In this document: piece after piece, positions 1-64,000 of the stretch
Numbering within the stretch: the first letter of the stretch is position 1
Layout of the letters: the number at the start of each line of letters is the position of its first letter
Source of the DNA: an uncultured Gammaproteobacteria bacterium
GTDB taxonomy: Bacteria; Patescibacteriota; Patescibacteriia; UBA9934; CAZDDW01
DNA length: 64,000 nucleotides
Assembly (NCBI GenBank): GCA_964504365.1
Contig: CAZDDW010000005.1
Location: 1,630 to 65,629 of the forward strand
Direction of reading: 5' to 3'
Translations under genes and position numbers: made by a program
Notes under the pieces: model-generated
What the model was told of the DNA's origin: nothing
Seen by the model: only the letters and a program-made list of their open reading frames with translations
Databases searched by the model: none

Positions 1-98
1 CCCCTCCTTTCTAAGGAGGGGGTTAGGGGGAGGTTCTGTGTACAATTTGTCACTCAGAACCCCCCTTTAATCCCCCCTTGGAAAGGGGGGAGAGACAT
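1..98. repeat. G5/C5 multi-hairpin repeat element, copy A (three consecutive C-run/G-run hairpins; may be truncated at window edge)
   Basis: cccctcctttctaaggaggggg / gggggaggttctg...cagaacccccc / ccccccttggaaagggggg; same architecture recurs at 31745-31930 and partly at 38813-38853. Confidence 0.6.
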
Positions 99-102
99 AT
101 TT

Positions 103-1407
103 ATGAAAACATTTATAGAAAAACTACTTGCGATATTATCGCGCAAGACTATTTCGCGATATCAACCGCGGATTGTGGCTGTTACTGGATCTGTGGGCAA
201 AACATCAGTCAAGAACGCGATTGTAGCTGCGCTTGAGGGTCGTTTTGATTTACGCACTGGGCGTGAAAATTACAACACCGAGTTTGGTGTTCCTTTGACT
301 ATCATTGATGCTAAATCTCCAGGCCGATCTTCTGTTGGTTGGTTTTTTGTTTTGCTTAAAGGTTTTGCTTTGGCATACGGTCGGAAGCAAAAGTATCCGG
401 AGTTGTTAGTTTTGGAGTTTGGAGTAGACCATCCAGGAGATATGAAAAAACTGTGTTCTATCGCGCCTCCTGAGGTTGGGGTTGTTACTCGTATTTCACC
501 AGTGCATGTTGAGCATTTCGAGGGTGTCGAGCATTTGGCGCAAGAAAAGTCTGAGTTAATTAAAGCTCTAGATAAATCTGGTTTAGCTGTTTTAAATGCG
601 AATGACGAAACTGTCGCAGCCATGCACGAGCTTTCCAAAGCACCAGTGCAAACCTACGGGTTCGATATCGGGGCTGATGTAAAAGGTTCTGCTTTTTCTG
701 ACATGATGAAACTAGATAATAACTTCGAGGTCGGGGAGATTGCAGCAAATTCGATGTTCCGAGTTGAGGCTGGTGGCGAAGCGCTTGATATTGAGCTGCA
801 TAACATTGTTGGACAAGCTGCCTCTTCGTCCGCACTGGTTGCTTTTGCAGTTGGTCGACATTTTGGACTTGGTTTAAATCAGATCGCTGAAGGATTGCGC
901 AACTTTGTTCCAATGCCGGGTCGTTTACGTTTGCTCCCAGGAATTAAAGGTTCGTTGTTAATCGACGACTCTTACAATGCTGCACCGGCTTCGGTCATTG
1001 CTGCCTTGGATGTTCTGGAAGAGTTTGCACCGTTCGAAGGCGCCAGGCGCATTGCTGTTTTAGGAGACATGCTAGAACTTGGTTCGTTGACCGAAGATGA
1101 ACATGCGCGCGTTGGTCGCTACGCTTTCGAACACAAAGTTGATCTCTTGGTTGTTGCAGGAGAACGCGCCTTAGATATTGCACGCGGTGCACGCGAGGCT
1201 GGGATGGCAGATGATCAGATTCAGTCGTTTAAAAATTCAGAAGATGCTGGCCGCTGGCTGGATCCGAAAATAAAGTCTGGTGATATTGTGCTGGTCAAAG
1301 GATCGCAGGGTGCGCGCATGGAGATTGTAACAAAAGAACTCATGGCTGAACCGAATCGCGCAAAAGAATTGCTAGTCCGCCAGTATCCACCGTGGGTAAA
1401 AGAATAA
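103..1407 (+). CDS. murF: UDP-N-acetylmuramoyl-tripeptide--D-alanyl-D-alanine ligase (Mur ligase family)
   Basis: 434 aa; Mur ligase P-loop VAVTGSVGKTS near N-terminus; typical MurF length; GGAG-type SD supplied by end of repeat element. Confidence 0.8.
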   Translation: MKTFIEKLLAILSRKTISRYQPRIVAVTGSVGKTSVKNAIVAALEGRFDLRTGRENYNTEFGVPLTIIDAKSPGRSSVGWFFVLLKGFALAYGRKQKYPELLVLEFGVDHPGDMKKLCSIAPPEVGVVTRISPVHVEHFEGVEHLAQEKSELIKALDKSGLAVLNANDETVAAMHELSKAPVQTYGFDIGADVKGSAFSDMMKLDNNFEVGEIAANSMFRVEAGGEALDIELHNIVGQAASSSALVAFAVGRHFGLGLNQIAEGLRNFVPMPGRLRLLPGIKGSLLIDDSYNAAPASVIAALDVLEEFAPFEGARRIAVLGDMLELGSLTEDEHARVGRYAFEHKVDLLVVAGERALDIARGAREAGMADDQIQSFKNSEDAGRWLDPKIKSGDIVLVKGSQGARMEIVTKELMAEPNRAKELLVRQYPPWVKE

Positions 1408-1441
1408 TTGTAGGGGCGACCTTCATGGTCGCCCTTTTAGG

Positions 1442-1469
1442 TTGACAAAAATCGAAATCCTGCTAAGAT
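1442..1469 (+). promoter_or_regulatory. sigma70-like promoter TTGACA-16-TAAGAT for GC-rich ORF 1504
   Basis: gttgacaaaaatcgaaatcctgctaagat read directly. Confidence 0.5.
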
Positions 1470-1503
1470 CGACCTATCGAACCTTCAACATGGGAGAGGG
1501 ACA

Positions 1504-2178
1504 ATGTCCCAATTCAAATTGATCGCTCTGGTTGCTGAACCGGCCCGTGTCCGACGAACTCTGCTTCCAGCCCTGCTCGACTTCATCAGGGACAGCCCTG
1601 ACTTAGGGGCTTTGTTGCATTCGGTTGCCACAACAACGACAGACCAATTCTTGGCTGGACAACATCCACGACTGTTCAATTCAGTGCCAAATATTTCTCA
1701 GTTCAACATCATTGCAGACGCTGGTCTTTTTGTCTGCTACACCAGAACTGGTGAAGTTCGAAATGGTATCAAGCGAGGTGACATCGATCTGTTCTTGATG
1801 ACCGGTCATGTAATCGTGTTGGTCGGTCCGGAAGAGGCTGAACAGCTCAAGCAGAGCGAGTACACTGATCGACTGGAGATCATTGGGGTAACCATGGATG
1901 GCGAGGCTCGTCGTGAGGCCTTAGCCGAATCTCCACACATGGCTCCGTTGTACGAGGTCGAAGAAGCTGTTCGTGACTACATCAGGAACGAGCTGGAGGA
2001 AGACCATCGCTTCTTCGCTGAGAACAACAGGGGGGACGTGCTCACTCTGGTGCTTTTCCTGAGCGAGATGGGTGTGGTCAATATCGAGAGCGAGATGGCT
2101 GATCGGTTGACCACAGATGCCATGAGGATCCCGACTGGATACTGGGAGCCTGGTACTTCGCCGCCGTCCAAGCCCTAG
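1504..2178 (+). CDS. hypothetical protein (GC-rich islet orphan)
   Basis: 224-aa ORF with own promoter and terminator; elevated GC relative to flanks; no recognisable motif. Confidence 0.55.
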   Translation: MSQFKLIALVAEPARVRRTLLPALLDFIRDSPDLGALLHSVATTTTDQFLAGQHPRLFNSVPNISQFNIIADAGLFVCYTRTGEVRNGIKRGDIDLFLMTGHVIVLVGPEEAEQLKQSEYTDRLEIIGVTMDGEARREALAESPHMAPLYEVEEAVRDYIRNELEEDHRFFAENNRGDVLTLVLFLSEMGVVNIESEMADRLTTDAMRIPTGYWEPGTSPPSKP

Positions 2179-2212
2179 ACCCCACACCGCCCTTACCCGG
2201 CGGTTTTTCTAT

Positions 2213-2240
2213 TGACAAAAACCAAAAAAGTGAGTATACT
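2213..2240 (+). promoter_or_regulatory. promoter TTGACA-16-TATACT for tRNA-Glu
   Basis: attgacaaaaaccaaaaaagtgagtatact, about 20 nt upstream of tRNA. Confidence 0.6.
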
Positions 2241-2259
2241 CTCGACACAAACTAATCAA

Positions 2260-2334
2260 GGCCCCATCGTCTAGTGGTTAGGACGTAAGGTTCTCATCCT
2301 TGAAACCGGGGTTCGATTCCCCGTGGGGTCACCA
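2260..2334 (+). tRNA. tRNA-Glu (anticodon CUC), CCA encoded
   Basis: cloverleaf: acceptor GGCCCCA/TGGGGTC, anticodon loop TTCTCAT, T-arm GGGGTTCGATTCCCC, 3' ACCA. Confidence 0.85.
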
Positions 2335-2340
2335 ACAATC

Positions 2341-2367
2341 CGGCAGGCATCAGCCTGACGGGTTTTT
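2341..2367 (+). terminator. intrinsic terminator after tRNA-Glu
   Basis: caggc atcag cctg acgggttttt. Confidence 0.5.
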
Positions 2368-2480
2368 GATTTCCATGGGGATGAGAAGCCCGAATGGGTT
2401 CGATTGTCCGATCGAGCGAGAGGAGAGTCAAACTTGTTTGACCTCTCCCGAGCGAGGAGGCTCAATCCCGCCGTCGGCGG

Positions 2481-2500
2481 GATTCCCCGTGGGGTCACCA
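2481..2500 (+). repeat. 20-nt direct repeat of tRNA-Glu 3' end (att-like), followed by terminator 2501-2531
   Basis: gattccccgtggggtcacca identical to 2315-2334. Confidence 0.8.
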
Positions 2501-2542
2501 AAAAACCACCCGAGTAATCAGGTGGTTTTTTGTTTAAGTGTT

Positions 2543-3445
2543 TTATTCAGCTGGGACGTATTGCCGGTGGCAGGTATAGTCGTAAACATCATCAGCGACC
2601 CTTTCAGCATTATTGTCATAACTACCAGCACAGATTTCAATCAGATCAGGATGATATGTAGCTTCATCCATCTGGTAATAACTCCACCAACTATGTCCAG
2701 CGTCACCGTATCCAGTACCCACTAAATGCTCGCCGTTAAGTGCACGTGGGTAGAATGTGAAAGCAAAATCCATCATGGACGAGATTTGGTTATAATAACG
2801 GATACTGCCATAAGCCTTTCCTGGTGCATAGTCACCAATAACTAAACCAAAATTGCTAGTTGTAAAGGCAAAAAACAACTCATCATCATCTTTACAAATT
2901 CGTGACAAGTACAGATCACTGTAATAAGTCGATTCACTGGTCTCAACTAACGCAGCGATTAATATATCAATATCAATGTTAGCCGGGGCAAATTCAGTTA
3001 TCAAGTCATTAAATATTTCTGTTTCTACGTCAGCAAGATCAATGCCTCCGTAAGCCCGTTCTAGATCTGGGTGGTAATTAAGATCGTAACAATTATCAAA
3101 AGGCTCTTTATCCATGCTAGACAAATAAGTAACTTCTTGCCAAAGATTTGTCACTCCTGGATCAACATCGTCAGATGTAATTGTCCCAGAAACGTCGTAA
3201 AGAATTGTGGCATCGGTTGTTGTTTCTGGTTCGTCTGCTTCCACCAGCATCAGATCATCTGCGGTGATAAGATTTGGGTCGTTAGCCTCATCTGATTCCA
3301 TGTTTGTCCAAATCAGAGCGATTACAAGCACGGCGATGATGATAAATAAAATCGGACCAATGATCCAATGGGCGATATGTGATTTGCACTTTGACTTAAC
3401 CTCAACTTCAGGTGTGGTCTCAGTAAGGTCTTGCATATTTGGCAT
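2543..3445 (-). CDS. hypothetical membrane-anchored acidic secreted protein
   Basis: 300 aa, N-terminal TM (WIIGPILFIIIAVLVIALIW), D/E-rich ectodomain. Confidence 0.6.
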   Translation of the reverse strand: MPNMQDLTETTPEVEVKSKCKSHIAHWIIGPILFIIIAVLVIALIWTNMESDEANDPNLITADDLMLVEADEPETTTDATILYDVSGTITSDDVDPGVTNLWQEVTYLSSMDKEPFDNCYDLNYHPDLERAYGGIDLADVETEIFNDLITEFAPANIDIDILIAALVETSESTYYSDLYLSRICKDDDELFFAFTTSNFGLVIGDYAPGKAYGSIRYYNQISSMMDFAFTFYPRALNGEHLVGTGYGDAGHSWWSYYQMDEATYHPDLIEICAGSYDNNAERVADDVYDYTCHRQYVPAE

Positions 3446-3476
3446 AAAAGTATTTAATAATAATCTAAGTCTACCT

Positions 3477-3507
3477 TAAAAGAAAAAAGCGCTCAAGGAG
3501 CGCCTAG
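3477..3507 (-). terminator. intrinsic terminator (gcgctccttgagcgc + T-run) for gene 3550-3768; near-duplicate at 3860-3885
   Basis: aaaaaagcgctcaaggagcgcc and aaaaaagcgctcaaggcgctt. Confidence 0.55.
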
Positions 3508-3549
3508 GAGTAAGGGCCGGTACGATTGTTGTATAGGGTGAGTAGTCGG

Positions 3550-3768
3550 TCAGTTCAGACCGAGTTTTTCGAGACTCTTGAACGGGACGACTACCACCAT
3601 GTGGTTCTTGTCGTCAGTCTGGATACCAACGTCACTTTCACCGTCCGGAGAACCCACCTTGAAGCGACGTGACTCACACCATCCCATGGCAGCGGTCATG
3701 GCATTTGACCGTGCGGTCGGATCATCGGCAGCGAAGTCGACTGTATGTACTGCTCTTCTAAGATCCAT
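3550..3768 (-). CDS. hypothetical small protein (GC-rich islet; own TTGACA-17-TACAAA promoter at ~3800-3835 and AGGAGG SD)
   Basis: 72 aa from MDLRRAVHTVDF; SD aggagg 7 nt upstream. Confidence 0.45.
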   Translation of the reverse strand: MDLRRAVHTVDFAADDPTARSNAMTAAMGWCESRRFKVGSPDGESDVGIQTDDKNHMVVVVPFKSLEKLGLN

Positions 3769-3884
3769 TGGCCTTCCTCCTGTTGTTTTGATCAGCAGTA
3801 TGGTTAATCTGCAAAGGTTTTGTATCACAAAGTGTGGTAAATGTCAATCCCTTATACAATAAAAGAAAAAAGCGCTCAAGGCGC

Positions 3885-4370
3885 TTAGAAGCAGGAGTCG
3901 GTTCGGAGTGTACAGAATCGGCGTATACCTGGCAGGTGAGCCAATGGGACGATCAGTAGGAACAGGGCGCCACAGGCCAGGGAACAGAGTGGGACGTTGA
4001 GAAGGCTGAGGAAGAGCAGGGCACCACTGACGGTCATGGCTTCTGGTACAGCAAGCCTTAGATAGGTCAGCATGAAGCCGATCGGTATGACTGATCCGGT
4101 GATCAAAGCCGATCCGAAATGCTGTAATTGGAAGTCGGTCATCTCAGTAACACTCATTGCGGCTTGGAGACCAAGGAAGATTCCATAGCCACAGACCATG
4201 GCCGCAACAATGTCCAGTGAGCGATGCCACATGATCGCTTCCGGGTTGATCCAGTTGTGCGGGTAGCCGATGAGGTGCCCGGCAAGCAGGCTGACGACGA
4301 ACATGAGCCCGGCGACGATGAGTAGAAGAGTGGTAGACAAAAGCCAGTATTTGAACGAGCTGATGCGCAT
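3885..4370 (-). CDS. hypothetical integral membrane protein (4-5 TM)
   Basis: 161 aa, hydrophobic throughout. Confidence 0.55.
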   Translation of the reverse strand: MRISSFKYWLLSTTLLLIVAGLMFVVSLLAGHLIGYPHNWINPEAIMWHRSLDIVAAMVCGYGIFLGLQAAMSVTEMTDFQLQHFGSALITGSVIPIGFMLTYLRLAVPEAMTVSGALLFLSLLNVPLCSLACGALFLLIVPLAHLPGIRRFCTLRTDSCF

Positions 4371-4471
4371 CTTTTTCTCCAGGTAAAGGTCTTCACAAAA
4401 AGTATCTCATTTGTTAAGCTCTGTCAACCATTTGCTTTAAGTTTAAAGCAGTAGTAAAATAGAAACACTAT

Positions 4472-6298
4472 ATGAAATTTTATAAGCGTAAATTATTTTG
4501 GGTTGTTTTTGTTGTCTTAGCGATCGTGGTAATCGGCGGCATTATTTATGCACAGCGCGGAGAAGATCAGGAGATTGTTTCTGCTTTGGTTGAAAAGGGG
4601 ACTTTGATTCAGACTGTTGAAGGTACAGGTACGGTGGAAGCCGATCGTGAAATTGAGTTAGCTTTTGAAACTACTGGTTCAGTTGCCAGTATTTTAGTTT
4701 ACGCTGGTGATGAGGTTATTGCTGGTCAACCACTAATGACTTTGAGTGGTGCCAGCGCCTTGATCGGATTATCACAAGCACAAGCCACGCTTGACAAAGC
4801 TCAGGCAAACCTGAATCAAACCTTGGCTGGTGAATCTGATGAATCAGTTGGTGTGACTGAGGCTCAGCTGGCTGAGGCCGAGGCACTGCTTGATAAATAC
4901 GAAACAGATCTTGAAAATGCTACAGCTGTTTATGTTGCGGCAACTAAGGCGGCTCAGGTTACAGTTGATACTGAATATGATGATTGGGTGAACACACTTG
5001 CTGATAACACACAGGATCTGAGTGAGGTTTACGACGATGCTTTGACCATTATGCAAGCTGCTGTGATCAGCGTATCAGCTGGTCTTACTGAATCAGATAA
5101 TATACTTGGAATTGACAATGCAACGTTTAACATGGATTTCAAGGTTTATCTAAGTATCTTGAATAGTCAGTATTTGGTTGATGCAAATAATTCATACCCA
5201 ATTGCACGAGATAAAATGCTTGAGGTTGAAGACTTGTTAGAAGATTTGACTGTAGATTCTGCTGATGCTGATATCGCAGCTGCGGTAGCTGAGGCTCGGG
5301 CCATGCTCAATTATGCGCTAGAAACCTTGAACGACACTCGTCACGTTCTTGATGCAACTCAAGCCAACTCTGATATACCAGACGCAACACTAAGTACTTA
5401 CAAATCAAATATCGATACAGATCGAGATGCAGTAAATACAGATTTGACTGCATTGAATAATCAAGAGCAACTGATTAGTTCATCTACAATCGCGGCCCAG
5501 ACCGCAGAGGATTCGGCTGAAAATGCTTACGAAGCAGCAACTGTTGCATTGGAACAGGCTGAAGCAACTGAGGCTGACCAAGTGGCCAAGGCCGAGGCTT
5601 TGGTGGCTACACAGACTGCTGCTGTGGCAACAGCATCAGCAAATCTGGTTTACAAAGAGGCTGTTCCGCGTTCAGTTGATACAGCCGCGCTTGAAGCTCA
5701 GATTGATGAAGCTGGTGCAGCGTTGGCTTTGGCTCAAGAAGAATACAACAAGACCATAATAACGGCTCCGTTTGACGGGCAAGTGACAGATATTAATTAC
5801 GAGATTGGTGAGCAAGTTGCTTTGAGTACAGCGGCAATTGGTATGTTGGCCATGAATGAATTCCAGATTGTGACTGATATTGATGAGGCTGACATTATTA
5901 AACTGACATTAGATGATCCTGTTGAAGTAACTTTTGATGCTTTTGGAGATGATATGGTTTTTGATGCACGTGTAGCAAAGATTAATCCAGCAGAAAAATC
6001 TATCGAAGGTGTTGTTTACTATGAGGTCACTATTTTCTTGAATGAACCAGTTGAGCAGATCCGTTCTGGAATGTCTGCTGATATAACGATTATTACTGAG
6101 CAGATTGAAGACGCGGTCTTGATTCCAAGTAGGGCTGTGTTAACTGAGAATTTTGAAAAGTATACTCGGGTTTACGATGGTGAAGAGGTTCGTCAGCGTA
6201 TGCTAGAGATTGGAATTCGTGGAGATGCTGGAAAAACACAAGTAATTAATGGAGTGAATGAGGGTGAGGAGGTGGTGATCACTATTCGTGAAAAATAA
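4472..6298 (+). CDS. efflux periplasmic adaptor / membrane fusion protein (HlyD/MacA family) with long coiled coil
   Basis: 608 aa; N-terminal TM; long Ala/Glu/Gln-rich coiled-coil; C-terminal beta-barrel motif ITAPFDGQVTDINYEIGEQV. Confidence 0.7.
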   Translation: MKFYKRKLFWVVFVVLAIVVIGGIIYAQRGEDQEIVSALVEKGTLIQTVEGTGTVEADREIELAFETTGSVASILVYAGDEVIAGQPLMTLSGASALIGLSQAQATLDKAQANLNQTLAGESDESVGVTEAQLAEAEALLDKYETDLENATAVYVAATKAAQVTVDTEYDDWVNTLADNTQDLSEVYDDALTIMQAAVISVSAGLTESDNILGIDNATFNMDFKVYLSILNSQYLVDANNSYPIARDKMLEVEDLLEDLTVDSADADIAAAVAEARAMLNYALETLNDTRHVLDATQANSDIPDATLSTYKSNIDTDRDAVNTDLTALNNQEQLISSSTIAAQTAEDSAENAYEAATVALEQAEATEADQVAKAEALVATQTAAVATASANLVYKEAVPRSVDTAALEAQIDEAGAALALAQEEYNKTIITAPFDGQVTDINYEIGEQVALSTAAIGMLAMNEFQIVTDIDEADIIKLTLDDPVEVTFDAFGDDMVFDARVAKINPAEKSIEGVVYYEVTIFLNEPVEQIRSGMSADITIITEQIEDAVLIPSRAVLTENFEKYTRVYDGEEVRQRMLEIGIRGDAGKTQVINGVNEGEEVVITIREK

Positions 6299-6299
6299 T

Positions 6300-7061
6300 A
6301 TGGCAGATTGCTTGATTGAGGCAAAAAATCTGTACAAGCAATACGAAAATGATGAGGTCGTAACAAAAGTTTTGTTCGACCTCAATTTTAAAGTTGAGTG
6401 TGGTGATTTCTTGGCGCTGATGGGGCCATCCGGTTCTGGTAAGTCAACTCTGATGCATATCCTTGGTTTTTTGGATCGACTGACAACCGGTGAGTATTTA
6501 TTTAATGGCAAGAGCGTGCATTCAATGAACGATGATGAGCTGGCTCGAATGCGACGTGAAGAAGTCGGGTTTGTGTTTCAGGCTTTTAATTTGCTGGCTA
6601 AGACATCGGTTTTAGATAATGTTTTATTACCAACAATGTACACTGACATACCGTATGCTGAGCGTGAAAAACGTGCGAAGAAAGTTATTGAACAGGTTGG
6701 GTTATCGCATCGTTTAGATCATTTATCTAATCAGCTGTCTGGTGGTGAAAAGCAGCGTGTGTCAATCGCTCGAGCCATGATCAATGATCCTTCAATTATT
6801 TTTGCTGACGAGCCAACTGGAAACCTGGATAGTAAAACCACGATTCAGATTTTGAAGCTACTTCAAGATCTAAACAAAGAAGGACGAACGATTATCATGG
6901 TTACACATGAGCCAGAGCTGACTCCGTATACAAAGCGTATTTTAAATTTGCTTGATGGGCGCTTGATCAAAGATCGCCCAGCTCCGTTTAAAGATGTGAT
7001 AAAAGAGCCACCAGAAGCGTACACACAAAACGCATCTAGAATAAATGGTGGAGATTTATGA
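6300..7061 (+). CDS. ABC transporter ATP-binding protein (MacB/LolD-like)
   Basis: Walker [13 protein letters not shown] signature [14 protein letters not shown], Walker [13 protein letters not shown]. Confidence 0.9.
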
Positions 7062-8290
7062 AATTAGGAGACCTGATTCAATTATCTGGTGCAGGATTAA
7101 TGCGCAACAAGTCGCGCTCTATCTTGACCATGCTTGGGATTATTATTGGAATCGCTGCAGTGATGCTCATGCTTTCGATTGGAAAAGGTGCTGAAGGGCT
7201 GATTATTTCGCAGGTGGCAGATTTGGGTTCTGATTTAGTTTATGCCGAGCCAGGAAGCGGTGATGCTGATGAGGGGCCGCCAAATATTTTTGTTGAGCAG
7301 ACGCTAACCTTGGATGATGTTGAAGAACTGCGTAAGCACGATGGTTTTGTTGAGGTTGGTGCATTTTTGTATTCTGATGCTGTTGTTCAATACAGTACAG
7401 AAGAGGAGCGTTCGCAGATTGTTGGAACAACACCAGAGAATATTAGTATCTTCCCAGCAGATATGGCTGATGGGCGTTTTATTGATGAATCAGACGTTGA
7501 ATCAAATGCAACAGTGGCTGTGTTGGGAAGTCAGATTAAGCGGAAATTATTTGGTGATCAGGATCCGATTGGGCTGAGAATTAAAATTAAGAACACTCGT
7601 TTTAAAGTCATTGGTTACGTCGAAGAACAGGGAACACGCTTTTTTCAGAATTTAGATGAGCAGATTTATGTGCCAATTACCACGTTGCAAGATAAGGTTC
7701 TTGGCTTAGACTATATTAATTTCTTGGCTGCGCGCACGACTTTGCCGATTGATCTTGCTAAGGACGAAGTTCGCTTTGTGTTGCGTGATTCACATAACCT
7801 AGACAATCCAGAAGGGGATTTGAGTAAAGATGATTTCTTTGTCTCAACCCAGGAAGATGCGGTTGAGATTGTTGGTACAGTTACGAGTGTGCTAACTTTG
7901 TTGTTGTCGTCTGTTGCTGCAATTTCTTTGTTGGTTGGTGGAATTGGAATTATGAATATTATGCTTGTGTCAGTAACTGAGCGAACTCGTGAGATCGGAT
8001 TACGTAAAGCTGTTGGGGCTACTAGACAAGATATTCTAAGGCAGTTTTTGGCCGAAGCAGTTATGTTGACTTTGCTTGGGGGATTGATTGGAATTATTCT
8101 TGGTGGCGGCACTTCATTTTTGACCGCACTGGTATTGTCACAATTTTTAGAAGATTGGAAATTCTTTTTCCCGGCTGATGCTATGGTTTATGCGACCGTA
8201 ATTGCGGCGATTGTTGGTTTGGTATTTGGGATCTTCCCAGCTCGTCGAGCTGCGAAACTAGATCCGATTGATGCACTGCGGTACGAATAG
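7058..8290 (+). CDS. ABC transporter permease, FtsX/MacB-type with large periplasmic domain
   Basis: 410 aa; TM1, ~230-aa periplasmic domain, then 3 TM; translationally coupled to ATPase. Confidence 0.8.
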   Translation: MKLGDLIQLSGAGLMRNKSRSILTMLGIIIGIAAVMLMLSIGKGAEGLIISQVADLGSDLVYAEPGSGDADEGPPNIFVEQTLTLDDVEELRKHDGFVEVGAFLYSDAVVQYSTEEERSQIVGTTPENISIFPADMADGRFIDESDVESNATVAVLGSQIKRKLFGDQDPIGLRIKIKNTRFKVIGYVEEQGTRFFQNLDEQIYVPITTLQDKVLGLDYINFLAARTTLPIDLAKDEVRFVLRDSHNLDNPEGDLSKDDFFVSTQEDAVEIVGTVTSVLTLLLSSVAAISLLVGGIGIMNIMLVSVTERTREIGLRKAVGATRQDILRQFLAEAVMLTLLGGLIGIILGGGTSFLTALVLSQFLEDWKFFFPADAMVYATVIAAIVGLVFGIFPARRAAKLDPIDALRYE

Positions 8291-8312
8291 GTTTGATTTC
8301 TTTCGAAACATA

Positions 8313-8554
8313 GCGGAACCCTTCAGGGTTCCATTTTGTTTAGCCGGCCACGGATGACTCGGACATTCTTTTTGTGAGAAGCACTCGGCCTATTCGTAGA
8401 ATGATTAAAGAATGTTGTCAGGCCTCGTTCGGGTTCCGCCGGGACCGCCACCGTTAGTTGTAATACGAGATAATGATGTGGGCCCGGCTCCACATGTTCT
8501 CACAAAAAGAATATCCTCGTCATTTATATCTGACGATCAGAAAAGTGGCCGGCC
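8313..8554. repeat. ~210-bp TIR element (GCCGGCCAC...GTGGCCGGCC) with fused upstream terminator hairpin, copy 1
   Basis: near-identical copies at 27855-28300 and 41855-42090; internal inverted repeat ACATTCTTTTTGTGAGAA / TTCTCACAAAAAGAATAT. Confidence 0.8.
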
Positions 8555-8600
8555 AATTAAAAAGACCTCGCTGCGTGCGAGGTTTTGTGGTACGTGAGAT

Positions 8601-8903
8601 CTAGTCTTCGATCGGGATAGTGCAGAATCCTTCGGATTCGCGCGGCCCATCGAAGCTCAGCACGCCGAAAAACGGCTTGTTGTTGTGGGTGCCGAAGATC
8701 AGACCGCGACGATCAGGGAGGAGATGGTCGGTTCCATGGATTCTGACCGATACACTCTTCCAGCCGGTAGGATCAGTTTCGGATCCAGGTGGAATGAGTG
8801 AGATCATGATCGGAGCATCCATGTCCAGCGTTGCCTTGAGGTCGACCATGCTGTGGAACGTGTGCGAGATTCGTGTTGGGAATCGAACTGTATCTGGACT
8901 CAA
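8601..8903 (-). CDS. hypothetical small protein (GC-rich islet), probable TTG start after AAGGAGG
   Basis: ORF 8601-8939; SD aaggagg then attcca TTG; minus-strand TTGACA-17-TATTGT promoter overlapping kef promoter. Confidence 0.4.
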   Translation of the reverse strand: MSPDTVRFPTRISHTFHSMVDLKATLDMDAPIMISLIPPGSETDPTGWKSVSVRIHGTDHLLPDRRGLIFGTHNNKPFFGVLSFDGPRESEGFCTIPIED

Positions 8904-8973
8904 TGGAATCCTCCTTTGAAAACAGACAATATCATACACACCCCCTCATGTCAAGATATGCTATAATTAATCC

Positions 8974-10638
8974 ATGTTACACGAACTATTTTTTCAGATT
9001 GGGATAGTTTTAATTGTTGCGGCCGCGGCTTCAATGGTTATCTTCAGACTGCGCCAGCCTTTAATGATCGGCTACATTATTGCCGGTATTTTTGTTGGTT
9101 CAATTGTTTTTGGTTTTGCTAAAAGCACTGAGGCTTTTCAAGCCATGTCTGAGATCGGTGTGGCTTTCTTGTTGTTTACGGTGGGACTGAACTTGAATTG
9201 GCGTCGGGTAAAAGAGGTTGGTTGGATTTCACTTGCATCTGGTGTTGGTCAGGTTCTATTTACCACGATTATGGGTTATGCGATTGGGCTTGCTGTTGGC
9301 CTGGACTCGCTAACTAGTTTTTATCTTGGTCTGGCTTTCTCATTCTCAAGTACGATTATTATTGTTAAGTTGCTGGCAGACAAAGAAGACCTGGATCGGC
9401 TTTACGGAAAAATTGCTGTTGGTTTCTTGATTGTCCAGGACATTATCGCCATGATTGTGTTGCTGGTACTTGGCGCTCTTTCCGGCGGGTACGAGGTCCA
9501 GAATATTATCACCTTGGCTTTTGGAAAGGGAATTCTGGCCATTATCTTGCTTTGGTTGATTGCGACTTATATCGTTCCGCGCCTAGTTGCTTACGCTGCC
9601 CGGTCGCTTGAGCTCCTGTTCTTGTTCTCAATTGGTTGGTGTTTCTTAATCGCTGGTCTGCTTTACGTGCTTGGCTTCGGGGTTGAGGTTGGTGCACTGC
9701 TTGCTGGCGCTTCACTTGCTGGCACGATTTATCACAACGAGATCAATGCTCGAATCCGTCCGCTGCGTGACTTCTTCCTGATTATGTTCTTTATTATTCT
9801 CGGAGCACGGCTTGAGTTTGCTGCCTTAACTGAGATTTGGCTTCCAGTCCTGGCTTTCTCAGCTTTTGTTTTAATCGGCAATCCAATCGTGGTCATGTTG
9901 ATCATGCGTGTGCTCAAGTATCACCCGCGTACCAGCTTTTTAACCGGAAACACGGTTGGACAGATTAGTGAGTTTGGTTTTATTGTTCTGGCAGCCGGGA
10001 TCGCTTTGGGACACATAAGCCCACAAATGAATTCGCTAGCTGTGTTTGTGGCTTTGATTACTATTGCTGGGTCGGCTTATTTGATCAAGTATAACGAGTG
10101 GATATACGATGCTTTGCAACCAGTGTTGCGCTGGCTGGCTCCTACTGATGCAGATGTTCATGATAAAGCTGATCACAAAAAAGCAAAGCAAGTGCATACG
10201 ACTTTGATCGGATACGACCGTATGGGCGAAACAATTTTGCCAGAGATTCAAAAAATGAAAAAGTCTTTCCAGGTGATCGACTTAAATCCACAGACAATCG
10301 AAGAATTAGATGAAAAGGATATTGCTGCGGTTTATGGTGATGCTGGTGATAGTCGTTTCTTGTCTGAGATCGGGATTCAAAAAAGCAAGATGATCATTTC
10401 AACTATTGCTGATTTTACAATTAGTATTGATTTGTTGGGTTATCTGCGGCGCCGTAGTTATAAAGGGGTTATTGTTGTTGCCTGCCGTACTCCGCAAGAA
10501 GCACACAAGTTGTATGACAAAGGAGCAACCTTTGTTATTGTCCCAAGTATTTTGGGTGCTGAGCGTTTTGGTGATATCTTGAAGAAGAAAAAGGGAAGCA
10601 AGCAATCATGGTTAAAAGCCATTCCTAAAAAAGCCTAA
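8974..10638 (+). CDS. monovalent cation:proton antiporter (CPA2/Kef-type) with C-terminal TrkA-N/RCK domain
   Basis: 554 aa; ~12 TM N-terminal; C-terminal Rossmann-like segment LIGYDRMGETILPEI...; extended -10 TGcTATAAT immediately upstream (near-leaderless). Confidence 0.7.
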   Translation: MLHELFFQIGIVLIVAAAASMVIFRLRQPLMIGYIIAGIFVGSIVFGFAKSTEAFQAMSEIGVAFLLFTVGLNLNWRRVKEVGWISLASGVGQVLFTTIMGYAIGLAVGLDSLTSFYLGLAFSFSSTIIIVKLLADKEDLDRLYGKIAVGFLIVQDIIAMIVLLVLGALSGGYEVQNIITLAFGKGILAIILLWLIATYIVPRLVAYAARSLELLFLFSIGWCFLIAGLLYVLGFGVEVGALLAGASLAGTIYHNEINARIRPLRDFFLIMFFIILGARLEFAALTEIWLPVLAFSAFVLIGNPIVVMLIMRVLKYHPRTSFLTGNTVGQISEFGFIVLAAGIALGHISPQMNSLAVFVALITIAGSAYLIKYNEWIYDALQPVLRWLAPTDADVHDKADHKKAKQVHTTLIGYDRMGETILPEIQKMKKSFQVIDLNPQTIEELDEKDIAAVYGDAGDSRFLSEIGIQKSKMIISTIADFTISIDLLGYLRRRSYKGVIVVACRTPQEAHKLYDKGATFVIVPSILGAERFGDILKKKKGSKQSWLKAIPKKA

Positions 10639-10639
10639 T

Positions 10640-10897
10640 ATGAATGATGTAAATATTTGCCAATCATGCGGCATGCCAATGAAGGAGGAAGTGGACTACG
10701 GGAAGACTGAGGATGGGAGTCCGAGCTATGAGTACTGTGCTCATTGTTTTCAGGAGGGGAAATTTACTTTTGAATGTGGATCAGTGGAGGAGTTTGCCGA
10801 ACATGTGCTTGAGGCAATGGCTGGATCTGAGGAAGCACCTGAAATGGACAAAGAAGAAATGTTGGTTGTTTTGAAAGGGTTGGGGAGGTGGAAGTAA
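10640..10897 (+). CDS. zinc-ribbon domain small protein
   Basis: 85 aa; CxxC...CxxC (CQSCGM ... CAHCF). Confidence 0.5.
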   Translation: MNDVNICQSCGMPMKEEVDYGKTEDGSPSYEYCAHCFQEGKFTFECGSVEEFAEHVLEAMAGSEEAPEMDKEEMLVVLKGLGRWK

Positions 10898-10898
10898 A

Positions 10899-10970
10899 AA
10901 AGTAGAAAGTAGAAGGTAGATAGTAGAAAGATTCAAAATCTTTCTACTTTTAACTTTCTACTCTCTACTA
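10899..10970. repeat. palindromic array of GTAGAxA heptamers (copy 1)
   Basis: agtagaa agtagaa ggtagat agtagaa ag - loop - inverted copies; related arrays at 38006-38083 and 40392-40478. Confidence 0.8.
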
Positions 10971-10974
10971 AAAA

Positions 10975-12101
10975 CAACAAAAAAACAGGACAAATGTCCT
11001 GTAGAAAGTACTCGAGCCCAGGGGCAGCTAACGACGTCGTCGTTAGCGCCCGCTGGGCTCTTGAGGCTGCAGGCCAAGGGTCGGCCTGCGAGGGTCGGTT
11101 TGTTGTCACCGACAGGTCATGTCAGAGCTGGGACTCCGCGGCATGTGCGTAGCCGCGGTTGTATGTGCCAGGAGCACTAATCGAAGCCGTCGATCCACCA
11201 GTACCACATCGTGATACCTCCTCGAGGATGAACATGCAGTGACCGGCCCGTTACGTGGGCGGCGCGCGTCGTCGGTTCGTGGGCGCGCCGCCGCCGTCGG
11301 GGGTGCCGGTCTTGGTTCTTGCTTCTTCAGAAAAAGAGATCAGGGCATATCGGAGCCCCAGGCCGACAGTGGAGTCGCCTTGACTCCTCTGAGCCCGTTC
11401 ATGCGCAGCTGTCATTGTTGGCTGTCTTTTATCAAAGCCTAGCCAGCTGTTAACGAACGAGCTACCGTCTCTCGTAGAGGATCAGCATTCTGCACTCCTT
11501 GGTGCGGTTATTTGCGCCGTGTCCTCGGTGGCGCTCATACTCCTGAGGGGTTGCTGTGGCAAACATGTGCGCTAGCCACGTCGCGCGCGGGCTCACCCCG
11601 CAACGCATCAATAGCCAAAGTGACTCGGAAATCGACGCATGTCACCTCCGTCCTGCACGTCGGCAGGACCATCTTGCCCCTTGGTCCGGGGCTGACCTCG
11701 ATCCCACCTGCCCCGTTGTCCCGGGATCAGGTGCGTGCCCGGCAACCGTGCCAGGCAGGAGCGGCCGCAGGCGGCGGCGGTGGGGGTAGAAGTTCCAGAA
11801 CTCCCCATCGCCGCACACCTGCGACACACTCGTCGTCCACCGGGTAGGTCACCCGGTTCTCCGGAGCGCAGCGCTCGATCAGCGGGCTCATCTCGCCCGC
11901 CGCGCGTTGCGAACCATTGATCTCACCAGCTGTGTCTCGGCGGTCTTGCCGCCGTCAGCCAGTATCACCGGTGTTTTAGGCGGGTTGATCCCCGCGGTTT
12001 ACCGGTTGTTGTTGTGGCCCCGCTGGCCCAGCTCTTCGCCAGCGGATACCGATCAAAGGAACGCACGATCAGCGCGGATGTGTCGCCACCTCCGGAATCG
12101 T
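10975..12101 (-). ncRNA. GC-rich (~65%) ~1.13-kb transcription unit without convincing ORF: candidate large structured ncRNA (alternative: decayed pseudogene)
   Basis: minus-strand TTGACA-17-TATATT promoter at 12108-12136; minus-strand intrinsic terminator caggacatttgtcctg + U-run at 10971-11001; only short overlapping ORFs in all six frames. Confidence 0.4.
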
Positions 12102-12194
12102 GAAGGTAATATAGCACAAAATAGTGCATATGTCAACCCTCAGTCCTAGAAAAAGGCTTATTTTAGTCAAGAATTAAGACCCTGTGGAAAACTC

Positions 12195-12235
12195 TTGACA
12201 GGCTTAAATTAGCACTCTATAATTAAGAGTGCTAA
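12195..12235 (+). promoter_or_regulatory. hrcA promoter (TTGACA-17-TATAAT) overlapping CIRCE operator TTAGCACTC-N9-GAGTGCTAA
   Basis: cttgacaggcttaaattagcactctataattaagagtgctaa; perfect 9-nt inverted repeat with 9-nt spacer. Confidence 0.9.
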
Positions 12236-12242
12236 AACACCT

Positions 12243-12941
12243 ATGAACTCACGACAAGAAGCTGTTCTCAAAGCAATTGTAGAAAATTATATTAAAACCG
12301 CTGAGCCAGTGGGGTCTAAGTTCCTTGCTGAGCGCTGTGGTTTTTCTGTTTCGCCAGCAACATTGCGTAATGACATGGTTGTGCTTGATCAAGAAGGTTT
12401 TATCCGCGCTCCGCACACTTCAGCTGGTCGTGTACCAACTGAAAGAGGTTACGAGTTTTATTTGGCCAGTATCCGCAACATGCGTCGTCAGAGCTCTAAG
12501 CAACAGTTCACTGACGTGGTTTCTGAAGCCGATACTCAAGAAGGTGCGGTTAAACAAGTAGCCAAGAAGTTGGTTGATCTGTCTGGTGAAATGGCACTGG
12601 TTGCTTTTGATCCAAACTGGAGTTACTACACAGGAATTTCTAATTTGTTCACTAAGCCAGACTTTGCTCGACTTGGTTTGACTCAAGAGTTGTCAGAAAT
12701 GATGGATCGTTTTGATGAGGTGGTTAATTCTTTGTACGAGCATCTTCCAGAAGCACCACAAGTAATGATTGGTGGTGAAAACCCGTTTGGCCGCCGCATG
12801 AGTTCGATCATGGTCAAGTATGCCTTGCCAGATGATACATCGGTTCTGATCGGCTTGGTTGGACCGATTCGTATGGATTACAAAAAGAACATCGCTTTAC
12901 TTGAAGAAGCAATTGATTCGCTAACAGAAATTTATGAGTAA
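12243..12941 (+). CDS. hrcA: heat-inducible transcription repressor HrcA (short form)
   Basis: N-terminal wHTH EPVGSKFLAERCGFSVSPATLRNDM; operon position before grpE-dnaK-dnaJ; CIRCE upstream. Confidence 0.85.
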   Translation: MNSRQEAVLKAIVENYIKTAEPVGSKFLAERCGFSVSPATLRNDMVVLDQEGFIRAPHTSAGRVPTERGYEFYLASIRNMRRQSSKQQFTDVVSEADTQEGAVKQVAKKLVDLSGEMALVAFDPNWSYYTGISNLFTKPDFARLGLTQELSEMMDRFDEVVNSLYEHLPEAPQVMIGGENPFGRRMSSIMVKYALPDDTSVLIGLVGPIRMDYKKNIALLEEAIDSLTEIYE

Positions 12942-13404
12942 GAAACAAGACAACCAGATAACTGAACAACCAGATAACTGTGAACAATGCGAAGCATATC
13001 TCACTGGTTGGAAACGGGCCTTAGCAGATTACGATAATTTGCAAAAGGACTTGGCTCGAGAAAAAGAAAGCACACGTTTGTACCTGATCGAAGAGTTGGC
13101 AGATAAGTTAATCCCAATCACGGATCATTTCACGCAAGCCATGAAGCACGTTCCGGAAGGTGCGGAGGGCTGGCTAGACGGTATCAAGATGATCAAAAAA
13201 CAGATGATGGGTGTACTTGAATCATTTGAGTGTTACCCGATCGATCCGGTACGTAAAAAGTTTGATCCAAACGAGCATGAGGCCCTGGGAACTGAGAAAC
13301 GAAAAGATTCAGACGATGAGATAGTACTAGAGGTGGTCGAGCGCGGCTGGAAGCTTGGCCAAAAAGTAATCCGTCCAGCAAAGGTGATTATTAACAAAAA
13401 ATAA
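12934..13404 (+). CDS. grpE: nucleotide exchange factor GrpE
   Basis: 156 aa; coiled-coil N-term and GrpE C-terminal motif; operon context. Confidence 0.85.
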   Translation: MSKKQDNQITEQPDNCEQCEAYLTGWKRALADYDNLQKDLAREKESTRLYLIEELADKLIPITDHFTQAMKHVPEGAEGWLDGIKMIKKQMMGVLESFECYPIDPVRKKFDPNEHEALGTEKRKDSDDEIVLEVVERGWKLGQKVIRPAKVIINKK

Positions 13405-13538
13405 CCAATGACCAAATTCCAATGACCAAGATAATCACCCAGTGGTCTAATGATCAAAGGTTTCGATCATTCGGTCATTGATCATTACCTCGTTCATTGA
13501 TTATTGATCATTGGTCATTCGTGTAAAAGCAAACATTT

Positions 13539-15458
13539 ATGTCAAAGATATTAGGAATCGATCTTGGTACTACAAACTCTTGTATGGCCGTGATCGAAGG
13601 AGGTCAGCCAAAAGTGCTGGAAAACAAGGAAGGAAATCGAACCACGCCTTCAGCTGTTGCTGTAACCAAGAACGGTGAGCGTTTGGTTGGTCTGCCAGCT
13701 AAGCGTCAGGCAGTAACTAATCCGCAAGATACTTTGTTTTCGATCAAGCGTTTGATCGGCCGACGTTTTAATGATCCTGAAGTTAAACGTGATATCGAAC
13801 TAATGCCTTTCGAGATTGTTCAAGCCGGTGAGGGGGTTAAGGTGAAGATGTCTGATAAAGAGTACACACCGCGCGAAGTTTCTGCGATGTTGCTTCAGAA
13901 GATGAAAGCTGATGCTGAAGAGCGTTTGGGTGAGAAGATTGAAGAAGCTGTGATTACTGTGCCAGCATATTTTGACGACGCGCAGCGACAGGCAACCAAG
14001 GATGCTGGTGAAGTTGCTGGTTTGAAAGTTCGTCGCATTGTTAACGAGCCAACGGCAGCTGCACTTGCCTATGGTTTTGACAAAAAAGCCGGACAGCAAG
14101 TTGTTGTTTACGATCTTGGTGGTGGAACCTTTGATGTTTCTGTTCTCGATGTGACTGAAGATACTGTTGAGGTAAAATCAACTAACGGTGACACACATTT
14201 GGGTGGTGATGATTTTGACCAAGTGATTATTGAATGGATTTTGAATGAGTTTAAGAAAGATCAGGGAATTGATCTGGCCAATGATCCTTTGTCACTGCAG
14301 CGAATTAAAGAAGCAGCTGAGAAAGCTAAGATTGAACTTTCAACCGCACAGCAGACTGAGATCAACCAGCCGTTTATTACATCTGACTCTTCAGGTCCAA
14401 AGCACTTGGTCATGGCCATGACTCGAGCTAAGCTCGACGAACTGGTTGGTGATCTGGTTGAAAAAACTTTAGGTCCTGTTAAGACAGCGTTAGACGACGC
14501 AAAGATGAAGCCGGCAGATATCGAAGAGATCATTATGGTTGGTGGAATGACTCGTATGCCAATGGTTCAGAAGAAGGTTGAGGAGTTCTTCGGTAAGAAA
14601 CCAAACGTGACTGTGAATCCAGACGAGGTTGTTGCTATGGGTGCTGCTGTTCAGGCTGGTGTGTTGCAGGGTGAAGTTAAAGATGTTTTGCTACTTGATG
14701 TGACACCGTTGTCTTTGGGAATCGAAACTTTAGGTGGTGTGATGACGCAGTTGATCGAACGTAATACAACTATTCCTGCTTCAAAGTCACAGATTTTCTC
14801 AACTGCTGCTGATAATCAGAACACGGTTGAGATTCATGTGCAGCAAGGTGAGCGTTCAATGGTGAATGACAATAAGACTTTGGGACGATTTGTTTTGTCT
14901 GGAATTCCACCAGCACCACGTGGTGTGCCGCAGATCGAAGTTAAGTTTGATATCGACGCCAATGGAATCGTAAACGTTTCTGCTACAGACAAGGGAACTG
15001 GTACTTCACAGAATATTACTATTACTGGTTCAACTGGCGTGTCAGATGAAGAGATCGAGAAAATGAAAAAAGAAGCCGAGGCTCATGCCGAGGAAGATGC
15101 TAAGGCCAAGGAACGAATTGAACATCAGAACCTGGCGGATACAATGCTGTATACTACTGAGAAGATGTTGAAAGACGCTGGGGATAAAATTACTGATGAA
15201 GAGCGCAAAGAGGTTGAGGACAAAATGGAAGCTTTGAAAAAAGTTAAAGACTCAGACGATCACGAAGCGATTAAGAAAGCTGCAGATGAGTTGACCGATG
15301 CGGCGCAGAAAGTCGGGGCGAAGTTGTATGAGGGGCAGGCTGCAGAGCAACAGGCCCAGGCAGGTGCCGAGCAACCAGCCAGCGATCAGTCTGCGGCAGA
15401 TCAACCAAAGGAGGACGGCCCAGTCGACGCTGAGTTTGAGGAGAAGAAGGAAGAATAA
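13539..15458 (+). CDS. dnaK: molecular chaperone DnaK (Hsp70)
   Basis: [26 protein letters not shown] signatures; 639 aa. Confidence 0.97.
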
Positions 15459-15460
15459 AC

Positions 15461-16519
15461 ATGTCCAAAGATTACTATAAAATTTTAAATGTTGAACGAG
15501 GTGCTTCGCAGGATGAGGTAAAGAAAGCATTTCGCAAACAAGCGCACAAGTATCATCCTGACAAAGAGAATGGGGATGAGGCTAAGTTTAAGGAAGCGAA
15601 CGAGGCTTATCAGGTTCTTGGGGATGAGAAAAAACGTCAGACCTACGATCAGTTTGGATCGGCTGCTTTTGAAAATGGCGGACCTGGTGCTGGTGGTTTC
15701 GGAGGGTTCGGTGGCGCGCAAGGATTCTCAGGCTTTGAAGACCTGGGAGATCTTGGTGATATTTTCGGAGACGTGTTCGGGTTTGGTGGCACGCGGACCA
15801 AGACGCGGACAAAGGCCCGGCGTGGGCAGGATATTCAAGTTGATCTTGAACTAAGCTTTGATGAAGCGGTCTTTGGAACAGATCGCGATATTAAGTTGCA
15901 CAAAACGATTCGCTGTGAGCGTTGTTCTGGTTTAGGGGCAGAGCCAGGCACAAGCATGAATGAGTGTAAGACATGTAGTGGTTCCGGTGTGATTGATCGG
16001 GTGCAGAAAACAATCCTTGGACACGTGCGTACACGTGCGGCTTGTGATAATTGTGGTGGTGATGGAAAGATTCCAGAAAAGAAATGCACAGGTTGTAGTG
16101 GTGTTGGTGTTGAGAAAAAGCAAAAGACGGTTACCGTATCTGTTCCAGCTGGGATCGATAATAATCAAACAATTCGACTTCGTGGTGAAGGAGAGGCCGG
16201 TGTACATAACGGACCAGAAGGTGATTTATATCTTCGTATCTTTGTTAAACCAAGTAAAGATTTTGTACGTGAAGGGAATACAATTAGATCAGACGTTGAA
16301 ATTGGATTCACGCAAGCAGCGCTGGGTGACACAATCGAAGTTAAAACTGTTGATGGTAAGGTTGATCTAAAAATTCCTGCTGGTACACAAGCAGAAACCG
16401 AATTCCGTTTACGTGGAAAGGGGATTAGTGGAAGTGATCACATTGTTACCGCAAAAGTGGTAACGCCGAAGAAGTTATCGCGAAAACAAAAACAAGCGCT
16501 TAGTGATCTTGGTCTTTAA
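15461..16519 (+). CDS. dnaJ: molecular chaperone DnaJ
   Basis: J-domain HPD (KYHPDK), G/F-rich region, four CxxCxGxG zinc-finger repeats. Confidence 0.95.
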
Positions 16520-16571
16520 GAATGATTTCACGCTTTCATGATTTAATGTTTTCATGATATAATTTATCCAC

Positions 16572-17129
16572 ATGGAGGCAAACTTTGCAGAAATGTGGAA
16601 TAACATGGTGCAGTCATTCAACTGGGCGCAACCAAGTTGGGATATGTTTATTATCCTATTTTTTGTTATTGCCGCGTTGATTTACGGAGTCTCACTTGGG
16701 CGTGATCGGATTATAATTATCATCCTGTCGATTTATGTTGCACTTGCGATCGTGCACTACGCACCGTTTTTGACAGAGTTTACAGCTGTTGTTCAAGTTA
16801 GTGATTCGTTTGCGTTCCAGATCACCACGTTCCTAGGAACATTTATCTTGTTGTTCTTCTTGCTTTCACAAAGCGCGCTGTTGCGAACACTTGGGGAGAA
16901 CGCAGCACAAGGTGCTTGGTGGCAAGTTATCATTTTCTCGATCCTGCAGGCCGGGTTGTTAGCTAGTGTTACTTTGTCATTCCTGCCAGAAGAATCGCTG
17001 AATACCTTCGCAGAATTCACAAAACAATTTTTCATTTCAGACACAGCACGCAGTGTCTGGATTGTTGTACCAATAATTGCCATGGCCTTTATGCCAGGTC
17101 TACGCCACGACGACCACAGACGATATTAG
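16572..17129 (+). CDS. small integral membrane protein, possibly CvpA-family
   Basis: 185 aa, 4-5 TM; three TTTCA(C/T)GAT direct repeats in its promoter region 16520-16560. Confidence 0.35.
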   Translation: MEANFAEMWNNMVQSFNWAQPSWDMFIILFFVIAALIYGVSLGRDRIIIIILSIYVALAIVHYAPFLTEFTAVVQVSDSFAFQITTFLGTFILLFFLLSQSALLRTLGENAAQGAWWQVIIFSILQAGLLASVTLSFLPEESLNTFAEFTKQFFISDTARSVWIVVPIIAMAFMPGLRHDDHRRY

Positions 17130-17194
17130 GTTGACATAAAGGAGTTTTTCAATTAAGCTGATTTCTCAGCTCTTTTTTGTTAGGAGAACAGATC

Positions 17195-17965
17195 ATGCCT
17201 GATCCATATATCAGCATTACTGACTTCACGACCCGAGAACAAGTACTTGAGATGTTGCAGGTACTCATCAGGGCCCAGGGTGCCAGGCAAACACACAAGC
17301 TTGGTGTTGGGGTGATGATGAGTCACAAGACTCTGAATGGGTTGCCAACCAAGTGGGCCGATGTTTTTCCGCACAACGAAGATGTTGCTGGAATTTTCGT
17401 AGATCATCCCTTGGCCTTTGGTACACTCCACTACGCAGACTTCAAAGGGATCGACGTGGCAGCCAACCTGGCTCAGGCAACTGGGTTTGGCGGGCCGAAC
17501 ATGCATGCCTTGCAACTGGACATGATTTGGCCGGATTCGCAGGTGCTGATTGACTACCGGATCAGATATCCGAAAATCAAGATCATCTTGCAGATCAACT
17601 CGCGTTCGCTGGACATGGTTGACAACGACCCGCGCAAGCTCTTGCGCGTTCTACGTGCCTACAACACGACCGTTGATTACGTGCTCTTGGACAAGAGTAT
17701 GGGTCGCGGTCAAGGTATGCAGGCCGAAGTACTCATGCCGTTTGTAGAAGCGATCGTCATGCACCGGTCTGATCTGGAGATCGTGGTGGCTGGCGGGCTT
17801 GGTCCCGATACCATGCACCTGGCCGCACCGCTTGTTGAGCGTTCTCAGCGCCTGAGTTTCTGTGCACAGGGCCAGATGAGGGCCAGTGGCAATGCCTTGG
17901 ATCCGATCGAATGGGACCGGGCAACAGAATATCTGCGCCAGTCAGTGGCGCTGCTCAGGAGGTAA
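17195..17965 (+). CDS. TIM-barrel protein resembling phosphoribosylanthranilate isomerase (TrpF-like), GC-rich islet
   Basis: YVLLDKSMGRGQG...VVAGGLGPDT...LSFCAQGQMRASGNALDP matches the TrpF C-terminal phosphate-binding pattern (VLLD..GG.G / AGGL.PDN / GLD..SGVE..pG.KD); promoter TTGACA-17-TAAGCT at ~17118-17150. Confidence 0.4.
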   Translation: MPDPYISITDFTTREQVLEMLQVLIRAQGARQTHKLGVGVMMSHKTLNGLPTKWADVFPHNEDVAGIFVDHPLAFGTLHYADFKGIDVAANLAQATGFGGPNMHALQLDMIWPDSQVLIDYRIRYPKIKIILQINSRSLDMVDNDPRKLLRVLRAYNTTVDYVLLDKSMGRGQGMQAEVLMPFVEAIVMHRSDLEIVVAGGLGPDTMHLAAPLVERSQRLSFCAQGQMRASGNALDPIEWDRATEYLRQSVALLRR

Positions 17966-17996
17966 ACTCACAGGACCAGCAATGGTCCTTTTTTAA
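17966..17996 (+). terminator. intrinsic terminator
   Basis: caggaccagcaatggtcctttttt. Confidence 0.6.
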
Positions 17997-18132
17997 TTAA
18001 ACACCAAGCACCAAATAATAAATCCCAAACTATAAATGTTTGGAATTTGGATATTGGGATTTGGTGTTTCTCCATGTAACCTCTTGACTAATCCCGTGTA
18101 TACTATAGGGTAGCTAGACTCGAAAGAGTTTT

Positions 18133-18624
18133 ATGGCCAACAAACATAGACAATTCACAAAATTTTATAAGGCGAACATAAACCGAATCTATCGATTCGT
18201 GTTTTTTCGTGTAAATGATCAGGATATTGCAGAAGACCTGACCAGTGAAATTTTCATGAAAGCGCTTAATGCTTTTGATCGCTACGATGTTAAACAGTCT
18301 CGCTCAGCCTGGCTCTATGCAATCGCTCGCAATCATTTAATAAATTATTATCGAGACAAAAAAGAAACTATCGATATCGATAAAATTGAATTTGAGTTGG
18401 TTGGTGAAGACGGTCGAGATACAATGGAAAAGCAGTCAGCAGTTGAAACACTTAAACGAGCGTTGAATAAATTATCAGGTCATGAGCAGAAACTTGTAAC
18501 CATGAAGCACCTTGAGGGGTATACATATGCAGAGATGGCAGATGTTCTTGGAAAATCTGCTGGCTCACTCAAGGTCGCTACACACAGGGCTCTGATCAAG
18601 CTCAAGACCTTAATCGCGCGATAA
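18133..18624 (+). CDS. ECF-type RNA polymerase sigma factor (sigma-70 family region 2 and 4)
   Basis: 163 aa; region 2 DLTSEIFMKAL...SAWLYAIARNHLINYYR; region 4 HTH YAEMADVLGKSAGSLKVATHRA. Confidence 0.85.
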   Translation: MANKHRQFTKFYKANINRIYRFVFFRVNDQDIAEDLTSEIFMKALNAFDRYDVKQSRSAWLYAIARNHLINYYRDKKETIDIDKIEFELVGEDGRDTMEKQSAVETLKRALNKLSGHEQKLVTMKHLEGYTYAEMADVLGKSAGSLKVATHRALIKLKTLIAR

Positions 18625-19296
18625 GTGATATCACAAAGTATGTCTATTAAACAACAATTAAAAAAGTTACAACGTATGGCAAAACCAAGTAAGGGTTTTA
18701 AGAAAGAGTTGTATTCTAAATTATCTAATCAAATGCCAGCTGCAGAAAAAGCTTCGGTTGGTCTGAAGTATGCTGCAGCCGGAACACTTGGGTTAGTGCT
18801 TCTCTTGGGTGGTACCAGCGCTTATGCATACGGCAGTCCTGAGGTTAGTGAAGGTCACTTCTTACACCCGATCAAAGATGGGATCGAGCGTGTTGAGGGC
18901 GAGTTGCGTGACGGTAAGCCAGAAGGACGAGCCGGACATCATTTGAAAATGATGAAGCGCCGTTTGGACGAGGCTGACAAGCAAGAGTTTGAAGAACGCA
19001 AAGCTGAGTTGCTTGAACGTGCTTCTGAGGAACTTGGTCTAACAGAAGAAGAGCTCAAGGACGCCATGTTTGATCCTGAGCGGCGAGCCGAGATTATTGA
19101 AGAACTTGATTTAGAGAACGAGCGTTTTCTCGGAATGATCGGTCCACCTCCACACATGATGCCACCAGAAGTGTCAGAGAGAATGCATGAGAAGGGTGGG
19201 GATATTATGGAGAACGAAGATCTGAGTTGGGATGAAAAGCGGAACCAGATGCACGAGCGCATGCGCGCGCATTGGGAGGAAATGAATCAGGAATAG
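18625..19296 (+). CDS. putative membrane-anchored anti-sigma factor
   Basis: immediately follows ECF sigma (stop/start abut); single TM AAAGTLGLVLLLGG; charged coiled-coil ectodomain. Confidence 0.5.
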   Translation: MISQSMSIKQQLKKLQRMAKPSKGFKKELYSKLSNQMPAAEKASVGLKYAAAGTLGLVLLLGGTSAYAYGSPEVSEGHFLHPIKDGIERVEGELRDGKPEGRAGHHLKMMKRRLDEADKQEFEERKAELLERASEELGLTEEELKDAMFDPERRAEIIEELDLENERFLGMIGPPPHMMPPEVSERMHEKGGDIMENEDLSWDEKRNQMHERMRAHWEEMNQE

Positions 19297-19384
19297 GGAA
19301 TGACGCCCGCAAGGGCGTCATTTAAATTAAAACACCCCTACCGTTTCGTCCGGTGGGGGTTGTTGTGTTCTTGCGTTCGACGGC

Positions 19385-20119
19385 CTAGTCCTTGTCGTTG
19401 TCCTCGGGGATGAAGTCGACGGCGTACAACCGGACCTTGATGTCGTGTTCTCCGGTTTGCTCGACTTTGACCTCGACTATTCCGGCCCAGGCTTGGTTGA
19501 GCAGCAGGATCAGTTCTGTTGCCTGTTCCAGGTTCTCGAAGCCGTAGTTTTCGAGGTCTCTGAATTTGACCGAGAAGTCGTTGCATCCGCCGCGACGAGT
19601 GTTCTCGATCATGTGACTGAGTTCTTCCGGCAGTGTCCACCAGCCGTCGGGCTCGAGAGGGAACCAGCCCTTCTCTTCGGCAAAAGCCTGCAGTTCTTCC
19701 GGGATGCACTCCATCAGCTCCCGAACCATGTTCTCCCAGATTCGCTCGGCCAGGATCTGATGATGCCACTGCTCGTAGTGGGCGGCGGCCAAAGGCTTGG
19801 CCTTGACGTAGTCTCTCCAGCCTTTTTCGAACCAGTCCTTGAGGAGCTGAAGAGCCATCTGTGCCGGCTCGACTCCAGGTGCCAGTTGGATCCCCATGGT
19901 ATTTTCCAGAGTCTCCTCAGGAGTAAGCCGGGCCGCCCACCTGTTTTCGTTGTCCTTGGACAGGGTGATGGTCAGTTCAGAGCCGTGGGAGAGGACCACG
20001 ATTTCGGCTTGCGAGCACTCGGGATCCGCTGTTTCGGGGTGACGCACGTCGAAGATTGTTTCGGGAGGGAAGACGTATCCAGTAATCTTGCGAACCCAAT
20101 CCAAATCCAATTGTTCCAT
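19385..20119 (-). CDS. paralog A of GC-rich domain-shuffled family (shared N-domain, distinct C-terminal region)
   Basis: AEIVVLSHGSELTITLSKDNENRWAARL matches D AEVVVAGRNVTIELAEITPNSWAAWEV and B ADIVIDDIEYRLCLRLDSGAWRSHVF; GGAG SD; co-transcribed with B. Confidence 0.6.
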   Translation of the reverse strand: MEQLDLDWVRKITGYVFPPETIFDVRHPETADPECSQAEIVVLSHGSELTITLSKDNENRWAARLTPEETLENTMGIQLAPGVEPAQMALQLLKDWFEKGWRDYVKAKPLAAAHYEQWHHQILAERIWENMVRELMECIPEELQAFAEEKGWFPLEPDGWWTLPEELSHMIENTRRGGCNDFSVKFRDLENYGFENLEQATELILLLNQAWAGIVEVKVEQTGEHDIKVRLYAVDFIPEDNDKD

Positions 20120-20158
20120 GATTGTTCTCCAGTTTCTTGGCCTAGAAAGGACCGGTTT

Positions 20159-20791
20159 CTATCGGTTCAGTAGTGCCTGGCGGAAAGCCTCGAGGACCTC
20201 GCGCGCGGGTGTTGTGGAATCAAAGCCGTATGTACCCCAGTCTTCATCTGTCCCAAGTAGCGTGGCCTCCCATGGTCCAATGATCCCGTGTGACCTTCTG
20301 AAGCTGAAGCTCACCAGCTCGTACATTTGGACCGTGACCAGGAAGGTGTGCTCGAGTTCCGGGTGTGGCATGACTCGATGGTCTCCACCTTGCCAGACCT
20401 GTCCGACCAGAGCATCGAGCTCATCGCGGGTGATCAAGGGCAGGGCCGGCACTTCGGAATGGTTGGGCGTCGTCGTTTCCTGTTCTCGTCTATCGAGGGC
20501 AAAGGAGGCCAGTTCTCTGATGGCTCCGCTGAGTATTTCGTAGGGGTTGCAGGAACCAAATTTATCGGGGACGACCGTGGGATCCTCGTCGGTATTTGCG
20601 TCGTTGATGGTTGCTGAGAAGACATGACTTCGCCAAGCACCAGAATCGAGTCGTAGACAAAGTCGATATTCGATATCATCGATTACAATGTCAGCGTAGT
20701 AGGCATCAGGTTGTCCAAGGCAACCAACCTTCTTTACGTAGCTAGTGAAGGCGTCTCGGATCTCATTTTCGAAGAAGTGTGAATTCATCAT
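20159..20791 (-). CDS. paralog B (shared N-domain + shared C-domain)
   Basis: start MMNSHFFENEIRDAF; C-terminal ITRDELDALVGQVW...TTPAREVLEAFRQALLNR aligns with C and D; promoter TTGACA-17-TATCTT at 20847-20875 (minus). Confidence 0.6.
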   Translation of the reverse strand: MMNSHFFENEIRDAFTSYVKKVGCLGQPDAYYADIVIDDIEYRLCLRLDSGAWRSHVFSATINDANTDEDPTVVPDKFGSCNPYEILSGAIRELASFALDRREQETTTPNHSEVPALPLITRDELDALVGQVWQGGDHRVMPHPELEHTFLVTVQMYELVSFSFRRSHGIIGPWEATLLGTDEDWGTYGFDSTTPAREVLEAFRQALLNR

Positions 20792-21035
20792 TGTCTCGGA
20801 TTGTTGCGAGAATTTTATTGTTGAAATGACCGGAAAATTACTAAGCAAGATAACACAAAAATAAGCTCGTGTCAAGGCAAGCAAGCTTATTTGTAGGGTG
20901 TTTCTTGAAATTAAAGAACCCGCAGCGTTGCACTGCGGGTCTGAGCAAAGAAAGGGCCTTGGGGTTGGTCAAGAATACCTGCTCATTGAGATTGTTCGAT
21001 CAGCAATTATTACTAACAAATCTCAAGGTCGCTAT

Positions 21036-21722
21036 CTAGCCCATCAGTCTCTTCTTCAACCCAACCAGGATTTCTCTGGCCGAGGTGCTGTGATCCGTGG
21101 CACTTTCCAGGAATTTGCTCTGTGGCTCGTGGGCTCTCCACTGGCCGAGCGAAACGCTCATCTCGATGGTCATCAGCTCGAACATGAAGACATCGGCCTT
21201 GAACACCGGAGCTGCATCCGCACCTTCGTTCCTGGTAGCACGCACGTCATCGAAGACCTGCCTGACAGCAGTGTCGAACTGCTCCAGGGTCATGGGCGGA
21301 GGCGCGGGCAACTCTTCGCTCACGGGCGCTGCCGGCCGGCTTGCCTTCCTTGGTGCCGGGCTGGTGCTCTTGCCTTCGCGCAACGGGATGCGGGTGAGCA
21401 CACCATCTTCGGCAATCACACCTTCGGGCGTGACCTGGAAGAGCCAATCGTTGATCTGGATGTAGCACTGACGATCACGGTGACCGTACCAGAGATCGAC
21501 TACACCGTAATGGGCCGAAACACTGGCCGCGCTCAGGTACATGTATGGATCGCGGCGGGTTCCGCTGCCTCTTTCGTAAGGCTGTCCGGTGGATCCCTTG
21601 GAGTACCGACGATGCCGCCGTCTGGCGTCGTAGACATGATCCGGTTTGAGCGTGGTCGTCTGACCCTTGTGCGATGCGTGGATGTTCGGGGCTCGTGCTT
21701 GTGTTTCTCCGAAAGTCGGCAT
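21036..21722 (-). CDS. paralog C (distinct Arg-rich N-region, Pro-rich linker, shared C-domain)
   Basis: MTLEQFDTAVRQVFDDVR...STSAREILVGLKKRLMG aligns with D LSLDQFTAAIERVFNDVR...TTPYDVLKALKAKLMG; promoter TTGACA-17-TATGCT 21782-21810 (minus); terminator 20917-20947. Confidence 0.6.
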   Translation of the reverse strand: MPTFGETQARAPNIHASHKGQTTTLKPDHVYDARRRHRRYSKGSTGQPYERGSGTRRDPYMYLSAASVSAHYGVVDLWYGHRDRQCYIQINDWLFQVTPEGVIAEDGVLTRIPLREGKSTSPAPRKASRPAAPVSEELPAPPPMTLEQFDTAVRQVFDDVRATRNEGADAAPVFKADVFMFELMTIEMSVSLGQWRAHEPQSKFLESATDHSTSAREILVGLKKRLMG

Positions 21723-21862
21723 GGCTAGCTCCTTTGATTGGGTTGCAAGAATCGTGTTAGGAATGAACAGAAATAGATATCAGCATAGCATGAATAAGCC
21801 CGTTTGTCAAGGCAATTAAAACACCCCCACCGTTTCGTCCGGCGGGGGCGTTTGTTCTGGCT

Positions 21863-22555
21863 CTAGCCCATCAGTTTTGCTTTCAGGGCTTTGAGCACGT
21901 CGTACGGCGTGGTATCAGCTGACTCGGCGTGGACGCGGGTATTGCTCACAGGCTCGCGGGCCAGCCACTTGCCGTGCCAGAGACTGAGCTCGATGGTAAC
22001 TGGATCCATCATGACCACCTCAGCCATGAAGGTTGTTCTTTCCAGCCTTGGGCCTCGAACGTCGTTGAAGACCCGCTCGATTGCGGCTGTGAACTGGTCC
22101 AGGCTGAGCTTGTCTTGAGCAACCGGCTCAGGCTCGTTCTTGGGCAAGGGCTTGGCCGTCGTACTTGTGGCCGATGCCTTTTTCCGCCTGTTCGTTGGCG
22201 GTGGCACCCAGGGCGTAACCGCACCACGCATTGGTGCACTTGGCTGGGAGGGTCGAGGACTGGGCTGCGGACGTCCACCAAATTCAAGTACTGTTTTCAG
22301 ACTGACCAAAGCCATCCTGGATGACGACTGACCAGAAACCAGTGCTGGGTAAGGGTTGCCTGGAGCAACTTCCCAAGCAGCCCAGCTGTTAGGAGTTATC
22401 TCAGCTAGCTCGATCGTAACGTTTCTGCCAGCGACAACGACTTCTGCTTGAGGGATCCAGTTGCTACCAAGCGCGATGGTGTGTATTGAGACAACGTGCG
22501 CAAAGATCGCCCTGACTTCTGCTTCGAACCACCTGAGTATTTTGCTCTGGCTCAT
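21863..22555 (-). CDS. paralog D (shared N-domain, Pro-rich linker, shared C-domain)
   Basis: start MSQSKILRWFEAEVRAIF; promoter TTGACA-17-TATGCT 22596-22624 (minus); terminator 21815-21855 nearly identical to terminator of A (19335-19375). Confidence 0.6.
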   Translation of the reverse strand: MSQSKILRWFEAEVRAIFAHVVSIHTIALGSNWIPQAEVVVAGRNVTIELAEITPNSWAAWEVAPGNPYPALVSGQSSSRMALVSLKTVLEFGGRPQPSPRPSQPSAPMRGAVTPWVPPPTNRRKKASATSTTAKPLPKNEPEPVAQDKLSLDQFTAAIERVFNDVRGPRLERTTFMAEVVMMDPVTIELSLWHGKWLAREPVSNTRVHAESADTTPYDVLKALKAKLMG

Positions 22556-22674
22556 GATTGATTCCTGTTGGTTGATTGAATAGAACGAAGAAACCAGCAT
22601 AGCAATTTTTGTGCCGCTTGTCAAGCTTATACACTAGTTGTTTAAGCTTGATTATGTTAAACTGAATCCATTGT

Positions 22675-24054
22675 ATGCAGCTCAAACTCTACAACACTCT
22701 CACAAGAAAAAAAGAGATATTTAAGCCAATAACTAAGGGAAAGGTTGGGTTATACACATGTGGCCCGACTGTTTATTGGTTTGCTCATATTGGGAATATG
22801 CGTTCTTATATTTTTGCAGATCTGTTGCGTCGCACGCTTGAGTATAATGATCTCAAGGTCAAGCAAATAATGAACGTGACTGATGTAGGACATTTAACAA
22901 GTGATGAAGATGAGGGTGAAGACAAGATGATTATTGCTATGCGTCGTGAAGGAAAGTCGGCTTATGATGTTGCTGGGTTTTATGCGACTAAGTTTTTTCA
23001 AGATTTGAAGTCGTTGAATGTTAAAGAAGCAACTGAGTATCCGCGAGCCACTGATCACATTAAGGAGCAGATCGATTTGGTCAAGAAATTAGAAGAGAAA
23101 GAATTTACTTATCGCACTGATGATGGGATTTATTTTGATACTTCGAAGCTGAAAGATTATGGCAAGTTGTCTAAGCAGTCGGCTAAGGACAAGAAAGCTG
23201 GTGCGCGGACTGAGATGCGTGACAAAAAGAATCCAACTGACTTTGCTTTATGGAAGTTTTCGCCAGAAGGTGAGAAGCGAGAAATGGAATGGGATTCGCC
23301 TTGGGGAGTTGGTTTTCCTGGTTGGCATTTAGAATGTTCAGCCATGTCTGTTAAGTATCTTGGCATCCCGTTTGATATTCATACTGGCGGTGTGGATCAC
23401 ATTGCTGTACATCATGAGAACGAGATTGCACAATCTGCCGGTGCTTTTGATGAATTGCAGGCAAATGTTTGGATGCACAACGAATTCATCGCTGTTGATG
23501 ACACTAAAATGTCAAAGTCGCTTGGTAATTTGTATTTGGTTGATGATTTAGAAAAGAAAGGTTTTGAGCCATTGGCTTATCGATACTTTTTGCTCGGGGC
23601 ACACTATCGGACAAAGCAGAATTTTACTTGGGAAGCTGTCGAGGCTGCACAGAATGCTTTGAATAATTTGCGCGACGCAGTGCGAGATTGGGACAAACCA
23701 AAGGGTGCTTGTGCCGAGTGTGAGAAGAGGTTCTTAAGCGCAGTTAATGATGACTTGGATATGCCTAAGGCTTTGTCGATAGCTTGGAAATTAGTTCAGA
23801 AAGAAGAAAAGCCAACTGCGGCACGAGCTGCTTCGTTATTAAAGTTTGATCAGATTCTTGGGCTCAGGCTTGATAAATATGTGGCCAAGCCTCTTAAAGT
23901 TCCAACCAAGGTTAAGGTGTTAGTTGAAGCTCGAGAAAAAGCACGCGAAGAAAAAGATTTTGCCAAAGCCGATGAAGTTCGAGACAAGATCGAAGAGGCT
24001 GGGTTTATTGTTGAAGACGCTGCAGACGGCAGCAAGCTGCGCGAGAAACACTAA
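22675..24054 (+). CDS. cysS: cysteine--tRNA ligase
   Basis: class I HIGH (FAHIGNMRSY) and KMSKS (KMSKSLGN) motifs; Zn-binding Cys CGPTVY / HLECS. Confidence 0.95.
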   Translation: MQLKLYNTLTRKKEIFKPITKGKVGLYTCGPTVYWFAHIGNMRSYIFADLLRRTLEYNDLKVKQIMNVTDVGHLTSDEDEGEDKMIIAMRREGKSAYDVAGFYATKFFQDLKSLNVKEATEYPRATDHIKEQIDLVKKLEEKEFTYRTDDGIYFDTSKLKDYGKLSKQSAKDKKAGARTEMRDKKNPTDFALWKFSPEGEKREMEWDSPWGVGFPGWHLECSAMSVKYLGIPFDIHTGGVDHIAVHHENEIAQSAGAFDELQANVWMHNEFIAVDDTKMSKSLGNLYLVDDLEKKGFEPLAYRYFLLGAHYRTKQNFTWEAVEAAQNALNNLRDAVRDWDKPKGACAECEKRFLSAVNDDLDMPKALSIAWKLVQKEEKPTAARAASLLKFDQILGLRLDKYVAKPLKVPTKVKVLVEAREKAREEKDFAKADEVRDKIEEAGFIVEDAADGSKLREKH

Positions 24055-24077
24055 TTTATGCTACAATAAAGCTATCT

Positions 24078-24596
24078 ATGCCTAATCCGTTGCGGAAAAA
24101 TACAGCCGAAGAAGTAAAGCCAGAGGTTGCACCCGTTGCTAAGCCTGAAGTTGAGGTAAAAAAGGAGGTTGCTGAAAAACCAGTGGAAGCGCCTAAGGAA
24201 GTTAGAAAAGACGATGAGGTTGCTGAGGTGTCACGTAAGGCTGCGCCGGCCCAAGCGAAGGATGATCAGGTAAGTGTTCTTCCTGAAGAAGACGCGCTGA
24301 CCGAAGAGGTTGAGGATATTTTAGAAGAAGATTTGGACGAAATGTATCATCAGTTACCACCGGACAAACAGCTTGAATTCAAGACTAAAGGTGAAGAAAC
24401 GGTTGGAATGATTACTCAGATGGTTGAATCAACTAAAGTGAAGAGTGGTAAGATTGTTGGCTGGATCAAGGGTTGGTTAAAGTTGATTCCAGGAGTAAAT
24501 AAATTTTTCTTAGAACAAGAGGCAAAAATAAAAACAGATAAAATTCTCTTACTTGCTGATGAAGAAAAAAAGAAGCGGGGAGAGATGATTGATTAA
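24078..24596 (+). CDS. hypothetical acidic protein with amphipathic C-terminal segment, upstream of T4CP-like ATPase
   Basis: 172 aa; KPEVxxKxEV repeats; overlaps next gene by 8 nt. Confidence 0.5.
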   Translation: MPNPLRKNTAEEVKPEVAPVAKPEVEVKKEVAEKPVEAPKEVRKDDEVAEVSRKAAPAQAKDDQVSVLPEEDALTEEVEDILEEDLDEMYHQLPPDKQLEFKTKGEETVGMITQMVESTKVKSGKIVGWIKGWLKLIPGVNKFFLEQEAKIKTDKILLLADEEKKKRGEMID

Positions 24597-27159
24597 CATG
24601 ATTTTGCAAGCACAATTTGGTATTGAACAAACGGCTGAGCTAGGGTTAGCTCCTGACCTAACTGGTCAGGCCACATCCTTGCTTCCGTTTTTGATCGTTC
24701 TGGCTGTCCTGGCAGTTATTTTTATTATTGTTTTATTTTCAGTACGTGCTTGGTTACGACGTCGAACTCGCGCCCATGGAGCCTCGTTTGAGCGTGTTGT
24801 TATTCTGGTGGCTATTCCAAAGTTTAAGAGTCAAGAAGATACTAAAAAGGAAGGCACACAGGATGTTCAGCAGCTTATTGATGATGCGGAAAGTTTTTTT
24901 GCAGCTGTTGGTGGATTAAAATCTCAAAAGGGAATTGTTAAATGGTTTACAGGTCGCAATGATGCAATGACTTTTGAAATCGTCACCCATGAAGGGCTGA
25001 CTAAATTTTATTTTTCTGTTCCGCGATCGGTAAAAGATTATGTTGAAGAGCAGTTGTTGGCCCGTTATCCAGATGCACATATTGAGGAAATGGAAGATTT
25101 TAATATTTTTAATCCAACCGGAGCGATTGTTGGTAGTTATCTAACTTTCAAGCGCCCATACGCCTTTCCGATCAAGACTTATAAGAAAATGGAGAACGAT
25201 CCGCTGGATGGTCTAACAAATGCACTTTCTAAAGTGCCTAAGGATGCTGGTGTGGCGATTCAGTTTGTTGCTCGTTCAGCGCGGCCGGAATGGCGTAAGC
25301 GTGGTTTGAAAATTGCCCGTAGCATGCAGCAAGGAATGAAAATGGAAGATGCTATTAAGGGTAAGAAGAAAGGGAAGAAGGGTGTTGTTCAGGATCTGTT
25401 TGGTTCAACCAAGCCAGAACAACAAGTCGAAAAAACTCCGTATCGATTGTCACCGTTGGAAGAAGAGGCGGTAAAGGGCCTTGAGGAAAAGGCGTCCAAG
25501 GCTGGTCTGAGTTTGAATGTGCGCATTGTTGCTTCATCACAAAATGCAGCTGCTGCTCAACAAGCGTTAAATAATGTCATTTCTTCTTTTGCCCAATACA
25601 ACGTTTATCAGTTTGGAAATAATTTTTCAAAAAAGGTTCCGCGTTCTGCAAAACGGATTGTCCGTGATTTTATTTATCGACATTTTGATGAGAAGTTTAA
25701 GATTGTTGTTAACGCGGAAGAGATGGCTAGTTTGTGGCACTTGCCACTACCAACCACAGAAACACCGAACATTCACTGGCTTGGTGCTCGCCGTGCATCT
25801 GCACCGCCAACTGTGCCAAGCGAAGGTGATTTGTATTTAGGAATAAATGAGTTCCGTGGAATTAAAAAGAAATGTTACATGAAACGCGCCGACCGGCAGC
25901 GACACATGTATATCATTGGTAAATCTGGTACTGGTAAATCTGTTTCCATGCGCAGCATGATTGTTCAAGATATTAAGAATGGTGAAGGTGTTTGTGTTGT
26001 TGATCCTCATGGTGATTTGGTAGAATCCGTTCTCGGACACATTCCTGAAGAACGCATTGATGATGTTATTGTTTTTAATCCAAGTGATTTAGAACGTCCA
26101 ATGGGATTGAACATGTTAGAGGCTAAGGGTCCGGATCAGATGGACTTTGTGGTGCAGGAGATGATTGCTATTTTCTATATGTTGTTCCCACCGGAAATGA
26201 TTGGGCCATTGTTTGAGCACTACATGCGAAACGTTATGCTGACCTTAATGTCTGACCAGGAAAATCCAGGTACGATCGTTGAAATTCCACGCATGTTCTC
26301 TGACCAAACGTTTGCTGATGGTTGGATTAAGAAGGTTAAAGATCCGGTTGTTCGAGCTTATTGGGAAAAAGAAATGGCCAAGACTTCAGATTTTCACAAG
26401 TCTGAAATGCTTGGTTATCTGATTTCCAAAGTTGGTCGTTTTGTTGGAAACGAAATGATGCGTAACATCATCGGACAATCAAAATCAGCTTTTGATTTTC
26501 GTGAAGTGATGGATAAACAAAAGATTTTACTGGTGAATTTGTCTAAAGGTAAAACTGGTGAGGTCAACTCAAGTTTGCTCGGAATGATTATTGTTTCTAA
26601 GTTGCAGATGGCCGCTATGGGCCGGGCAGACATGCCAGAAGAAGAGCGCAAAGATTTTTACTTGTACATGGATGAGTTTCAGAACTTTGTCACTGAATCG
26701 ATCGCCACGATTCTGTCTGAGGCTCGTAAGTATCGTTTAGATCTGATCATGGCTCACCAGTATTTGGGACAGTTGATTAGTGAAGGTGGAAAGACTGAGG
26801 TGCGTGATGCAGTGCTTGGTAACGTGGGAACAATGATGGTTTGTCGTGTTGGTGTAGAAGATACAGAGGTTTTGGCCAAAGAGTACGAACCAGTATTTTC
26901 TGGGTATGATTTGGTAAATGCAGACAAGTTTACTTGGTACGTAAAGATGATTGTGGATAATTCTACACAAAAGCCATTTACCATGAAAAGTCCTTGGACA
27001 GACAATGGAGACACTAAGTTGGCAGAGTCAATCAAGGAGCTTTCCCGCTTAAAATACGGTCGAGACAGGGGAGTTGTTGAGGCTGATATTATGGAACGCA
27101 CGCAGCTTGGAGCAACGAATACCGCACCTCCGCCACCAACTGGGGAGAGTACGGCCTAG
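24589..27159 (+). CDS. VirD4/TraD/TraG-like type IV coupling-protein family P-loop ATPase (membrane anchored)
   Basis: 856 aa; N-terminal 2 TM; Walker A IIGKSGTGKSV; Walker B FYLYMDEFQNF; C-terminal LDLIMAHQYLGQL motif typical of TraG/VirD4. Confidence 0.6.
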   Translation: MINMILQAQFGIEQTAELGLAPDLTGQATSLLPFLIVLAVLAVIFIIVLFSVRAWLRRRTRAHGASFERVVILVAIPKFKSQEDTKKEGTQDVQQLIDDAESFFAAVGGLKSQKGIVKWFTGRNDAMTFEIVTHEGLTKFYFSVPRSVKDYVEEQLLARYPDAHIEEMEDFNIFNPTGAIVGSYLTFKRPYAFPIKTYKKMENDPLDGLTNALSKVPKDAGVAIQFVARSARPEWRKRGLKIARSMQQGMKMEDAIKGKKKGKKGVVQDLFGSTKPEQQVEKTPYRLSPLEEEAVKGLEEKASKAGLSLNVRIVASSQNAAAAQQALNNVISSFAQYNVYQFGNNFSKKVPRSAKRIVRDFIYRHFDEKFKIVVNAEEMASLWHLPLPTTETPNIHWLGARRASAPPTVPSEGDLYLGINEFRGIKKKCYMKRADRQRHMYIIGKSGTGKSVSMRSMIVQDIKNGEGVCVVDPHGDLVESVLGHIPEERIDDVIVFNPSDLERPMGLNMLEAKGPDQMDFVVQEMIAIFYMLFPPEMIGPLFEHYMRNVMLTLMSDQENPGTIVEIPRMFSDQTFADGWIKKVKDPVVRAYWEKEMAKTSDFHKSEMLGYLISKVGRFVGNEMMRNIIGQSKSAFDFREVMDKQKILLVNLSKGKTGEVNSSLLGMIIVSKLQMAAMGRADMPEEERKDFYLYMDEFQNFVTESIATILSEARKYRLDLIMAHQYLGQLISEGGKTEVRDAVLGNVGTMMVCRVGVEDTEVLAKEYEPVFSGYDLVNADKFTWYVKMIVDNSTQKPFTMKSPWTDNGDTKLAESIKELSRLKYGRDRGVVEADIMERTQLGATNTAPPPPTGESTA

Positions 27160-27210
27160 AATTGTGGTATAATAATTGCAATCGAAACAAAAGAAAACAG
27201 AAATCAAACT

Positions 27211-27828
27211 ATGGATTACGAGGAGGAAGAACTGGAGGGTTTTTCACCTGAACCAGATTTCGAGGATGAATCGCCCGGGGACGGCATTGATCCACGAACC
27301 GAGTTAGCCAAACAAATTTTAACGCAAGTTCACGAGACAATTGGGAACGTTATAAATTTGCTTGAAGGCGGCTCTGTTGAAGCTGGTAGACAGCAGCTGA
27401 CTGATTTGATTACTTCAAAACAAGGTTTGGCTTCTGCAGCCGGAGGAAATGCAGGACAAGTTGTTGAAGGTGTTTTTGATGGACAGAACATGGTTGGTTC
27501 TGATGGTAAGACTTACACAGTGCCAGCAAATTACGCTAGTAAATCTCGATTAGTCGAAGGTGACATTTTGAAGCTCGTTATCAAGGATGACGGGGCTTTT
27601 GTTTTTAAACAGATCGGTCCGATTGAGCGACGACGGGAAACAGGAAAGTTGGCTTATGATGCAGCTACTGGCGGGCATGTAGTAATGGGAGAGGATGATC
27701 AGACTTGGAAGGTGATTACTGCGTCCGTGACATTCTTTAAAGGTGAGCCAGGGGATGAGGCCGTGGTCTTGGTACCAAAGTCAACACCTTCAACCTGGGC
27801 TGCGCTTGAGAACATTGTGAAGAAATAG
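27211..27828 (+). CDS. hypothetical acidic protein with possible OB-fold segment
   Basis: 205 aa; D/E-rich N-term; Gly-rich beta segment VVEGVFDGQNMVGSDGKTYTV. Confidence 0.45.
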   Translation: MDYEEEELEGFSPEPDFEDESPGDGIDPRTELAKQILTQVHETIGNVINLLEGGSVEAGRQQLTDLITSKQGLASAAGGNAGQVVEGVFDGQNMVGSDGKTYTVPANYASKSRLVEGDILKLVIKDDGAFVFKQIGPIERRRETGKLAYDAATGGHVVMGEDDQTWKVITASVTFFKGEPGDEAVVLVPKSTPSTWAALENIVKK

Positions 27829-27854
27829 GGAATGACAGACTTTAGTCTGTCATG

Positions 27855-28300
27855 GTCAGAAACGTAGCGGAACCCTTTAGGGTTCCATTTTGTTTTTGGC
27901 CGGCCATGAGGACTCAGACATTCTTTTTGTGAGAAACACTCGGCCAGGACTAGGTAAAGTGAAAGAAAGATATCAAGGCCTCGTTCGATGTTCCGCCGGG
28001 ACCGCCACCTTTATGTGATTAAACGAGATGATGGTGTGGGCCCGGCTCCACGTGTTCTCTCAAAAAGAATATCCTCGTCCTTTAATATGGCCGGCCACCC
28101 ATCTTGCCGTAAGAATAAAATGACGAAGGGTTTTGAATTGAGGTACGATCGGAGGCCGGGCTGCCAATATTTCTTCGAGGTCCCCACAACGGTAATCGTC
28201 CGGCCGACGCCGAGTGAGGCCCGATATCATCCCTTCATCACACCACGAATAGGCCGAACGCTACCACAATCAAAACCCTGAGTCATTCAGTGGCCGGCCA
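27855..28300. repeat. TIR element copy 2 with fused terminator hairpin and a ~200-bp nested insertion bounded by GGCCGGCC
   Basis: module 27898-28098 matches copies 1 and 3; extra module 28099-28300 ends in a second GTGGCCGGCCAATAAAG end. Confidence 0.75.
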
Positions 28301-28332
28301 ATAAAGTTAAAGACTGGTAAGCTTAAGAGGCC

Positions 28333-28361
28333 TTGACAATCGGCCTCTTTTGTGTTATTTT
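28333..28361 (+). promoter_or_regulatory. promoter TTGACA-17-TATTTT for ORF 28422
   Basis: ggccttgacaatcggcctcttttgtgttatttt. Confidence 0.5.
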
Positions 28362-28421
28362 TAAGCGTCTCTTGCACCTGCAAGGGTTGTTCGTTTAACG
28401 GCTTTTTGCCAAAGCAACAAG

Positions 28422-29999
28422 TTGATTGGAGAAAGAATGTCCCGTTACATGCACATCACCATCGGTATCCTGATCACAATGAGCCTGGCCGCAACAGCCG
28501 TGGCCAAGCCGCGCATCATGCGCGCGGAAAATTTCCATCGTACCTGCGACCTCGAGTCCTTCCAGAACTACAACGACCTGCAGCTGGAAACCGAGCATTT
28601 CACTCTGGGCGCGCCGATCTGTATGGGCGAAGGCTCTGTGGCCTACGACCCGGATTATCTGAGTAGCGCCGATCGTCTGGACAGAAGGCTGCTTCACGAG
28701 GAGATTCGAGTGGTCAGCCAGGCTTACCTGGATGTACTCGAGCGCATGGTCCATGCCAACTGGGGTCGTGACGATTACGCCGACGCCTACCTGGGCTCGT
28801 CCATCCGTCAGCTACGTCTAGGCATGTGCTTTCCACACCGCACCTATGAGGTAGACGATGGCAGCGTACGCATGTGGGCTCACTTCGTGTCCGATCCGAG
28901 TGGCGCAATCAAGGGGCCGAGCTACCTCAACCTGCTTCTCGAGCGAGCGGTCGAACTGCGTGACCGTGATGCAGTCGAGGCCTTGCTCTATCTGTTCACG
29001 GTCATTCGCAAGAATGATCCCATTAGCGCAGCCAGCAACTGCGAGTACTTGCAGAACAGCCTGTTCGAGAACGAGCTGGCCGGCTACCTCTACGCCGGAG
29101 ACTTGGAGGCGGCTGATGCTTTCGTCCAGGAATTCGGTTTCCTAGCCGACTCAAGTGCCTTCTCGGTCTACGAGTTCTATAGTGATCGTGTCTGGGGTGA
29201 CCAGGTCAAGATGGTCGCCAGTGACATCTACGAGGATCACCTGCAGGCTGGTGACTATGATCTGGCCGATGCTTTGGTCAAGCACTACGGACTGGCTCCA
29301 CCACAGTGCGCCACCAGCATCCAGGAAACCATGCGCCAGCACTTCAGGCAGGCCTTCCTGGACTACGATTTGGATACTCCGGATGAGGTTCTGGAGATGA
29401 TGGCTCGTTACGACTACGACGTCAAGATGGTCGAGTGGGCTCGTGAGTGGGGCTACGCCTACGCTGGCTACGCCCTGATGGAGCCATGTTCGGAGCTCGA
29501 ACCACGTTCGGATGAGCTGGACTGCCGATGGCAGATCGAGCTGCGTCTGGATGACATGCCCATGGCCAGTAGGATCCATGTGGTCGAGGCTTCGCTCAGC
29601 TGGTACAGCGGAATTACTGTCGACGATCTGGTGTACAAGCATCAGCTGATGAAGGCCCTCAAGGTCGACATGGACCTGGTCATGCCCAAGCTGGCCGAGG
29701 AGCTCAAGGAGAATGCTCAGCTGGCTTTCGGTGATCTCCTCGATGGGATGGATCATTGGCAGTACACCACGGCCATCTACTACGCCATGGAAGAGATGGG
29801 TTACGAGCCTTTGCTCGATTACCCGAATCCGGTGTTCAGCTGCGACATTCTGCCCTACGGGAACTCGTCGCGCGAGTCCGGGATCTGGTTCCTCCAGTGC
29901 GCTGGCGGCATCGACTACGTCGAGCTCATTGCCACTGGCGAGCAGCACGGCGAGGACTACCGTCAGGCCGTAGAATCCGGTCAGACCTTCATGGACTGA
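28422..29999 (+). CDS. hypothetical secreted protein (signal peptide), GC-rich islet
   Basis: 525 aa; N-terminal signal ITIGILITMSLAATAVA; acidic, Tyr/Asp-rich; long antisense ORF 29151-30002 judged a GC shadow. Confidence 0.55.
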   Translation: MIGERMSRYMHITIGILITMSLAATAVAKPRIMRAENFHRTCDLESFQNYNDLQLETEHFTLGAPICMGEGSVAYDPDYLSSADRLDRRLLHEEIRVVSQAYLDVLERMVHANWGRDDYADAYLGSSIRQLRLGMCFPHRTYEVDDGSVRMWAHFVSDPSGAIKGPSYLNLLLERAVELRDRDAVEALLYLFTVIRKNDPISAASNCEYLQNSLFENELAGYLYAGDLEAADAFVQEFGFLADSSAFSVYEFYSDRVWGDQVKMVASDIYEDHLQAGDYDLADALVKHYGLAPPQCATSIQETMRQHFRQAFLDYDLDTPDEVLEMMARYDYDVKMVEWAREWGYAYAGYALMEPCSELEPRSDELDCRWQIELRLDDMPMASRIHVVEASLSWYSGITVDDLVYKHQLMKALKVDMDLVMPKLAEELKENAQLAFGDLLDGMDHWQYTTAIYYAMEEMGYEPLLDYPNPVFSCDILPYGNSSRESGIWFLQCAGGIDYVELIATGEQHGEDYRQAVESGQTFMD

Positions 30000-30095
30000 C
30001 AACTACACGCGAGCGACTTGCGTTCGAGCATCTGAAAAGGTGCTCTTTTTCTTTTTAAGCTCAGGTTTGGCTTATTCGTCTGGCTCTGATAAAAT

Positions 30096-31715
30096 ATGGC
30101 CGATATGTCAGAAACACTTTATCGCAAATATCGACCAACCAGGTTTAAGGACGTGGTTGGACAGGAGCATGTAGTGACAACCCTGGGCAATCAGCTCAAG
30201 AATGGGTCAGTTGCTCATGCTTATTTGTTTACTGGACCGCGGGGAGTGGGGAAGACCACACTCGCTCGTTTGTTGGCTAAGGCTGTTAACTGTGAGAAGC
30301 GTGGAGAAGACCATGAGCCGTGTAATAAGTGTGATGCTTGTAATGAGGTTAATCTTGGTAACTCGCTTGATGTCTATGAAATCGACGCCGCCTCGCACAC
30401 CGGAGTTGATAATGTGCGTGAGAATATTATCGAATCAGTCCGATTTGCTCCGAACCAACGTAAGTTCAAGGTGTATGTGATCGACGAGGTGCACATGCTT
30501 TCAACATCTGCTTTTAATGCGTTGTTGAAAACATTGGAAGAGCCACCAGCACACGCTTTGTTTATTTTGGCTACGACCGAGATTCATAAGGTTCCTGAGA
30601 CTATCATTTCTCGCTGTCAGCGATTTGATTTCAAAAGAATTCGAACACCAGAATTGATTAAGCGTCTTAAAGGGCTGATTAAGAAAGAAGAGGTTGAAGT
30701 TGATGAAGCAGTCTTGTCAGAGGTGGCGCGACATTCTGAAGGATGCTTGCGCGATGCTGAGAGTATGATGGGGCAGATTCTGGCAATCGGAGAAAAGAGG
30801 ATTGGGATTGATGAGGCCTCATTAGTTTTGCCAACAACAAATATAAATTTTGTGATTGATTTTGTTGATGCGGTTGGCCGGTCTGATGCATCTGAGGCTG
30901 TGCGAATGATCAATAAATTTGTGGATGAAGGGGTGGATCTGGGGCATTTCGCAGAAGATACTGTATCGGTGCTGCGTTCAATGTTATTTGCAAGTCTTGG
31001 TGGGCTGGATCAGTTCCATCAGGAATATGATGCTGATATTACCAAACGGCTTGAGCAAAGCTTAAAGAATTTTACTAGTCAGAAGTTGTCTGAGGCGATC
31101 AACCTCCTCCTTGACGCCAGACGAGGGCTGCGGCTAGAAAAAATTCCTCAGCTCCCACTCGAGCTCGCGGTTGTAGAGTTGACCAAGCAACCAGTCAACC
31201 AGAAAACCAGTCAACCAGAAAACCAAATAACCGCAGAACCTGCGGAAGAGAAGGGGCCCCCACTCCCAAAAGTGCAGGCTAAGGAGGAAGTTCTTGAGGT
31301 TGAGGAGGTTTCGAGTGTTTCGAAGGTTGCGAGTGTTGCTGAGGTTCCAGAGACCCTCGAAACTCCCGACACTCCCGAAACCCTCAGTACCCCCGCAACC
31401 CACGTAACCCTCGACACTATCAAAACTCGCTGGAACGAAGTGTTTGAACTGATCGCGCAGAGCAACGGCTCGTTACCACTGATTCTGCAGTCAACAGAGA
31501 TCCTGTCTTTTGAAGGCGGAACACTTGAACTAGGTTTCCAGTTTGCTTTTCATGCAGACATGATCAATGATCAAAAAAATAACGTTAAGATCACAGAGGT
31601 AATAAGTGAAGTGTTTGGATCAAAGATATTGATCAAGGCCGTGCATCGTGCAAGTGCCAAAGACGAGGTGGTTGCAGATTTAGTGGCTGAGTTTGGGGGA
31701 AAGGTTGTTGGATAA
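30096..31715 (+). CDS. dnaX: DNA polymerase III subunit gamma/tau
   Basis: RFKDVVGQEHVV, Walker A GPRGVGKTT, Zn module CNKCDACNE, sensor SRCQRFDF; repetitive Pro/Glu/Thr linker near C-term. Confidence 0.93.
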   Translation: MADMSETLYRKYRPTRFKDVVGQEHVVTTLGNQLKNGSVAHAYLFTGPRGVGKTTLARLLAKAVNCEKRGEDHEPCNKCDACNEVNLGNSLDVYEIDAASHTGVDNVRENIIESVRFAPNQRKFKVYVIDEVHMLSTSAFNALLKTLEEPPAHALFILATTEIHKVPETIISRCQRFDFKRIRTPELIKRLKGLIKKEEVEVDEAVLSEVARHSEGCLRDAESMMGQILAIGEKRIGIDEASLVLPTTNINFVIDFVDAVGRSDASEAVRMINKFVDEGVDLGHFAEDTVSVLRSMLFASLGGLDQFHQEYDADITKRLEQSLKNFTSQKLSEAINLLLDARRGLRLEKIPQLPLELAVVELTKQPVNQKTSQPENQITAEPAEEKGPPLPKVQAKEEVLEVEEVSSVSKVASVAEVPETLETPDTPETLSTPATHVTLDTIKTRWNEVFELIAQSNGSLPLILQSTEILSFEGGTLELGFQFAFHADMINDQKNNVKITEVISEVFGSKILIKAVHRASAKDEVVADLVAEFGGKVVG

Positions 31716-31744
31716 CAGGATCAACAGGCGTAAGCCTGTCTTTT

Positions 31745-31930
31745 GTTTGCCCGGCCACAGGGAGCCTCCCCGTACCAGACGCCCCGCGTCGGTACGGGGC
31801 AGGCAGGGTTTGTTGTTTCCCCCTCCTTTCGAAGGAGGGGGCTAGGGGGTGGTTCTGGTTATAAAATAGTCTCAGTACGATTGTACCCAGAACCCCCTCC
31901 TAACCTCCCCCTTAGAAAAGGGGGAGGGAA
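31745..31930. repeat. G5/C5 multi-hairpin repeat element, copy B (plus preceding GC hairpin)
   Basis: ccccctcctttcgaaggaggggg / gggggtggttctgg...cccagaaccccctcc / tcccccttagaaaagggggaggg. Confidence 0.7.
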
Positions 31931-31979
31931 CAAAAGGTTTTCCTAATAAAAAATCCCCGATTATGATCGGGGGGGGGTG

Positions 31980-32267
31980 CTATACGCGCTCGACCCAGTT
32001 GTACTTGTGCCACAGGTCTCCTGCAAATGGGATCAGTCCAAGCTTCTGAAAGCTGTAGAAACCTGGAAATTCAGCAAATCGTATCTGCTGATCTTGTTCA
32101 CTGATTTCAGCAATCGTAACTGTGTTTACACGGATTTCTTTCAGCCTGAAGATGTAAACATGGATCCTAACCCGCTGCCCAACAGTGAGTCCTTCCGGGC
32201 TCATTATTTGTTTTGGTCCTCGTGGCAGTCGTTTTCGAGACTGAAGTGCGTCTCTACGAAAGTGCAT
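31980..32267 (-). CDS. hypothetical small protein downstream of trmH-like gene (strand choice uncertain)
   Basis: 95 aa; abuts methyltransferase stop; minus-strand terminator ccccgatcataatcgggg + T6 at 31945-31975; competing + ORF 31977-32279. Confidence 0.35.
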   Translation of the reverse strand: MHFRRDALQSRKRLPRGPKQIMSPEGLTVGQRVRIHVYIFRLKEIRVNTVTIAEISEQDQQIRFAEFPGFYSFQKLGLIPFAGDLWHKYNWVERV

Positions 32268-32275
32268 TTGCCTCC

Positions 32276-33067
32276 TTAATCGTTGTGTATCTTATGTAAC
32301 ACTATTCCTGCGCTAATTGCAACATTTAGAGATTCCATGTTATTTGACATCTTGATCCTAATAAATTCATCACTTAAAGCTCGAACATCTTCACTTATTC
32401 CATGAGCTTCGTTTCCAAAAACAATACAAAAGGTTTCTTTTTCAGCAAGCTGATTTAGTTTGGGTGATCCATCAAGCGCGGTTGAAATAATTGGTATTTG
32501 TTTTTTGATTTGTTTTAGGATTGTTCGATCATGGTCATCTTGCTGAATATCAAGACTGAAAATTGCACCGCGTGCAGCTTGAACTACTTTTGGATTGTAA
32601 ATATCAACGCATTCTGCGTCGACTATGACCGTAGTTATGTTAAAAGCAAGCGCGGTACGAAGGATTGTGCCTAAGTTGCCAGGGTCAGAGATTGCGTTGA
32701 GATAGACGATGGGGTTGTCTGGTTTTCTGGTTTTCTGGTTTTCTGGTTGTTTGACTGAGTAAACTGCTGCAATTCCTGCTGGCGTATCAAGTTCAGAAAA
32801 GGCTTTGTTTACTTTTTCGTCGATCAAGTAAAATTCATCTAGCCCGCAGTCCTTTTCAATCTCAGTCCAGCGATCCACATCCTGGTCAATAAATTCTTGA
32901 GTTACAAAAAGGGAAGTTGGCTTAGAGCCGCTTTTTAGGGAATCAAGAAGAATAATCACGTTTTCAACCAGAAACTCACCAAACTCTTGGCGGTACTTTT
33001 TCATTGATAACTTTTTCAGTTTCTTGATTTTCTCGTTATCTTTGCTGGTGATTTCATTTACTTTCAT
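32276..33067 (-). CDS. SpoU/TrmH-family RNA 2'-O-methyltransferase (RlmB-like)
   Basis: NAISDPGNLGTILRTALAF and FGNEAHGISE...NVAISAGIVLH motifs; contains (GGTTTTCT)x3 in-frame repeat. Confidence 0.75.
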   Translation of the reverse strand: MKVNEITSKDNEKIKKLKKLSMKKYRQEFGEFLVENVIILLDSLKSGSKPTSLFVTQEFIDQDVDRWTEIEKDCGLDEFYLIDEKVNKAFSELDTPAGIAAVYSVKQPENQKTRKPDNPIVYLNAISDPGNLGTILRTALAFNITTVIVDAECVDIYNPKVVQAARGAIFSLDIQQDDHDRTILKQIKKQIPIISTALDGSPKLNQLAEKETFCIVFGNEAHGISEDVRALSDEFIRIKMSNNMESLNVAISAGIVLHKIHND

Positions 33068-33335
33068 ATTTTGACAGAAATTGTTTAGTTGCTTTTAAAG
33101 CCTTGGAATATACACTAATTTTTTGAATCGAGCAAGTGCCCCGGACCACTAGTTGCAGGCCACCGCTACGCTCCTTGACTCGAACCGATTGCTTAGCATT
33201 GCGCACTTGCTGGATTATACCGAGCGAAATCTTAGTTACTTCATCACGCCGCATAAGCTCTCGCACAATCGGCAAAGCAGGCTCAATCACACTTGAGTGC
33301 TTGCTTATCTTTTTGCCTGCAATATGTTTGGCCAT
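33054..33335 (-). CDS. hypothetical basic small protein, operon with trmH-like gene
   Basis: ~93 aa from MAKHIAGKK; overlaps downstream gene by 14 nt. Confidence 0.35.
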   Translation of the reverse strand: MAKHIAGKKISKHSSVIEPALPIVRELMRRDEVTKISLGIIQQVRNAKQSVRVKERSGGLQLVVRGTCSIQKISVYSKALKATKQFLSKYESK

Positions 33336-33421
33336 ATGTAAAGATGATATCATAACAAGCTTAAATTATAACATTTCGTAACCGGTCGGTTATGAAATGT
33401 TATGTGAGCTTGAGTCAAGTA

Positions 33422-33450
33422 TTGATATTTTTTGTTAAATAAGTTATACT
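33422..33450 (+). promoter_or_regulatory. promoter TTGATA-17-TATACT for tRNA-Gln
   Basis: attgatattttttgttaaataagttatact. Confidence 0.55.
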
Positions 33451-33472
33451 CTCGGCGATAAATAAAATTTAT

Positions 33473-33546
33473 TCCGGGATCGTCTAATGGCAGGACACGT
33501 GGTTCTGGTCCACGGTATCGGGGTTCGAATCCCTGTCCCGGAGCCA
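33473..33546 (+). tRNA. tRNA-Gln (anticodon CUG), CCA encoded
   Basis: acceptor TCCGGGA/TCCCGGA, anticodon stem CGTGG/CCACG with loop TTCTGGT, T-arm GGGGTTCGAATCCC, GCCA 3' end. Confidence 0.85.
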
Positions 33547-33703
33547 AGGAAAACTGCTCAGCTTTTGCTGAACGGTTTTTCTTTTCTGTCTGGACCATGG
33601 GTTGAGAACCTCGCTGGTTCGCCCGGCGAGGATAGCGAGAAGAAAGTTTAAGCTCATTTAAACTTTCTCGAGCGACACAGCCGGTCCTTGGCCGTAGGCC
33701 AAA

Positions 33704-33718
33704 AATCCCTGTCCCGGA
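33704..33718 (+). repeat. 15-nt direct repeat of tRNA-Gln 3' end, followed by terminator 33725-33758
   Basis: aatccctgtcccgga identical to 33528-33542. Confidence 0.75.
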
Positions 33719-33787
33719 ATCAAAAGGGCCGCACTTTAAAAAGTGTGGCTTTTTTGTTATGATAAGCAGAGAAAATAATATATTTTT

Positions 33788-35281
33788 ATGGTCAGAAAAA
33801 GAAAGTTGGCGATACTGGTCGCCATAATCGCTGCTCTTGTAGTTGGGATAGCAGTAATAATATTTTTAATCACAGATGGGGGCGAGGAAACCGGAGGGGT
33901 TGATTGTGATATCAATCAGGATGGGCAAGTTGATGAGCGTGAAAGTCGATTGTGCTTTGAGGATGATATTTTAGGTATTGATCAAAGCGATGGTCGTGTA
34001 GAGGAAGAAGGAACGATTGATTTGCGTTTGCCGTCAGCAGGAGCCGATGGTGGAACTTTGGCCGTTCGGCTGTATATTCCAGATGAGCCGCGGTATGAGG
34101 AAGGGGCACCGGTGATTATTTGGGTACCTGGAGGGTATGAAATGAAAGGGATTAATCATGATTTGCCAAAGACTGCTGATGATGTCATTGTGGCCACGTT
34201 TATCTTTCCTGGTGTGACTGATGAATGGTCAGGCTTTTATTCAGATGGTGAATACGATTGGCGCGGAGAGGATTGTATTCGTGCTATGGCTGATGTGATC
34301 CTATTTGCTGCTGGCCAGCTTGAAGATTCAGAAGGGAATACTATCGATGATTTGTCACCGGTACCAGTGATCCATGACAACATTGGAGCGATTGGTGCAT
34401 CAAACGGCGGTAACTTGCCTGTGGCTGCAGCTGCTTTACATGGACATGAATTCGCAGACTATTTTCGCTATATTATTCAATGGGAAACGCCAGTTTCCTC
34501 TCAGGTGGCCAACCGGGACTTCGGTCGGGTTTGGGTAAAAGAAGGCGGTCCAAAGAACGATTATTTTAATTTGCGCTACGCTGGGTATGGTGACTATGAA
34601 TTCGCCAGCGACTATTCAGATTTAACTTACGATCCAAATCAGGAGTATCATCCAATTTTTCACGATGGTGACGGCGACGGAGTTTACACAACTACACCAG
34701 ACTATTTTGGAACATCGATCAGCGGTCCTGATGTGGATTCTGATGGCATGTTGTCACTTGATGAAGATTTTCCTTTGGATGGATATCAGGGCGGGGAAGA
34801 TGGAGATGTTTGGTTTTTCTCACGTCCGGTAACCCATGCCATGGCTGATAATAATATTTTTGCTGATTATGGATGGCCAGATGATGTTGCTACTCCAAGC
34901 CAAGCCGATGCCTATTGGGATGTTCGTGAATCGGTTTATCTTTACGAAGATGCGTTAGATAATATTCCAGATCTTGAGGCCATGGTTCTGGCCGGGGTTG
35001 TTGATCACGTGCAGACCAACTCAGAAAAGCCGCACATTCGCCAAGCACTTGAGGGGTGGCTTGATAATGGTGTGTCTTGGGTGCAACTGAACCCAAGTCC
35101 GGAATACATGGTTGAGGCATATCCTGGATATCGGCGTCGTGATGATTTGCCAGATAATGTTCCAAACAAGGCTCCAAAAGATTGGGTCGATATCGAAGCT
35201 TACTCTATACCAGAAGATATAGAAGAGCCTGCTTATCAACTCGGTGCTGTTTATCAAATGATGGATCGCGCACAAAATTAA
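33788..35281 (+). CDS. membrane-anchored secreted protein, possible alpha/beta-hydrolase-like (paralog 1)
   Basis: 497 aa; N-terminal TM; GAIGASNGGN (GxSxG-like elbow); acidic. Confidence 0.45.
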   Translation: MVRKRKLAILVAIIAALVVGIAVIIFLITDGGEETGGVDCDINQDGQVDERESRLCFEDDILGIDQSDGRVEEEGTIDLRLPSAGADGGTLAVRLYIPDEPRYEEGAPVIIWVPGGYEMKGINHDLPKTADDVIVATFIFPGVTDEWSGFYSDGEYDWRGEDCIRAMADVILFAAGQLEDSEGNTIDDLSPVPVIHDNIGAIGASNGGNLPVAAAALHGHEFADYFRYIIQWETPVSSQVANRDFGRVWVKEGGPKNDYFNLRYAGYGDYEFASDYSDLTYDPNQEYHPIFHDGDGDGVYTTTPDYFGTSISGPDVDSDGMLSLDEDFPLDGYQGGEDGDVWFFSRPVTHAMADNNIFADYGWPDDVATPSQADAYWDVRESVYLYEDALDNIPDLEAMVLAGVVDHVQTNSEKPHIRQALEGWLDNGVSWVQLNPSPEYMVEAYPGYRRRDDLPDNVPNKAPKDWVDIEAYSIPEDIEEPAYQLGAVYQMMDRAQN

Positions 35282-35282
35282 T

Positions 35283-36653
35283 ATGAAACCAAGAAATCAA
35301 AAATTACTTTTATTCTTTGTTCTTCCAGCTGTTATTCTGATTGCGGCTGTGTTGATTGTCTGGCTTCTGCTTCCAGATGCTGTTGAAACACCACCTGAAC
35401 AAACTTATGGCCCAGGTGAAGAATTTGTTACGCATGTTAATTCAAAAGGTATTGGCGAGGTTGCTATTTTGGTCAGTATTCCCGAAGTACCACGCTATCC
35501 AGAAGGCGCACCAATTATTTTTGATGTCTCAACCTGGTTTGCTGGGTTAGTTGGTTTTCATGACAAATTTGATGCCACAGCCATTGGTGCAATCAATATC
35601 AATCATCTTTGGCCTGGTAATTGTGATCACATTCATGATATTTGCTCTGATGGTGAAAACGATTATGGTGGACCTGATTCTATGACTTCGTTGCGTGATG
35701 CAATCCGTTTTGCTGTTGGTCAGATTCCAAACGTTGATGGCTACTATATTGATGATCTACTTGAAGTAACTCCGTTGCTGGATAATGTTGGACTCTACGC
35801 TTCTTCACACTCTGGTGTTGTGGCCACCAATGTAATAGCGTACTATGGCGACGAATTTCCAGAGGTTAGGTATTTTATCGGGCGAGAGAACCCGACCTTG
35901 CCAGAAATGTATCCGCTAGAAATTGGGCACTGGGGTGAAAGACGTCAGCCGATTTATAATCCATTTTATAATGCAGATGGCTATGCTCGTGATTCGATCG
36001 ATGTTGATTATTCAACGGTTGGTTGGATTAAGAATTCAGAATATCCAGAGGGTAGGCCATATCACAAGGTTGAAGGTGGTCAGGATTATGTTCTTGATGA
36101 TAAAGGTCCGAACATGTGGGGTAAGCGCTACTTTTCAATTAATCTGACACAGGCAATTTGGGATAACGAAGGTTTTACAAAAGCAACCTGGCCAGAAGAT
36201 GTGGCAACACCTGATGAAGTGAAGGATGTTTGGCCATATCGAACAGCAGCAACTAATTATCCATTGCTTGTCGATACTTTGCCGGACGACTTCAAAGTCA
36301 TGCTTGTTTTTTCTTTTGATGATCATGTACAAACCGCTCTAGATAGACCACATATTCGGCAGGCCTATGATGGGTTTTCTAAGACCGCTGGTGTAGATTG
36401 GGTTCGTTTGAATCCTGATTTAGAATATGCACAGCAGCTTGATCCTGGTTTCAGATCAGCACAATTTTCTGATAATGCAGCTAATACTGAACCAGATGAC
36501 TGGGGTGATTCAAAGGGTTGGGGTCATCCGTATTCAGGAGACACAATAGAGCCAATGTCACAAGCTAGTATGGCAGAGATGTGTGACCGCGTGCAATTTG
36601 ATAATTGGTCGGATAATTTAGATAGTGTTTTATACGAATACCAAGTACAATAG
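35283..36653 (+). CDS. membrane-anchored secreted protein, paralog 2 of 33788-35281
   Basis: shared blocks PRYxEGAPxI, DHVQT...PHIRQA...W.LNP..EY. Confidence 0.45.
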   Translation: MKPRNQKLLLFFVLPAVILIAAVLIVWLLLPDAVETPPEQTYGPGEEFVTHVNSKGIGEVAILVSIPEVPRYPEGAPIIFDVSTWFAGLVGFHDKFDATAIGAININHLWPGNCDHIHDICSDGENDYGGPDSMTSLRDAIRFAVGQIPNVDGYYIDDLLEVTPLLDNVGLYASSHSGVVATNVIAYYGDEFPEVRYFIGRENPTLPEMYPLEIGHWGERRQPIYNPFYNADGYARDSIDVDYSTVGWIKNSEYPEGRPYHKVEGGQDYVLDDKGPNMWGKRYFSINLTQAIWDNEGFTKATWPEDVATPDEVKDVWPYRTAATNYPLLVDTLPDDFKVMLVFSFDDHVQTALDRPHIRQAYDGFSKTAGVDWVRLNPDLEYAQQLDPGFRSAQFSDNAANTEPDDWGDSKGWGHPYSGDTIEPMSQASMAEMCDRVQFDNWSDNLDSVLYEYQVQ

Positions 36654-36659
36654 AAAAGT

Positions 36660-45894: not shown

Positions 45895-47000
45895 ATTTTT
45901 TCGAACAACGTGACTAATTCTACATGTGGAGTGTGGGGAAATAAATCCAGTGCCTGCATCTTGCTGATCTTGTAGTGTCGAGTCAAGGCAGGTAGTTCTT
46001 TGGCAAAACGCTCGTAGTTGCATGAAATGTAAACGATTCGGTCAGGTAGGGCAGAGCGAAGCGTGTCAAGCACCTTGTAATGTGTGCCAGAGCGTGGTGG
46101 GTCTACAATAACCACATTTGGTTTTATTCCAGCCCAATCGAATTTTTCTGCCTCAGATACATGATACTCCACGTTGGCGATATTGTTTAGCTCTGCATTG
46201 GTCCTGGCGTTCTCGATTCCTGATGGATCCAGTTCGATTCCAACGGTTCGTTTACAGTCGTTAGCAAAAGCAACAGAGAAAAAACCAGAGCCGCAGAATA
46301 GATCAAGTAGGGTTTTGTCTTTGAGGTCGCCACAGAATTCTTTGACAGTGTCCTGGAGCTTAGCTGCCATGACTGAGTTTGTTTGAAAGAATGAGTTTGG
46401 GTGAATGCGGTACCGGTAACCATTGATGGTCTCTTCAAGCCAAGGGTTTCCGTGTACAGGAATAATTGTTCCAGCACGTGATACATCGGATTTTTCATTG
46501 TTAATCCCGAGCACGATCGAAGTGCATAGGTCTGATAAAACATTTCGTAAGCTATCGACATGTTTATCATCAAGTCCTTGTGAAGTAATAATCATGACCA
46601 TGCGTTCGTTGGTGTTCTTGCCTTCGCGAATCACACAATGACGAAGCATGCCCTTGCCTTTGCGTTGATCCCAGCCGGAAAGGCCTGAGTCCTTAGCCCA
46701 AGATCGTATGTGTTGCATTACCTCGCTGGCCTGTTCAGATAACAGATAACACTGATCTAAATCAACCACCTGATCCCAGTGCCCGGTTTCTTTGAGACCA
46801 AACTCGCCATTAGGACCAAAAGCAAAATCCATGCGATTGCGATAATAAAAAAGTTCCGGACAAGGAATTACCTCGATATCGGATTCTAGGGTTTGATTTA
46901 TTTTTTGTTTTTTCTGCTCCAGCTGCGCAGCATACTCCAGGTCAAACCAAGGGCATCCACCACACTTGCCAGCAAACAGGCATTTGTCTTTCATCTTCAT
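45891..47000 (-). CDS. 23S rRNA (uracil-5)-methyltransferase RlmD/RumA-like
   Basis: N-terminal Cys cluster CLFAGKCGGCPW; class I SAM MTase motifs DLFCGSGFFS, IVDPPRSG. Confidence 0.75.
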   Translation of the reverse strand: MKMKDKCLFAGKCGGCPWFDLEYAAQLEQKKQKINQTLESDIEVIPCPELFYYRNRMDFAFGPNGEFGLKETGHWDQVVDLDQCYLLSEQASEVMQHIRSWAKDSGLSGWDQRKGKGMLRHCVIREGKNTNERMVMIITSQGLDDKHVDSLRNVLSDLCTSIVLGINNEKSDVSRAGTIIPVHGNPWLEETINGYRYRIHPNSFFQTNSVMAAKLQDTVKEFCGDLKDKTLLDLFCGSGFFSVAFANDCKRTVGIELDPSGIENARTNAELNNIANVEYHVSEAEKFDWAGIKPNVVIVDPPRSGTHYKVLDTLRSALPDRIVYISCNYERFAKELPALTRHYKISKMQALDLFPHTPHVELVTLFEKI

Positions 47001-47051
47001 AACGTGGCTTAATATAACAAAAAAGACCCTGCTTGAACAGGGTCTGAGTGG

Positions 47052-47582
47052 TTACTGGCCGAGACAGGTCAGGTAGACCGATCGTTCGGCTGCCAGGATC
47101 GGGTCGTCGATCTGCATCTCATGTGGACAGGCTTCTACTTGGCTGACCTCGGTTTGACACTGGTGTTCTACTTCGGGCAGGGTCAGGTGAGCACCAGCGT
47201 GAACCAGACTGGCCGCGATCCGGCAGAGCTCTTGTTGTTGTCCGTCATCACTGTCGAATAGCTCGACATTGACGATGATCTCGTCCGGAAATGTGTCTGG
47301 GATCGCTTCTTCACTGATTCGTTGGTCAACAGGCAGGCCGCAGGAGATGATACTCTGCTCAGCCGCGCTGATTGCCTGACTCAGTTTGAGCGAGGTCGGC
47401 TCAGGCCACTCATGCTTGAAACGCTGAGTTGCCAGGTCCTCGAGGTCCTTGGCCGTGTCCAAAGCCAGGTCCAGGCTCTGACATTGATCCGAGTCGCATT
47501 CGGCAAACCAATGCCAGTCATCGAAGACACAGCCACTGGTGCCGAGTGTGCAGACAAGTAAGATGAAAAAGATCGGACGCAT
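47052..47582 (-). CDS. hypothetical acidic Cys-containing lipoprotein (GC-rich islet)
   Basis: signal + lipobox LGTSGC; 176 aa. Confidence 0.5.
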   Translation of the reverse strand: MRPIFFILLVCTLGTSGCVFDDWHWFAECDSDQCQSLDLALDTAKDLEDLATQRFKHEWPEPTSLKLSQAISAAEQSIISCGLPVDQRISEEAIPDTFPDEIIVNVELFDSDDGQQQELCRIAASLVHAGAHLTLPEVEHQCQTEVSQVEACPHEMQIDDPILAAERSVYLTCLGQ

Positions 47583-47690
47583 GTGGTTCTCCCCTCATTT
47601 GAGTTGGTAATGCAGGAGTCTACAGGAAGCAGAAAAACTTGTCAAGTGGTTTGTGGGTAAATTTTGGTAGTTATGCTAAAATATTCAAGT

Positions 47691-48425
47691 ATGCTATCGA
47701 TTGTAATTATTACTAAAAATGAGGAGCATGATCTGCCAGATCTACTGGCTTCGATTAAGGGACAAACGTTGCGGCCGGATGAGATTATTGTTGCTGATGC
47801 TAAGTCAACTGATAAAACGCGTCAGATCGCGCGTGCTGCGGGTTGTAAAGTTGTTAATGGTGGTTTGCCAAGTCCAGGGCGTAATTTGGGAGCTAAGGCA
47901 GCGACTCAAGAATATGTTTTGTTTCTTGACGCTGATGTGCAGTTGTTGGATCCGAAGTTGCTTGAGACCTCGATGAAAGAGGTGAAGAAGCGTAAGTTGG
48001 ATTTTGCTACATATGATGTGGCCCCGCTTGATGGTGGTATTTATGATGAGTTCTCGCACTGGTTATATAACAAGTACTGTCGGTTAATCGCACCGTTACA
48101 TCAGCACGCTGCTGGGTTTTGTATTTTGGTCCGTCGGGATTTTCATGAGCGGGTTGGTGGGTTTGATGAACAGATCACGTTTTGTGAAGATCATGAGTAT
48201 GCTGTTAGGGCGAACAAGGCAGGGAAGTACGGCATTTTGTCGCCAAAGGTTCATACTTCAGTGCGCCGCTTTGATCGTGATGGACGTTTTAATATTGCGA
48301 TTAAGTATGTGTTGGCCGAACTGCACTTTTGGTTTATTGGTCCGATCTACGGGGATAAGTTCAAATATAAAATGGTGCTTTCCAAAGAAGAGCGGGAAGC
48401 CGTGCGGAATAAGAAAAAGAAGTGA
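47691..48425 (+). CDS. glycosyltransferase family 2
   Basis: LSIVIITKNEEHDL, DAD motif LFLDADV. Confidence 0.8.
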   Translation: MLSIVIITKNEEHDLPDLLASIKGQTLRPDEIIVADAKSTDKTRQIARAAGCKVVNGGLPSPGRNLGAKAATQEYVLFLDADVQLLDPKLLETSMKEVKKRKLDFATYDVAPLDGGIYDEFSHWLYNKYCRLIAPLHQHAAGFCILVRRDFHERVGGFDEQITFCEDHEYAVRANKAGKYGILSPKVHTSVRRFDRDGRFNIAIKYVLAELHFWFIGPIYGDKFKYKMVLSKEEREAVRNKKKK

Positions 48426-48849
48426 TATGGAGATTAAAATGTTTGCTGCAACCAAGGCGTTTGTCATGCACGACGGAAAGGTGCTTGTTCTGCGAGAATC
48501 AAACAAATATGAAGACGGTTCGAATTGTGGTAGTTTTGACGTGGTTGGTGGGCGAGTTGAGCCGGGTCAGCATTTTGGCGAGAGCTTGATTCGAGAAATT
48601 AAAGAAGAAACAGGTTTAGATGTTGAGATAGGACGACCGTTTTTTGTAAATGAGTGGCGACCTCAGGTCCGCGGGGAACAGTGGCATATCGTGGCCACGT
48701 TTTTTGTTTGCCACGCGAGGTCACTGAACGTTATCTTGAGCGAGGATCATGATCAGCATCTTTGGATCAATCCAGTTGAATACCATGACCATCCTTTAAT
48801 CGAAAATTTACACCCAGCCTTTGAGGCGTATTTAGATATTCACAAGTAG
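48426..48849 (+). CDS. NUDIX hydrolase
   Basis: Nudix box GGRVEPGQHFGESLIREIKEETGL. Confidence 0.9.
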
Positions 48850-48922
48850 ACTGTTGACATGAGTGATTTTTGCTGCTGTAATTAAACAAAGACCCCGCAA
48901 GTTTTTGCGGAGTTTTATTTTT

Positions 48923-49489
48923 ATGATAGACAAATCAGAAGCGATCTCAGCAACAAAAGAATATTTCTTGGATCTTCTACACATGTTCGGCGTTTTCTTA
49001 ACGTCGGGATATTCTATTCCACCACAATTTGCATGTGACCGATATGCCTATCAAAGATATTGTGAGCGTTGGGAACGAGTTGAGCGGAACCGTATTTTAT
49101 ATGATTTAAGAAAGCAGAAGCTAATGAAGTTGGAGGAGAGGGGAGATGAGGTGATTGTTGAATTAACTCAGAAAGGCAGAACTGAGGCTTTAAAACAGAA
49201 AATACTCTGCGAGAAAAAAGAATTATCAAAAGGTAATGTTTGTTTGGTTGGTTTTGATATTCCTGAATATACCAGGAAGACAAGATCGGTTTTTCGGCAG
49301 TTTTTGAAAAAGGTTGGATTTAAGCAGTTGCATCAAAGTGTTTGGTACTCTGAGTTAGATTTGGTCGTTCCTTTATGTGAGTTAATTAAGCAGTTGGATA
49401 TTGAGAAATGGGTAGTAGTGTTTAAGGCTGAGATAACCAGTTCTGATTTGTCTTTTGATCCGGCCGTACCAAAAGACCGATCGGTGTAG
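48923..49489 (+). CDS. putative regulator with N-terminal winged helix and C-terminal Cas2/VapD-like (PaaX-C-like) domain
   Basis: ILYDLRKQKLMKLEERGDEVIVELTQKG (wHTH); VCLVGFDIPEYTRKTRSVFRQFLKKVGFKQLHQSVWYSE resembles Cas2 beta1-alpha1-beta2 pattern. Confidence 0.4.
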   Translation: MIDKSEAISATKEYFLDLLHMFGVFLTSGYSIPPQFACDRYAYQRYCERWERVERNRILYDLRKQKLMKLEERGDEVIVELTQKGRTEALKQKILCEKKELSKGNVCLVGFDIPEYTRKTRSVFRQFLKKVGFKQLHQSVWYSELDLVVPLCELIKQLDIEKWVVVFKAEITSSDLSFDPAVPKDRSV

Positions 49490-49565
49490 TAATCAGGGTA
49501 AGTGCTCGTACATGTTTATAAAGCCAGATGACCTCTTTCTTGGATTATGATAAAATAAGCTTAGT

Positions 49566-50660
49566 ATGAAGTGGATTTTATCCACATGTTTGTTGTTAAT
49601 CTTATCTCCGTTGATGGTTTTAGCCTCAACGGCTGATTTGAGTATTGTGGCCAGCAGTATTACTTTTTCAGAAGAAACATTGGTTGTTGGTGATAGTGTT
49701 CGTATTTATGCACAGGTCAGAAATGTTGGTGATGTTGATGTTTCTGGATATGTTTCGTTTTATCAAGGGACTGTGCCAATTGGCGACTCTCAAGTTGTAT
49801 CAGTAAGGGCCAGTGGTCAGGCAGACGAGGTTTATGTTGATTTCATAGTTCCATCTGGTGCGTTTAATATTCTAGCTCAGATTCGTGGTACTGATCCGCA
49901 AGATGCAAATTCATCAAATGATGAAGCTGTCACGCCTTTATACACTCCGATCTATGATGATGATCAAGATGGAATAGAAAATGGGGAAGATAATTGTCCA
50001 AATGATTCAAATGCTGATCAGGCTGATTCAGACGGGGATGGTCTGGGCGATGTTTGTGATAATGATGATGACAATGATGGGGTTAGTGATTCTGAAGACG
50101 AATTTCCGTATGATCCTGAGCGCCAGACAACTGAAACCGAAACGGAAGAGGAGGTTGTGGTCGAGCCAGTGGTTGTGTCTGAGTCAGAGACCAGTGAGAC
50201 AGGAACTGATACAGAAACAGGATCAACAACTGAATCTGAACAAGAAGCTGAGACTGTGATCGATCAAGTAATCAATTTAGTCAGCGACGATGTTCCGGCT
50301 CGACGCAGTTTGCATGTCTCTCCAGAAGCAACATTTACTTATGAGCAAATGGATTGGAACACCTATCAGTTTAAGGCTCAGGTTCCAGCTGATCCAGAGT
50401 ACACTTTTGAATGGGATTTTGGTGATGGTGTGACTTCAAGCCGGAGTGAGGTTGAACACACTTTCCACGGTTATGGTGAATTCACAGTTACCTTGCGAGT
50501 AACTGATCCGGCTGGACAGATTTCACATGATGCAGCAGACGTTAGTGTTTCGTTTTTCAACTTGCACAACCGCATGGTTCAGAGCTTGATTGGGATCTTG
50601 GCGGTAATATTAGTCATTGCGGTATCAGTTCTACTACGTTCCGGACGCAGCCGACAATAA
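49566..50660 (+). CDS. cell-surface protein with thrombospondin type-3 Ca-binding repeats and PKD domain, C-terminal TM anchor
   Basis: signal peptide; DxDxDGxxDxxDNCPxxxNxDQxDxDGDGxGDxCDND repeats; WDFGDG PKD motif; C-terminal hydrophobic helix. Confidence 0.7.
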   Translation: MKWILSTCLLLILSPLMVLASTADLSIVASSITFSEETLVVGDSVRIYAQVRNVGDVDVSGYVSFYQGTVPIGDSQVVSVRASGQADEVYVDFIVPSGAFNILAQIRGTDPQDANSSNDEAVTPLYTPIYDDDQDGIENGEDNCPNDSNADQADSDGDGLGDVCDNDDDNDGVSDSEDEFPYDPERQTTETETEEEVVVEPVVVSESETSETGTDTETGSTTESEQEAETVIDQVINLVSDDVPARRSLHVSPEATFTYEQMDWNTYQFKAQVPADPEYTFEWDFGDGVTSSRSEVEHTFHGYGEFTVTLRVTDPAGQISHDAADVSVSFFNLHNRMVQSLIGILAVILVIAVSVLLRSGRSRQ

Positions 50661-50661
50661 C

Positions 50662-52281
50662 ATGCTTTTAAAATTACTTAATGGAAAATCAAAATCAATT
50701 GCCAGCGCGGCAGCAATCGTCGCGTTTATGTCTTTTGTTAGTCGTTTGGTTGGTTTGTTGCGTGACCGCACCTTGGCTGGTGAATTTGGGGCAGGAGATG
50801 TGCTGGATGTTTACTACGCTGCTTTCCGTGTACCGGATTTGACATTCACTTTATTAGTCACTGGCGCTTTATCCGCCAGTTTTATTCCGTTATTTAGTAA
50901 ACGACTGCTCAGCGTTAGTCGTCGTCGCACTGCTTGGCGTTTGACCAATAGTATTTTGAACATTCTTGGAGTGGTATTTTTGATTATCGCTATCTTGGGT
51001 ATTATTTTTGCCGACCCTCTGGCTGGGTTAATTGCACCAGGATTTAACGAATATAAGCAGGGAATAGTTGCTTCGTTCATGCGAGTGATGTTTATTTCAA
51101 ACTTCTTGCTTGGTTTGTCCACAGTGTTCGGAAGCGCGTTACAAGGCTTAAAGCGTTTCTTTTTGTTCTCTCTCGCACCAGTGCTATATAACATAGGAAT
51201 CATTATAGGAGTTGTTTTCTTTGTGGATTGGTTTGGTACGATTGGCTTGGCCTGGGGAGTTGTTCTTGGTGCATTCTTACATCTGCTGACCCAACTTTAC
51301 GGTGTGATGCAATCGGGCTATCGGTACAAGTGGTTGTTTGATTGGCATGATCCAGATACCAAGGCAGTTGGTAAATTAATGCTTCCGCGTGCGCTTGGAC
51401 TCGGTATCTGGCAGATCAACTTCATTATCATGACCATTATTGCGTCGACTTTGGCTGCTGGATCTGTTGCTGTGTTCCAGTTTGCGTTTAATCTCGAATA
51501 TTTTGCCATTGGCATCTTTGGAATTTCTTTTGCTATCGCTGCTTTCCCATCACTTTCTGAATATGCCCAGGCGCACAAAACCGAAAAATTCATTGAAACA
51601 TTTTCTAACACTGCTCGGCAGATGTTGTTTTTTATCATTCCAGCCTCGTTGTTGTTTTTGATTTTACGTGCACAGATCGTTCGTGTGGTTCTTGGTGCTG
51701 GTGTGTTTAGTTGGGCGGATACGATTCTGACTGCTGATGTTTTGGCTTTTTTTGCTTTGAGCTTTTTTGCACAAGCCTTGATCTTCCTGCTCGTGCGCGG
51801 TTACTTTGCATATCAGGACACAGTTACGCCGTTGTACACTGGAATCATTAGCGCGATCATAAATATTTTTGCCGCGCTGTACTTCACAAAAGAGTTCGGG
51901 GTCGTCGGTCTTGGTATTGCTTATTCGATCTGGGCAGTTATGAACATGGCCATGCTTTGGATCCCGTTACGTAATCGTGTTGGGCATTTAGACGAAGTTC
52001 GTATCTTGCGCTCGTTGTTTATCATGACCACGGCTGGCTTATTTGCTGGAGTGGTTATGCAGATCATGAAGAGTGTGGTTGTCCAGTTTATTGCCTTAGA
52101 AACTTTCTGGGGCGTGTTAGCCCAAGGTCTGATCGCCGGAGGATGCGGTCTTTTAGTCTATCTTGGAATTTCCTGGCTCTTCCGTAGTCCGGAATTAAAG
52201 TCTCTAATCGCTGGCCTGCGCGTTCGGCTTCTCAAAAAAGCCAAGACCGAAGAAACCATCTCCGAAGCCACAGGAGTATAA
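50662..52281 (+). CDS. murJ: lipid II flippase MurJ/MviN
   Basis: ~14 TM; N-terminal SRxxGxxRD motif (FMSFVSRLVGLLRDRTLA). Confidence 0.85.
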   Translation: MLLKLLNGKSKSIASAAAIVAFMSFVSRLVGLLRDRTLAGEFGAGDVLDVYYAAFRVPDLTFTLLVTGALSASFIPLFSKRLLSVSRRRTAWRLTNSILNILGVVFLIIAILGIIFADPLAGLIAPGFNEYKQGIVASFMRVMFISNFLLGLSTVFGSALQGLKRFFLFSLAPVLYNIGIIIGVVFFVDWFGTIGLAWGVVLGAFLHLLTQLYGVMQSGYRYKWLFDWHDPDTKAVGKLMLPRALGLGIWQINFIIMTIIASTLAAGSVAVFQFAFNLEYFAIGIFGISFAIAAFPSLSEYAQAHKTEKFIETFSNTARQMLFFIIPASLLFLILRAQIVRVVLGAGVFSWADTILTADVLAFFALSFFAQALIFLLVRGYFAYQDTVTPLYTGIISAIINIFAALYFTKEFGVVGLGIAYSIWAVMNMAMLWIPLRNRVGHLDEVRILRSLFIMTTAGLFAGVVMQIMKSVVVQFIALETFWGVLAQGLIAGGCGLLVYLGISWLFRSPELKSLIAGLRVRLLKKAKTEETISEATGV

Positions 52282-52304
52282 TAGAAATAAAAAAGGACCG
52301 AACG

Positions 52305-52685
52305 TCAGACGTCGGTCTTTTGAGTTTTTGATACTGCTCTACACAACATCATAAAGCAGAATAGGAGAAACATGCTTCCGAGCATAACCTGAAAAGCGGG
52401 TCTCACCAGCATGTGTTTTGGGATCAGGATTGTTGGTGGTAAATAAATGATGCACAGACCAATCAGCCAGTCACGAGACATTTTCGCATACGCTCGTGAC
52501 ATAATACGAATACCGTTGAAAATTGTTGGTACAGTGGTAAAAAACTCTTTAAACATCTTGATGTGGCGATAAAAGCTCAGGATAATTAAAATGATCACTG
52601 TGGTATCCCAGATCGCCTGAGCATGGTCTCTCCAGTGCATGTACATCTGAATGGCCCGAGTTTCATACACGAGTTCGCCGAACAT
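52305..52685 (-). CDS. hypothetical small membrane protein
   Basis: 126 aa, 3 TM. Confidence 0.45.
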   Translation of the reverse strand: MFGELVYETRAIQMYMHWRDHAQAIWDTTVIILIILSFYRHIKMFKEFFTTVPTIFNGIRIMSRAYAKMSRDWLIGLCIIYLPPTILIPKHMLVRPAFQVMLGSMFLLFCFMMLCRAVSKTQKTDV

Positions 52686-52781
52686 GGTCCTCCTTTGTTA
52701 AGGTTGTAAGGGCCGCATAAGAAAGTTATCAAGAATTTAGGCTTAAGTCAATTTGTTCTTTTTGCGTAAACCAGCTATACT

Positions 52782-54530
52782 TTGTGCATGACTGTTGACG
52801 AGTTAAGGCAGAAATATCTGGAGTTTTTTAAGCAGAAGGGACATAAGGTGATCCCTTCGGCTTCTTTGGTTCCAGAGAATGATCCGTCAACCTTGTTTAT
52901 CACTGCTGGCATGCAGCCGTTAGTGCCTTATTTGATGGGAGAAAAGCATCCACAAGGCAATCGGTTGGTGAATTATCAGAAATGTGTGCGAACTGGAGAC
53001 ATTGATGAGATTGGTGACAGTACTCACGTAACGTTTTTTGAAATGTTGGGTAATTGGTCGCTTGGAGACTATTTTAAGGATGATTCGATTCAAATGAGTT
53101 ATGATTTTCTGACGCAGAAAGAATGGCTTGGGATTGATCCGAGTAAATTGGCCGTGAGTGTATTCGCTGGAGATGCTAACGCAGAGTTCGATCAAGAGGC
53201 TTACGACAAGTGGCTTGCTCTTGGAATTTCTGAAGCACGAATTGCAAAATTAGATAAAGAAGAGAACTGGTGGCCAGCTGGTGGAAAGAATCCAGGACCG
53301 CAGGGGCCAGACACGGAAATCTTTTATTGGACTGGTAAGGATGAGGCGCCAGCAGAGTTTGATCCTGATAACGAGACTTGGGTTGAGATTTGGAATAACG
53401 TTTTCATGCAGTTTAATCGAGACGAAGCTGGAAAACTATCGCCGCTTGAAAAAAAGAATGTTGATACAGGAATGGGTCTTGAGCGAACGATCGTTGCTTT
53501 AAATGGGCTAGACAATATTTACGAGACAGAAACCATGAAGCCGATTGTGGAAAAGGTTCTGGGGTTGTCTAAGAACGAATCTGAGCTTTCTGTGCGGGTG
53601 ATTGCGGATCATGTTCGAGCTGCAGTAATGATTATGGGAGATGACAGGGGGATTGCTCCAAGTAACGTGGATCAGGGCTATGTTGTGCGCAAATTGCTGC
53701 GTCGAGCAATTCGCCATGGAAAGACTTTGGGGATTGAAGATGATTTTTGTAAGACCATTGCCGAGGTGGTGATTAATTTGTTTAAGGATACTTATGCTGA
53801 GGTTGGTAAGAATCAGAAGTTTATCTTGTCTGAGATTGATAAGGAAGAAGCTAAGTTCCGAGCTACGTTGTCACAGGGATTAAAAGAGATGAAGAAGTTC
53901 GGCAAGAAGATGTCAGCCAAAGACGCATTTTATCTGTACCAATCATTTGGTTTCCCGCTTGAGCTTATCAACGAAGAGCTGGCTGAGCATGAAATTGAAA
54001 TCAACGAGGACGAGTTCAATAAAGAATATGAAGAGCACAAGAAATTGTCTCGTGCTGGGTCTGAGCAAAAATTCAAAGGCGGGTTGGCTGATCAAAGTGA
54101 AAAGACAACACAGCACCACACAGCTGCACACCTGATGCTTGAAGCATTGCGTCGTGTGTTGGGAGACCATGTGCAACAAAAGGGAAGTAACATTACGGAA
54201 AAACGAATTCGTTTTGATTTTTCACATTCAGAGAAGTTAACTGATGAACAAAAGGAAGAAGTTGAGAAGCTGGTCAACGAAGCAATCACAGCAGATCACA
54301 AAGTGACCTGTGAAGAAATGACCGTGGACGAGGCCAAAAAACTCGGTGCCACAGGTGTATTTGATGACCGATATGGTGAAAAAGTTAAGGTTTATACGAT
54401 TGGTGATTTCAGTAAAGAAATCTGTGGAGGCCCTCATGTTGAGAAAATTGGTGGGCTAGGACACTTTAGGATTACCAAGCAACAAGCGTCATCAGCAGGA
54501 GTTCGGAGGATAAAAGCAGTTTTAGAATAA
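52782..54530 (+). CDS. alaS: alanine--tRNA ligase, short form lacking C-terminal C-Ala domain
   Basis: class II AlaRS N-terminus FITAGMQPLVPY; editing-domain HTAAHLML (HxxxH); 582 aa. Confidence 0.85.
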   Translation: MCMTVDELRQKYLEFFKQKGHKVIPSASLVPENDPSTLFITAGMQPLVPYLMGEKHPQGNRLVNYQKCVRTGDIDEIGDSTHVTFFEMLGNWSLGDYFKDDSIQMSYDFLTQKEWLGIDPSKLAVSVFAGDANAEFDQEAYDKWLALGISEARIAKLDKEENWWPAGGKNPGPQGPDTEIFYWTGKDEAPAEFDPDNETWVEIWNNVFMQFNRDEAGKLSPLEKKNVDTGMGLERTIVALNGLDNIYETETMKPIVEKVLGLSKNESELSVRVIADHVRAAVMIMGDDRGIAPSNVDQGYVVRKLLRRAIRHGKTLGIEDDFCKTIAEVVINLFKDTYAEVGKNQKFILSEIDKEEAKFRATLSQGLKEMKKFGKKMSAKDAFYLYQSFGFPLELINEELAEHEIEINEDEFNKEYEEHKKLSRAGSEQKFKGGLADQSEKTTQHHTAAHLMLEALRRVLGDHVQQKGSNITEKRIRFDFSHSEKLTDEQKEEVEKLVNEAITADHKVTCEEMTVDEAKKLGATGVFDDRYGEKVKVYTIGDFSKEICGGPHVEKIGGLGHFRITKQQASSAGVRRIKAVLE

Positions 54531-54573
54531 TAGGCTTAAATAAGCCACAAAAATTAGTTATCCATAATAAACT

Positions 54574-54659
54574 TGACAAGAATTTGAAATAAGCATAAAA
54601 TAGGCGCGCTCTGCATTATCCACAAAGGGCTTGCCAAATTTTCGCTTATTTGATAGAAT
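54574..54659 (+). promoter_or_regulatory. tandem promoters for infA-ribosomal protein operon (TTGACA-16-TAAAAT and TTGCCA-17-TAGAAT)
   Basis: read directly from sequence. Confidence 0.5.
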
Positions 54660-54671
54660 TCTGGCACATTT

Positions 54672-54896
54672 ATGCCTGATAAAGGAACTAAGGAATTTAT
54701 TGAAGCGCGGGGCACTGTGGAAGAACTTCTTCCATCAACTACTTTCAAGGTTCGACTTGAGAACGATCAAGTCATCACAGCTCATCTATCTGGGAGGATG
54801 CGGAAATTCCGCATTCGAATTAGTGTTGGTGATGAGATAAAAGTAGAGATGTCTCCGTACGACCTAACAAAGGGTCGAATAACTTATAGGTTTTAA
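54672..54896 (+). CDS. infA: translation initiation factor IF-1
   Basis: 74 aa S1-like; [32 protein letters not shown]. Confidence 0.95.
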
Positions 54897-54911
54897 TAAC
54901 AAACACGACGT

Positions 54912-55025
54912 GTGAAAGTTCGAGCTTCGGTGAAGAAAATTTGTCGAGACTGTAAAGTCATCCGCCGGAAAGGGCGGGTCGTTGTTGTTTGTAAGAACCC
55001 ACGTCATAAACAACGTCAAGGATAA
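54912..55025 (+). CDS. rpmJ: 50S ribosomal protein L36 (GTG start)
   Basis: [37 protein letters not shown]; not in ORF track because <60 aa. Confidence 0.85.
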
Positions 55026-55027
55026 TT

Positions 55028-55414
55028 ATGGCCCGAATTGCTGGTGTTACACTTCCAAATGACAAGCGTATCGTGATTGCCCTCACGTATATTTATGGTA
55101 TTGGCAACAGTCGTTCGAAAAAGATTTTGAAAACTGCTTCTGTTGATGAGAATATTCGTACTAAAGATTTGGATGATGCTCAGGTTAAGGCGATTAGTAG
55201 CCAGATTGGTGAAGAATATCGAGTAGAAGGTGAGTTGCGACGTGAGGTTTTGGGAAACATTAAGCGTTTGAAAGAAATTGGATGTTATCGTGGCGACCGA
55301 CACAGTAAGAATCTTCCTGTTCGTGGACAACGCACAAAGACTAACTCACGCACAAAGCGTGGTAATGTTCGTAAGACCATGGGAAGTGGTCGTCGAGCCC
55401 TGACTAAGACATAA
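55028..55414 (+). CDS. rpsM: 30S ribosomal protein S13
   Basis: [26 protein letters not shown]. Confidence 0.95.
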
Positions 55415-55415
55415 T

Positions 55416-55811
55416 ATGGCAGCAAGTAAGCAAAAAGTTTCTCGAAAGAAAAAAGCAGTACGTCACGTCTCACAAGGGCGAGCATATATTCAAGCTACAT
55501 ATAACAACACAATTGTTACTTTAACCGATTTGAACGGAAATACTTTGGCCTGGGCAAGCGCAGGTCATTGTGGTTTTAAAGGACCAAAAAAAGCTACTCC
55601 ATATGCAGCTAGTGTGATTGTTAAGAAAGTTGCTGAGAAAGTTGCTGAAACTGGTTTACGAGAAGTTGCTGTATTTGTTAAAGGTGTTGGCTCTGGGCGT
55701 GACTCAGCTATACGCGCGCTTAATGCTAACGGTTTTAATATCACTGGAATTAAGGATCAAACTCCGATTCCACATAATGGTTGTCGTCCACCTGGACCAC
55801 GTCGAGTATAA
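55416..55811 (+). CDS. rpsK: 30S ribosomal protein S11
   Basis: 131 aa; conserved S11 core. Confidence 0.95.
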   Translation: MAASKQKVSRKKKAVRHVSQGRAYIQATYNNTIVTLTDLNGNTLAWASAGHCGFKGPKKATPYAASVIVKKVAEKVAETGLREVAVFVKGVGSGRDSAIRALNANGFNITGIKDQTPIPHNGCRPPGPRRV

Positions 55812-55814
55812 AAT

Positions 55815-56426
55815 ATGGGAAAGACTTTGAAGCCAACTTGTAAGATGTGTCGACGCGAAGGCGTTTCACTTTGTGGTAAAGAACGTTGTGCAGTAAAACG
55901 ACGTAATTATCCACCAGGAGCACATGGTCAAGGACGTCGTCCACGTTTAACTGCTTATGGAGTTCAGTTGCGTGAAAAGCAGAAAGCAAAGCGTTTTTAC
56001 AATGTCATGGAAAAGCAGTTTAGTAACTACTTTAAGAAAGCCTCAAAGTCTAAAGGGAATACAGGAGAGGTTTTGGTGCGTTTGCTTGAGGAGCGTTTAG
56101 ATAACGTAATTTATCGACTAGGTTTTGCTAAGACTCGTCGCCAGGCTCGTCAGATGGTTAATCACGGATTTTTCCAGATCAATGGAAAGAAAGTCGATAT
56201 CCCTTCTTATCAGGTCAAGGTAGGTGATGAGATTACTATCAAAGATTCCAAGACAGAGAAAGGTATCTTTCATGAGTTGGATAACCGTTTGAACAAACAG
56301 GAAACACCAGGCTGGTTGTATATTGATGCTGGTAGTAAAACAGGAAAGGTTACTTCTCACCCAGAAGACAATGATTTAAAACAAATTTTTGACCCAAAGC
56401 TTATCGTTGAGTTTTATTCACGATAA
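55815..56426 (+). CDS. rpsD: 30S ribosomal protein S4
   Basis: 203 aa; N-terminal Zn ribbon CKMCRREGVSLCGKERC; S4 domain. Confidence 0.95.
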   Translation: MGKTLKPTCKMCRREGVSLCGKERCAVKRRNYPPGAHGQGRRPRLTAYGVQLREKQKAKRFYNVMEKQFSNYFKKASKSKGNTGEVLVRLLEERLDNVIYRLGFAKTRRQARQMVNHGFFQINGKKVDIPSYQVKVGDEITIKDSKTEKGIFHELDNRLNKQETPGWLYIDAGSKTGKVTSHPEDNDLKQIFDPKLIVEFYSR

Positions 56427-56435
56427 CCCATAACT

Positions 56436-57200
56436 ATGGAAAACATTCTTTTACCAAACAAGATCACCTTTGAGGCAGGAAGCCATGATCATGAGCAAGT
56501 CATGATTGTTGAGCCTTGCTTTTACGGTTATGGTACGACACTCGGAAACGCGCTGCGACGCGTGTTACTTTCTTCATTACCGGGTGCTGCGGTCACTGCT
56601 GTTAAGATCAGTGGTGCAACGCACGAGTTTTCCTCTTTAGAAAATGTTAAGGAGGACGTTTTAGAAATTATTCTTAATCTCAAAGGTCTGCGTATGAAGG
56701 TTCATGTTGATGAGCCAGTCAAGCTGACTTTGAAGACTTCCGGTTCAAAAAGTGTTACTGGAAAGGATATTGAAGCTAATGCAGATGTAGAGATCGTGAA
56801 TACAGATATGCACATCGCTACTCTGACTGATGACAAAGCAGAGATTGAGATGGAGCTGACTGTTGAACGCGGTCGAGGTTTTGTGCCAACAGAAGAGCGT
56901 AAGGGAGAGAGCGGGGAGCTTGGTGTGATTGCCATTGATGCTTTGTTTTCGCCAGTACGTAACGTTGCTTACAAAGTTGAGAACACCCGTGTTGGTGAAA
57001 TTACCAACTTTGACAAGTTGGTGATGACTATTGAGACTGATGGAACTATTACACCTGAGGATGCTGTTAAAGAGTCAGCACAGGTTTTACTTGGTTACTT
57101 CTCATTGCTTACTCCAGAGGCTATGGAAAAGGCTGCTCAGCCTGAAGTGGCTGAGGAAGAAGAGGTTGTTGAAGAAGAAATTGAAACCGAGGAAGAATAA
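56436..57200 (+). CDS. rpoA: DNA-directed RNA polymerase alpha subunit, short form without canonical CTD
   Basis: 254 aa; alpha NTD; acidic tail; operon position. Confidence 0.85.
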   Translation: MENILLPNKITFEAGSHDHEQVMIVEPCFYGYGTTLGNALRRVLLSSLPGAAVTAVKISGATHEFSSLENVKEDVLEIILNLKGLRMKVHVDEPVKLTLKTSGSKSVTGKDIEANADVEIVNTDMHIATLTDDKAEIEMELTVERGRGFVPTEERKGESGELGVIAIDALFSPVRNVAYKVENTRVGEITNFDKLVMTIETDGTITPEDAVKESAQVLLGYFSLLTPEAMEKAAQPEVAEEEEVVEEEIETEEE

Positions 57201-57206
57201 AGAACT

Positions 57207-57557
57207 ATGCGCCACCGAAATACTACAAAGAGTTTGGGACGAAAAGTTGGACCACGTAAGGCTTTGATGAAAAGTTTGGCGCAGAATTTGATTTTACATG
57301 AAAAGATTAAGACCACTGAGGCCAAGGCTAAAGTGTTGCGACCGTATGTTGAGCGAATGGTAACCACTGCTAAGAAGGGTGACCTTACTGCTCGTCGTGC
57401 CTTGATGAAGGATTTGACCACTGAGGGTGCTGTTAAGAAAGCTCTTGAAGTAATTGGTCCTCGTTATAAGACTCGGGCAGGTGGTTATACACGAATTATT
57501 AAAGTTGGTACTCGTCAAGGTGATGGTGCTGAAATGGTTCAGATTGAATTTGTATAA
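57207..57557 (+). CDS. rplQ: 50S ribosomal protein L17
   Basis: MRHRNTTKSLGRKVGPRKALMKSLAQNLILHEKIKTT. Confidence 0.95.
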   Translation: MRHRNTTKSLGRKVGPRKALMKSLAQNLILHEKIKTTEAKAKVLRPYVERMVTTAKKGDLTARRALMKDLTTEGAVKKALEVIGPRYKTRAGGYTRIIKVGTRQGDGAEMVQIEFV

Positions 57558-57558
57558 T

Positions 57559-57921
57559 ATGGCATTAAAAGCAGATCGAAAAACACAACAGCTAGATGCA
57601 ACCGACCAGGCTATGGGTCGATTGGCTTCTGAGATTGCTCAGATTTTGATTGGCAAGCACAAGCCCGAGTATGTGCCACATTTTGATATGGGTGATAGCG
57701 TTGTTGTTTCTAATATCGATAAAATGAAAGTGACTGGAAAGAAGATGGAGCAGAAAGAGTACATCCGACATACTGGATATCCAGGTGGAATTCGACGAGT
57801 TTTGCTCGGCAAGCTCTGGGGTACAAAAGGTCCTGCTGAAGCTTTGCGACGTGCTGTATATAATATGCTTCCAAAGAATAAATTGCGAAATGGTCGTATG
57901 AAGCGATTGATTATCAAGTAA
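57559..57921 (+). CDS. rplM: 50S ribosomal protein L13
   Basis: start MALKADRKTQQLDATDQ. Confidence 0.9.
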   Translation: MALKADRKTQQLDATDQAMGRLASEIAQILIGKHKPEYVPHFDMGDSVVVSNIDKMKVTGKKMEQKEYIRHTGYPGGIRRVLLGKLWGTKGPAEALRRAVYNMLPKNKLRNGRMKRLIIK

Positions 57922-57923
57922 TT

Positions 57924-58328
57924 ATGGCTGATACTAAGAAAAAATATATTGAGGCAATTGGGCGACGCAAAACTGCTATTGCACGTGTGCGATTGTTTGA
58001 AGGCGGAAAAGGAAACTTTGAAGTAAATGAGAAAGAAGCTAACGTATTTTTTCCAGTTTACGAACATCAGGAAATGTTAACCGCGCCATTTACCGCAGTT
58101 GGTCAGGATGGAAAGTTTGATATAACAGTACATGTTCGCGGTGGTGGAATTAATGGTCAGGCTGAGGCTGTTCGATTGGGAGTTGCTCGTGCTTTGGAAA
58201 AGTATAATCCAGAATTCCGAGCCAGTTTGAAAAAGCTTGGTTACCTGAAGCGAGATGACCGAAAGCGCGAACGAAAGAAACCGGGATTGAAAGCAGCTCG
58301 TCGCGCACCACAGTGGAGCAAGCGATAA
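57924..58328 (+). CDS. rpsI: 30S ribosomal protein S9
   Basis: C-terminal KKPGLKAARRAPQWSKR. Confidence 0.95.
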   Translation: MADTKKKYIEAIGRRKTAIARVRLFEGGKGNFEVNEKEANVFFPVYEHQEMLTAPFTAVGQDGKFDITVHVRGGGINGQAEAVRLGVARALEKYNPEFRASLKKLGYLKRDDRKRERKKPGLKAARRAPQWSKR

Positions 58329-58339
58329 ATTTAAAAACA

Positions 58340-58372
58340 AAAAAGACGCCTTCTAGGGCGTCTTTTTGATTC
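58340..58372 (+). terminator. intrinsic terminator after rpsI (second hairpin 58385-58410 serves minus-strand gene)
   Basis: agacgccttctagggcgtctttttg. Confidence 0.7.
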
Positions 58373-58407
58373 AATAGGTCAAATAAAAATCCGCTCAACA
58401 GAGCGGA

Positions 58408-59517
58408 CTAGAAGCGGAAGGTGGGTCCGAACTGGACACCAGCCCAGAAGCCGCGGCGGTCGCCACCGACTGTGGCCTCCAGGTTCAGGCCGAACTTGTC
58501 GGTTAGCATCAGGTCGATTCCACCGATGAGCACACCACCAGGCGCGGTCATCTCAGCACCGAAGCTGATCAGGAACGCGCCTCCGACGTAGGGTTGAGCC
58601 TTCTTGTCGCCGAAGCGATATCGGGCGCCAACACGGGCATGGGGCATGAGCATCAGCCAGCCACCAAGGTCAGACTCGAAGCGGACCATGTTGGCACCGC
58701 CACCGAGATCCAGCTCCAGACCCTTGACCAAGCGGACGTGTCCTCGCAGGCCGAAGTTCAGGTACTGGGCACCGTGTGCCTGGGCAAAGCCGATCACGCC
58801 GAGAGAAAGACCACCAGGACTTGGCTTGTCACCGTTCCCGTTGGTCACTGGCGGATCCGGCTCACGGTAGACCTGGACCAACAGTTTGTCACCACTGACA
58901 TTGACCACTCGCGTGAATACGCCTTGAGTGGTTGCATACTGGATTACGTGGATGCCTGGTCGAATCGGGATCGTGCCCGATACGCCAGGGTTGCGTGCTG
59001 TGCCATCCAAGGAGAAGTAGAGCACATCATCGTCGATCAAGTCGTAGTTGAGCTCGATCAACGGAAGTGCCATCACTTCACCCTTGGCAATCAGGAAAGC
59101 CTGCTGCGGATCTGGTGGGTAGTCAGTGTCCCAGGGCAAGGTCGGGTCGATGATCAGTGCACGTCGAAAGTTGTTCAGCGCGCCCTCGCGATCACCAGCG
59201 TTGAAGCTGGCCATGCCTTGGAAGTAGAACAGGTTGATCAGGGTATCTCGATCAATGTCCAGGTCGTTCATGCAGGACAGAGCAGTCATTGCCCGTCCGA
59301 GCGTGCCGCGGGCATTCTCGTCGCTCAGAGCATCGATCAGCTCGATTCCTCGAGCCAACTCAGCGGCAATGTCCAACCCGATCAGAGACGAGTCAAGGCA
59401 GGTTATTTCCTGGAAATCGCCGATGATCTGTACGAACTCTGGCGGATCTTCACTCTCCTGTGCTCCCACAGGCAAGCAGAAACTGAACAGTGCGAGAATT
59501 GCAGTATATCGCAACAT
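58408..59517 (-). CDS. secreted protein with N-terminal TPR-like region and Gly/Ala-rich beta-rich C-terminal domain ending in Phe (OMP beta-barrel-like), GC-rich islet
   Basis: signal MLRYTAILALFSFCLPVGAQ; C-terminus ...GVQFGPTFRF; alternating hydrophobic pattern in last ~200 aa. Confidence 0.5.
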   Translation of the reverse strand: MLRYTAILALFSFCLPVGAQESEDPPEFVQIIGDFQEITCLDSSLIGLDIAAELARGIELIDALSDENARGTLGRAMTALSCMNDLDIDRDTLINLFYFQGMASFNAGDREGALNNFRRALIIDPTLPWDTDYPPDPQQAFLIAKGEVMALPLIELNYDLIDDDVLYFSLDGTARNPGVSGTIPIRPGIHVIQYATTQGVFTRVVNVSGDKLLVQVYREPDPPVTNGNGDKPSPGGLSLGVIGFAQAHGAQYLNFGLRGHVRLVKGLELDLGGGANMVRFESDLGGWLMLMPHARVGARYRFGDKKAQPYVGGAFLISFGAEMTAPGGVLIGGIDLMLTDKFGLNLEATVGGDRRGFWAGVQFGPTFRF

Positions 59518-59650
59518 CTTTGGTCTCCTGATGATGTTGAAAAGTCCTAACGTAGTGGTGATTAAACTTACTATATTAAGCGGGCTCTGTCAAGCCCATC
59601 TGAGCTTATCTGCGGTTTCCAAGAACGTAAAATTGTAGTAAAATAAGCCT

Positions 59651-61079
59651 ATGAGTGATACAAGTATTGCGAAAAATACCATGTATTTAACAGCAGCATC
59701 TATCGGTCAGAAGGTGCTTGCTTTTGTTTATTTCATGTTTATTGCCAGGGTGATGAAGGTTGAAGGAACTGGCGCATACTTTTTGGCCTTGTCCTTAACG
59801 ACGATCTTTTCGATCATAGCCGACTTTGGATTGCAACCTGTGATAATCCGCGAGATTGCCAAGGGTAAGGAAGTTGGGCGGCTGATTCGGACCGTACTTG
59901 GAATCAAGATTCCATTAATGCTCTTGGCTTTTTTGTCTGTTATCGTTGCTGCGTATCTACTTGGATATGATCCATTGGTTCGCACGCTAGTTACCTTGGC
60001 TGCTGTTGTTATGGTTCTTGACAGTGTTTCTCTAACGTTTTACGGAATCCTCCGCGGTCAGCAATTGCTAAAGTATGAGTCACTTGGCGTTTTTATCGGA
60101 CAAGCAATTATCTTGATTTTTGGCGGATCTGTATTGTTCTTGGCTCCGTCGCTTCCGATGTTAATCGTTGCGTTAATCTTCGGTAGTTCGTTCAACGCAA
60201 TCTTCTCGATTTCAATGGTGCTCAAACGTTTCGGGCGAAAAGCTTTTATTCCAAGTTGGGACAGTGCATTCGTGCGTCGTGTGTTAAAGATCGCTTTACC
60301 ATTTGCCTTGGCCGGTGTGTTTGTTAAAGTTTATTCGTACATCGACACTGTGCTTTTGTCACAGTTTCATGGTGAAGCTGCAGTTGGGCTTTATGCAGTG
60401 GCCTACAAGTTTACCTACGCTTTCCAGTTCTTGCCAATGGCTTTTGTGGCTGCCTTGTATCCAGGAATCAGTTCGCTCTTAGTTAAGGACCGTGAACGTG
60501 TTGTCTATGTGTTTGAAGACGCGATGTGGTACATGATGCTCTTGGTCACCGATCGTGCTTGGGATTTGGAGCATTGCCGATCAGATGATCCCAGCTTTTG
60601 TTGGTTCAGAATTTATTGGATCAATTTTACCACTTCAGATTTTGGTCTTCGTACTCTTTTTTATCTTTCTTGATTTTCCGATTGGTGCCTTGCTAAACGC
60701 AGCGGATCGACAGGTTACCAAAACTGCGATCATGGGTGTGACCATGGTTGTCAATGTCATTCTGAACTTTTTGTTAATCCCAGTTTACAGTGTGATTGGT
60801 GCCACTATCGCCGCTTTAGGTAGCTTCTTTGTTTTGTTCGCAGGAGGTCTGTATTTCGTACCACAGATCATCTCATGGAAACCAAGTCGGCTAATCCGCC
60901 GGTTACTCCCGATCCTGGTCAGCGGTCTTATTATGGCTGCGGTTGCAGTTTTATTGAAATCCCAGCTACATTTTGTGCTTGTCATTGTTGTTGCGGCAGT
61001 GGTCTATTTTGCTTTACTTTTTGCCTTTAAGGCGGTAAGTTGGAAACAGATTAAACAAGGATTAAGCCTGGTTAAATAG
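59651..61079 (+). pseudogene. Wzx-like polysaccharide flippase interrupted by a frameshift near 60525-60555 (or sequencing error)
   Basis: ORFs 59651-60673 and 60555-61079 are consecutive parts of one ~470-aa MOP-family protein in different frames; shifted reading of ctcttggtcaccgatcgtgcttggg continues as ...PIVLGIWSIADQ. Confidence 0.55.
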
Positions 61080-61080
61080 T

Positions 61081-62187
61081 ATGCGACGTATCTTGCTTCT
61101 CACTCTAGATTTTCCTCCACGACGGGGTGGTGTGGCCCGATATCTTTATGGTTTGGCTGAACATTGGAAAGATCAGATTTTTGTAGTTGCTCCACCAGAG
61201 ACTGGCTCGATCGGGCCAGACCAGGCTGCACCGTTTGAAATTAAGCGCGAGAAGATGCTTTACGATCGCTTCTGGCCGCGCTGGTTTAAATCGTTCCGCA
61301 CTGTTTCAAAATATCGAAGCAAATTTGACACACTCTGGATCAGTCACATTTTGCCCTTAGGAACAGTCGCTTTACTTGCTAAATGGTTTTTGCGAAAAGA
61401 CTATTTTATTTTTATGCACAGCATGGACTTTGCTTTGGCTACACGCAACGGTTGGAAGCGCTGGTTAACTGCAATGATTTTACGAGGAGCAAAGTTGGTG
61501 GTTACAAATTCGCATGCTCTTGAGGCCCGGGCTCAGGATTTTGTCGGTTCTGATTTTAAAACTTTAGTTGTTTATCCTTTTGTCCATCACGGCTTGGTGC
61601 GAGCAGACCTTGAAGATTCAGAGCAAGAGCCAAGGTCAATGTTAACCATGTTGACTGTTGGGCGTCTAGTTGGACGCAAAGGGCATCACAAGGTTCTTGA
61701 AGCAATGTCAAAATTAGTCGCAGCTGGCATGAACCAGATTCAGTACGTTATTGTTGGTTCAGGAATGGAGTATCACAGTTTGCTCAAGCATGCTCAAAAG
61801 TTAAACATCGAACCATTAGTTAAGTTTTATCAGAATGTTGGTGATGAGGATCTGCCGAGGATGTATCGCCAGGCAGATGTTTTTGTTATGCCAACAGAAG
61901 TGAAGGGGCGTGATCTTGAGGGCTTTGGAATTGTTTATTTAGAGGCTGGTTTGTCTGGTTTGCCAGTGATTGCTTCTAAACTACCTGGTGTAGATGAGGC
62001 CGTTGTCCATGGTCAGACCGGCGTCCTGGTTGAAGCGGGGAACTCAGATCAGATTGCGGCAGCGATTCGCTTCCTGGCAGAAAGTCCAGAAATGCGCACA
62101 CACTACGGTCGACTTGGTCGCAAGCGGGTTATGGAAGAATTCCTGTGTGAACATCAGGCCAAGAAACTAACACCATTCATGACATGA
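61081..62187 (+). CDS. glycosyltransferase family 4
   Basis: EGFGIVYLEAGLSGLPVIAS GT4 motif. Confidence 0.85.
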   Translation: MRRILLLTLDFPPRRGGVARYLYGLAEHWKDQIFVVAPPETGSIGPDQAAPFEIKREKMLYDRFWPRWFKSFRTVSKYRSKFDTLWISHILPLGTVALLAKWFLRKDYFIFMHSMDFALATRNGWKRWLTAMILRGAKLVVTNSHALEARAQDFVGSDFKTLVVYPFVHHGLVRADLEDSEQEPRSMLTMLTVGRLVGRKGHHKVLEAMSKLVAAGMNQIQYVIVGSGMEYHSLLKHAQKLNIEPLVKFYQNVGDEDLPRMYRQADVFVMPTEVKGRDLEGFGIVYLEAGLSGLPVIASKLPGVDEAVVHGQTGVLVEAGNSDQIAAAIRFLAESPEMRTHYGRLGRKRVMEEFLCEHQAKKLTPFMT

Positions 62188-62894
62188 ATCCTTTGATCTC
62201 AGTTATAATTCCGACTTGGAACGATGGCCCGGTTTTGGGTCGTTGTTTAGATTCCGTGTTTAATCAAACTTTGAAGGATTTCGAAGTGATTGTGGTCAAT
62301 GATGCTTCAACCGATAATACCCCTGAAGTTCTAGAGTCTTATCGTGATCGGATCACTTTGATAAACAATCCACCAAACCTAGCTCGCAATCCCAACCCAA
62401 CCCGAATGCGTGGATTTCAAGAAGCCAAGGGAAAATTCTTACTCTTTCTTGATTCTGATATCAAGATGCGTCAGGATATGCTTGAGTTGCTGCACCAGGC
62501 CTTGGTTGATCATCCAGAAGCGTCGTATGCTTATGGCTCGTTTCGCTTCGGTGGGAAGTTGTTTAAAGGATTTGAATTCGATCCTGATCGATTGCGTCAG
62601 GTGAATTACATTCACACTTCGGCGCTGATTAGGCGTGAGGATTTTCCAGGGTTTGATCCGATAATCAAAAAGTTTCAGGATTGGGATGTTTGGTTGACCA
62701 TGTTGGAGCACGGGAAGCATGGGGTGTTTGTTGATCAGATCTTGTTCCAGGCCGCAGTTGATGATCATAGTATTTCCAACTGGATGCCAAAGATTGCATA
62801 CAAGTTGCCTTGGAATCTGATTGGCTGGAAACCAAAGCGGATTAAACGATACGAAGAAGCGCAAGAAATTATTCGGCGCAAACACAATCTATGA
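62184..62894 (+). CDS. glycosyltransferase family 2
   Basis: ISVIIPTWND; DSD motif FLDSDI. Confidence 0.8.
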   Translation: MNPLISVIIPTWNDGPVLGRCLDSVFNQTLKDFEVIVVNDASTDNTPEVLESYRDRITLINNPPNLARNPNPTRMRGFQEAKGKFLLFLDSDIKMRQDMLELLHQALVDHPEASYAYGSFRFGGKLFKGFEFDPDRLRQVNYIHTSALIRREDFPGFDPIIKKFQDWDVWLTMLEHGKHGVFVDQILFQAAVDDHSISNWMPKIAYKLPWNLIGWKPKRIKRYEEAQEIIRRKHNL

Positions 62895-63748
62895 CAGATG
62901 TTTCGATAATCATTGTTAACTATAAAGTGGCTGACCTGGTTGAGCGCTGCATTGCTTCGGTTTACGAACACACGAAGGGTGTGAAGTTTGAGATTTATCT
63001 GATCGATAACGCGTCAGGTGATGATGTTGTTCCGCGAATCAGTGCAAAATTTCCCGAAGTTAATATCATCGCCAATAATGAGAATCTTGGTTTTGCTTCT
63101 GCGTGTAACCAAGGAATCCAGCTTTGTCGCGGTGAATTCGTGCTACTTTTGAATCCTGATACAGAATTAAAGGATGACGCAATTTCAAAAGTAGTCGATA
63201 AGATGCGAGGCGAGCAAGATGTTGGGATTGCTGGGATTCACTTACTAAACACTGATGGTACACACCAAAGCTCTGGTGTGCGACATTTTCCAAAACCACT
63301 GGATCAACTTCTGATCATGCTCAAGGTTCCACATCTGCTTGGTGATATCGGACCGGTTCGGAAGTACATGATGCACGATTTTGACTATCGCGATACACAG
63401 GACGTGGACCAGGTCATGGGTGCTTTTTATTGCGTCCGTCGAAAACTGATCGAACAAATTGGTCCGTTAGATCAAGGATTTTTTATCTGGTTCGAGGAGG
63501 TTGATTTTTGTCGCCGCGCCAAGAACGCTAACTGGCGCATCAGATATTATCACGATGTCGAAGCTTATCATCATCGTGGCACCAGCTTTGGTCAAGTTTC
63601 GACATTTAGAAAACAAGCCTGGATCCGCCGCAGCCTACGTCGCTACATGAAAAAACATCACGGCCCAGCGGCTTGGCTCTTGTTCGTGATCCTGGAGCCA
63701 GTATTTATTATCCTTGCCGCCGGCGCCCAAATAATAAAACCAAAATAA
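62891..63748 (+). CDS. glycosyltransferase family 2
   Basis: VSIIIVNYKVADL; DPD motif LLNPDT. Confidence 0.8.
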   Translation: MTDVSIIIVNYKVADLVERCIASVYEHTKGVKFEIYLIDNASGDDVVPRISAKFPEVNIIANNENLGFASACNQGIQLCRGEFVLLLNPDTELKDDAISKVVDKMRGEQDVGIAGIHLLNTDGTHQSSGVRHFPKPLDQLLIMLKVPHLLGDIGPVRKYMMHDFDYRDTQDVDQVMGAFYCVRRKLIEQIGPLDQGFFIWFEEVDFCRRAKNANWRIRYYHDVEAYHHRGTSFGQVSTFRKQAWIRRSLRRYMKKHHGPAAWLLFVILEPVFIILAAGAQIIKPK

Positions 63749-63751
63749 AAT

Positions 63752-64000
63752 ATGTGTTTCACTCCTAAGGTTTCCATAGCTACCGCGATTATTGAATTGA
63801 TTTTTGCTTGCATTATCTTTTTCAGATACAAAAAATCAAAGATTGCAAAGTTTGCTGCGTTGTTTGTTTTGCTGCTCGGGTTTTATCAGTTCACAGAATT
63901 CATGCTCTGTACTACTGGCAATACGCAGCTTTGGGGCAAGCTTGGATTTATCACTTACACAATCTTACCAGCGCTTGGTCTGCACCTGACGTTAAAGCAC
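63752..64000 (+). CDS. hypothetical membrane protein, truncated at window end
   Basis: hydrophobic N-terminus; ORF runs off window. Confidence 0.4.
   Translation, partial: MCFTPKVSIATAIIELIFACIIFFRYKKSKIAKFAALFVLLLGFYQFTEFMLCTTGNTQLWGKLGFITYTILPALGLHLTLKH

Follow-up and report, generated by a model that had tools for sequence, protein, structure and literature searches.

This locus raises the question of what is encoded by four adjacent minus-strand ORFs, designated A to D, in the genome of an uncultured marine Candidatus Uhrbacteria bacterium (Patescibacteria/CPR), where the array came from, and what its products may do. CPR/Patescibacteria genomes are small and contain many genes without known function. 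To our knowledge, the dealings of CPR cells with hosts, phages, and competitors are mostly uncharted. An initial annotation of the whole stretch of DNA analysed here (64,000 nucleotides, hereafter the window) described the four ORFs as domain-shuffled paralogs located in foreign-looking DNA and resembling toxin-immunity, anti-defence, or phage-receptor-type arrays.

Organization, composition, and expression signals of the array

The four ORFs were found at the positions previously assigned to them (Table 1). They had been placed in a block of about 58–60% GC. The array is indeed GC-rich relative to its surroundings (54–60% versus about 43–46%), but this range is slightly too high for B: the GC content of the four genes is 53.7–59.7%, versus 40–47% for the flanking housekeeping genes. 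At third codon positions (GC3), the values are 0.59–0.72 for the array genes versus 0.33–0.45 for neighbouring genes. In base composition, the array thus deviates as a genomic island or recent horizontal transfer would. The same GC3-rich codon usage was observed in about ten other orphan (Pfam-less) ORFs of the window and in the family genes of related genomes.

All three promoters of the type TTGACA-17-TAT(G/C)(C/T)T proposed by the initial annotation are present. In contrast, the conserved TTGACAA context attributed to them fails at the B promoter, in which the −35 context is TTGACAC. The C promoter shares 87% identity with the region that drives P0020 in the genome of a relative (L012), and the B promoter and 5' untranslated region are 80% identical to the P0021 counterpart in another (L016). 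The gap between B and A is 39 nt long and contains a ribosome-binding site (GGAG). The terminators of A and D, described as near-identical, are closely similar, and a terminator-like hairpin downstream of C is the third terminator of the array. The window contains 16 instances of the motif TTGACA-N17-TAnnnT, where 0.77 would be expected; tRNA-Glu and hrcA are among the genes preceded by one. Promoter similarity was rejected as a trait specific to the array since the same motif is the ordinary sigma-70 consensus of this genome. As read from these signals, the array is composed of three predicted transcription units, D, C, and B-A, each starting from a host consensus sigma-70 promoter of the extended −10 type and closed by an intrinsic terminator. 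Strong constitutive expression of the array is suggested, a prediction drawn only from the consensus promoter signals.

Table 1. Features of the array and of its flanking regions (positions in the window).
Feature	Position	Strand	Description
ECF sigma factor gene	18133-18624	+	Sigma70_r2 and r4 Pfam matches; conserved flank opposite cysS
Putative anti-sigma protein gene	18625-19296	+	role from position only; no Pfam/NCBIfam match
Terminator downstream of A	19325..19366	-	intrinsic; 88% identity to D terminator over 42 nt
Gene A	19385-20119	-	X domain followed by module Y
A, module Y	19385..19819	-	residues 101-244 plus stop codon; acidic
A, X domain	19820..20119	-	residues 1-100; 72 bits against family HMM
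Gene B	20159..20791	-	210 aa; X (1-97), 19-aa linker, X (117-210)
B-A operon promoter	20847..20875	-	TTGACA, 17 nt, TATCTT; extended -10 TG
Hairpin downstream of C	20917..20941	-	terminator-like
Gene C	21036..21722	-	228 aa; basic species-specific 140-aa N-terminal region, then X
C, X domain	21039-21302	-	residues 141-228; 92 bits against family HMM
C promoter	21782..21810	-	TTGACA, 17 nt, TATGCT; extended -10 TG
Terminator downstream of D	21814..21855	-	intrinsic; 88% identity to A terminator over 42 nt
Gene D	21863..22555	-	230 aa; X, 53-aa Pro-rich basic linker, X
D, second X domain	21866..22117	-	residues 147-230; terminal '...KLMG' type
D, region modelled with AlphaFold2	21866-22111		residues 149-230
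D, linker motif GAVTPWVPP	22199..22225	-	residues 111-119
D, first X domain	22277..22552	-	residues 2-93; subclusters with domain 1 of relatives' three-domain proteins
D promoter	22596..22624	-	TTGACA, 17 nt, TATGCT; extended -10 TG
cysS	22675..24054	+	Pfam tRNA-synt_1e; conserved flank, divergent from array
VirD4/TrwB-like ATPase gene	24589-27159		DUF8128, TrwB_AAD_bind

A single domain family

The four proteins had been proposed to share two distinct domains in shuffled combinations. Paralogy and modularity were both confirmed, the former at a level well above chance, with all copies scoring 55–92 bits against the family HMM and the C-termini of C and D aligning over 104 aa with 36.5% identity (61 bits). 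However, the N-type and C-type profiles align over 88 collinear columns (hhalign probability of 98.4%, E value of 6e-15). The two shared domains are therefore a single family, X, to which A adds an additional module, Y. On these sequence comparisons, A to D are all based on a single domain of about 85–90 aa that had not been described before, present in one or two copies per protein. The copies are joined inside the proteins by Pro-rich linkers, which are probably disordered. Further copies of X were not found elsewhere within the window. In agreement with the initial statement that the proteins carry no recognizable motif, A to D had no match by hmmscan in Pfam, PHROGs (nothing below E 0.3), NCBIfam, or PADLOC (nothing at E ≤ 1), and the X and Y profiles matched nothing among PDB sequences.

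The structure of X was modelled with AlphaFold2 from nine sequences using the second domain of D as the query (pLDDT of 96.9 and pTM of 0.86). The predicted topology is H-E-E-E-E-E-H, i.e. a helix, a five-stranded antiparallel sheet, and a helix. Foldseek searches with this model, a check that had been recommended at the outset, returned no significant match to solved structures in the PDB and nothing at E ≤ 1e-3 among the viral models of BFVD. Only two columns of X are near-invariant, W51 and L75, the tryptophan being located in strand 4, and the consensus is mostly hydrophobic (F, V, A, I, L).

Frataxins were the best Foldseek matches in the PDB, albeit non-significant, and share with X the order of the secondary structure elements and a conserved Trp; A and B are moreover acidic. 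X might accordingly be a diverged version of the frataxin/CyaY housekeeping domain, with a role in iron or Fe-S handling. This reading is largely refuted. Alignment of X with CyaY and human frataxin gave an hhalign probability of 5.4%, the TM-scores were about 0.46, and neither a profile match to frataxin/CyaY (PF01491) nor a significant structural match was obtained. X also has a shorter first helix than frataxins and lacks their conserved acidic ridge. In addition, frataxin is a single-copy housekeeping factor, the opposite of the multi-copy, fast-evolving, and clade-restricted X genes.

Architecture of the individual proteins and module Y

Against the family HMM, the two X domains of D reached 81 and 85 bits. 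Domain clustering indicated that D corresponds to the first and third domains of the three-domain proteins found in relatives. The JGI gene call at the D locus (P0001) is 100% identical, with a start 15 codons further upstream. The motif located in the linker of D has counterparts in P0025 (GAVKPWVPP), P0029 (GTVKPWVPP), and P0019 (GPVKPIIPP), with G[AT]VxPWVPP as the consensus. The orthologs of B are P0021 and P0023. For the N-terminal region of C, no homolog was found at any of the relatives' loci retrieved. Neither X nor Y was detectable in this region. By inspection, no signal peptide was seen in A to D, and TM-like hydrophobic stretches were absent (maximum 19-residue Kyte-Doolittle values of 0.86–1.31).

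The long C-terminal region that had been reported to set A apart is module Y, of about 140 aa, which is unrelated to X. Comparison of the two profiles gave an hhalign probability of 1%, and Y was rejected as a divergent X on this basis. Modelling of full-length A by AlphaFold2 from two sequences gave a pLDDT of 49, which is usable for secondary structure only. Searches with a Y HMM revealed stand-alone Y genes in L007, L016 to L020, and L102. In four genomes, a Y gene comes after the gene for a two-domain X protein; in A and in P0004, the two are fused. The B-A operon was also examined as a candidate type II toxin-antitoxin pair: its two-gene layout is kept in four genomes, and Pfam and NCBIfam gave no toxin or antitoxin match. 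X proteins were also found without Y in several genomes (L012, L008, and L021).

The basic character of D (pI of 9.6) and C (pI of 9.0), of the linker of D (pI of 11.8), and of linker motifs conserved in the three-domain proteins, such as RRRKRSR, would be expected of proteins binding nucleic acids or the ribosome. RNA or DNA would then be gripped by the basic disordered linkers and the Arg-rich N-terminus of C, and X would work as a dsRBD-like or hibernation-factor-like alpha/beta module. We consider this improbable. The predicted topology of X differs from that of HPF (beta-alpha-beta-beta-beta-alpha) and of dsRBDs, which have three strands, and X has no conserved basic surface residue. Furthermore, B (pI of 4.6) and A are strongly acidic, with net charges of −17 and −26, respectively, and the copy number and sequence of these proteins change too fast for a core ribosomal function.

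Distribution of the family and remodelling of a chromosomal slot

The phyletic spread of the family, which the initial annotation had proposed to examine, is narrow. Exhaustive searching of 1.84 billion representative proteins with a profile returned 23 matches at E ≤ 1e-3. About 13 of these were genuine, and all genuine members belong to one narrow clade of marine Candidatus Uhrbacteria. Among 80 genomes recovered via cysS, only the closest (L021, cysS 76% identical) carried a family member, and more distant Uhrbacteria had no homologs. A word-indexed protein search with an alignment of 23 domains as the query and a scan of genome contigs with protein A identified no relatives, and a literature search returned nothing relevant.

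Family members adjoin cysS in L012 to L015, L016 to L020, L021, L011, L008, and the contig encoding P0025. Wherever the flanks were visible, members were located beside cysS, with one exception. P0033, a distant member, is encoded some 9 kb away from cysS and adjoins the gene for an 1861-aa surface protein, indicating that the cysS slot is not absolute. On the other side of the array, the ECF sigma gene pair is missing in L012 to L015, which include the closest relative (L012) and have kept an X gene. Membership of the array in an ECF sigma regulon was rejected on this ground and because the array promoters are of the sigma-70 type (TTGACA-17-TATnnT). Inspection of the region upstream of the sigma gene by eye provided nothing usable to link it to an ECF-type promoter.

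The content of the slot differs between species. CysS is 94% identical between the window and L012, yet there are four array genes in the former and one in the latter. The number of genes (one to four), the number of domains per protein (one to three), the gene order, and the fusion of X to Y all vary between species. For example, the order is D-C-B-A in the window and B-like, Y, D-like in L016. The dN values were 0.4–0.9 for family genes versus 0.04–0.15 for cysS, and dN/dS was about 0.25–0.45 versus 0.03–0.09, the latter ratios being rough since dS was saturated. In contrast, within the species the array was 99.95–100% identical in six contigs obtained from different samples. The rapid shuffling initially proposed was thus not supported, domains being recombined into different architectures between species rather than within this one.

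Together, these results make it very probable that X defines a real, clade-restricted family, based on one domain and occupying a fixed slot that is remodelled between species. This slot is bounded by cysS on one side and by the ECF sigma gene pair on the other. Its remodelling has involved duplication of genes and of domains, loss of domains, fusion or fission of X and Y, and changes of order. The presence of the family in the same slot of several related species fits vertical descent.

In every relative, a VirD4-like gene is located two genes away. The array proteins might therefore be substrates, effectors, or secretion chaperones of this ATPase, acting in host-cell interaction, all the more so as disordered linkers and the absence of a Sec signal are common among effectors. 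This proposal appears very unlikely. The block comprising cysS, g172, the VirD4-like gene, g205, and dnaX is kept in about 25 Uhrbacteria genomes devoid of X, indicating that adjacency of X to the VirD4-like gene is not specific. The absence of a co-occurrence of the two beyond shared ancestry is thus largely shown. In addition, the secretion chaperone fold contains an additional central helix.

Origin of the array

The array had been described as foreign-looking, and a recently acquired island carrying phage, plasmid, or host-derived cargo would account for its high GC3 relative to neighbouring genes and for the lack of homologs in more distant Uhrbacteria. We regard this explanation as highly improbable. 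The comparison with host codon usage confirmed that the array is GC3-rich, but this bias is common to the ten or so other orphan ORFs across the window. The same slot is occupied by homologs in at least six related genomes, and GC3 is raised there in several species with CysS identities down to 76–94%. No integrase or transposase was seen among the flanking ORFs and their Pfam matches, which argues against a recent island, and no tRNA gene lies closer than about 10 kb. Finally, the array promoters match the host consensus, and searches of phage records and IMG/VR yielded no match. The initial description was not retained for these reasons. The family may have been acquired in a more distant past by an ancestor of the clade.

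Possible functions

Several properties of the array would be expected of a cluster of orphan immunity, antitoxin, or anti-effector genes, in which X would neutralize the toxins of competitors, or a toxic Y, and the paralogs would cover several toxins. The paralogs are in tandem, evolve fast, and differ in copy number between species. X is predicted to be a small alpha+beta domain without catalytic residues, and the conserved two-gene unit, in which Y comes after an X-X protein, is reminiscent of a toxin-antitoxin-like pair. We nevertheless consider this function quite unlikely. In flanks of at least 10 kb on each side and in the visible flanks of relatives, only cysS, the ECF sigma pair, chaperone genes, the VirD4-like gene, and dnaX were found. 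No toxin, Rhs, CdiA, or nuclease gene was detected within about 10 kb, nor an adjacent large protein with a C-terminal toxin domain of the Rhs, CdiA, WXG100, or LXG type. The proteins did not belong to SUKH, Imm, CdiI, or similar known immunity families, and they had no Pfam immunity or toxin-antitoxin match and no PADLOC match. Immunity proteins do not typically have two or three domains and long Pro-rich linkers, X occurs without Y in several genomes, and no variation was seen within the species. Anti-defence and phage-receptor functions, also proposed initially, fared no better: beyond the empty PADLOC and PHROGs searches, D and A had no tblastn match among 50,697 phage records, and a pattern scan of IMG/VR gave zero confirmed viral homologs.

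Our preferred reading assigns to the X proteins a binding or scaffold role in the cytoplasm, without catalytic activity. This assignment is tentative, with a little less than an even chance in our estimation, and is suggested by the absence of conserved polar residues and by the architecture of the proteins. X would be a protein-binding or dimerization unit displayed as beads on a string, and the short conserved basic or Pro linker motifs would act as docking sites. The conserved pair formed by a two-domain X protein and a Y protein may assemble into a complex. In the weakest step of this scheme, the high evolutionary rate would reflect a fast-changing interaction partner, which may be some other organism, a phage, or, this bacterium being a likely episymbiont, its host cell. 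The invariance of the array within the species sits uneasily with an ongoing arms race. The blend of this mechanism with the description of the family is the best overall explanation at hand, and we judge the chances that it is correct to be evenly balanced.

A bolder reading, which we hold to be unlikely, is that X-X and Y form a new two-component system of this marine Uhrbacteria clade, based on a new fold family, engaged in conflict or host interaction, and remodelled in a cassette-like manner at a hot spot beside cysS. A new effector/neutralizer or toxin/immunity pair of a CPR episymbiont would be an example of such a system, with the same reservation.

The locus offers a compact and well-delimited case of a new domain family that is predicted to fold with confidence, together with a second partner module, both being remodelled at one slot over short evolutionary distances. 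Should the proteins act between organisms, the array would offer a way into the symbiotic life of marine Uhrbacteria; otherwise, X would be one further lineage-specific orphan family. The GC3-rich codon usage, common to all Pfam-less ORFs of this genome and to the family genes of relatives, bears on the origin of orphan genes and may matter more for genome evolution.

Comparison with known systems

Actin-capping protein alpha and beta subunits and type III secretion chaperones (Spa15, SpcS) are among the known systems closest to X. The likeness to tandem RWD or UBC-like interaction domains is generic only since the strand count and the helix arrangement differ, and there is no ubiquitin-like system nearby. 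Among tandem arrays of lineage-specific paralogs that evolve fast, the orphan immunity-gene clusters of polymorphic toxin systems resemble the array in the juxtaposition of several small same-strand paralogs, with copy number and composition varying between genomes, and in their non-enzymatic alpha+beta products, which diverge much faster than the products of flanking genes. In contrast to these clusters, the array has neither a toxin gene nor a match to a known immunity family, encodes multi-domain proteins with Pro-rich linkers, is invariant within the species, and occupies a single fixed slot that is apparently inherited vertically.

Gene organization, composition and expression signals of the array

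The four minus-strand ORFs A to D were found where the initial annotation had placed them. The positions of promoters and terminators indicate three transcription units, D, C, and B-A, genes B and A being separated by 39 nt. Each promoter matches 10 of the 12 consensus positions and carries an extended -10 TG. The window contains 16 copies of the strict pattern TTGACA-N17-TAnnnT, where 0.77 would be expected, some of them upstream of genes such as tRNA-Glu and hrcA, indicating that the array promoters follow the ordinary host consensus and that its expression signals are of host type. Three of the six extended -10 copies of the window belong to the array.

Features of the array and other elements of the window
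Feature	Position	Strand	Remarks
Gene A	19385–20119	minus	244 aa; X, then Y
Gene B	20159–20791	minus	210 aa; X, 19-aa linker, X
Gene C	21036–21722	minus	228 aa; unique 140-aa basic region, then X
Gene D	21863–22555	minus	230 aa; X, 53-aa Pro-rich and basic linker, X
Sigma-70-type promoter, D	22596–22624	minus	TTGACA-17 nt-TAT(G/C)(C/T)T
Sigma-70-type promoter, C	21782–21810	minus	same pattern
Sigma-70-type promoter, B-A	20847–20875	minus	same pattern
Terminator after D	21814–21855	minus	88% identical to A terminator over 42 nt
Terminator after A	19325–19366	minus	88% identical to D terminator over 42 nt
Third hairpin terminator, after C	20917–20941	minus	
GC3-rich orphan ORF	1504–2178		
GC3-rich orphan ORF	3885–4370		
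GC3-rich orphan ORF	8601–8939		
GC3-rich orphan ORF	17177–17965		conserved and syntenic in relatives
GC3-rich orphan ORF	28422–29999		
GC3-rich orphan ORF	47052–47582		
GC3-rich orphan ORF	58408–59517		
~230-nt element	8300–8540	minus	
~230-nt element	27858–28098	minus	
~230-nt element	41838–42076	minus	
Sigma-70 promoter, ~230-nt element	8926–8954	minus	consensus
Sigma-70 promoter, ~230-nt element	42334–42362	minus	consensus
GC-rich region	11000–12100		~1.1 kb, GC 63–67%
Extended -10 promoter	12108–12136	minus	consensus; directed into GC-rich region
Purine-rich palindrome	10892–10969		
Purine-rich palindrome	38045–38081		
Purine-rich palindrome	40387–40472		

Genes A to D have a GC content of 53.7–59.7% and a GC3 of 0.59–0.72; the values for the neighboring cysS, sigma factor, dnaK, dnaJ, and VirD4-like genes are 40–47% and 0.33–0.45. 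High GC3 was also found in the family genes of related species (0.47–0.73) and in about ten further ORFs scattered in the window (0.59–0.74 for the seven orphan ORFs of the Table, against 0.3–0.45 for the housekeeping genes used for comparison). Comparison of these seven ORFs with Pfam revealed no significant match and one sub-threshold TPR. Neither mobility genes around the array nor a flanking tRNA gene were seen, making it very improbable that the array is a recent island. The foreign origin proposed for the DNA has found no support. The array seems to be part of a distinct class of GC3-rich orphan genes in this genome; for the array itself, acquisition by the ancestor of the clade or a mutational or selective regime specific to the locus or the class is possible.

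Other elements were detected in the window. In each of the three copies of the ~230-nt element (74–87% identical), a long imperfect hairpin (~45 bp) precedes a terminator hairpin, GGAACCC...GGGTTCC, and two of the three have a promoter upstream. Partial matches were also present in the related loci L012 and L016, and comparison with Rfam revealed no family; the copies may represent a MITE-like repeat or a family of small RNAs. The GC-rich region contains only overlapping ORFs in several frames, none credible, and had no Rfam match, even by E-value threshold. Possible readings are a decayed GC-rich gene and a large non-coding RNA. The purine-rich palindromes, repeated elements in which GTAGAAAGTAGAAGGTAGA... 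pairs with its complement, fold into long intergenic hairpins; they probably act as bidirectional terminators or else are repeat elements.

X is a single domain associated with a partner module

The domain pairings of the initial annotation were borne out by BLASTP, with 36.5% identity over 104 aa between the C-termini of C and D, 25% over 108 aa between those of B and C, and 34% over 73 aa between the N-termini of A and D. Weak cross-matches were also detected between N-terminal and C-terminal regions. Comparison by hhalign of profiles built from 17 N-type and 12 C-type domains, homologs included, gave a probability of 98.4% (E = 6e-15, 88 columns). Thus, the two domains thought to be shuffled are a single family, X, of ~85–90 aa. 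An alignment of nine X copies was collinear from end to end, with an invariant Trp. Y, an acidic module of ~144 aa, is not a divergent X (hhalign probability of 1%). The gene family consists of a single new domain and a partner module. No homolog of the N-terminal region of C was found anywhere.

Proteins A and B are acidic (pI of 4.5 and 4.6), C and D basic (9.0 and 9.6). None of the four contains a TM-like hydrophobic stretch, and no signal peptide was seen by eye. W51 and L75 are the only near-invariant positions of X, consensus residues being mainly hydrophobic, a pattern that we take to contain no catalytic signature. The linkers are unconserved except for short motifs, such as G[AT]VxPWVPP in D and the homologs P0025 and P0029, with a variant in P0019, and basic stretches, such as RRRKRSR, in three-domain proteins.

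The X family is confined to one clade

In word-indexed searches of 5.8 billion protein clusters, only the array proteins themselves and one relative each (P0002 and P0004) were recovered. Of the 1.84 billion representatives searched exhaustively by HMMER with the X profile, 23 matched at E ≤ 1e-3, and about 13 of these were genuine: the six from this species and its closest relatives, together with P0019, P0020, P0021, P0023, P0025, P0029, and P0033. The remaining matches were proteins of 472–3050 aa, each with several short partial matches; P0028, the one that was inspected, is a repeat protein. No matching family was present in Pfam, PHROGs, NCBIfam, PADLOC, or PDB sequences, and nothing related was found in phage genomes and IMG/VR. 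The family is confined to one clade. The initial observation is confirmed and made more precise, and the proposal of an as yet undescribed family that evolves in a modular way holds.

A fixed slot remodelled between species

By its CysS, the genome belongs to Candidatus Uhrbacteria (Patescibacteria/CPR); among GTDB species-representative genomes, CysS identity is 76% for the best match and at most 64% for the others. The window was 100% identical to a 98.5-kb JGI contig over the 20.7 kb compared, and five more contigs of the species, from other samples, were 99.95–100% identical across the array, indicating that the array does not vary within the species. In one same-species contig (L003, 36–1415, aligned with 22675–24054 of the window), the last ~25 CysS residues were wholly different, the rest of cysS and the array being 99.97% identical in DNA, possibly reflecting a breakpoint, by recombination or assembly, at the 3' end of this gene.

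In relatives, the X family occupies the same slot beside cysS, from which it is divergently oriented. The slot contains cysS, P0020, and g256 in L012–L015 (including TARA Oceans contigs); cysS, P0021 (X-X), a Y-only gene (145 aa), an X-X-X gene (320 aa), and an anti-sigma-like gene in L016–L020; cysS, P0025, and an anti-sigma-like gene in a 63-kb contig; an X-X-X gene and cysS in L021; cysS, P0029, and another X gene in L011; and cysS and P0019 (X-X-X) in L008–L010. The family resides in a fixed slot and is remodelled between species: CysS is 94% identical between the window and L012, yet the family genes number four and one, respectively. The backbone (mem185, sigma, anti-sigma-like, cysS, g172, VirD4-like, g205, and dnaX) is kept in about 25 Uhrbacteria genomes, among which X is found only in the closest one. 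In more distant Uhrbacteria genomes, this gap is either empty or filled by a gene for a secreted repeat protein, which suggests recurrent gene turnover at the junction. The repeat protein (247–657 aa, with a signal peptide and repeated VGDxIHxxGE-like units) is flanked by the anti-sigma-like gene and by cysS in L030, L033, L034, L040, and L042–L044, and is co-directional with the sigma pair. The distant single-domain P0033 is located ~9 kb from cysS, after a surface protein of 1861 aa. In this Cys-rich protein (L101, 1367–6952, GCA_043812755.1), encoded directly upstream of the most divergent X member, a signal peptide and a hydrophobic anchor at the C-terminus are accompanied by an internal metalloprotease-like motif, HEIGH (HExxH).

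X domains group by position and subtype across species, indicating that the paralogs are old. The two domains of D are equivalent to the first and third of the three-domain proteins, the long linker standing in for the middle one; B corresponds to P0021 and P0023, and A to P0004; the X domain of C groups with the terminal subtype, which carries KLMG. Gene order is D-C-B-A in the window and B-like, Y, D-like in L016. In four genomes Y directly follows a two-domain X gene: as the X-Y fusion A after B in the window, and as a stand-alone gene after P0021 (L016–L020), P0023 (L102), and P0002 (L007). Y is fused to X in A and P0004, and this fusion or fission hints, in the manner of a Rosetta stone, that X and Y may work together. 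The dN was 0.4–0.9 for the X family and 0.04–0.15 for cysS, with dN/dS of ~0.25–0.45 and 0.03–0.09, respectively, ratios that are rough owing to saturated dS. The X family is real and under selection.

Predicted structure and possible function of X

AlphaFold2 modelling of the C-terminal X domain of D from a nine-sequence alignment (pLDDT of 96.9, pTM of 0.86) predicted a helix, five strands, and a helix. Foldseek against PDB and BFVD gave no match at E ≤ 1e-3. The top match was frataxin (E = 0.67), and CyaY scored 5.0 in a structural comparison of the model; it is extremely improbable that X is a frataxin-like housekeeping protein, direct profile comparison with frataxin being negative (probability of 5.4%). 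We read the model as a generic two-layer alpha/beta sandwich, without demonstrable relative.

We favor non-catalytic binding or scaffold proteins, in which X domains in tandem would serve as a (pseudo-)dimeric platform, linkers would bear docking motifs, and a B-type X-X protein and Y would form a complex. The high evolutionary rate may reflect a fast-changing partner, through conflict or host interaction, a weak step given that the array does not vary within the species. All five alternatives rank below the binding or scaffold model. The structural comparison also listed the type III secretion chaperone Spa15 (5.9), ribosome hibernation factors (5.0–5.8), a DUF2170 family protein (5.7), Cap2, E2, and UEV domains (~5), and the Rhs immunity proteins TriX (5.5) and TriTu (4.8). 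An immunity- or antitoxin-like function is unlikely, and the toxin-immunity, anti-defence, and phage analogies of the initial annotation have found no support. Binding to nucleic acid or the ribosome is slightly less likely still, and a role as VirD4-linked effectors or chaperones is improbable. Lineage-specific orphan families like X are common in CPR genomes, and X is limited to a few marine species; the finding would gain weight if X and Y proved to be a new interaction system.

Follow-up and report, generated by a model that had tools for sequence, protein, structure and literature searches.

Candidate triplex-motif repeats of the BoxC/PIT/TMECO kind in a Patescibacteria genome

Five short G-run/C-run units were found in a window of 64 kb (the whole stretch of DNA that was analysed), arranged as two doublets (copies A and B) and one solo unit (copy C). 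By sequence they are class II purine-motif intrastrand triplex motifs, and they probably represent the BoxC/PIT/TMECO kind of repeat in a CPR genome. By comparison with relatives, the units are lineage-specific insertions in a housekeeping region and not conserved regulatory parts of murF or dnaX. The window lies within JGI metagenome contig Ga0118720_1000196 (98.5 kb), and protein homologues place its host among Uhrbacteria-like Patescibacteria/CPR, with G+C content of 46%.

Anatomy and non-randomness of the units

Two clusters with three G-run/C-run hairpins each are present at window positions 1-98 and 31819-31927. The original prediction assigned one architecture to both; the two copies and their three-hairpin look hold, while the anatomy had been misread and the mirrored third block missed. 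The repeat family it proposed is genuine, and a third copy, a solo unit within 38814-38850 inside a RimK-like ORF, was found when all runs of five or more G or C were listed. A unit is about 40 nt long and is read on the strand with both G-rich blocks, in the order C-rich stem, loop of 3-4 nt, G-rich stem, loop of 3-6 nt, second G-rich block, and CTG. This second block mirrors the G-rich stem and is not its complement, the pairs of stem and third block being AAGGAGGGGG/GGGGG(A|T)GGTT, AAGGGGGAGG/GGAGGGGGTT, and AAGGGGGGA/AGGGGGGTT. Copies A and B each combine two units of opposite strand, the second G-rich blocks of which point to the centre, and the apparent middle hairpin arises because these inward third blocks and the CTG/CAG flanks pair. 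The centre between the two units, flanks included, is 22 nt long in A and 36 nt in B, and the two sequences differ. Beyond the triplex block, the GGTTCTG flank is kept in 5/5 units.

The left half-unit of copy A (1-35, plus strand; L001:9898-9933 on the source contig, with the first base just outside the window) consists of the pyrimidine stem (C)CCCCTCCTT, loop TCT, purine stem AAGGAGGGGG, loop TTA, and third block GGGGGAGGTT. It is a class II motif of 10 triplets with 0 mismatches. The centre (36-57) has CTG...CAG around a variable 16-nt core and pairs as the tip of hairpin 2. The right half-unit (58-91, minus strand) reads TCCCCCCTT / TCC / AAGGGGGGA / TTAA / AGGGGGGTT. On the source contig the complete copy is L001:9898-9989, and the window edge removes one base of it. 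Copy A begins 5 nt past the stop codon of a PBP gene and lies between this gene and murF, co-transcribed with the cell-wall operon. Its end had been put 5 nt before the murF ATG; the last structured base is position 91, and 11 nt separate it from the start codon.

The left half-unit of copy B (31819-31854, plus strand) reads CCCCCTCCTT / TCG / AAGGAGGGGG / CTA / GGGGGTGGTT. It is followed by the centre (31855-31890; CTG, a 30-nt variable core, and CAG) and by the right half-unit (31891-31927, minus strand; CCTCCCCCTT / TTCT / AAGGGGGAGG / TTA / GGAGGGGGTT). In the right half-unit the interrupting A is shifted relative to the left one, and the third block shifts with it. An extent of 31745-31930 had been claimed for this copy, which has to be shortened to 31819-31927, as 31745-31818 contains the end of the dnaX terminator and a GC hairpin that stands apart. 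The intrinsic terminator of dnaX (31724-31749, plus strand; stem 31724-31739 and T-run) is upstream of copy B and does not belong to the element. The GC-rich hairpin beside the copy is at 31768-31803 (CCTCCCCGTACCAGACGCCCCGCGTCGGTACGGGGCAGG), and a nested hairpin resembling it occurs inside a RimK insertion of a relative (L027). Downstream, and likewise not part of the element, is the intrinsic terminator (31955-31977, minus strand) of a small ORF at 31980-32267. Copy B is between two convergent terminators and outside both flanking transcription units, and no promoter-like site was found at it.

Copy C consists of one half-unit and its CTG flank (38814-38850, plus strand; unit 38814-38847) and sits in frame in the minus-strand RimK-like ORF 38071-39003. 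The coding (minus) strand reads CAG AAC CCC CCT CCT GTC CCC CCT TCG AAA GGG GGG AGG and is translated as QNPPPVPPSKGGR.

The differences between copies A and B had been seen as compensatory-looking, and none of them proved to be of the Watson-Crick type. One loop base is different in the H1 loops of A and B, and the A/T difference in GGGGG(A/T)GG has no matching change on the opposite arm of hairpin 2. The variation follows the triplex code, with A or T opposite an A-T pair, and in 5/5 units of the window the third blocks obey G.G-C, A.A-T, and T.A-T. 

Our own scanner, written to the ITxF rules of Holder et al. (2015), was run on the window. It asks for a pyrimidine stem, a purine stem, and a reverse-Hoogsteen block in succession on a single strand, with 6-15 nt per stem, 1-6 nt per loop, and no more than one mismatch. 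This gave five class II motifs in 64 kb, exactly the five half-units, and no class I motif. Each of the five has a stem of 9-10 triplets and loops of 3-5 nt, and none contains a mismatch. In 100 dinucleotide shuffles the mean was 0.04 motifs and the maximum 3, versus 5 observed. The 22-nt pattern of hairpin 1 occurs only at A and B, with 0 matches in 100 shuffles. When folded as RNA, copy A is predicted at -66 kcal/mol (z -7.0 versus shuffles) and copy B at -130 kcal/mol (z -6.4).

Sites A, B and C in relatives, and other repeats

At site A, the gap between the PBP gene and murF is 8 nt in two relatives (L034 and L035) and 6 nt in a third (L036), versus 108 nt here; MurF of these relatives is 72-74% identical. 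At site B, 45 nt lie between dnaX and the convergent spoU-type methylase gene in two relatives with 71% identical DnaX (L037 and L038), where both genes share one bidirectional terminator, versus 560 nt here. The 560-nt stretch consists of the dnaX terminator, the GC hairpin, the doublet, the second terminator, and a 95-aa orphan ORF. Of this stretch between the two genes (window 31716-32275), the relatives lack about 515 nt. The orphan ORF (31980-32267, minus strand) has its own terminator and no Pfam match.

In the RimK alignment, the peptide encoded by the unit at site C is present in the window protein (TQNPPPVPPSKGGR) and in P0003, P0004, P0006, and P0009. P0002 (80% identical) and many other RimK orthologues lack it, the empty site being seen only at protein level. 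The closest relatives are represented by P0002, P0004, P0122, and P0243, orthologues of window proteins with 80-87% identity. At DNA level, the unit is intact in one rimK gene (L031) and oriented as in the window, and another rimK gene (L027) has a unit with two further nested hairpins in its loop. In a third (L029:340-380) the unit is inverted and matches the right half of copy A, taken as reverse complement, at 36/40 positions. The AlphaFold model of the window RimK-like protein has a mean pLDDT of 88. The only segment with pLDDT below 50 is residues 52-62, which is the inserted peptide and is modelled in a turn that joins two strands. RimK orthologues have a further variable insertion site at alignment columns 223-236, with PNAIRDGLEExSNGSLIRS in P0004, P0006, and P0008, GQGTPPIA in P0005 and P0007, and PPLPPIA in P0003. 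The DNA at this site in L027 (10640-10700) has small palindromes, not of the G/C-run type, and may be another in-frame repeat insertion.

The empty or shorter sites in relatives mean that sites A, B, and C are all secondary. Contigs from other samples with identical MurF, DnaX, and RimK proteins carry identical copies A, B, and C, and therefore no population polymorphism exists there. In the flanks of these genes in relatives (about 80 kb read), no other intact unit was found outside rimK. The family is small in the visible sequence, with five units in about 74 kb. The doublet pattern GGGGGN{3,9}GGNGGTTCTGN{8,38}CAGAACCCCC, which included the lineage-specific TTCTG flank, matched 3 loci in genome contigs and 6 in metagenome contigs, none of them from the source organism. 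All nine loci are from unrelated organisms of higher GC (0.53-0.70), and in viral contigs the pattern gave 0 matches. Protein representatives searched with the stop-free translation of copy A gave one match, P0241, and no evidence of widespread coding insertions. P0241 (61 aa) is a spurious-looking ORF of two tandem repeats of QVKLPPLIPPWKGGKPEKLVPSP. This peptide is encoded by a CCCCCC..TTGGAAAGGGGG unit that is almost the same as the right half of copy A.

Several other repeats were noticed. An intergenic element of about 215-250 nt is present in three copies, 74-87% identical, at window 8335-8590, 27890-28115, and 41870-42125. Each copy begins just past the terminator of a gene, and no Rfam match was obtained. 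Its consensus fold has a closing stem (GCCGGCCAC/GTGGCCGGC), a stem of about 20 bp (ATTCTTTTTGTGAGAA/TTCTCACAAAAAGAAT), and two inner hairpins, and the element could be a MITE or a structured RNA. Its 5' motif TTTTGTTTnGCCGGCCAC is found again at 31743-31762, beside copy B. Long GTAGA-rich palindromes (AGTAGAAAGTAGAAGGTAGA...TCTACTTTCTACT) are located at gene 3' ends at 10887-10969, 38008-38081, and 40385-40467, one of them between the convergent DUF6938 and RimK genes. They form a second repeat family with repeated GTAG motifs, terminator-like or REP-like. The repeat AATTAAAACACCCCyACCGTTTCGTCCGGyGGGGG has two copies, 88% identical, at 19325-19366 and 21814-21855, and is a different type of C-run/G-run hairpin, without the mirror block. 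A Dehalococcoidia MAG (OZ251529.1; L006:7100-7350) has a tandem array with a 101-nt period, each repeat of which combines a class II triplex motif with two hairpins, C7/G7 and GGGGGGGTTCTG...CAGAACCCCCC. This array has the same three-hairpin look as copies A and B in an unrelated phylum.

Relation to known repeats and the third-block code

BoxC of E. coli, rediscovered as PIT elements and renamed TMECO (PMC4666352), is also known from other Proteobacteria (Bachellier et al. 1990s; Hoyne et al. 2000; Holder et al. 2015, PMC4666352). It follows the pattern CCCTCNCCC N3-6 GGGNGAGGG N3 GGGNGAGGG, and strain MG1655 has 23 copies, all intergenic and five of them as inverted pairs (PMC4666352). A TMECO oligonucleotide forms a stable triplex in vitro, and in vivo DMS footprinting and CD/NMR of the duplex gave no triplex signal (PMC4666352). 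Neither promoter nor terminator activity was found, the loci are unusually variable among strains, and no link to mobile elements was detected (PMC4666352). Purine-motif triplexes do not form in RNA (PMC4666352).

The units of the window share with BoxC/TMECO the order of blocks, stems of 8-10 nt, and the occurrence as solo units or as inverted pairs with inward third blocks. Both are mostly intergenic, without strand bias, and vary in presence among relatives, and the 3-nt loop TTA is common to copy A and TMECO type A. The BoxC pair between hrpB and mrcB of MG1655 (L039:146-236) has the same layout as copies A and B, i.e., stem, loop, stem, CCG or TTA, third block, 16-nt centre, and the mirror arrangement. 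In contrast, the stems here are CCCCCTCC or CCCCCC and not CCCTCNCCC, the units have an extra T.A-T pair of triplets and the conserved CTG flank, and the host is a Patescibacteria/CPR genome with 46% GC. Copy C is in frame in a gene, whereas TMECO is reported as always intergenic. The strict TMECO consensus gave 0 matches in the window, and the units are therefore a different sequence variant of the same kind. The units may form triplexes too; such folding is known in the literature only from TMECO oligonucleotides.

The REP-like label of the original prediction was right as a general class. REP/BIME and REPIN-RAYT systems are also short palindromic units, single or in inverted doublets, intergenic, and strain-variable. 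The units here differ from them in lacking the GTAG head and in having the mirror (triplex-type) third block, which is absent from REPs, and no RAYT was seen among the proteins of the visible 74 kb or so. Rickettsia palindromic elements (RPEs) are AT-richer, 100-150 bp long, and represent palindromic repeats that stand in frame in protein-coding genes and are tolerated as surface peptides. They were reportedly described by Ogata et al. in 2000. Copy C is similar to them as a palindromic repeat in frame in a gene, at the RimK loop with pLDDT below 50. RPEs are, however, unrelated in sequence and are not triplex motifs, and only one coding insertion site was seen here.

The third block was compared in metagenomic viral contigs, which were scanned with the stems fixed and the informative bases of the third block free. 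The pattern CCCCCTCC..GGAGGGGG NNN GGGGGNGG gave 104 matches at 90 loci in 94 distinct contexts with GC of 0.34-0.73; these 'viral contigs' include prophage-like and possibly host DNA, and therefore the abundance there says nothing on phage carriage. The free base was T in 54 matches, A in 47, G in 2, and C in 1, i.e., A or T in 101/104. For the pattern CCCCCCTT..AAGGGGGG..GGGGGGNN, an unbiased subset of 42 matches had AT in 19, TT in 19, and other bases in 4, and both terminal positions fit the triplex code in 40/42. The third block thus follows the triplex pairing code across many lineages, in about 150 related copies, which a model of hairpins only does not predict. Such compliance in about 150 independent metagenomic copies supports selection or copying on triplex-type symmetry and not on hairpins alone. 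The mirror symmetry could also reflect recognition by a protein instead of a triplex. At the viral-contig loci, 26 doublets face inward, their most common gap being 35 nt (versus 22 and 36 nt here), and solo half-units make up about 75% of the units. One doublet (L072) joins a CCCCCTCC-type unit with a TMECO-type (CCCTCTCCC) unit. Another contig (L099, IMGVR_UViG_3300005261_000056) carries 7 triplex motifs of the CCCCCTCC type within 14 kb.

Alternative readings and meaning of the repeats

A role as cis-acting RNA, whether as a stabiliser or processing barrier of the mRNA between PBP and murF, as a control of the murF Shine-Dalgarno sequence, or as a small RNA gene at copy B, is very unlikely. 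The predicted folds are very stable, and copy A is inside the operon with GGAG at -14 from the murF ATG, which would suit such a role. However, the relatives manage with a PBP-murF gap of 6-8 nt without any such structure, and Watson-Crick compensatory changes are absent. Copy B comes after the two convergent terminators and has no promoter-like site, copy C belongs to a coding region of the other strand, and a hairpin model gives the mirror third block no role. At the gathering threshold, Rfam recognised only two tRNAs in the window. A permissive search over copy B gave only sub-threshold noise of miRNA hairpins, with a miRNA hairpin model as the best at 27.5 bits versus the threshold of 73. 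The structured RNA proposed in the original prediction is accordingly at odds with copy B between terminators, coding copy C, both orientations, and the lack of an Rfam match. Its further proposal, that copy A supplies the ribosome-binding site of murF, is judged weak, as the GGAG at -14 is partly buried in the last hairpin. GGAG or GAGG at -18 to -6 of the start codon was found in just 8/50 window genes, so that Shine-Dalgarno use is sparse in this genome. With its structure modelled at -66 kcal/mol, copy A might possibly have acquired a secondary RNA effect on the PBP-murF operon, through RNA stability, translation, or a loss of tight coupling. Intrinsic terminators were considered as well: the C-run/G-run hairpins of the element are without a T-run and were not flagged, and the scans flagged the neighbouring terminators. 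At copy A the terminator scan gave one overlapping match, a weak 6-pair stem at L001:9884-9900 that crosses the PBP stop codon and reaches just into the element.

That the runs of five or more G form G-quadruplexes, as was also suggested, or that the element forms an i-motif, is extremely improbable. In no copy do four tracts of three or more G occur within loops of 12 nt, only two-tetrad arrangements being available, and the canonical pattern (loops of 1-7 or 1-12 nt) gave 0 matches in any copy, despite G4Hunter windows of 1.5-2.1 in the G-rich halves and -1.5 to -2.1 in the C-rich halves. Every G tract has a Watson-Crick partner C tract in its own unit, and the A or T at the mirrored positions would be left unexplained.

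Mobility of the units was weighed in the form of a REPIN/REP- or MITE-type element, the inverted doublet of which would transpose as an ssDNA hairpin by a RAYT/IS200-like or other transposase. The CTG flank would then be the cleavage or recognition site, and the triplex-compatible mirror block a feature recognised by protein. The REPIN-like architecture of inverted doublets, the clean empty sites in relatives, both orientations at one RimK site, and the GGTTCTG flank conserved past the triplex block in 5/5 units speak for this, together with a possible 4-nt direct repeat TATT on both sides of copy A. Against it, the units have no GTAG-type REP head, and of the proteins in the window and its flanks with Pfam data (visible 74 kb or so), none has a Y1, RAYT, or other transposase domain. 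Solo half-units are common (copy C and about 75% in viral contigs), and Holder et al. saw no link between TMECO and mobile elements. The target-site duplication is from one site with flexible boundaries; of MITE features, inverted halves are present, and the TATT duplication is hinted at copy A only. No related IS was found for the units. On balance this reading is unlikely, and the units are called mobile from presence and absence only, because no transposase, convincing target-site duplication, or donor copy was found. It is similarly doubtful that the unit with its CTG flank is an actively mobile ssDNA element in Patescibacteria, whose hairpin-plus-third-strand shape would be recognised by a putative enzyme and which would land in either orientation between tightly coupled genes or, like RPEs, in frame within genes. 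If this were true, BoxC-type repeats, unexplained since the 1990s, would gain a transposition mechanism.

The reading preferred here is a dispersed repeat at the level of DNA, since copy B is outside the transcription units, copy C is coding, both orientations occur, and purine triplexes are formed by DNA only. Most likely it is largely selfish or neutral. The C-rich and G-rich arms would form a hairpin, and the second G-rich block, after 3-6 nt, would be available as a third strand. As the third block mirrors the G-rich arm and has A or T opposite each A-T pair, a single-stranded G-rich strand could lay it into the major groove of the hairpin, presumably with G.G-C, A.A-T, and T.A-T triplets. 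Spread or copying of the units would be by a process dependent on the structure of single-stranded DNA, and if a site is recognised or cleaved, the GGTTCTG flank is the leading candidate for it. By analogy with TMECO, the main consequence may be local structural instability, with insertion or deletion, and for the mRNA a transcribed unit would mean no more than additional stable hairpins.

Many bacteria have BoxC/PIT/TM repeats in abundance, and we know of no accepted function or mechanism of their spread. The units described here extend BoxC-type repeats to a reduced CPR genome. They also offer clean pairs of filled and empty sites, with a gene junction of 6-8 nt that became 108 nt and a protein loop with the unit in either orientation. 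Spurious Pro/Gly-rich peptides arise from such units, which can also mislead predictions of RNA motifs, G-quadruplexes, and ribosome-binding sites.

Follow-up and report, generated by a model that had tools for sequence, protein, structure and literature searches.

Structured inserts behind tRNA genes of Patescibacteria that carry an antisense copy of the tRNA T-arm: candidate protein-less mobile elements

Both tRNA genes in the window, i.e., the whole 64-kb stretch of DNA that we analyzed, are followed by an insert of the same kind, and these inserts belong to a family that recurs behind tRNA genes in Patescibacteria and Alistipes. For this family we established a common anatomy, covarying helices, guides matched to their targets, a spread over tRNAs and phyla, copy-number variation in tandem arrays, patchy presence, and some decay. 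We put at about even the chances that the inserts are small, protein-less, non-autonomous mobile elements that integrate into the 3′ part of tRNA genes and bear their own guide.

The window comes from an ordinary part of a patescibacterial chromosome, with the best SpoU homologues coming from Uhrbacteria and Pacebacteria and with housekeeping genes for DnaK/DnaJ, CysRS, AlaRS, MurJ, and DnaX. ARAGORN and Rfam placed two tRNA genes in it, each with one insert behind it, and the order is the same at both loci: the tRNA, a terminator, an insert of ~130 nt, a copy of the tRNA 3′ end, and a second terminator. This agrees with an earlier note on this DNA, which had reported a repeated 15-mer, a terminator, an insert, and a hairpin behind tRNA-Gln, all of them present where it had placed them, and had seen a parallel layout behind tRNA-Glu. 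No integrase, transposase, or reverse transcriptase was recognized among the 30 window ORFs scanned. Six strain contigs of the window organism were 100% identical over the intergenic region, with no polymorphism.

At the Gln locus, where all features lie on the + strand, a sigma-70-like promoter (33422..33450; TTGATA-17-TATACT) precedes an intact tRNA-Gln(CTG) gene with an encoded CCA (33473..33546; ARAGORN and Rfam), the host or target gene of the insert; this promoter is the sole promoter-like site upstream of the entire Gln module. A first intrinsic terminator follows (33551..33585; stem 33558-33571, then a T-run), and the insert begins, with ctggaccatggg, as a partly decayed antisense copy of the T-stem/acceptor region of the tRNA. 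The guide itself, ggaccatgggtt (33592..33603), forms the 5′ strand of helix P1 and is antisense to tRNA-Gln positions 59-68; it is partly decayed, showing an indel (ggaCCatgggtt) relative to its intact counterpart in the relative L092, GGACAGGGT. Next come GA, the P2 hairpin GAACC-tcgct-GGTTC, and a G (33604..33621), in which GGTTCG equals tRNA positions 52-57 and GAACC is antisense to GGTTCG. The conserved core (33622..33687) is closed by P3, with CCGGC at 33623-33627 paired with GCCGG at 33680-33684, and contains the motifs AGCGAG (33634-33639) and CGAGCGA (33669-33675) on either side of the variable hairpin P4 (33640-33668), the 11-bp arms of which (33641-33651/33658-33668) are 100% complementary. 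The P5 hairpin, TTGGCC-GTA-GGCCAA (33688..33702), leads to the copy of the tRNA-Gln 3′ end from position 58 onward (33704..33723), which also serves as the 3′ strand of P1, and to a second terminator, a hairpin with a T-run read from the sequence (33726..33756). The first 15 nt of this copy are identical to the tRNA (AATCCCTGTCCCGGA, at 33528-33542 and again at 33704-33718), while the discriminator and CCA are mutated (AATCA vs GCCA); stretched to 20 nt, the repeat is 18/20 identical (90%) between the copies. About 115 nt separate the first terminator from the second copy of the 15-mer.

The Glu locus, likewise on the + strand, has a tRNA promoter (2212..2240; TTGACA-17-TATACT), an intact tRNA-Glu(CTC) gene (2260..2334; ARAGORN and Rfam), and a first terminator (2338..2368; stem 2344-2357 plus a T-run). 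Its guide, ttccatggggat (2371..2382), is antisense to tRNA-Glu positions 59-69 and pairs with 2483-2493 in 11 pairs, one of them G.U. It is followed by GA, P2 (GAAgCCC-gaat-GGGTTC), and a G (2383..2402), and then by the core (2403..2466), in which ATTG (2403-2406) pairs with CAAT (2463-2466) as P3 and the motifs AGCGAG (2415-2420) and CGAGCGA (2449-2455) flank the P4 hairpin (2421-2448). The P5 hairpin, CCCGCCG-t-CGGCGGG, occupies 2467..2481, and a perfect 21-nt copy of the tRNA-Glu 3′ end, from G57 to CCA plus A, occupies 2481..2501 and provides the 3′ strand of P1; the resulting direct repeat, GATTCCCCGTGGGGTCACCAA, lies at 2315-2335 and 2481-2501. The second terminator spans 2499..2538, with arms at 2499-2513 and 2518-2532 and a T-run. 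No promoter-like site was found between the first terminator and the element at either window locus. Judged by these features, the Glu copy looks intact (11-bp P1, perfect 21-nt repeat), and the Gln copy is older and partly decayed (guide indel, mutated CCA in the repeat).

The two inserts can be aligned and share a specific composite motif, GGTTCG-N12-AGCGAG-hairpin (28-29 nt)-CGAGCGA, which occurs twice in the 64 kb against 0.00 occurrences expected from 100 shuffles. On the window, the family covariance model R1 scored the inserts at 83.3 and 75.8 bits, with the next best hit at 13.9 bits (filters off). These results support the proposal in the earlier note that two independent tRNA genes carry homologous mini-inserts. 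The antisense relation of the insert 5′ end to the tRNA T-arm, the setting of the core exactly between positions 57 and 58 of the T-arm copy, and the spread of the family across phyla had not figured in that note.

Its further suggestion, a family of tRNA-associated elements, was borne out by a survey of public genomes and metagenomes, in which the same architecture was found again behind many tRNA genes. A family pattern with 24 fixed bases was derived from three members (GAGAA-N5-10-GGTTCG-N12-AGCGAG-N22-36-CGAGCGA). It matched 29 loci in 185,579 species genomes (GTDB, one genome per species), 28 of them real, with about 0.4 chance matches expected in this collection; it also gave 25 loci in metagenomes, 23 of them real, and L007 only among viral contigs. 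A looser pattern applied to the viral contigs yielded one true relative (L007), the other 59 of 60 matches being chance matches in GC-rich coding DNA. L068, L109, and L113 were discarded as chance pattern matches that had neither the hairpins nor a match to the model. On the collected loci, model R1 recognized 62 copies from 57 sources, including second tandem copies at ten loci. The hosts are Saccharibacteria, Gracilibacteria, Peribacteria, Paceibacter, and other Patescibacteria, together with Alistipes/Rikenellaceae and one viral contig; a few host MAGs bear a Gammaproteobacteria or Nitrospirae label and are possibly mis-binned.

In 42 cases the element directly follows a tRNA gene in the same orientation, and these genes cover 14 anticodon types (Ser-GGA/TGA/CGA, Met, Asn, Arg-GCG, Val-CAC/TAC, Glu-CTC/TTC, Tyr, Gln, Lys, and Gly), with a gap of typically 47-65 nt between the tRNA end and the motif. 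At about 40 related loci the core is followed by a copy of the 3′ end of the upstream tRNA, starting from around position 58. Rfam 15 at gathering thresholds recognized only the tRNAs in the window, and 400-nt searches of both loci at E<=10, with ribozyme and intron families included, returned only sub-threshold noise. BLAST of one Saccharibacteria member against INPHARED phages and PLSDB plasmids gave no match, and a full-text literature search gave no published description of the element.

All members follow one plan. The 5′ part consists of the reverse complement of tRNA positions 68-59, GA, GAACC, a loop of 3-9 nt, and GGTTCG; the core consists of the P3 5′ strand, a purine-rich linker, AGCGAG, P4, CGAGCGA, a second linker, the P3 3′ strand, and P5; and the 3′ part is a copy of tRNA positions 58-76 followed by a terminator. 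GGTTCG is the nearly universal T-arm sequence of positions 52-57. Since GAACC is its antisense, the first 17 nt make up an antisense copy of positions 52-68, and the reverse complement of the 17 nt preceding the P2 loop indeed equals tRNA positions 52-68 save 57-58. There, G57 faces the A and A58 faces the G of the 5′-GA-3′ of the guide, a tandem G.A arrangement. In the sense copy, the core joins exactly between these two nucleotides, G57 and A58. Within the core, AGCGAG pairs with CGAGCGA (GC, tandem G.A, G-C). The guide sequence varies with the tRNA: complementarity averages 7.4 of 10 for cognate tRNAs vs 5.3 for non-cognate ones. The only inverted repeat is that of the guide with the tRNA 3′ copy, and it changes with the target; the direct repeat ranges from about 10 to about 68 bp across loci. 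The hypervariable P4 showed no systematic match to the tRNA, terminator, or flanks.

The predicted fold of this plan is a four-way junction of P1 (the guide with positions 59-68), P2 (GAACC with GGTTC), P3-P4, and P5. In the model alignment, 89% of cells are paired, and the covariation score was 0.402, compared with 0.145 for shuffled alignments (0/500) and <=0.135 with slid partners. P1 shows double-sided changes at 9/9 pairs, and partner-permutation tests gave 0/500 for P1 and 0/2000 for P3, which had been left out of model R1 and was judged by this test. On the tRNA-sense strand, G.U pairs outnumber A.C pairs (72 vs 32), indicating that the folded strand is the sense strand, as RNA or ssDNA. 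Nearest-neighbor folding of the window copies placed the family consensus fold 10-14 kcal/mol above the unconstrained MFE, with alternative local hairpins favored; this is a caveat on the fold and also weighs against the mobile-element reading.

Several features of the collected loci bear on mobility. Tandem units occur at L061, L062, L064, L075, L076, L077, L093, L095, L099, and L100, and orthologous tRNA-Ser(GGA) loci of Saccharibacteria have one vs two or more units, the unit-borne terminators of which differ. Eleven neighboring tRNA genes in these loci are without an element, and a relative of the window organism (L124) has a tRNA-Gln(CTG) gene with nothing behind it. In another relative (L125, Uhrbacteria), tRNA-Gln is followed only by the hairpin GACAGGGAT-gcaact-ATCCCTGTC, i.e., a guide and a repeat with no core. 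Like cores are found at different tRNAs: nine anticodon types are represented in the ACCGGACGACGA subfamily, in which near-identical cores have different guides, P3 is common to L073 (Asn) and L114 (Arg), and the window Gln copy shares P3 and P5 with L086. L102 has a guide of the Ser-GGA type at tRNA-Ser(CGA), with the Ser(GGA) gene of the same genome being empty. Truncated or decayed copies exist in the family. At L066, L085, L097, L070, and the window Gln locus, the downstream repeat spans the guide-paired part only, not the full native 3′ end; such short repeats are equally compatible with an insertion behind the tRNA and with a T-loop crossover. At L092 and L102 the last terminator is followed by one more guide that stands alone, a feature not predicted by a simple circle-integration model.

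In the mobile-element reading, a folded single strand, either RNA or tRNA-sense ssDNA, would pair through its 17-nt guide with positions 52-68 of a tRNA gene (T-loop, T-stem, and acceptor), and recombination at or near G57/A58 would be carried out by a recombinase supplied in trans or, with lower likelihood, by the core. The inserted unit would consist of the 58-76 copy, the terminator, the guide, GGTTCG, and the core, amounting to about 130-190 bp including the terminator; after insertion the tRNA would still be complete and have its terminator, and its native 3′ end, now displaced downstream, would form the direct repeat. The folding molecule, the crossover site, and the catalyst are parts of this scheme that we infer, with position 57/58 suggested by the anatomy. 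The tandem arrays, the patchy presence, the like cores at different tRNAs, the decay, and the cross-phylum spread speak for mobility, as do the lack of an own promoter, of cargo (the inserts are 130-190 bp and have no ORF), and of a linked protein family: among the neighborhoods of ~30 loci, no protein family was common beyond close-relative synteny and the common SLH domain. On the other hand, no recombinase, excised form, strain-level empty/filled pair, or autonomous relative was found. A move to a new tRNA would need both the guide and the repeat to change, which the scheme does not account for. The P1 pairing kept in old copies, and the joint changes of guide and repeat apart from those of the tRNA (L066 vs L085), could also reflect a host-selected RNA function. 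If the elements are mobile, they would be among the smallest site-specific insertion elements known, with an explicit and exchangeable base-pairing target guide, and the concrete question would be whether the guide is read by a host recombinase or by the core, for which a defined substrate is at hand.

A more far-reaching version of this reading, which we regard as tentative and rather doubtful, is that the inserts represent an unrecognized class of guide-programmed elements free of protein genes, in which a core of ~90 nt is brought to G57/A58 of tRNA T-loops. The core would then possibly be catalytic, or possibly a handle for a widespread host enzyme, and the built-in antisense guide of 15-17 nt might, with the same measure of doubt, be readily re-programmed to new tRNAs. 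Such a class would provide a minimal natural system for nucleic-acid-guided site-specific insertion.

It is unlikely, in our estimate, that the insert is instead a structured noncoding RNA retained by the host and made by read-through of the tRNA terminator. Its P1-P2 stack would mimic the T-arm/acceptor stack, its NCCA tail would lead to maturation by tRNA-processing enzymes, and it could affect tRNA biology, e.g., by serving as a decoy, by giving rise to RNA resembling 3′-tRNA fragments, or by guiding some activity to G57/A58. Such a role would account for the strong covariation and the excess of G.U over A.C on the tRNA-sense strand, the constant orientation of the element with the tRNA and ahead of a terminator, and the survival of P1 pairing where the remaining repeat has decayed. 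The joint variation of guide and repeat independently of the tRNA (L066/L085) and the complete NCCA end retained in many repeats point the same way, as do the conserved junctions rich in purines and the tandem G.A motifs, both typical of functional RNA cores. However, the element has no promoter and lies directly behind a strong terminator, it is distributed patchily, both over the tRNAs of a single genome and between relatives, and it forms tandem arrays and truncated or decayed copies; it is also found at unrelated tRNA identities in unrelated phyla with no linked gene. If this reading holds, the elements would form a new family of tRNA-mimicking RNAs in organisms with very reduced genomes.

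Quite improbable is an origin as scars of larger prophages or islands that integrate into tRNA genes. The guide-core module would then be an arm of attP lying beside the displaced tRNA 3′ end (attR), and an internal deletion would have left the terminator, the module, and the repeat. A tRNA 3′-end direct repeat starting in the T-loop is the classical signature of integrase insertion, and Williams reportedly tied such repeats to integrase-mediated insertion in 2002 as the T-loop sublocation class. One family member, L007/L096, comes from a phage-like contig, in which terminase and methylase genes are also present, and has no tRNA gene upstream; its element adjoins a segment resembling a tRNA 3′ end, ACCTTCCCTCTCCACCA, plus a terminator, an arrangement that looks as attP would look. 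The L007 contig terminates within the element, and no viral relative was found for the ORF downstream of it. The scar explanation would nevertheless require ~50 independent deletions with the same endpoint at the terminator/guide junction, and neither an integrase nor a phage remnant lies beside the small copies: in Pfam and PHROGs searches of the ORFs beside the tRNA-less and phage-borne copies, no integrase was recognized, including near the module in the phage-like contig. A serine recombinase gene does lie 2.5 kb from L072, with housekeeping genes in between. The core is, moreover, conserved between phyla, which is unexpected for integrase arm sites, and the tandem arrays are made of complete small units.

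We consider it very improbable that the core is a self-acting, ribozyme- or intron-like unit that, with no protein, inserts at, or cleaves and ligates, G57/A58 of the T-arm held by the guide. The guide pairs on both sides of the 57|58 bond to which the core is attached, which is the geometry of an internal guide sequence, no protein is linked, and purines are conserved at the junctions; the core-less hairpin of L125 also resembles a spliced or excised product, although it was observed only once. Yet the 400-nt searches at E<=10 gave no similarity to Rfam ribozymes or introns, the core is small (about 90 nt), making a DNA copy would still take reverse transcription or DNA-level chemistry, and simple reverse splicing leaves the intact upstream tRNA unexplained. 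Coincidence or a plain local duplication of tRNA 3′ ends, for which the sole favorable point is that the repeats are small, has practically no likelihood given 0.00 expected motifs, dozens of homologues, and covariation above the controls.

The elements account for a group of partial duplications of tRNA genes in the genomes of Patescibacteria and Alistipes, which island finders that require an integrase would probably miss. The covariance model is available to annotate this conserved intergenic feature, which has no Rfam 15 match.

Among known systems, the retron ncRNA (msr-msd) was rejected, as neither the window ORFs nor the neighbors yielded an RT domain; the closing helix resembling a1/a2 and the long variable hairpin are a formal resemblance only. 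Readings as a casposon-type fixed TSD, a hammerhead, or a hairpin ribozyme were each rejected on the defining feature. The internal guides of group I/II introns and the arms of the hairpin ribozyme likewise pair across the bond where a conserved core is attached, but the present core is far smaller than any self-splicing intron, and its guide lies upstream of the "5′ exon" and not inside the core.

The IS110 bridge RNA or seekRNA and the TIGR-Tas systems share with the element a structured noncoding RNA that has short (about 10 nt) programmable segments matching a target. In the present element, both the sense and the antisense segments of the same target are found. It does not adjoin a gene for an IS110 recombinase or for Tas (Nop-domain), and the sequences are unrelated. 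The units of ~130 nt with a four-way junction also differ from the two-loop bridge RNA. TIGR arrays, found in parasitic bacteria and their phages, alternate 8-12-nt edge/loop repeats with 9-nt spacers in 36-nt units beside the Nop-domain protein Tas (PMC12045711), whereas the units here measure about 130-190 nt, have one guide each, and lie near no Nop-domain protein; a TIGR array was therefore rejected.

With the integron attC site and the attP(+) hairpin of CTX-phi (XerCD), the element has in common a folded strand that re-creates a duplex mimicking the target, a structure that is better conserved than the sequence in most helices, and small promoter-less units in arrays. It differs in having no R/L boxes, extrahelical-base pattern, or IntI, and in having a tRNA gene as its target, not attI/dif. 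An attC site proper was rejected, since the AAC/GTT triplets are at the tip of a hairpin (P2) and not at its base and no IntI was found.

MITEs, the PATEs of IS200/IS605, and the Correia and RPE elements are similarly short, noncoding, multi-copy, patchy, and decaying, with a strong single-strand structure and a function supplied in trans. The present element, in contrast, has neither terminal inverted repeats of the transposase type nor a target duplication of fixed length. IS200/IS605 elements recognize their cleavage or target site through an internal guide that base-pairs with it in folded ssDNA, which is also the logic proposed here, but the guide of IS608 has 4 nt, compared with 15-17 nt and specificity for the tRNA T-arm in the present case. 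With a direct repeat present, a long guide, and no TnpA/TnpB domain in the window ORFs scanned, an IS200/IS605 PATE or a TnpB omega-RNA was rejected.

Finally, tRNA-targeting integrative elements (prophages, ICEs, and islands, as well as CIMEs) likewise insert in the 3′ part of tRNA genes, keep the tRNA intact with a 3′ end that they supply, leave the native end as a direct repeat of 15-25 bp, and accrete in tandem. In the window, the repeats of 15/20 nt and 21 nt start at T-loop positions 57-58 and the tRNAs are intact, while no tyrosine or serine recombinase was found in the inserts or the 30 ORFs. The present elements differ from integrative elements in their size of ~130-190 bp with no integrase nearby, in a structured core conserved across phyla, in the antisense copy of the target that they contain, and in a T-arm copy split at 57/58. 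Consistent with a structured RNA or ssDNA, compensatory changes in the helices exceed the shuffled, slid, and permuted controls. In the best-supported reading, the element would be a kind of tRNA-targeting insertion element that lacks the defining integrase, and its logic would be that of integrase-type elements cut down to about 150 bp and provided with a nucleic-acid guide.

Across all members of the family, the sequence of P4, the variable hairpin of the element (33640-33668 and 2421-2448 in the window), was found to be hypervariable, even among elements with nearly identical P3 and P5 helices. Despite this hypervariability, P4 retained a GAA...UUC base and hexaloop-like tips, e.g., GCUUGC, GUUUAC, and AUUUAU. 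It matched neither the tRNA nor the flanks when compared with them.

Family members with no tRNA gene upstream shared the motif (G)TGTCTCATTTGTCTC(A) on their upstream side. We found regions with this motif in the phage-like contigs L096 (10425-10570) and L007 (11870-12020) and in the loci L065 (~170-340), L086 (~7710-7580, minus strand), and L087 (~7690-7800). The motif is followed by ~150 nt closing with a tRNA-like 3′ end, which reads GGT[TA]CTAGACCCGACTG.TC..CCA in two of these members, and then by a hairpin and the element. The upstream regions of these loci gave no ARAGORN or Rfam call; they may represent a tRNA-like RNA that has escaped annotation or an element of a second type. At another locus, L072, a tRNA-less copy of the element is preceded at a distance of ~2.5 kb by a gene for a large serine recombinase (Resolvase, Recombinase, and Zn-ribbon; 4877-6142). 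A Vut_1 transporter gene and a methyltransferase gene lie in between, and the recombinase gene is probably unrelated.

Solo copies of the guide, the antisense of the tRNA T-arm/acceptor segment, were present after the final terminator in L092 (~1225-1214, minus strand; GACAGGGT) and 3′ of the last terminator in L102 (GAGAGGAT), with no GAGAAC after either. Because the solo copy follows the final terminator, the direct repeat in these two loci takes in the terminator and the guide as well as the tRNA 3′ end, ~68 bp in total. The end of the viral contig L007 (12148) and the start of L111, an independent metagenome contig, fall on the same terminal base inside the element (...aggagtcatcattgtg), and a third contig, L096, is continuous across this point, suggesting that the assemblies broke at a repeat or a variable junction.

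In the window, both tRNA promoters had an extended -10 region in common, TATACTCTCG(A/G)C (2234-2249 and 33444-33459), possibly a promoter or discriminator motif specific to the lineage. No Pfam match was obtained for the ORFs that flank the two modules (497, 456, and 300 aa; 33788-36653 and 2543-3445); at its N-terminus, the 497-aa protein has a hydrophobic segment resembling a signal or anchor. The window also encodes an 856-aa VirD4/TraG-like type IV coupling protein (T4SS-DNA_transf, TrwB_AAD_bind; 24589-27159) in otherwise housekeeping surroundings, with a syntenic homologue in L126, an Uhrbacteria relative.

In L125, another Uhrbacteria relative, a 19-bp hairpin, CCCCTGTAGTGACAGGGAT-gcaact-ATCCCTGTCTACTACAAGGG, lies behind tRNA-Gln (2195-2240, plus strand of the tRNA), flanked by two other strong hairpins. 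It carries the guide and the T-arm copy and lacks the core, and may represent either a precursor or a footprint left by excision.
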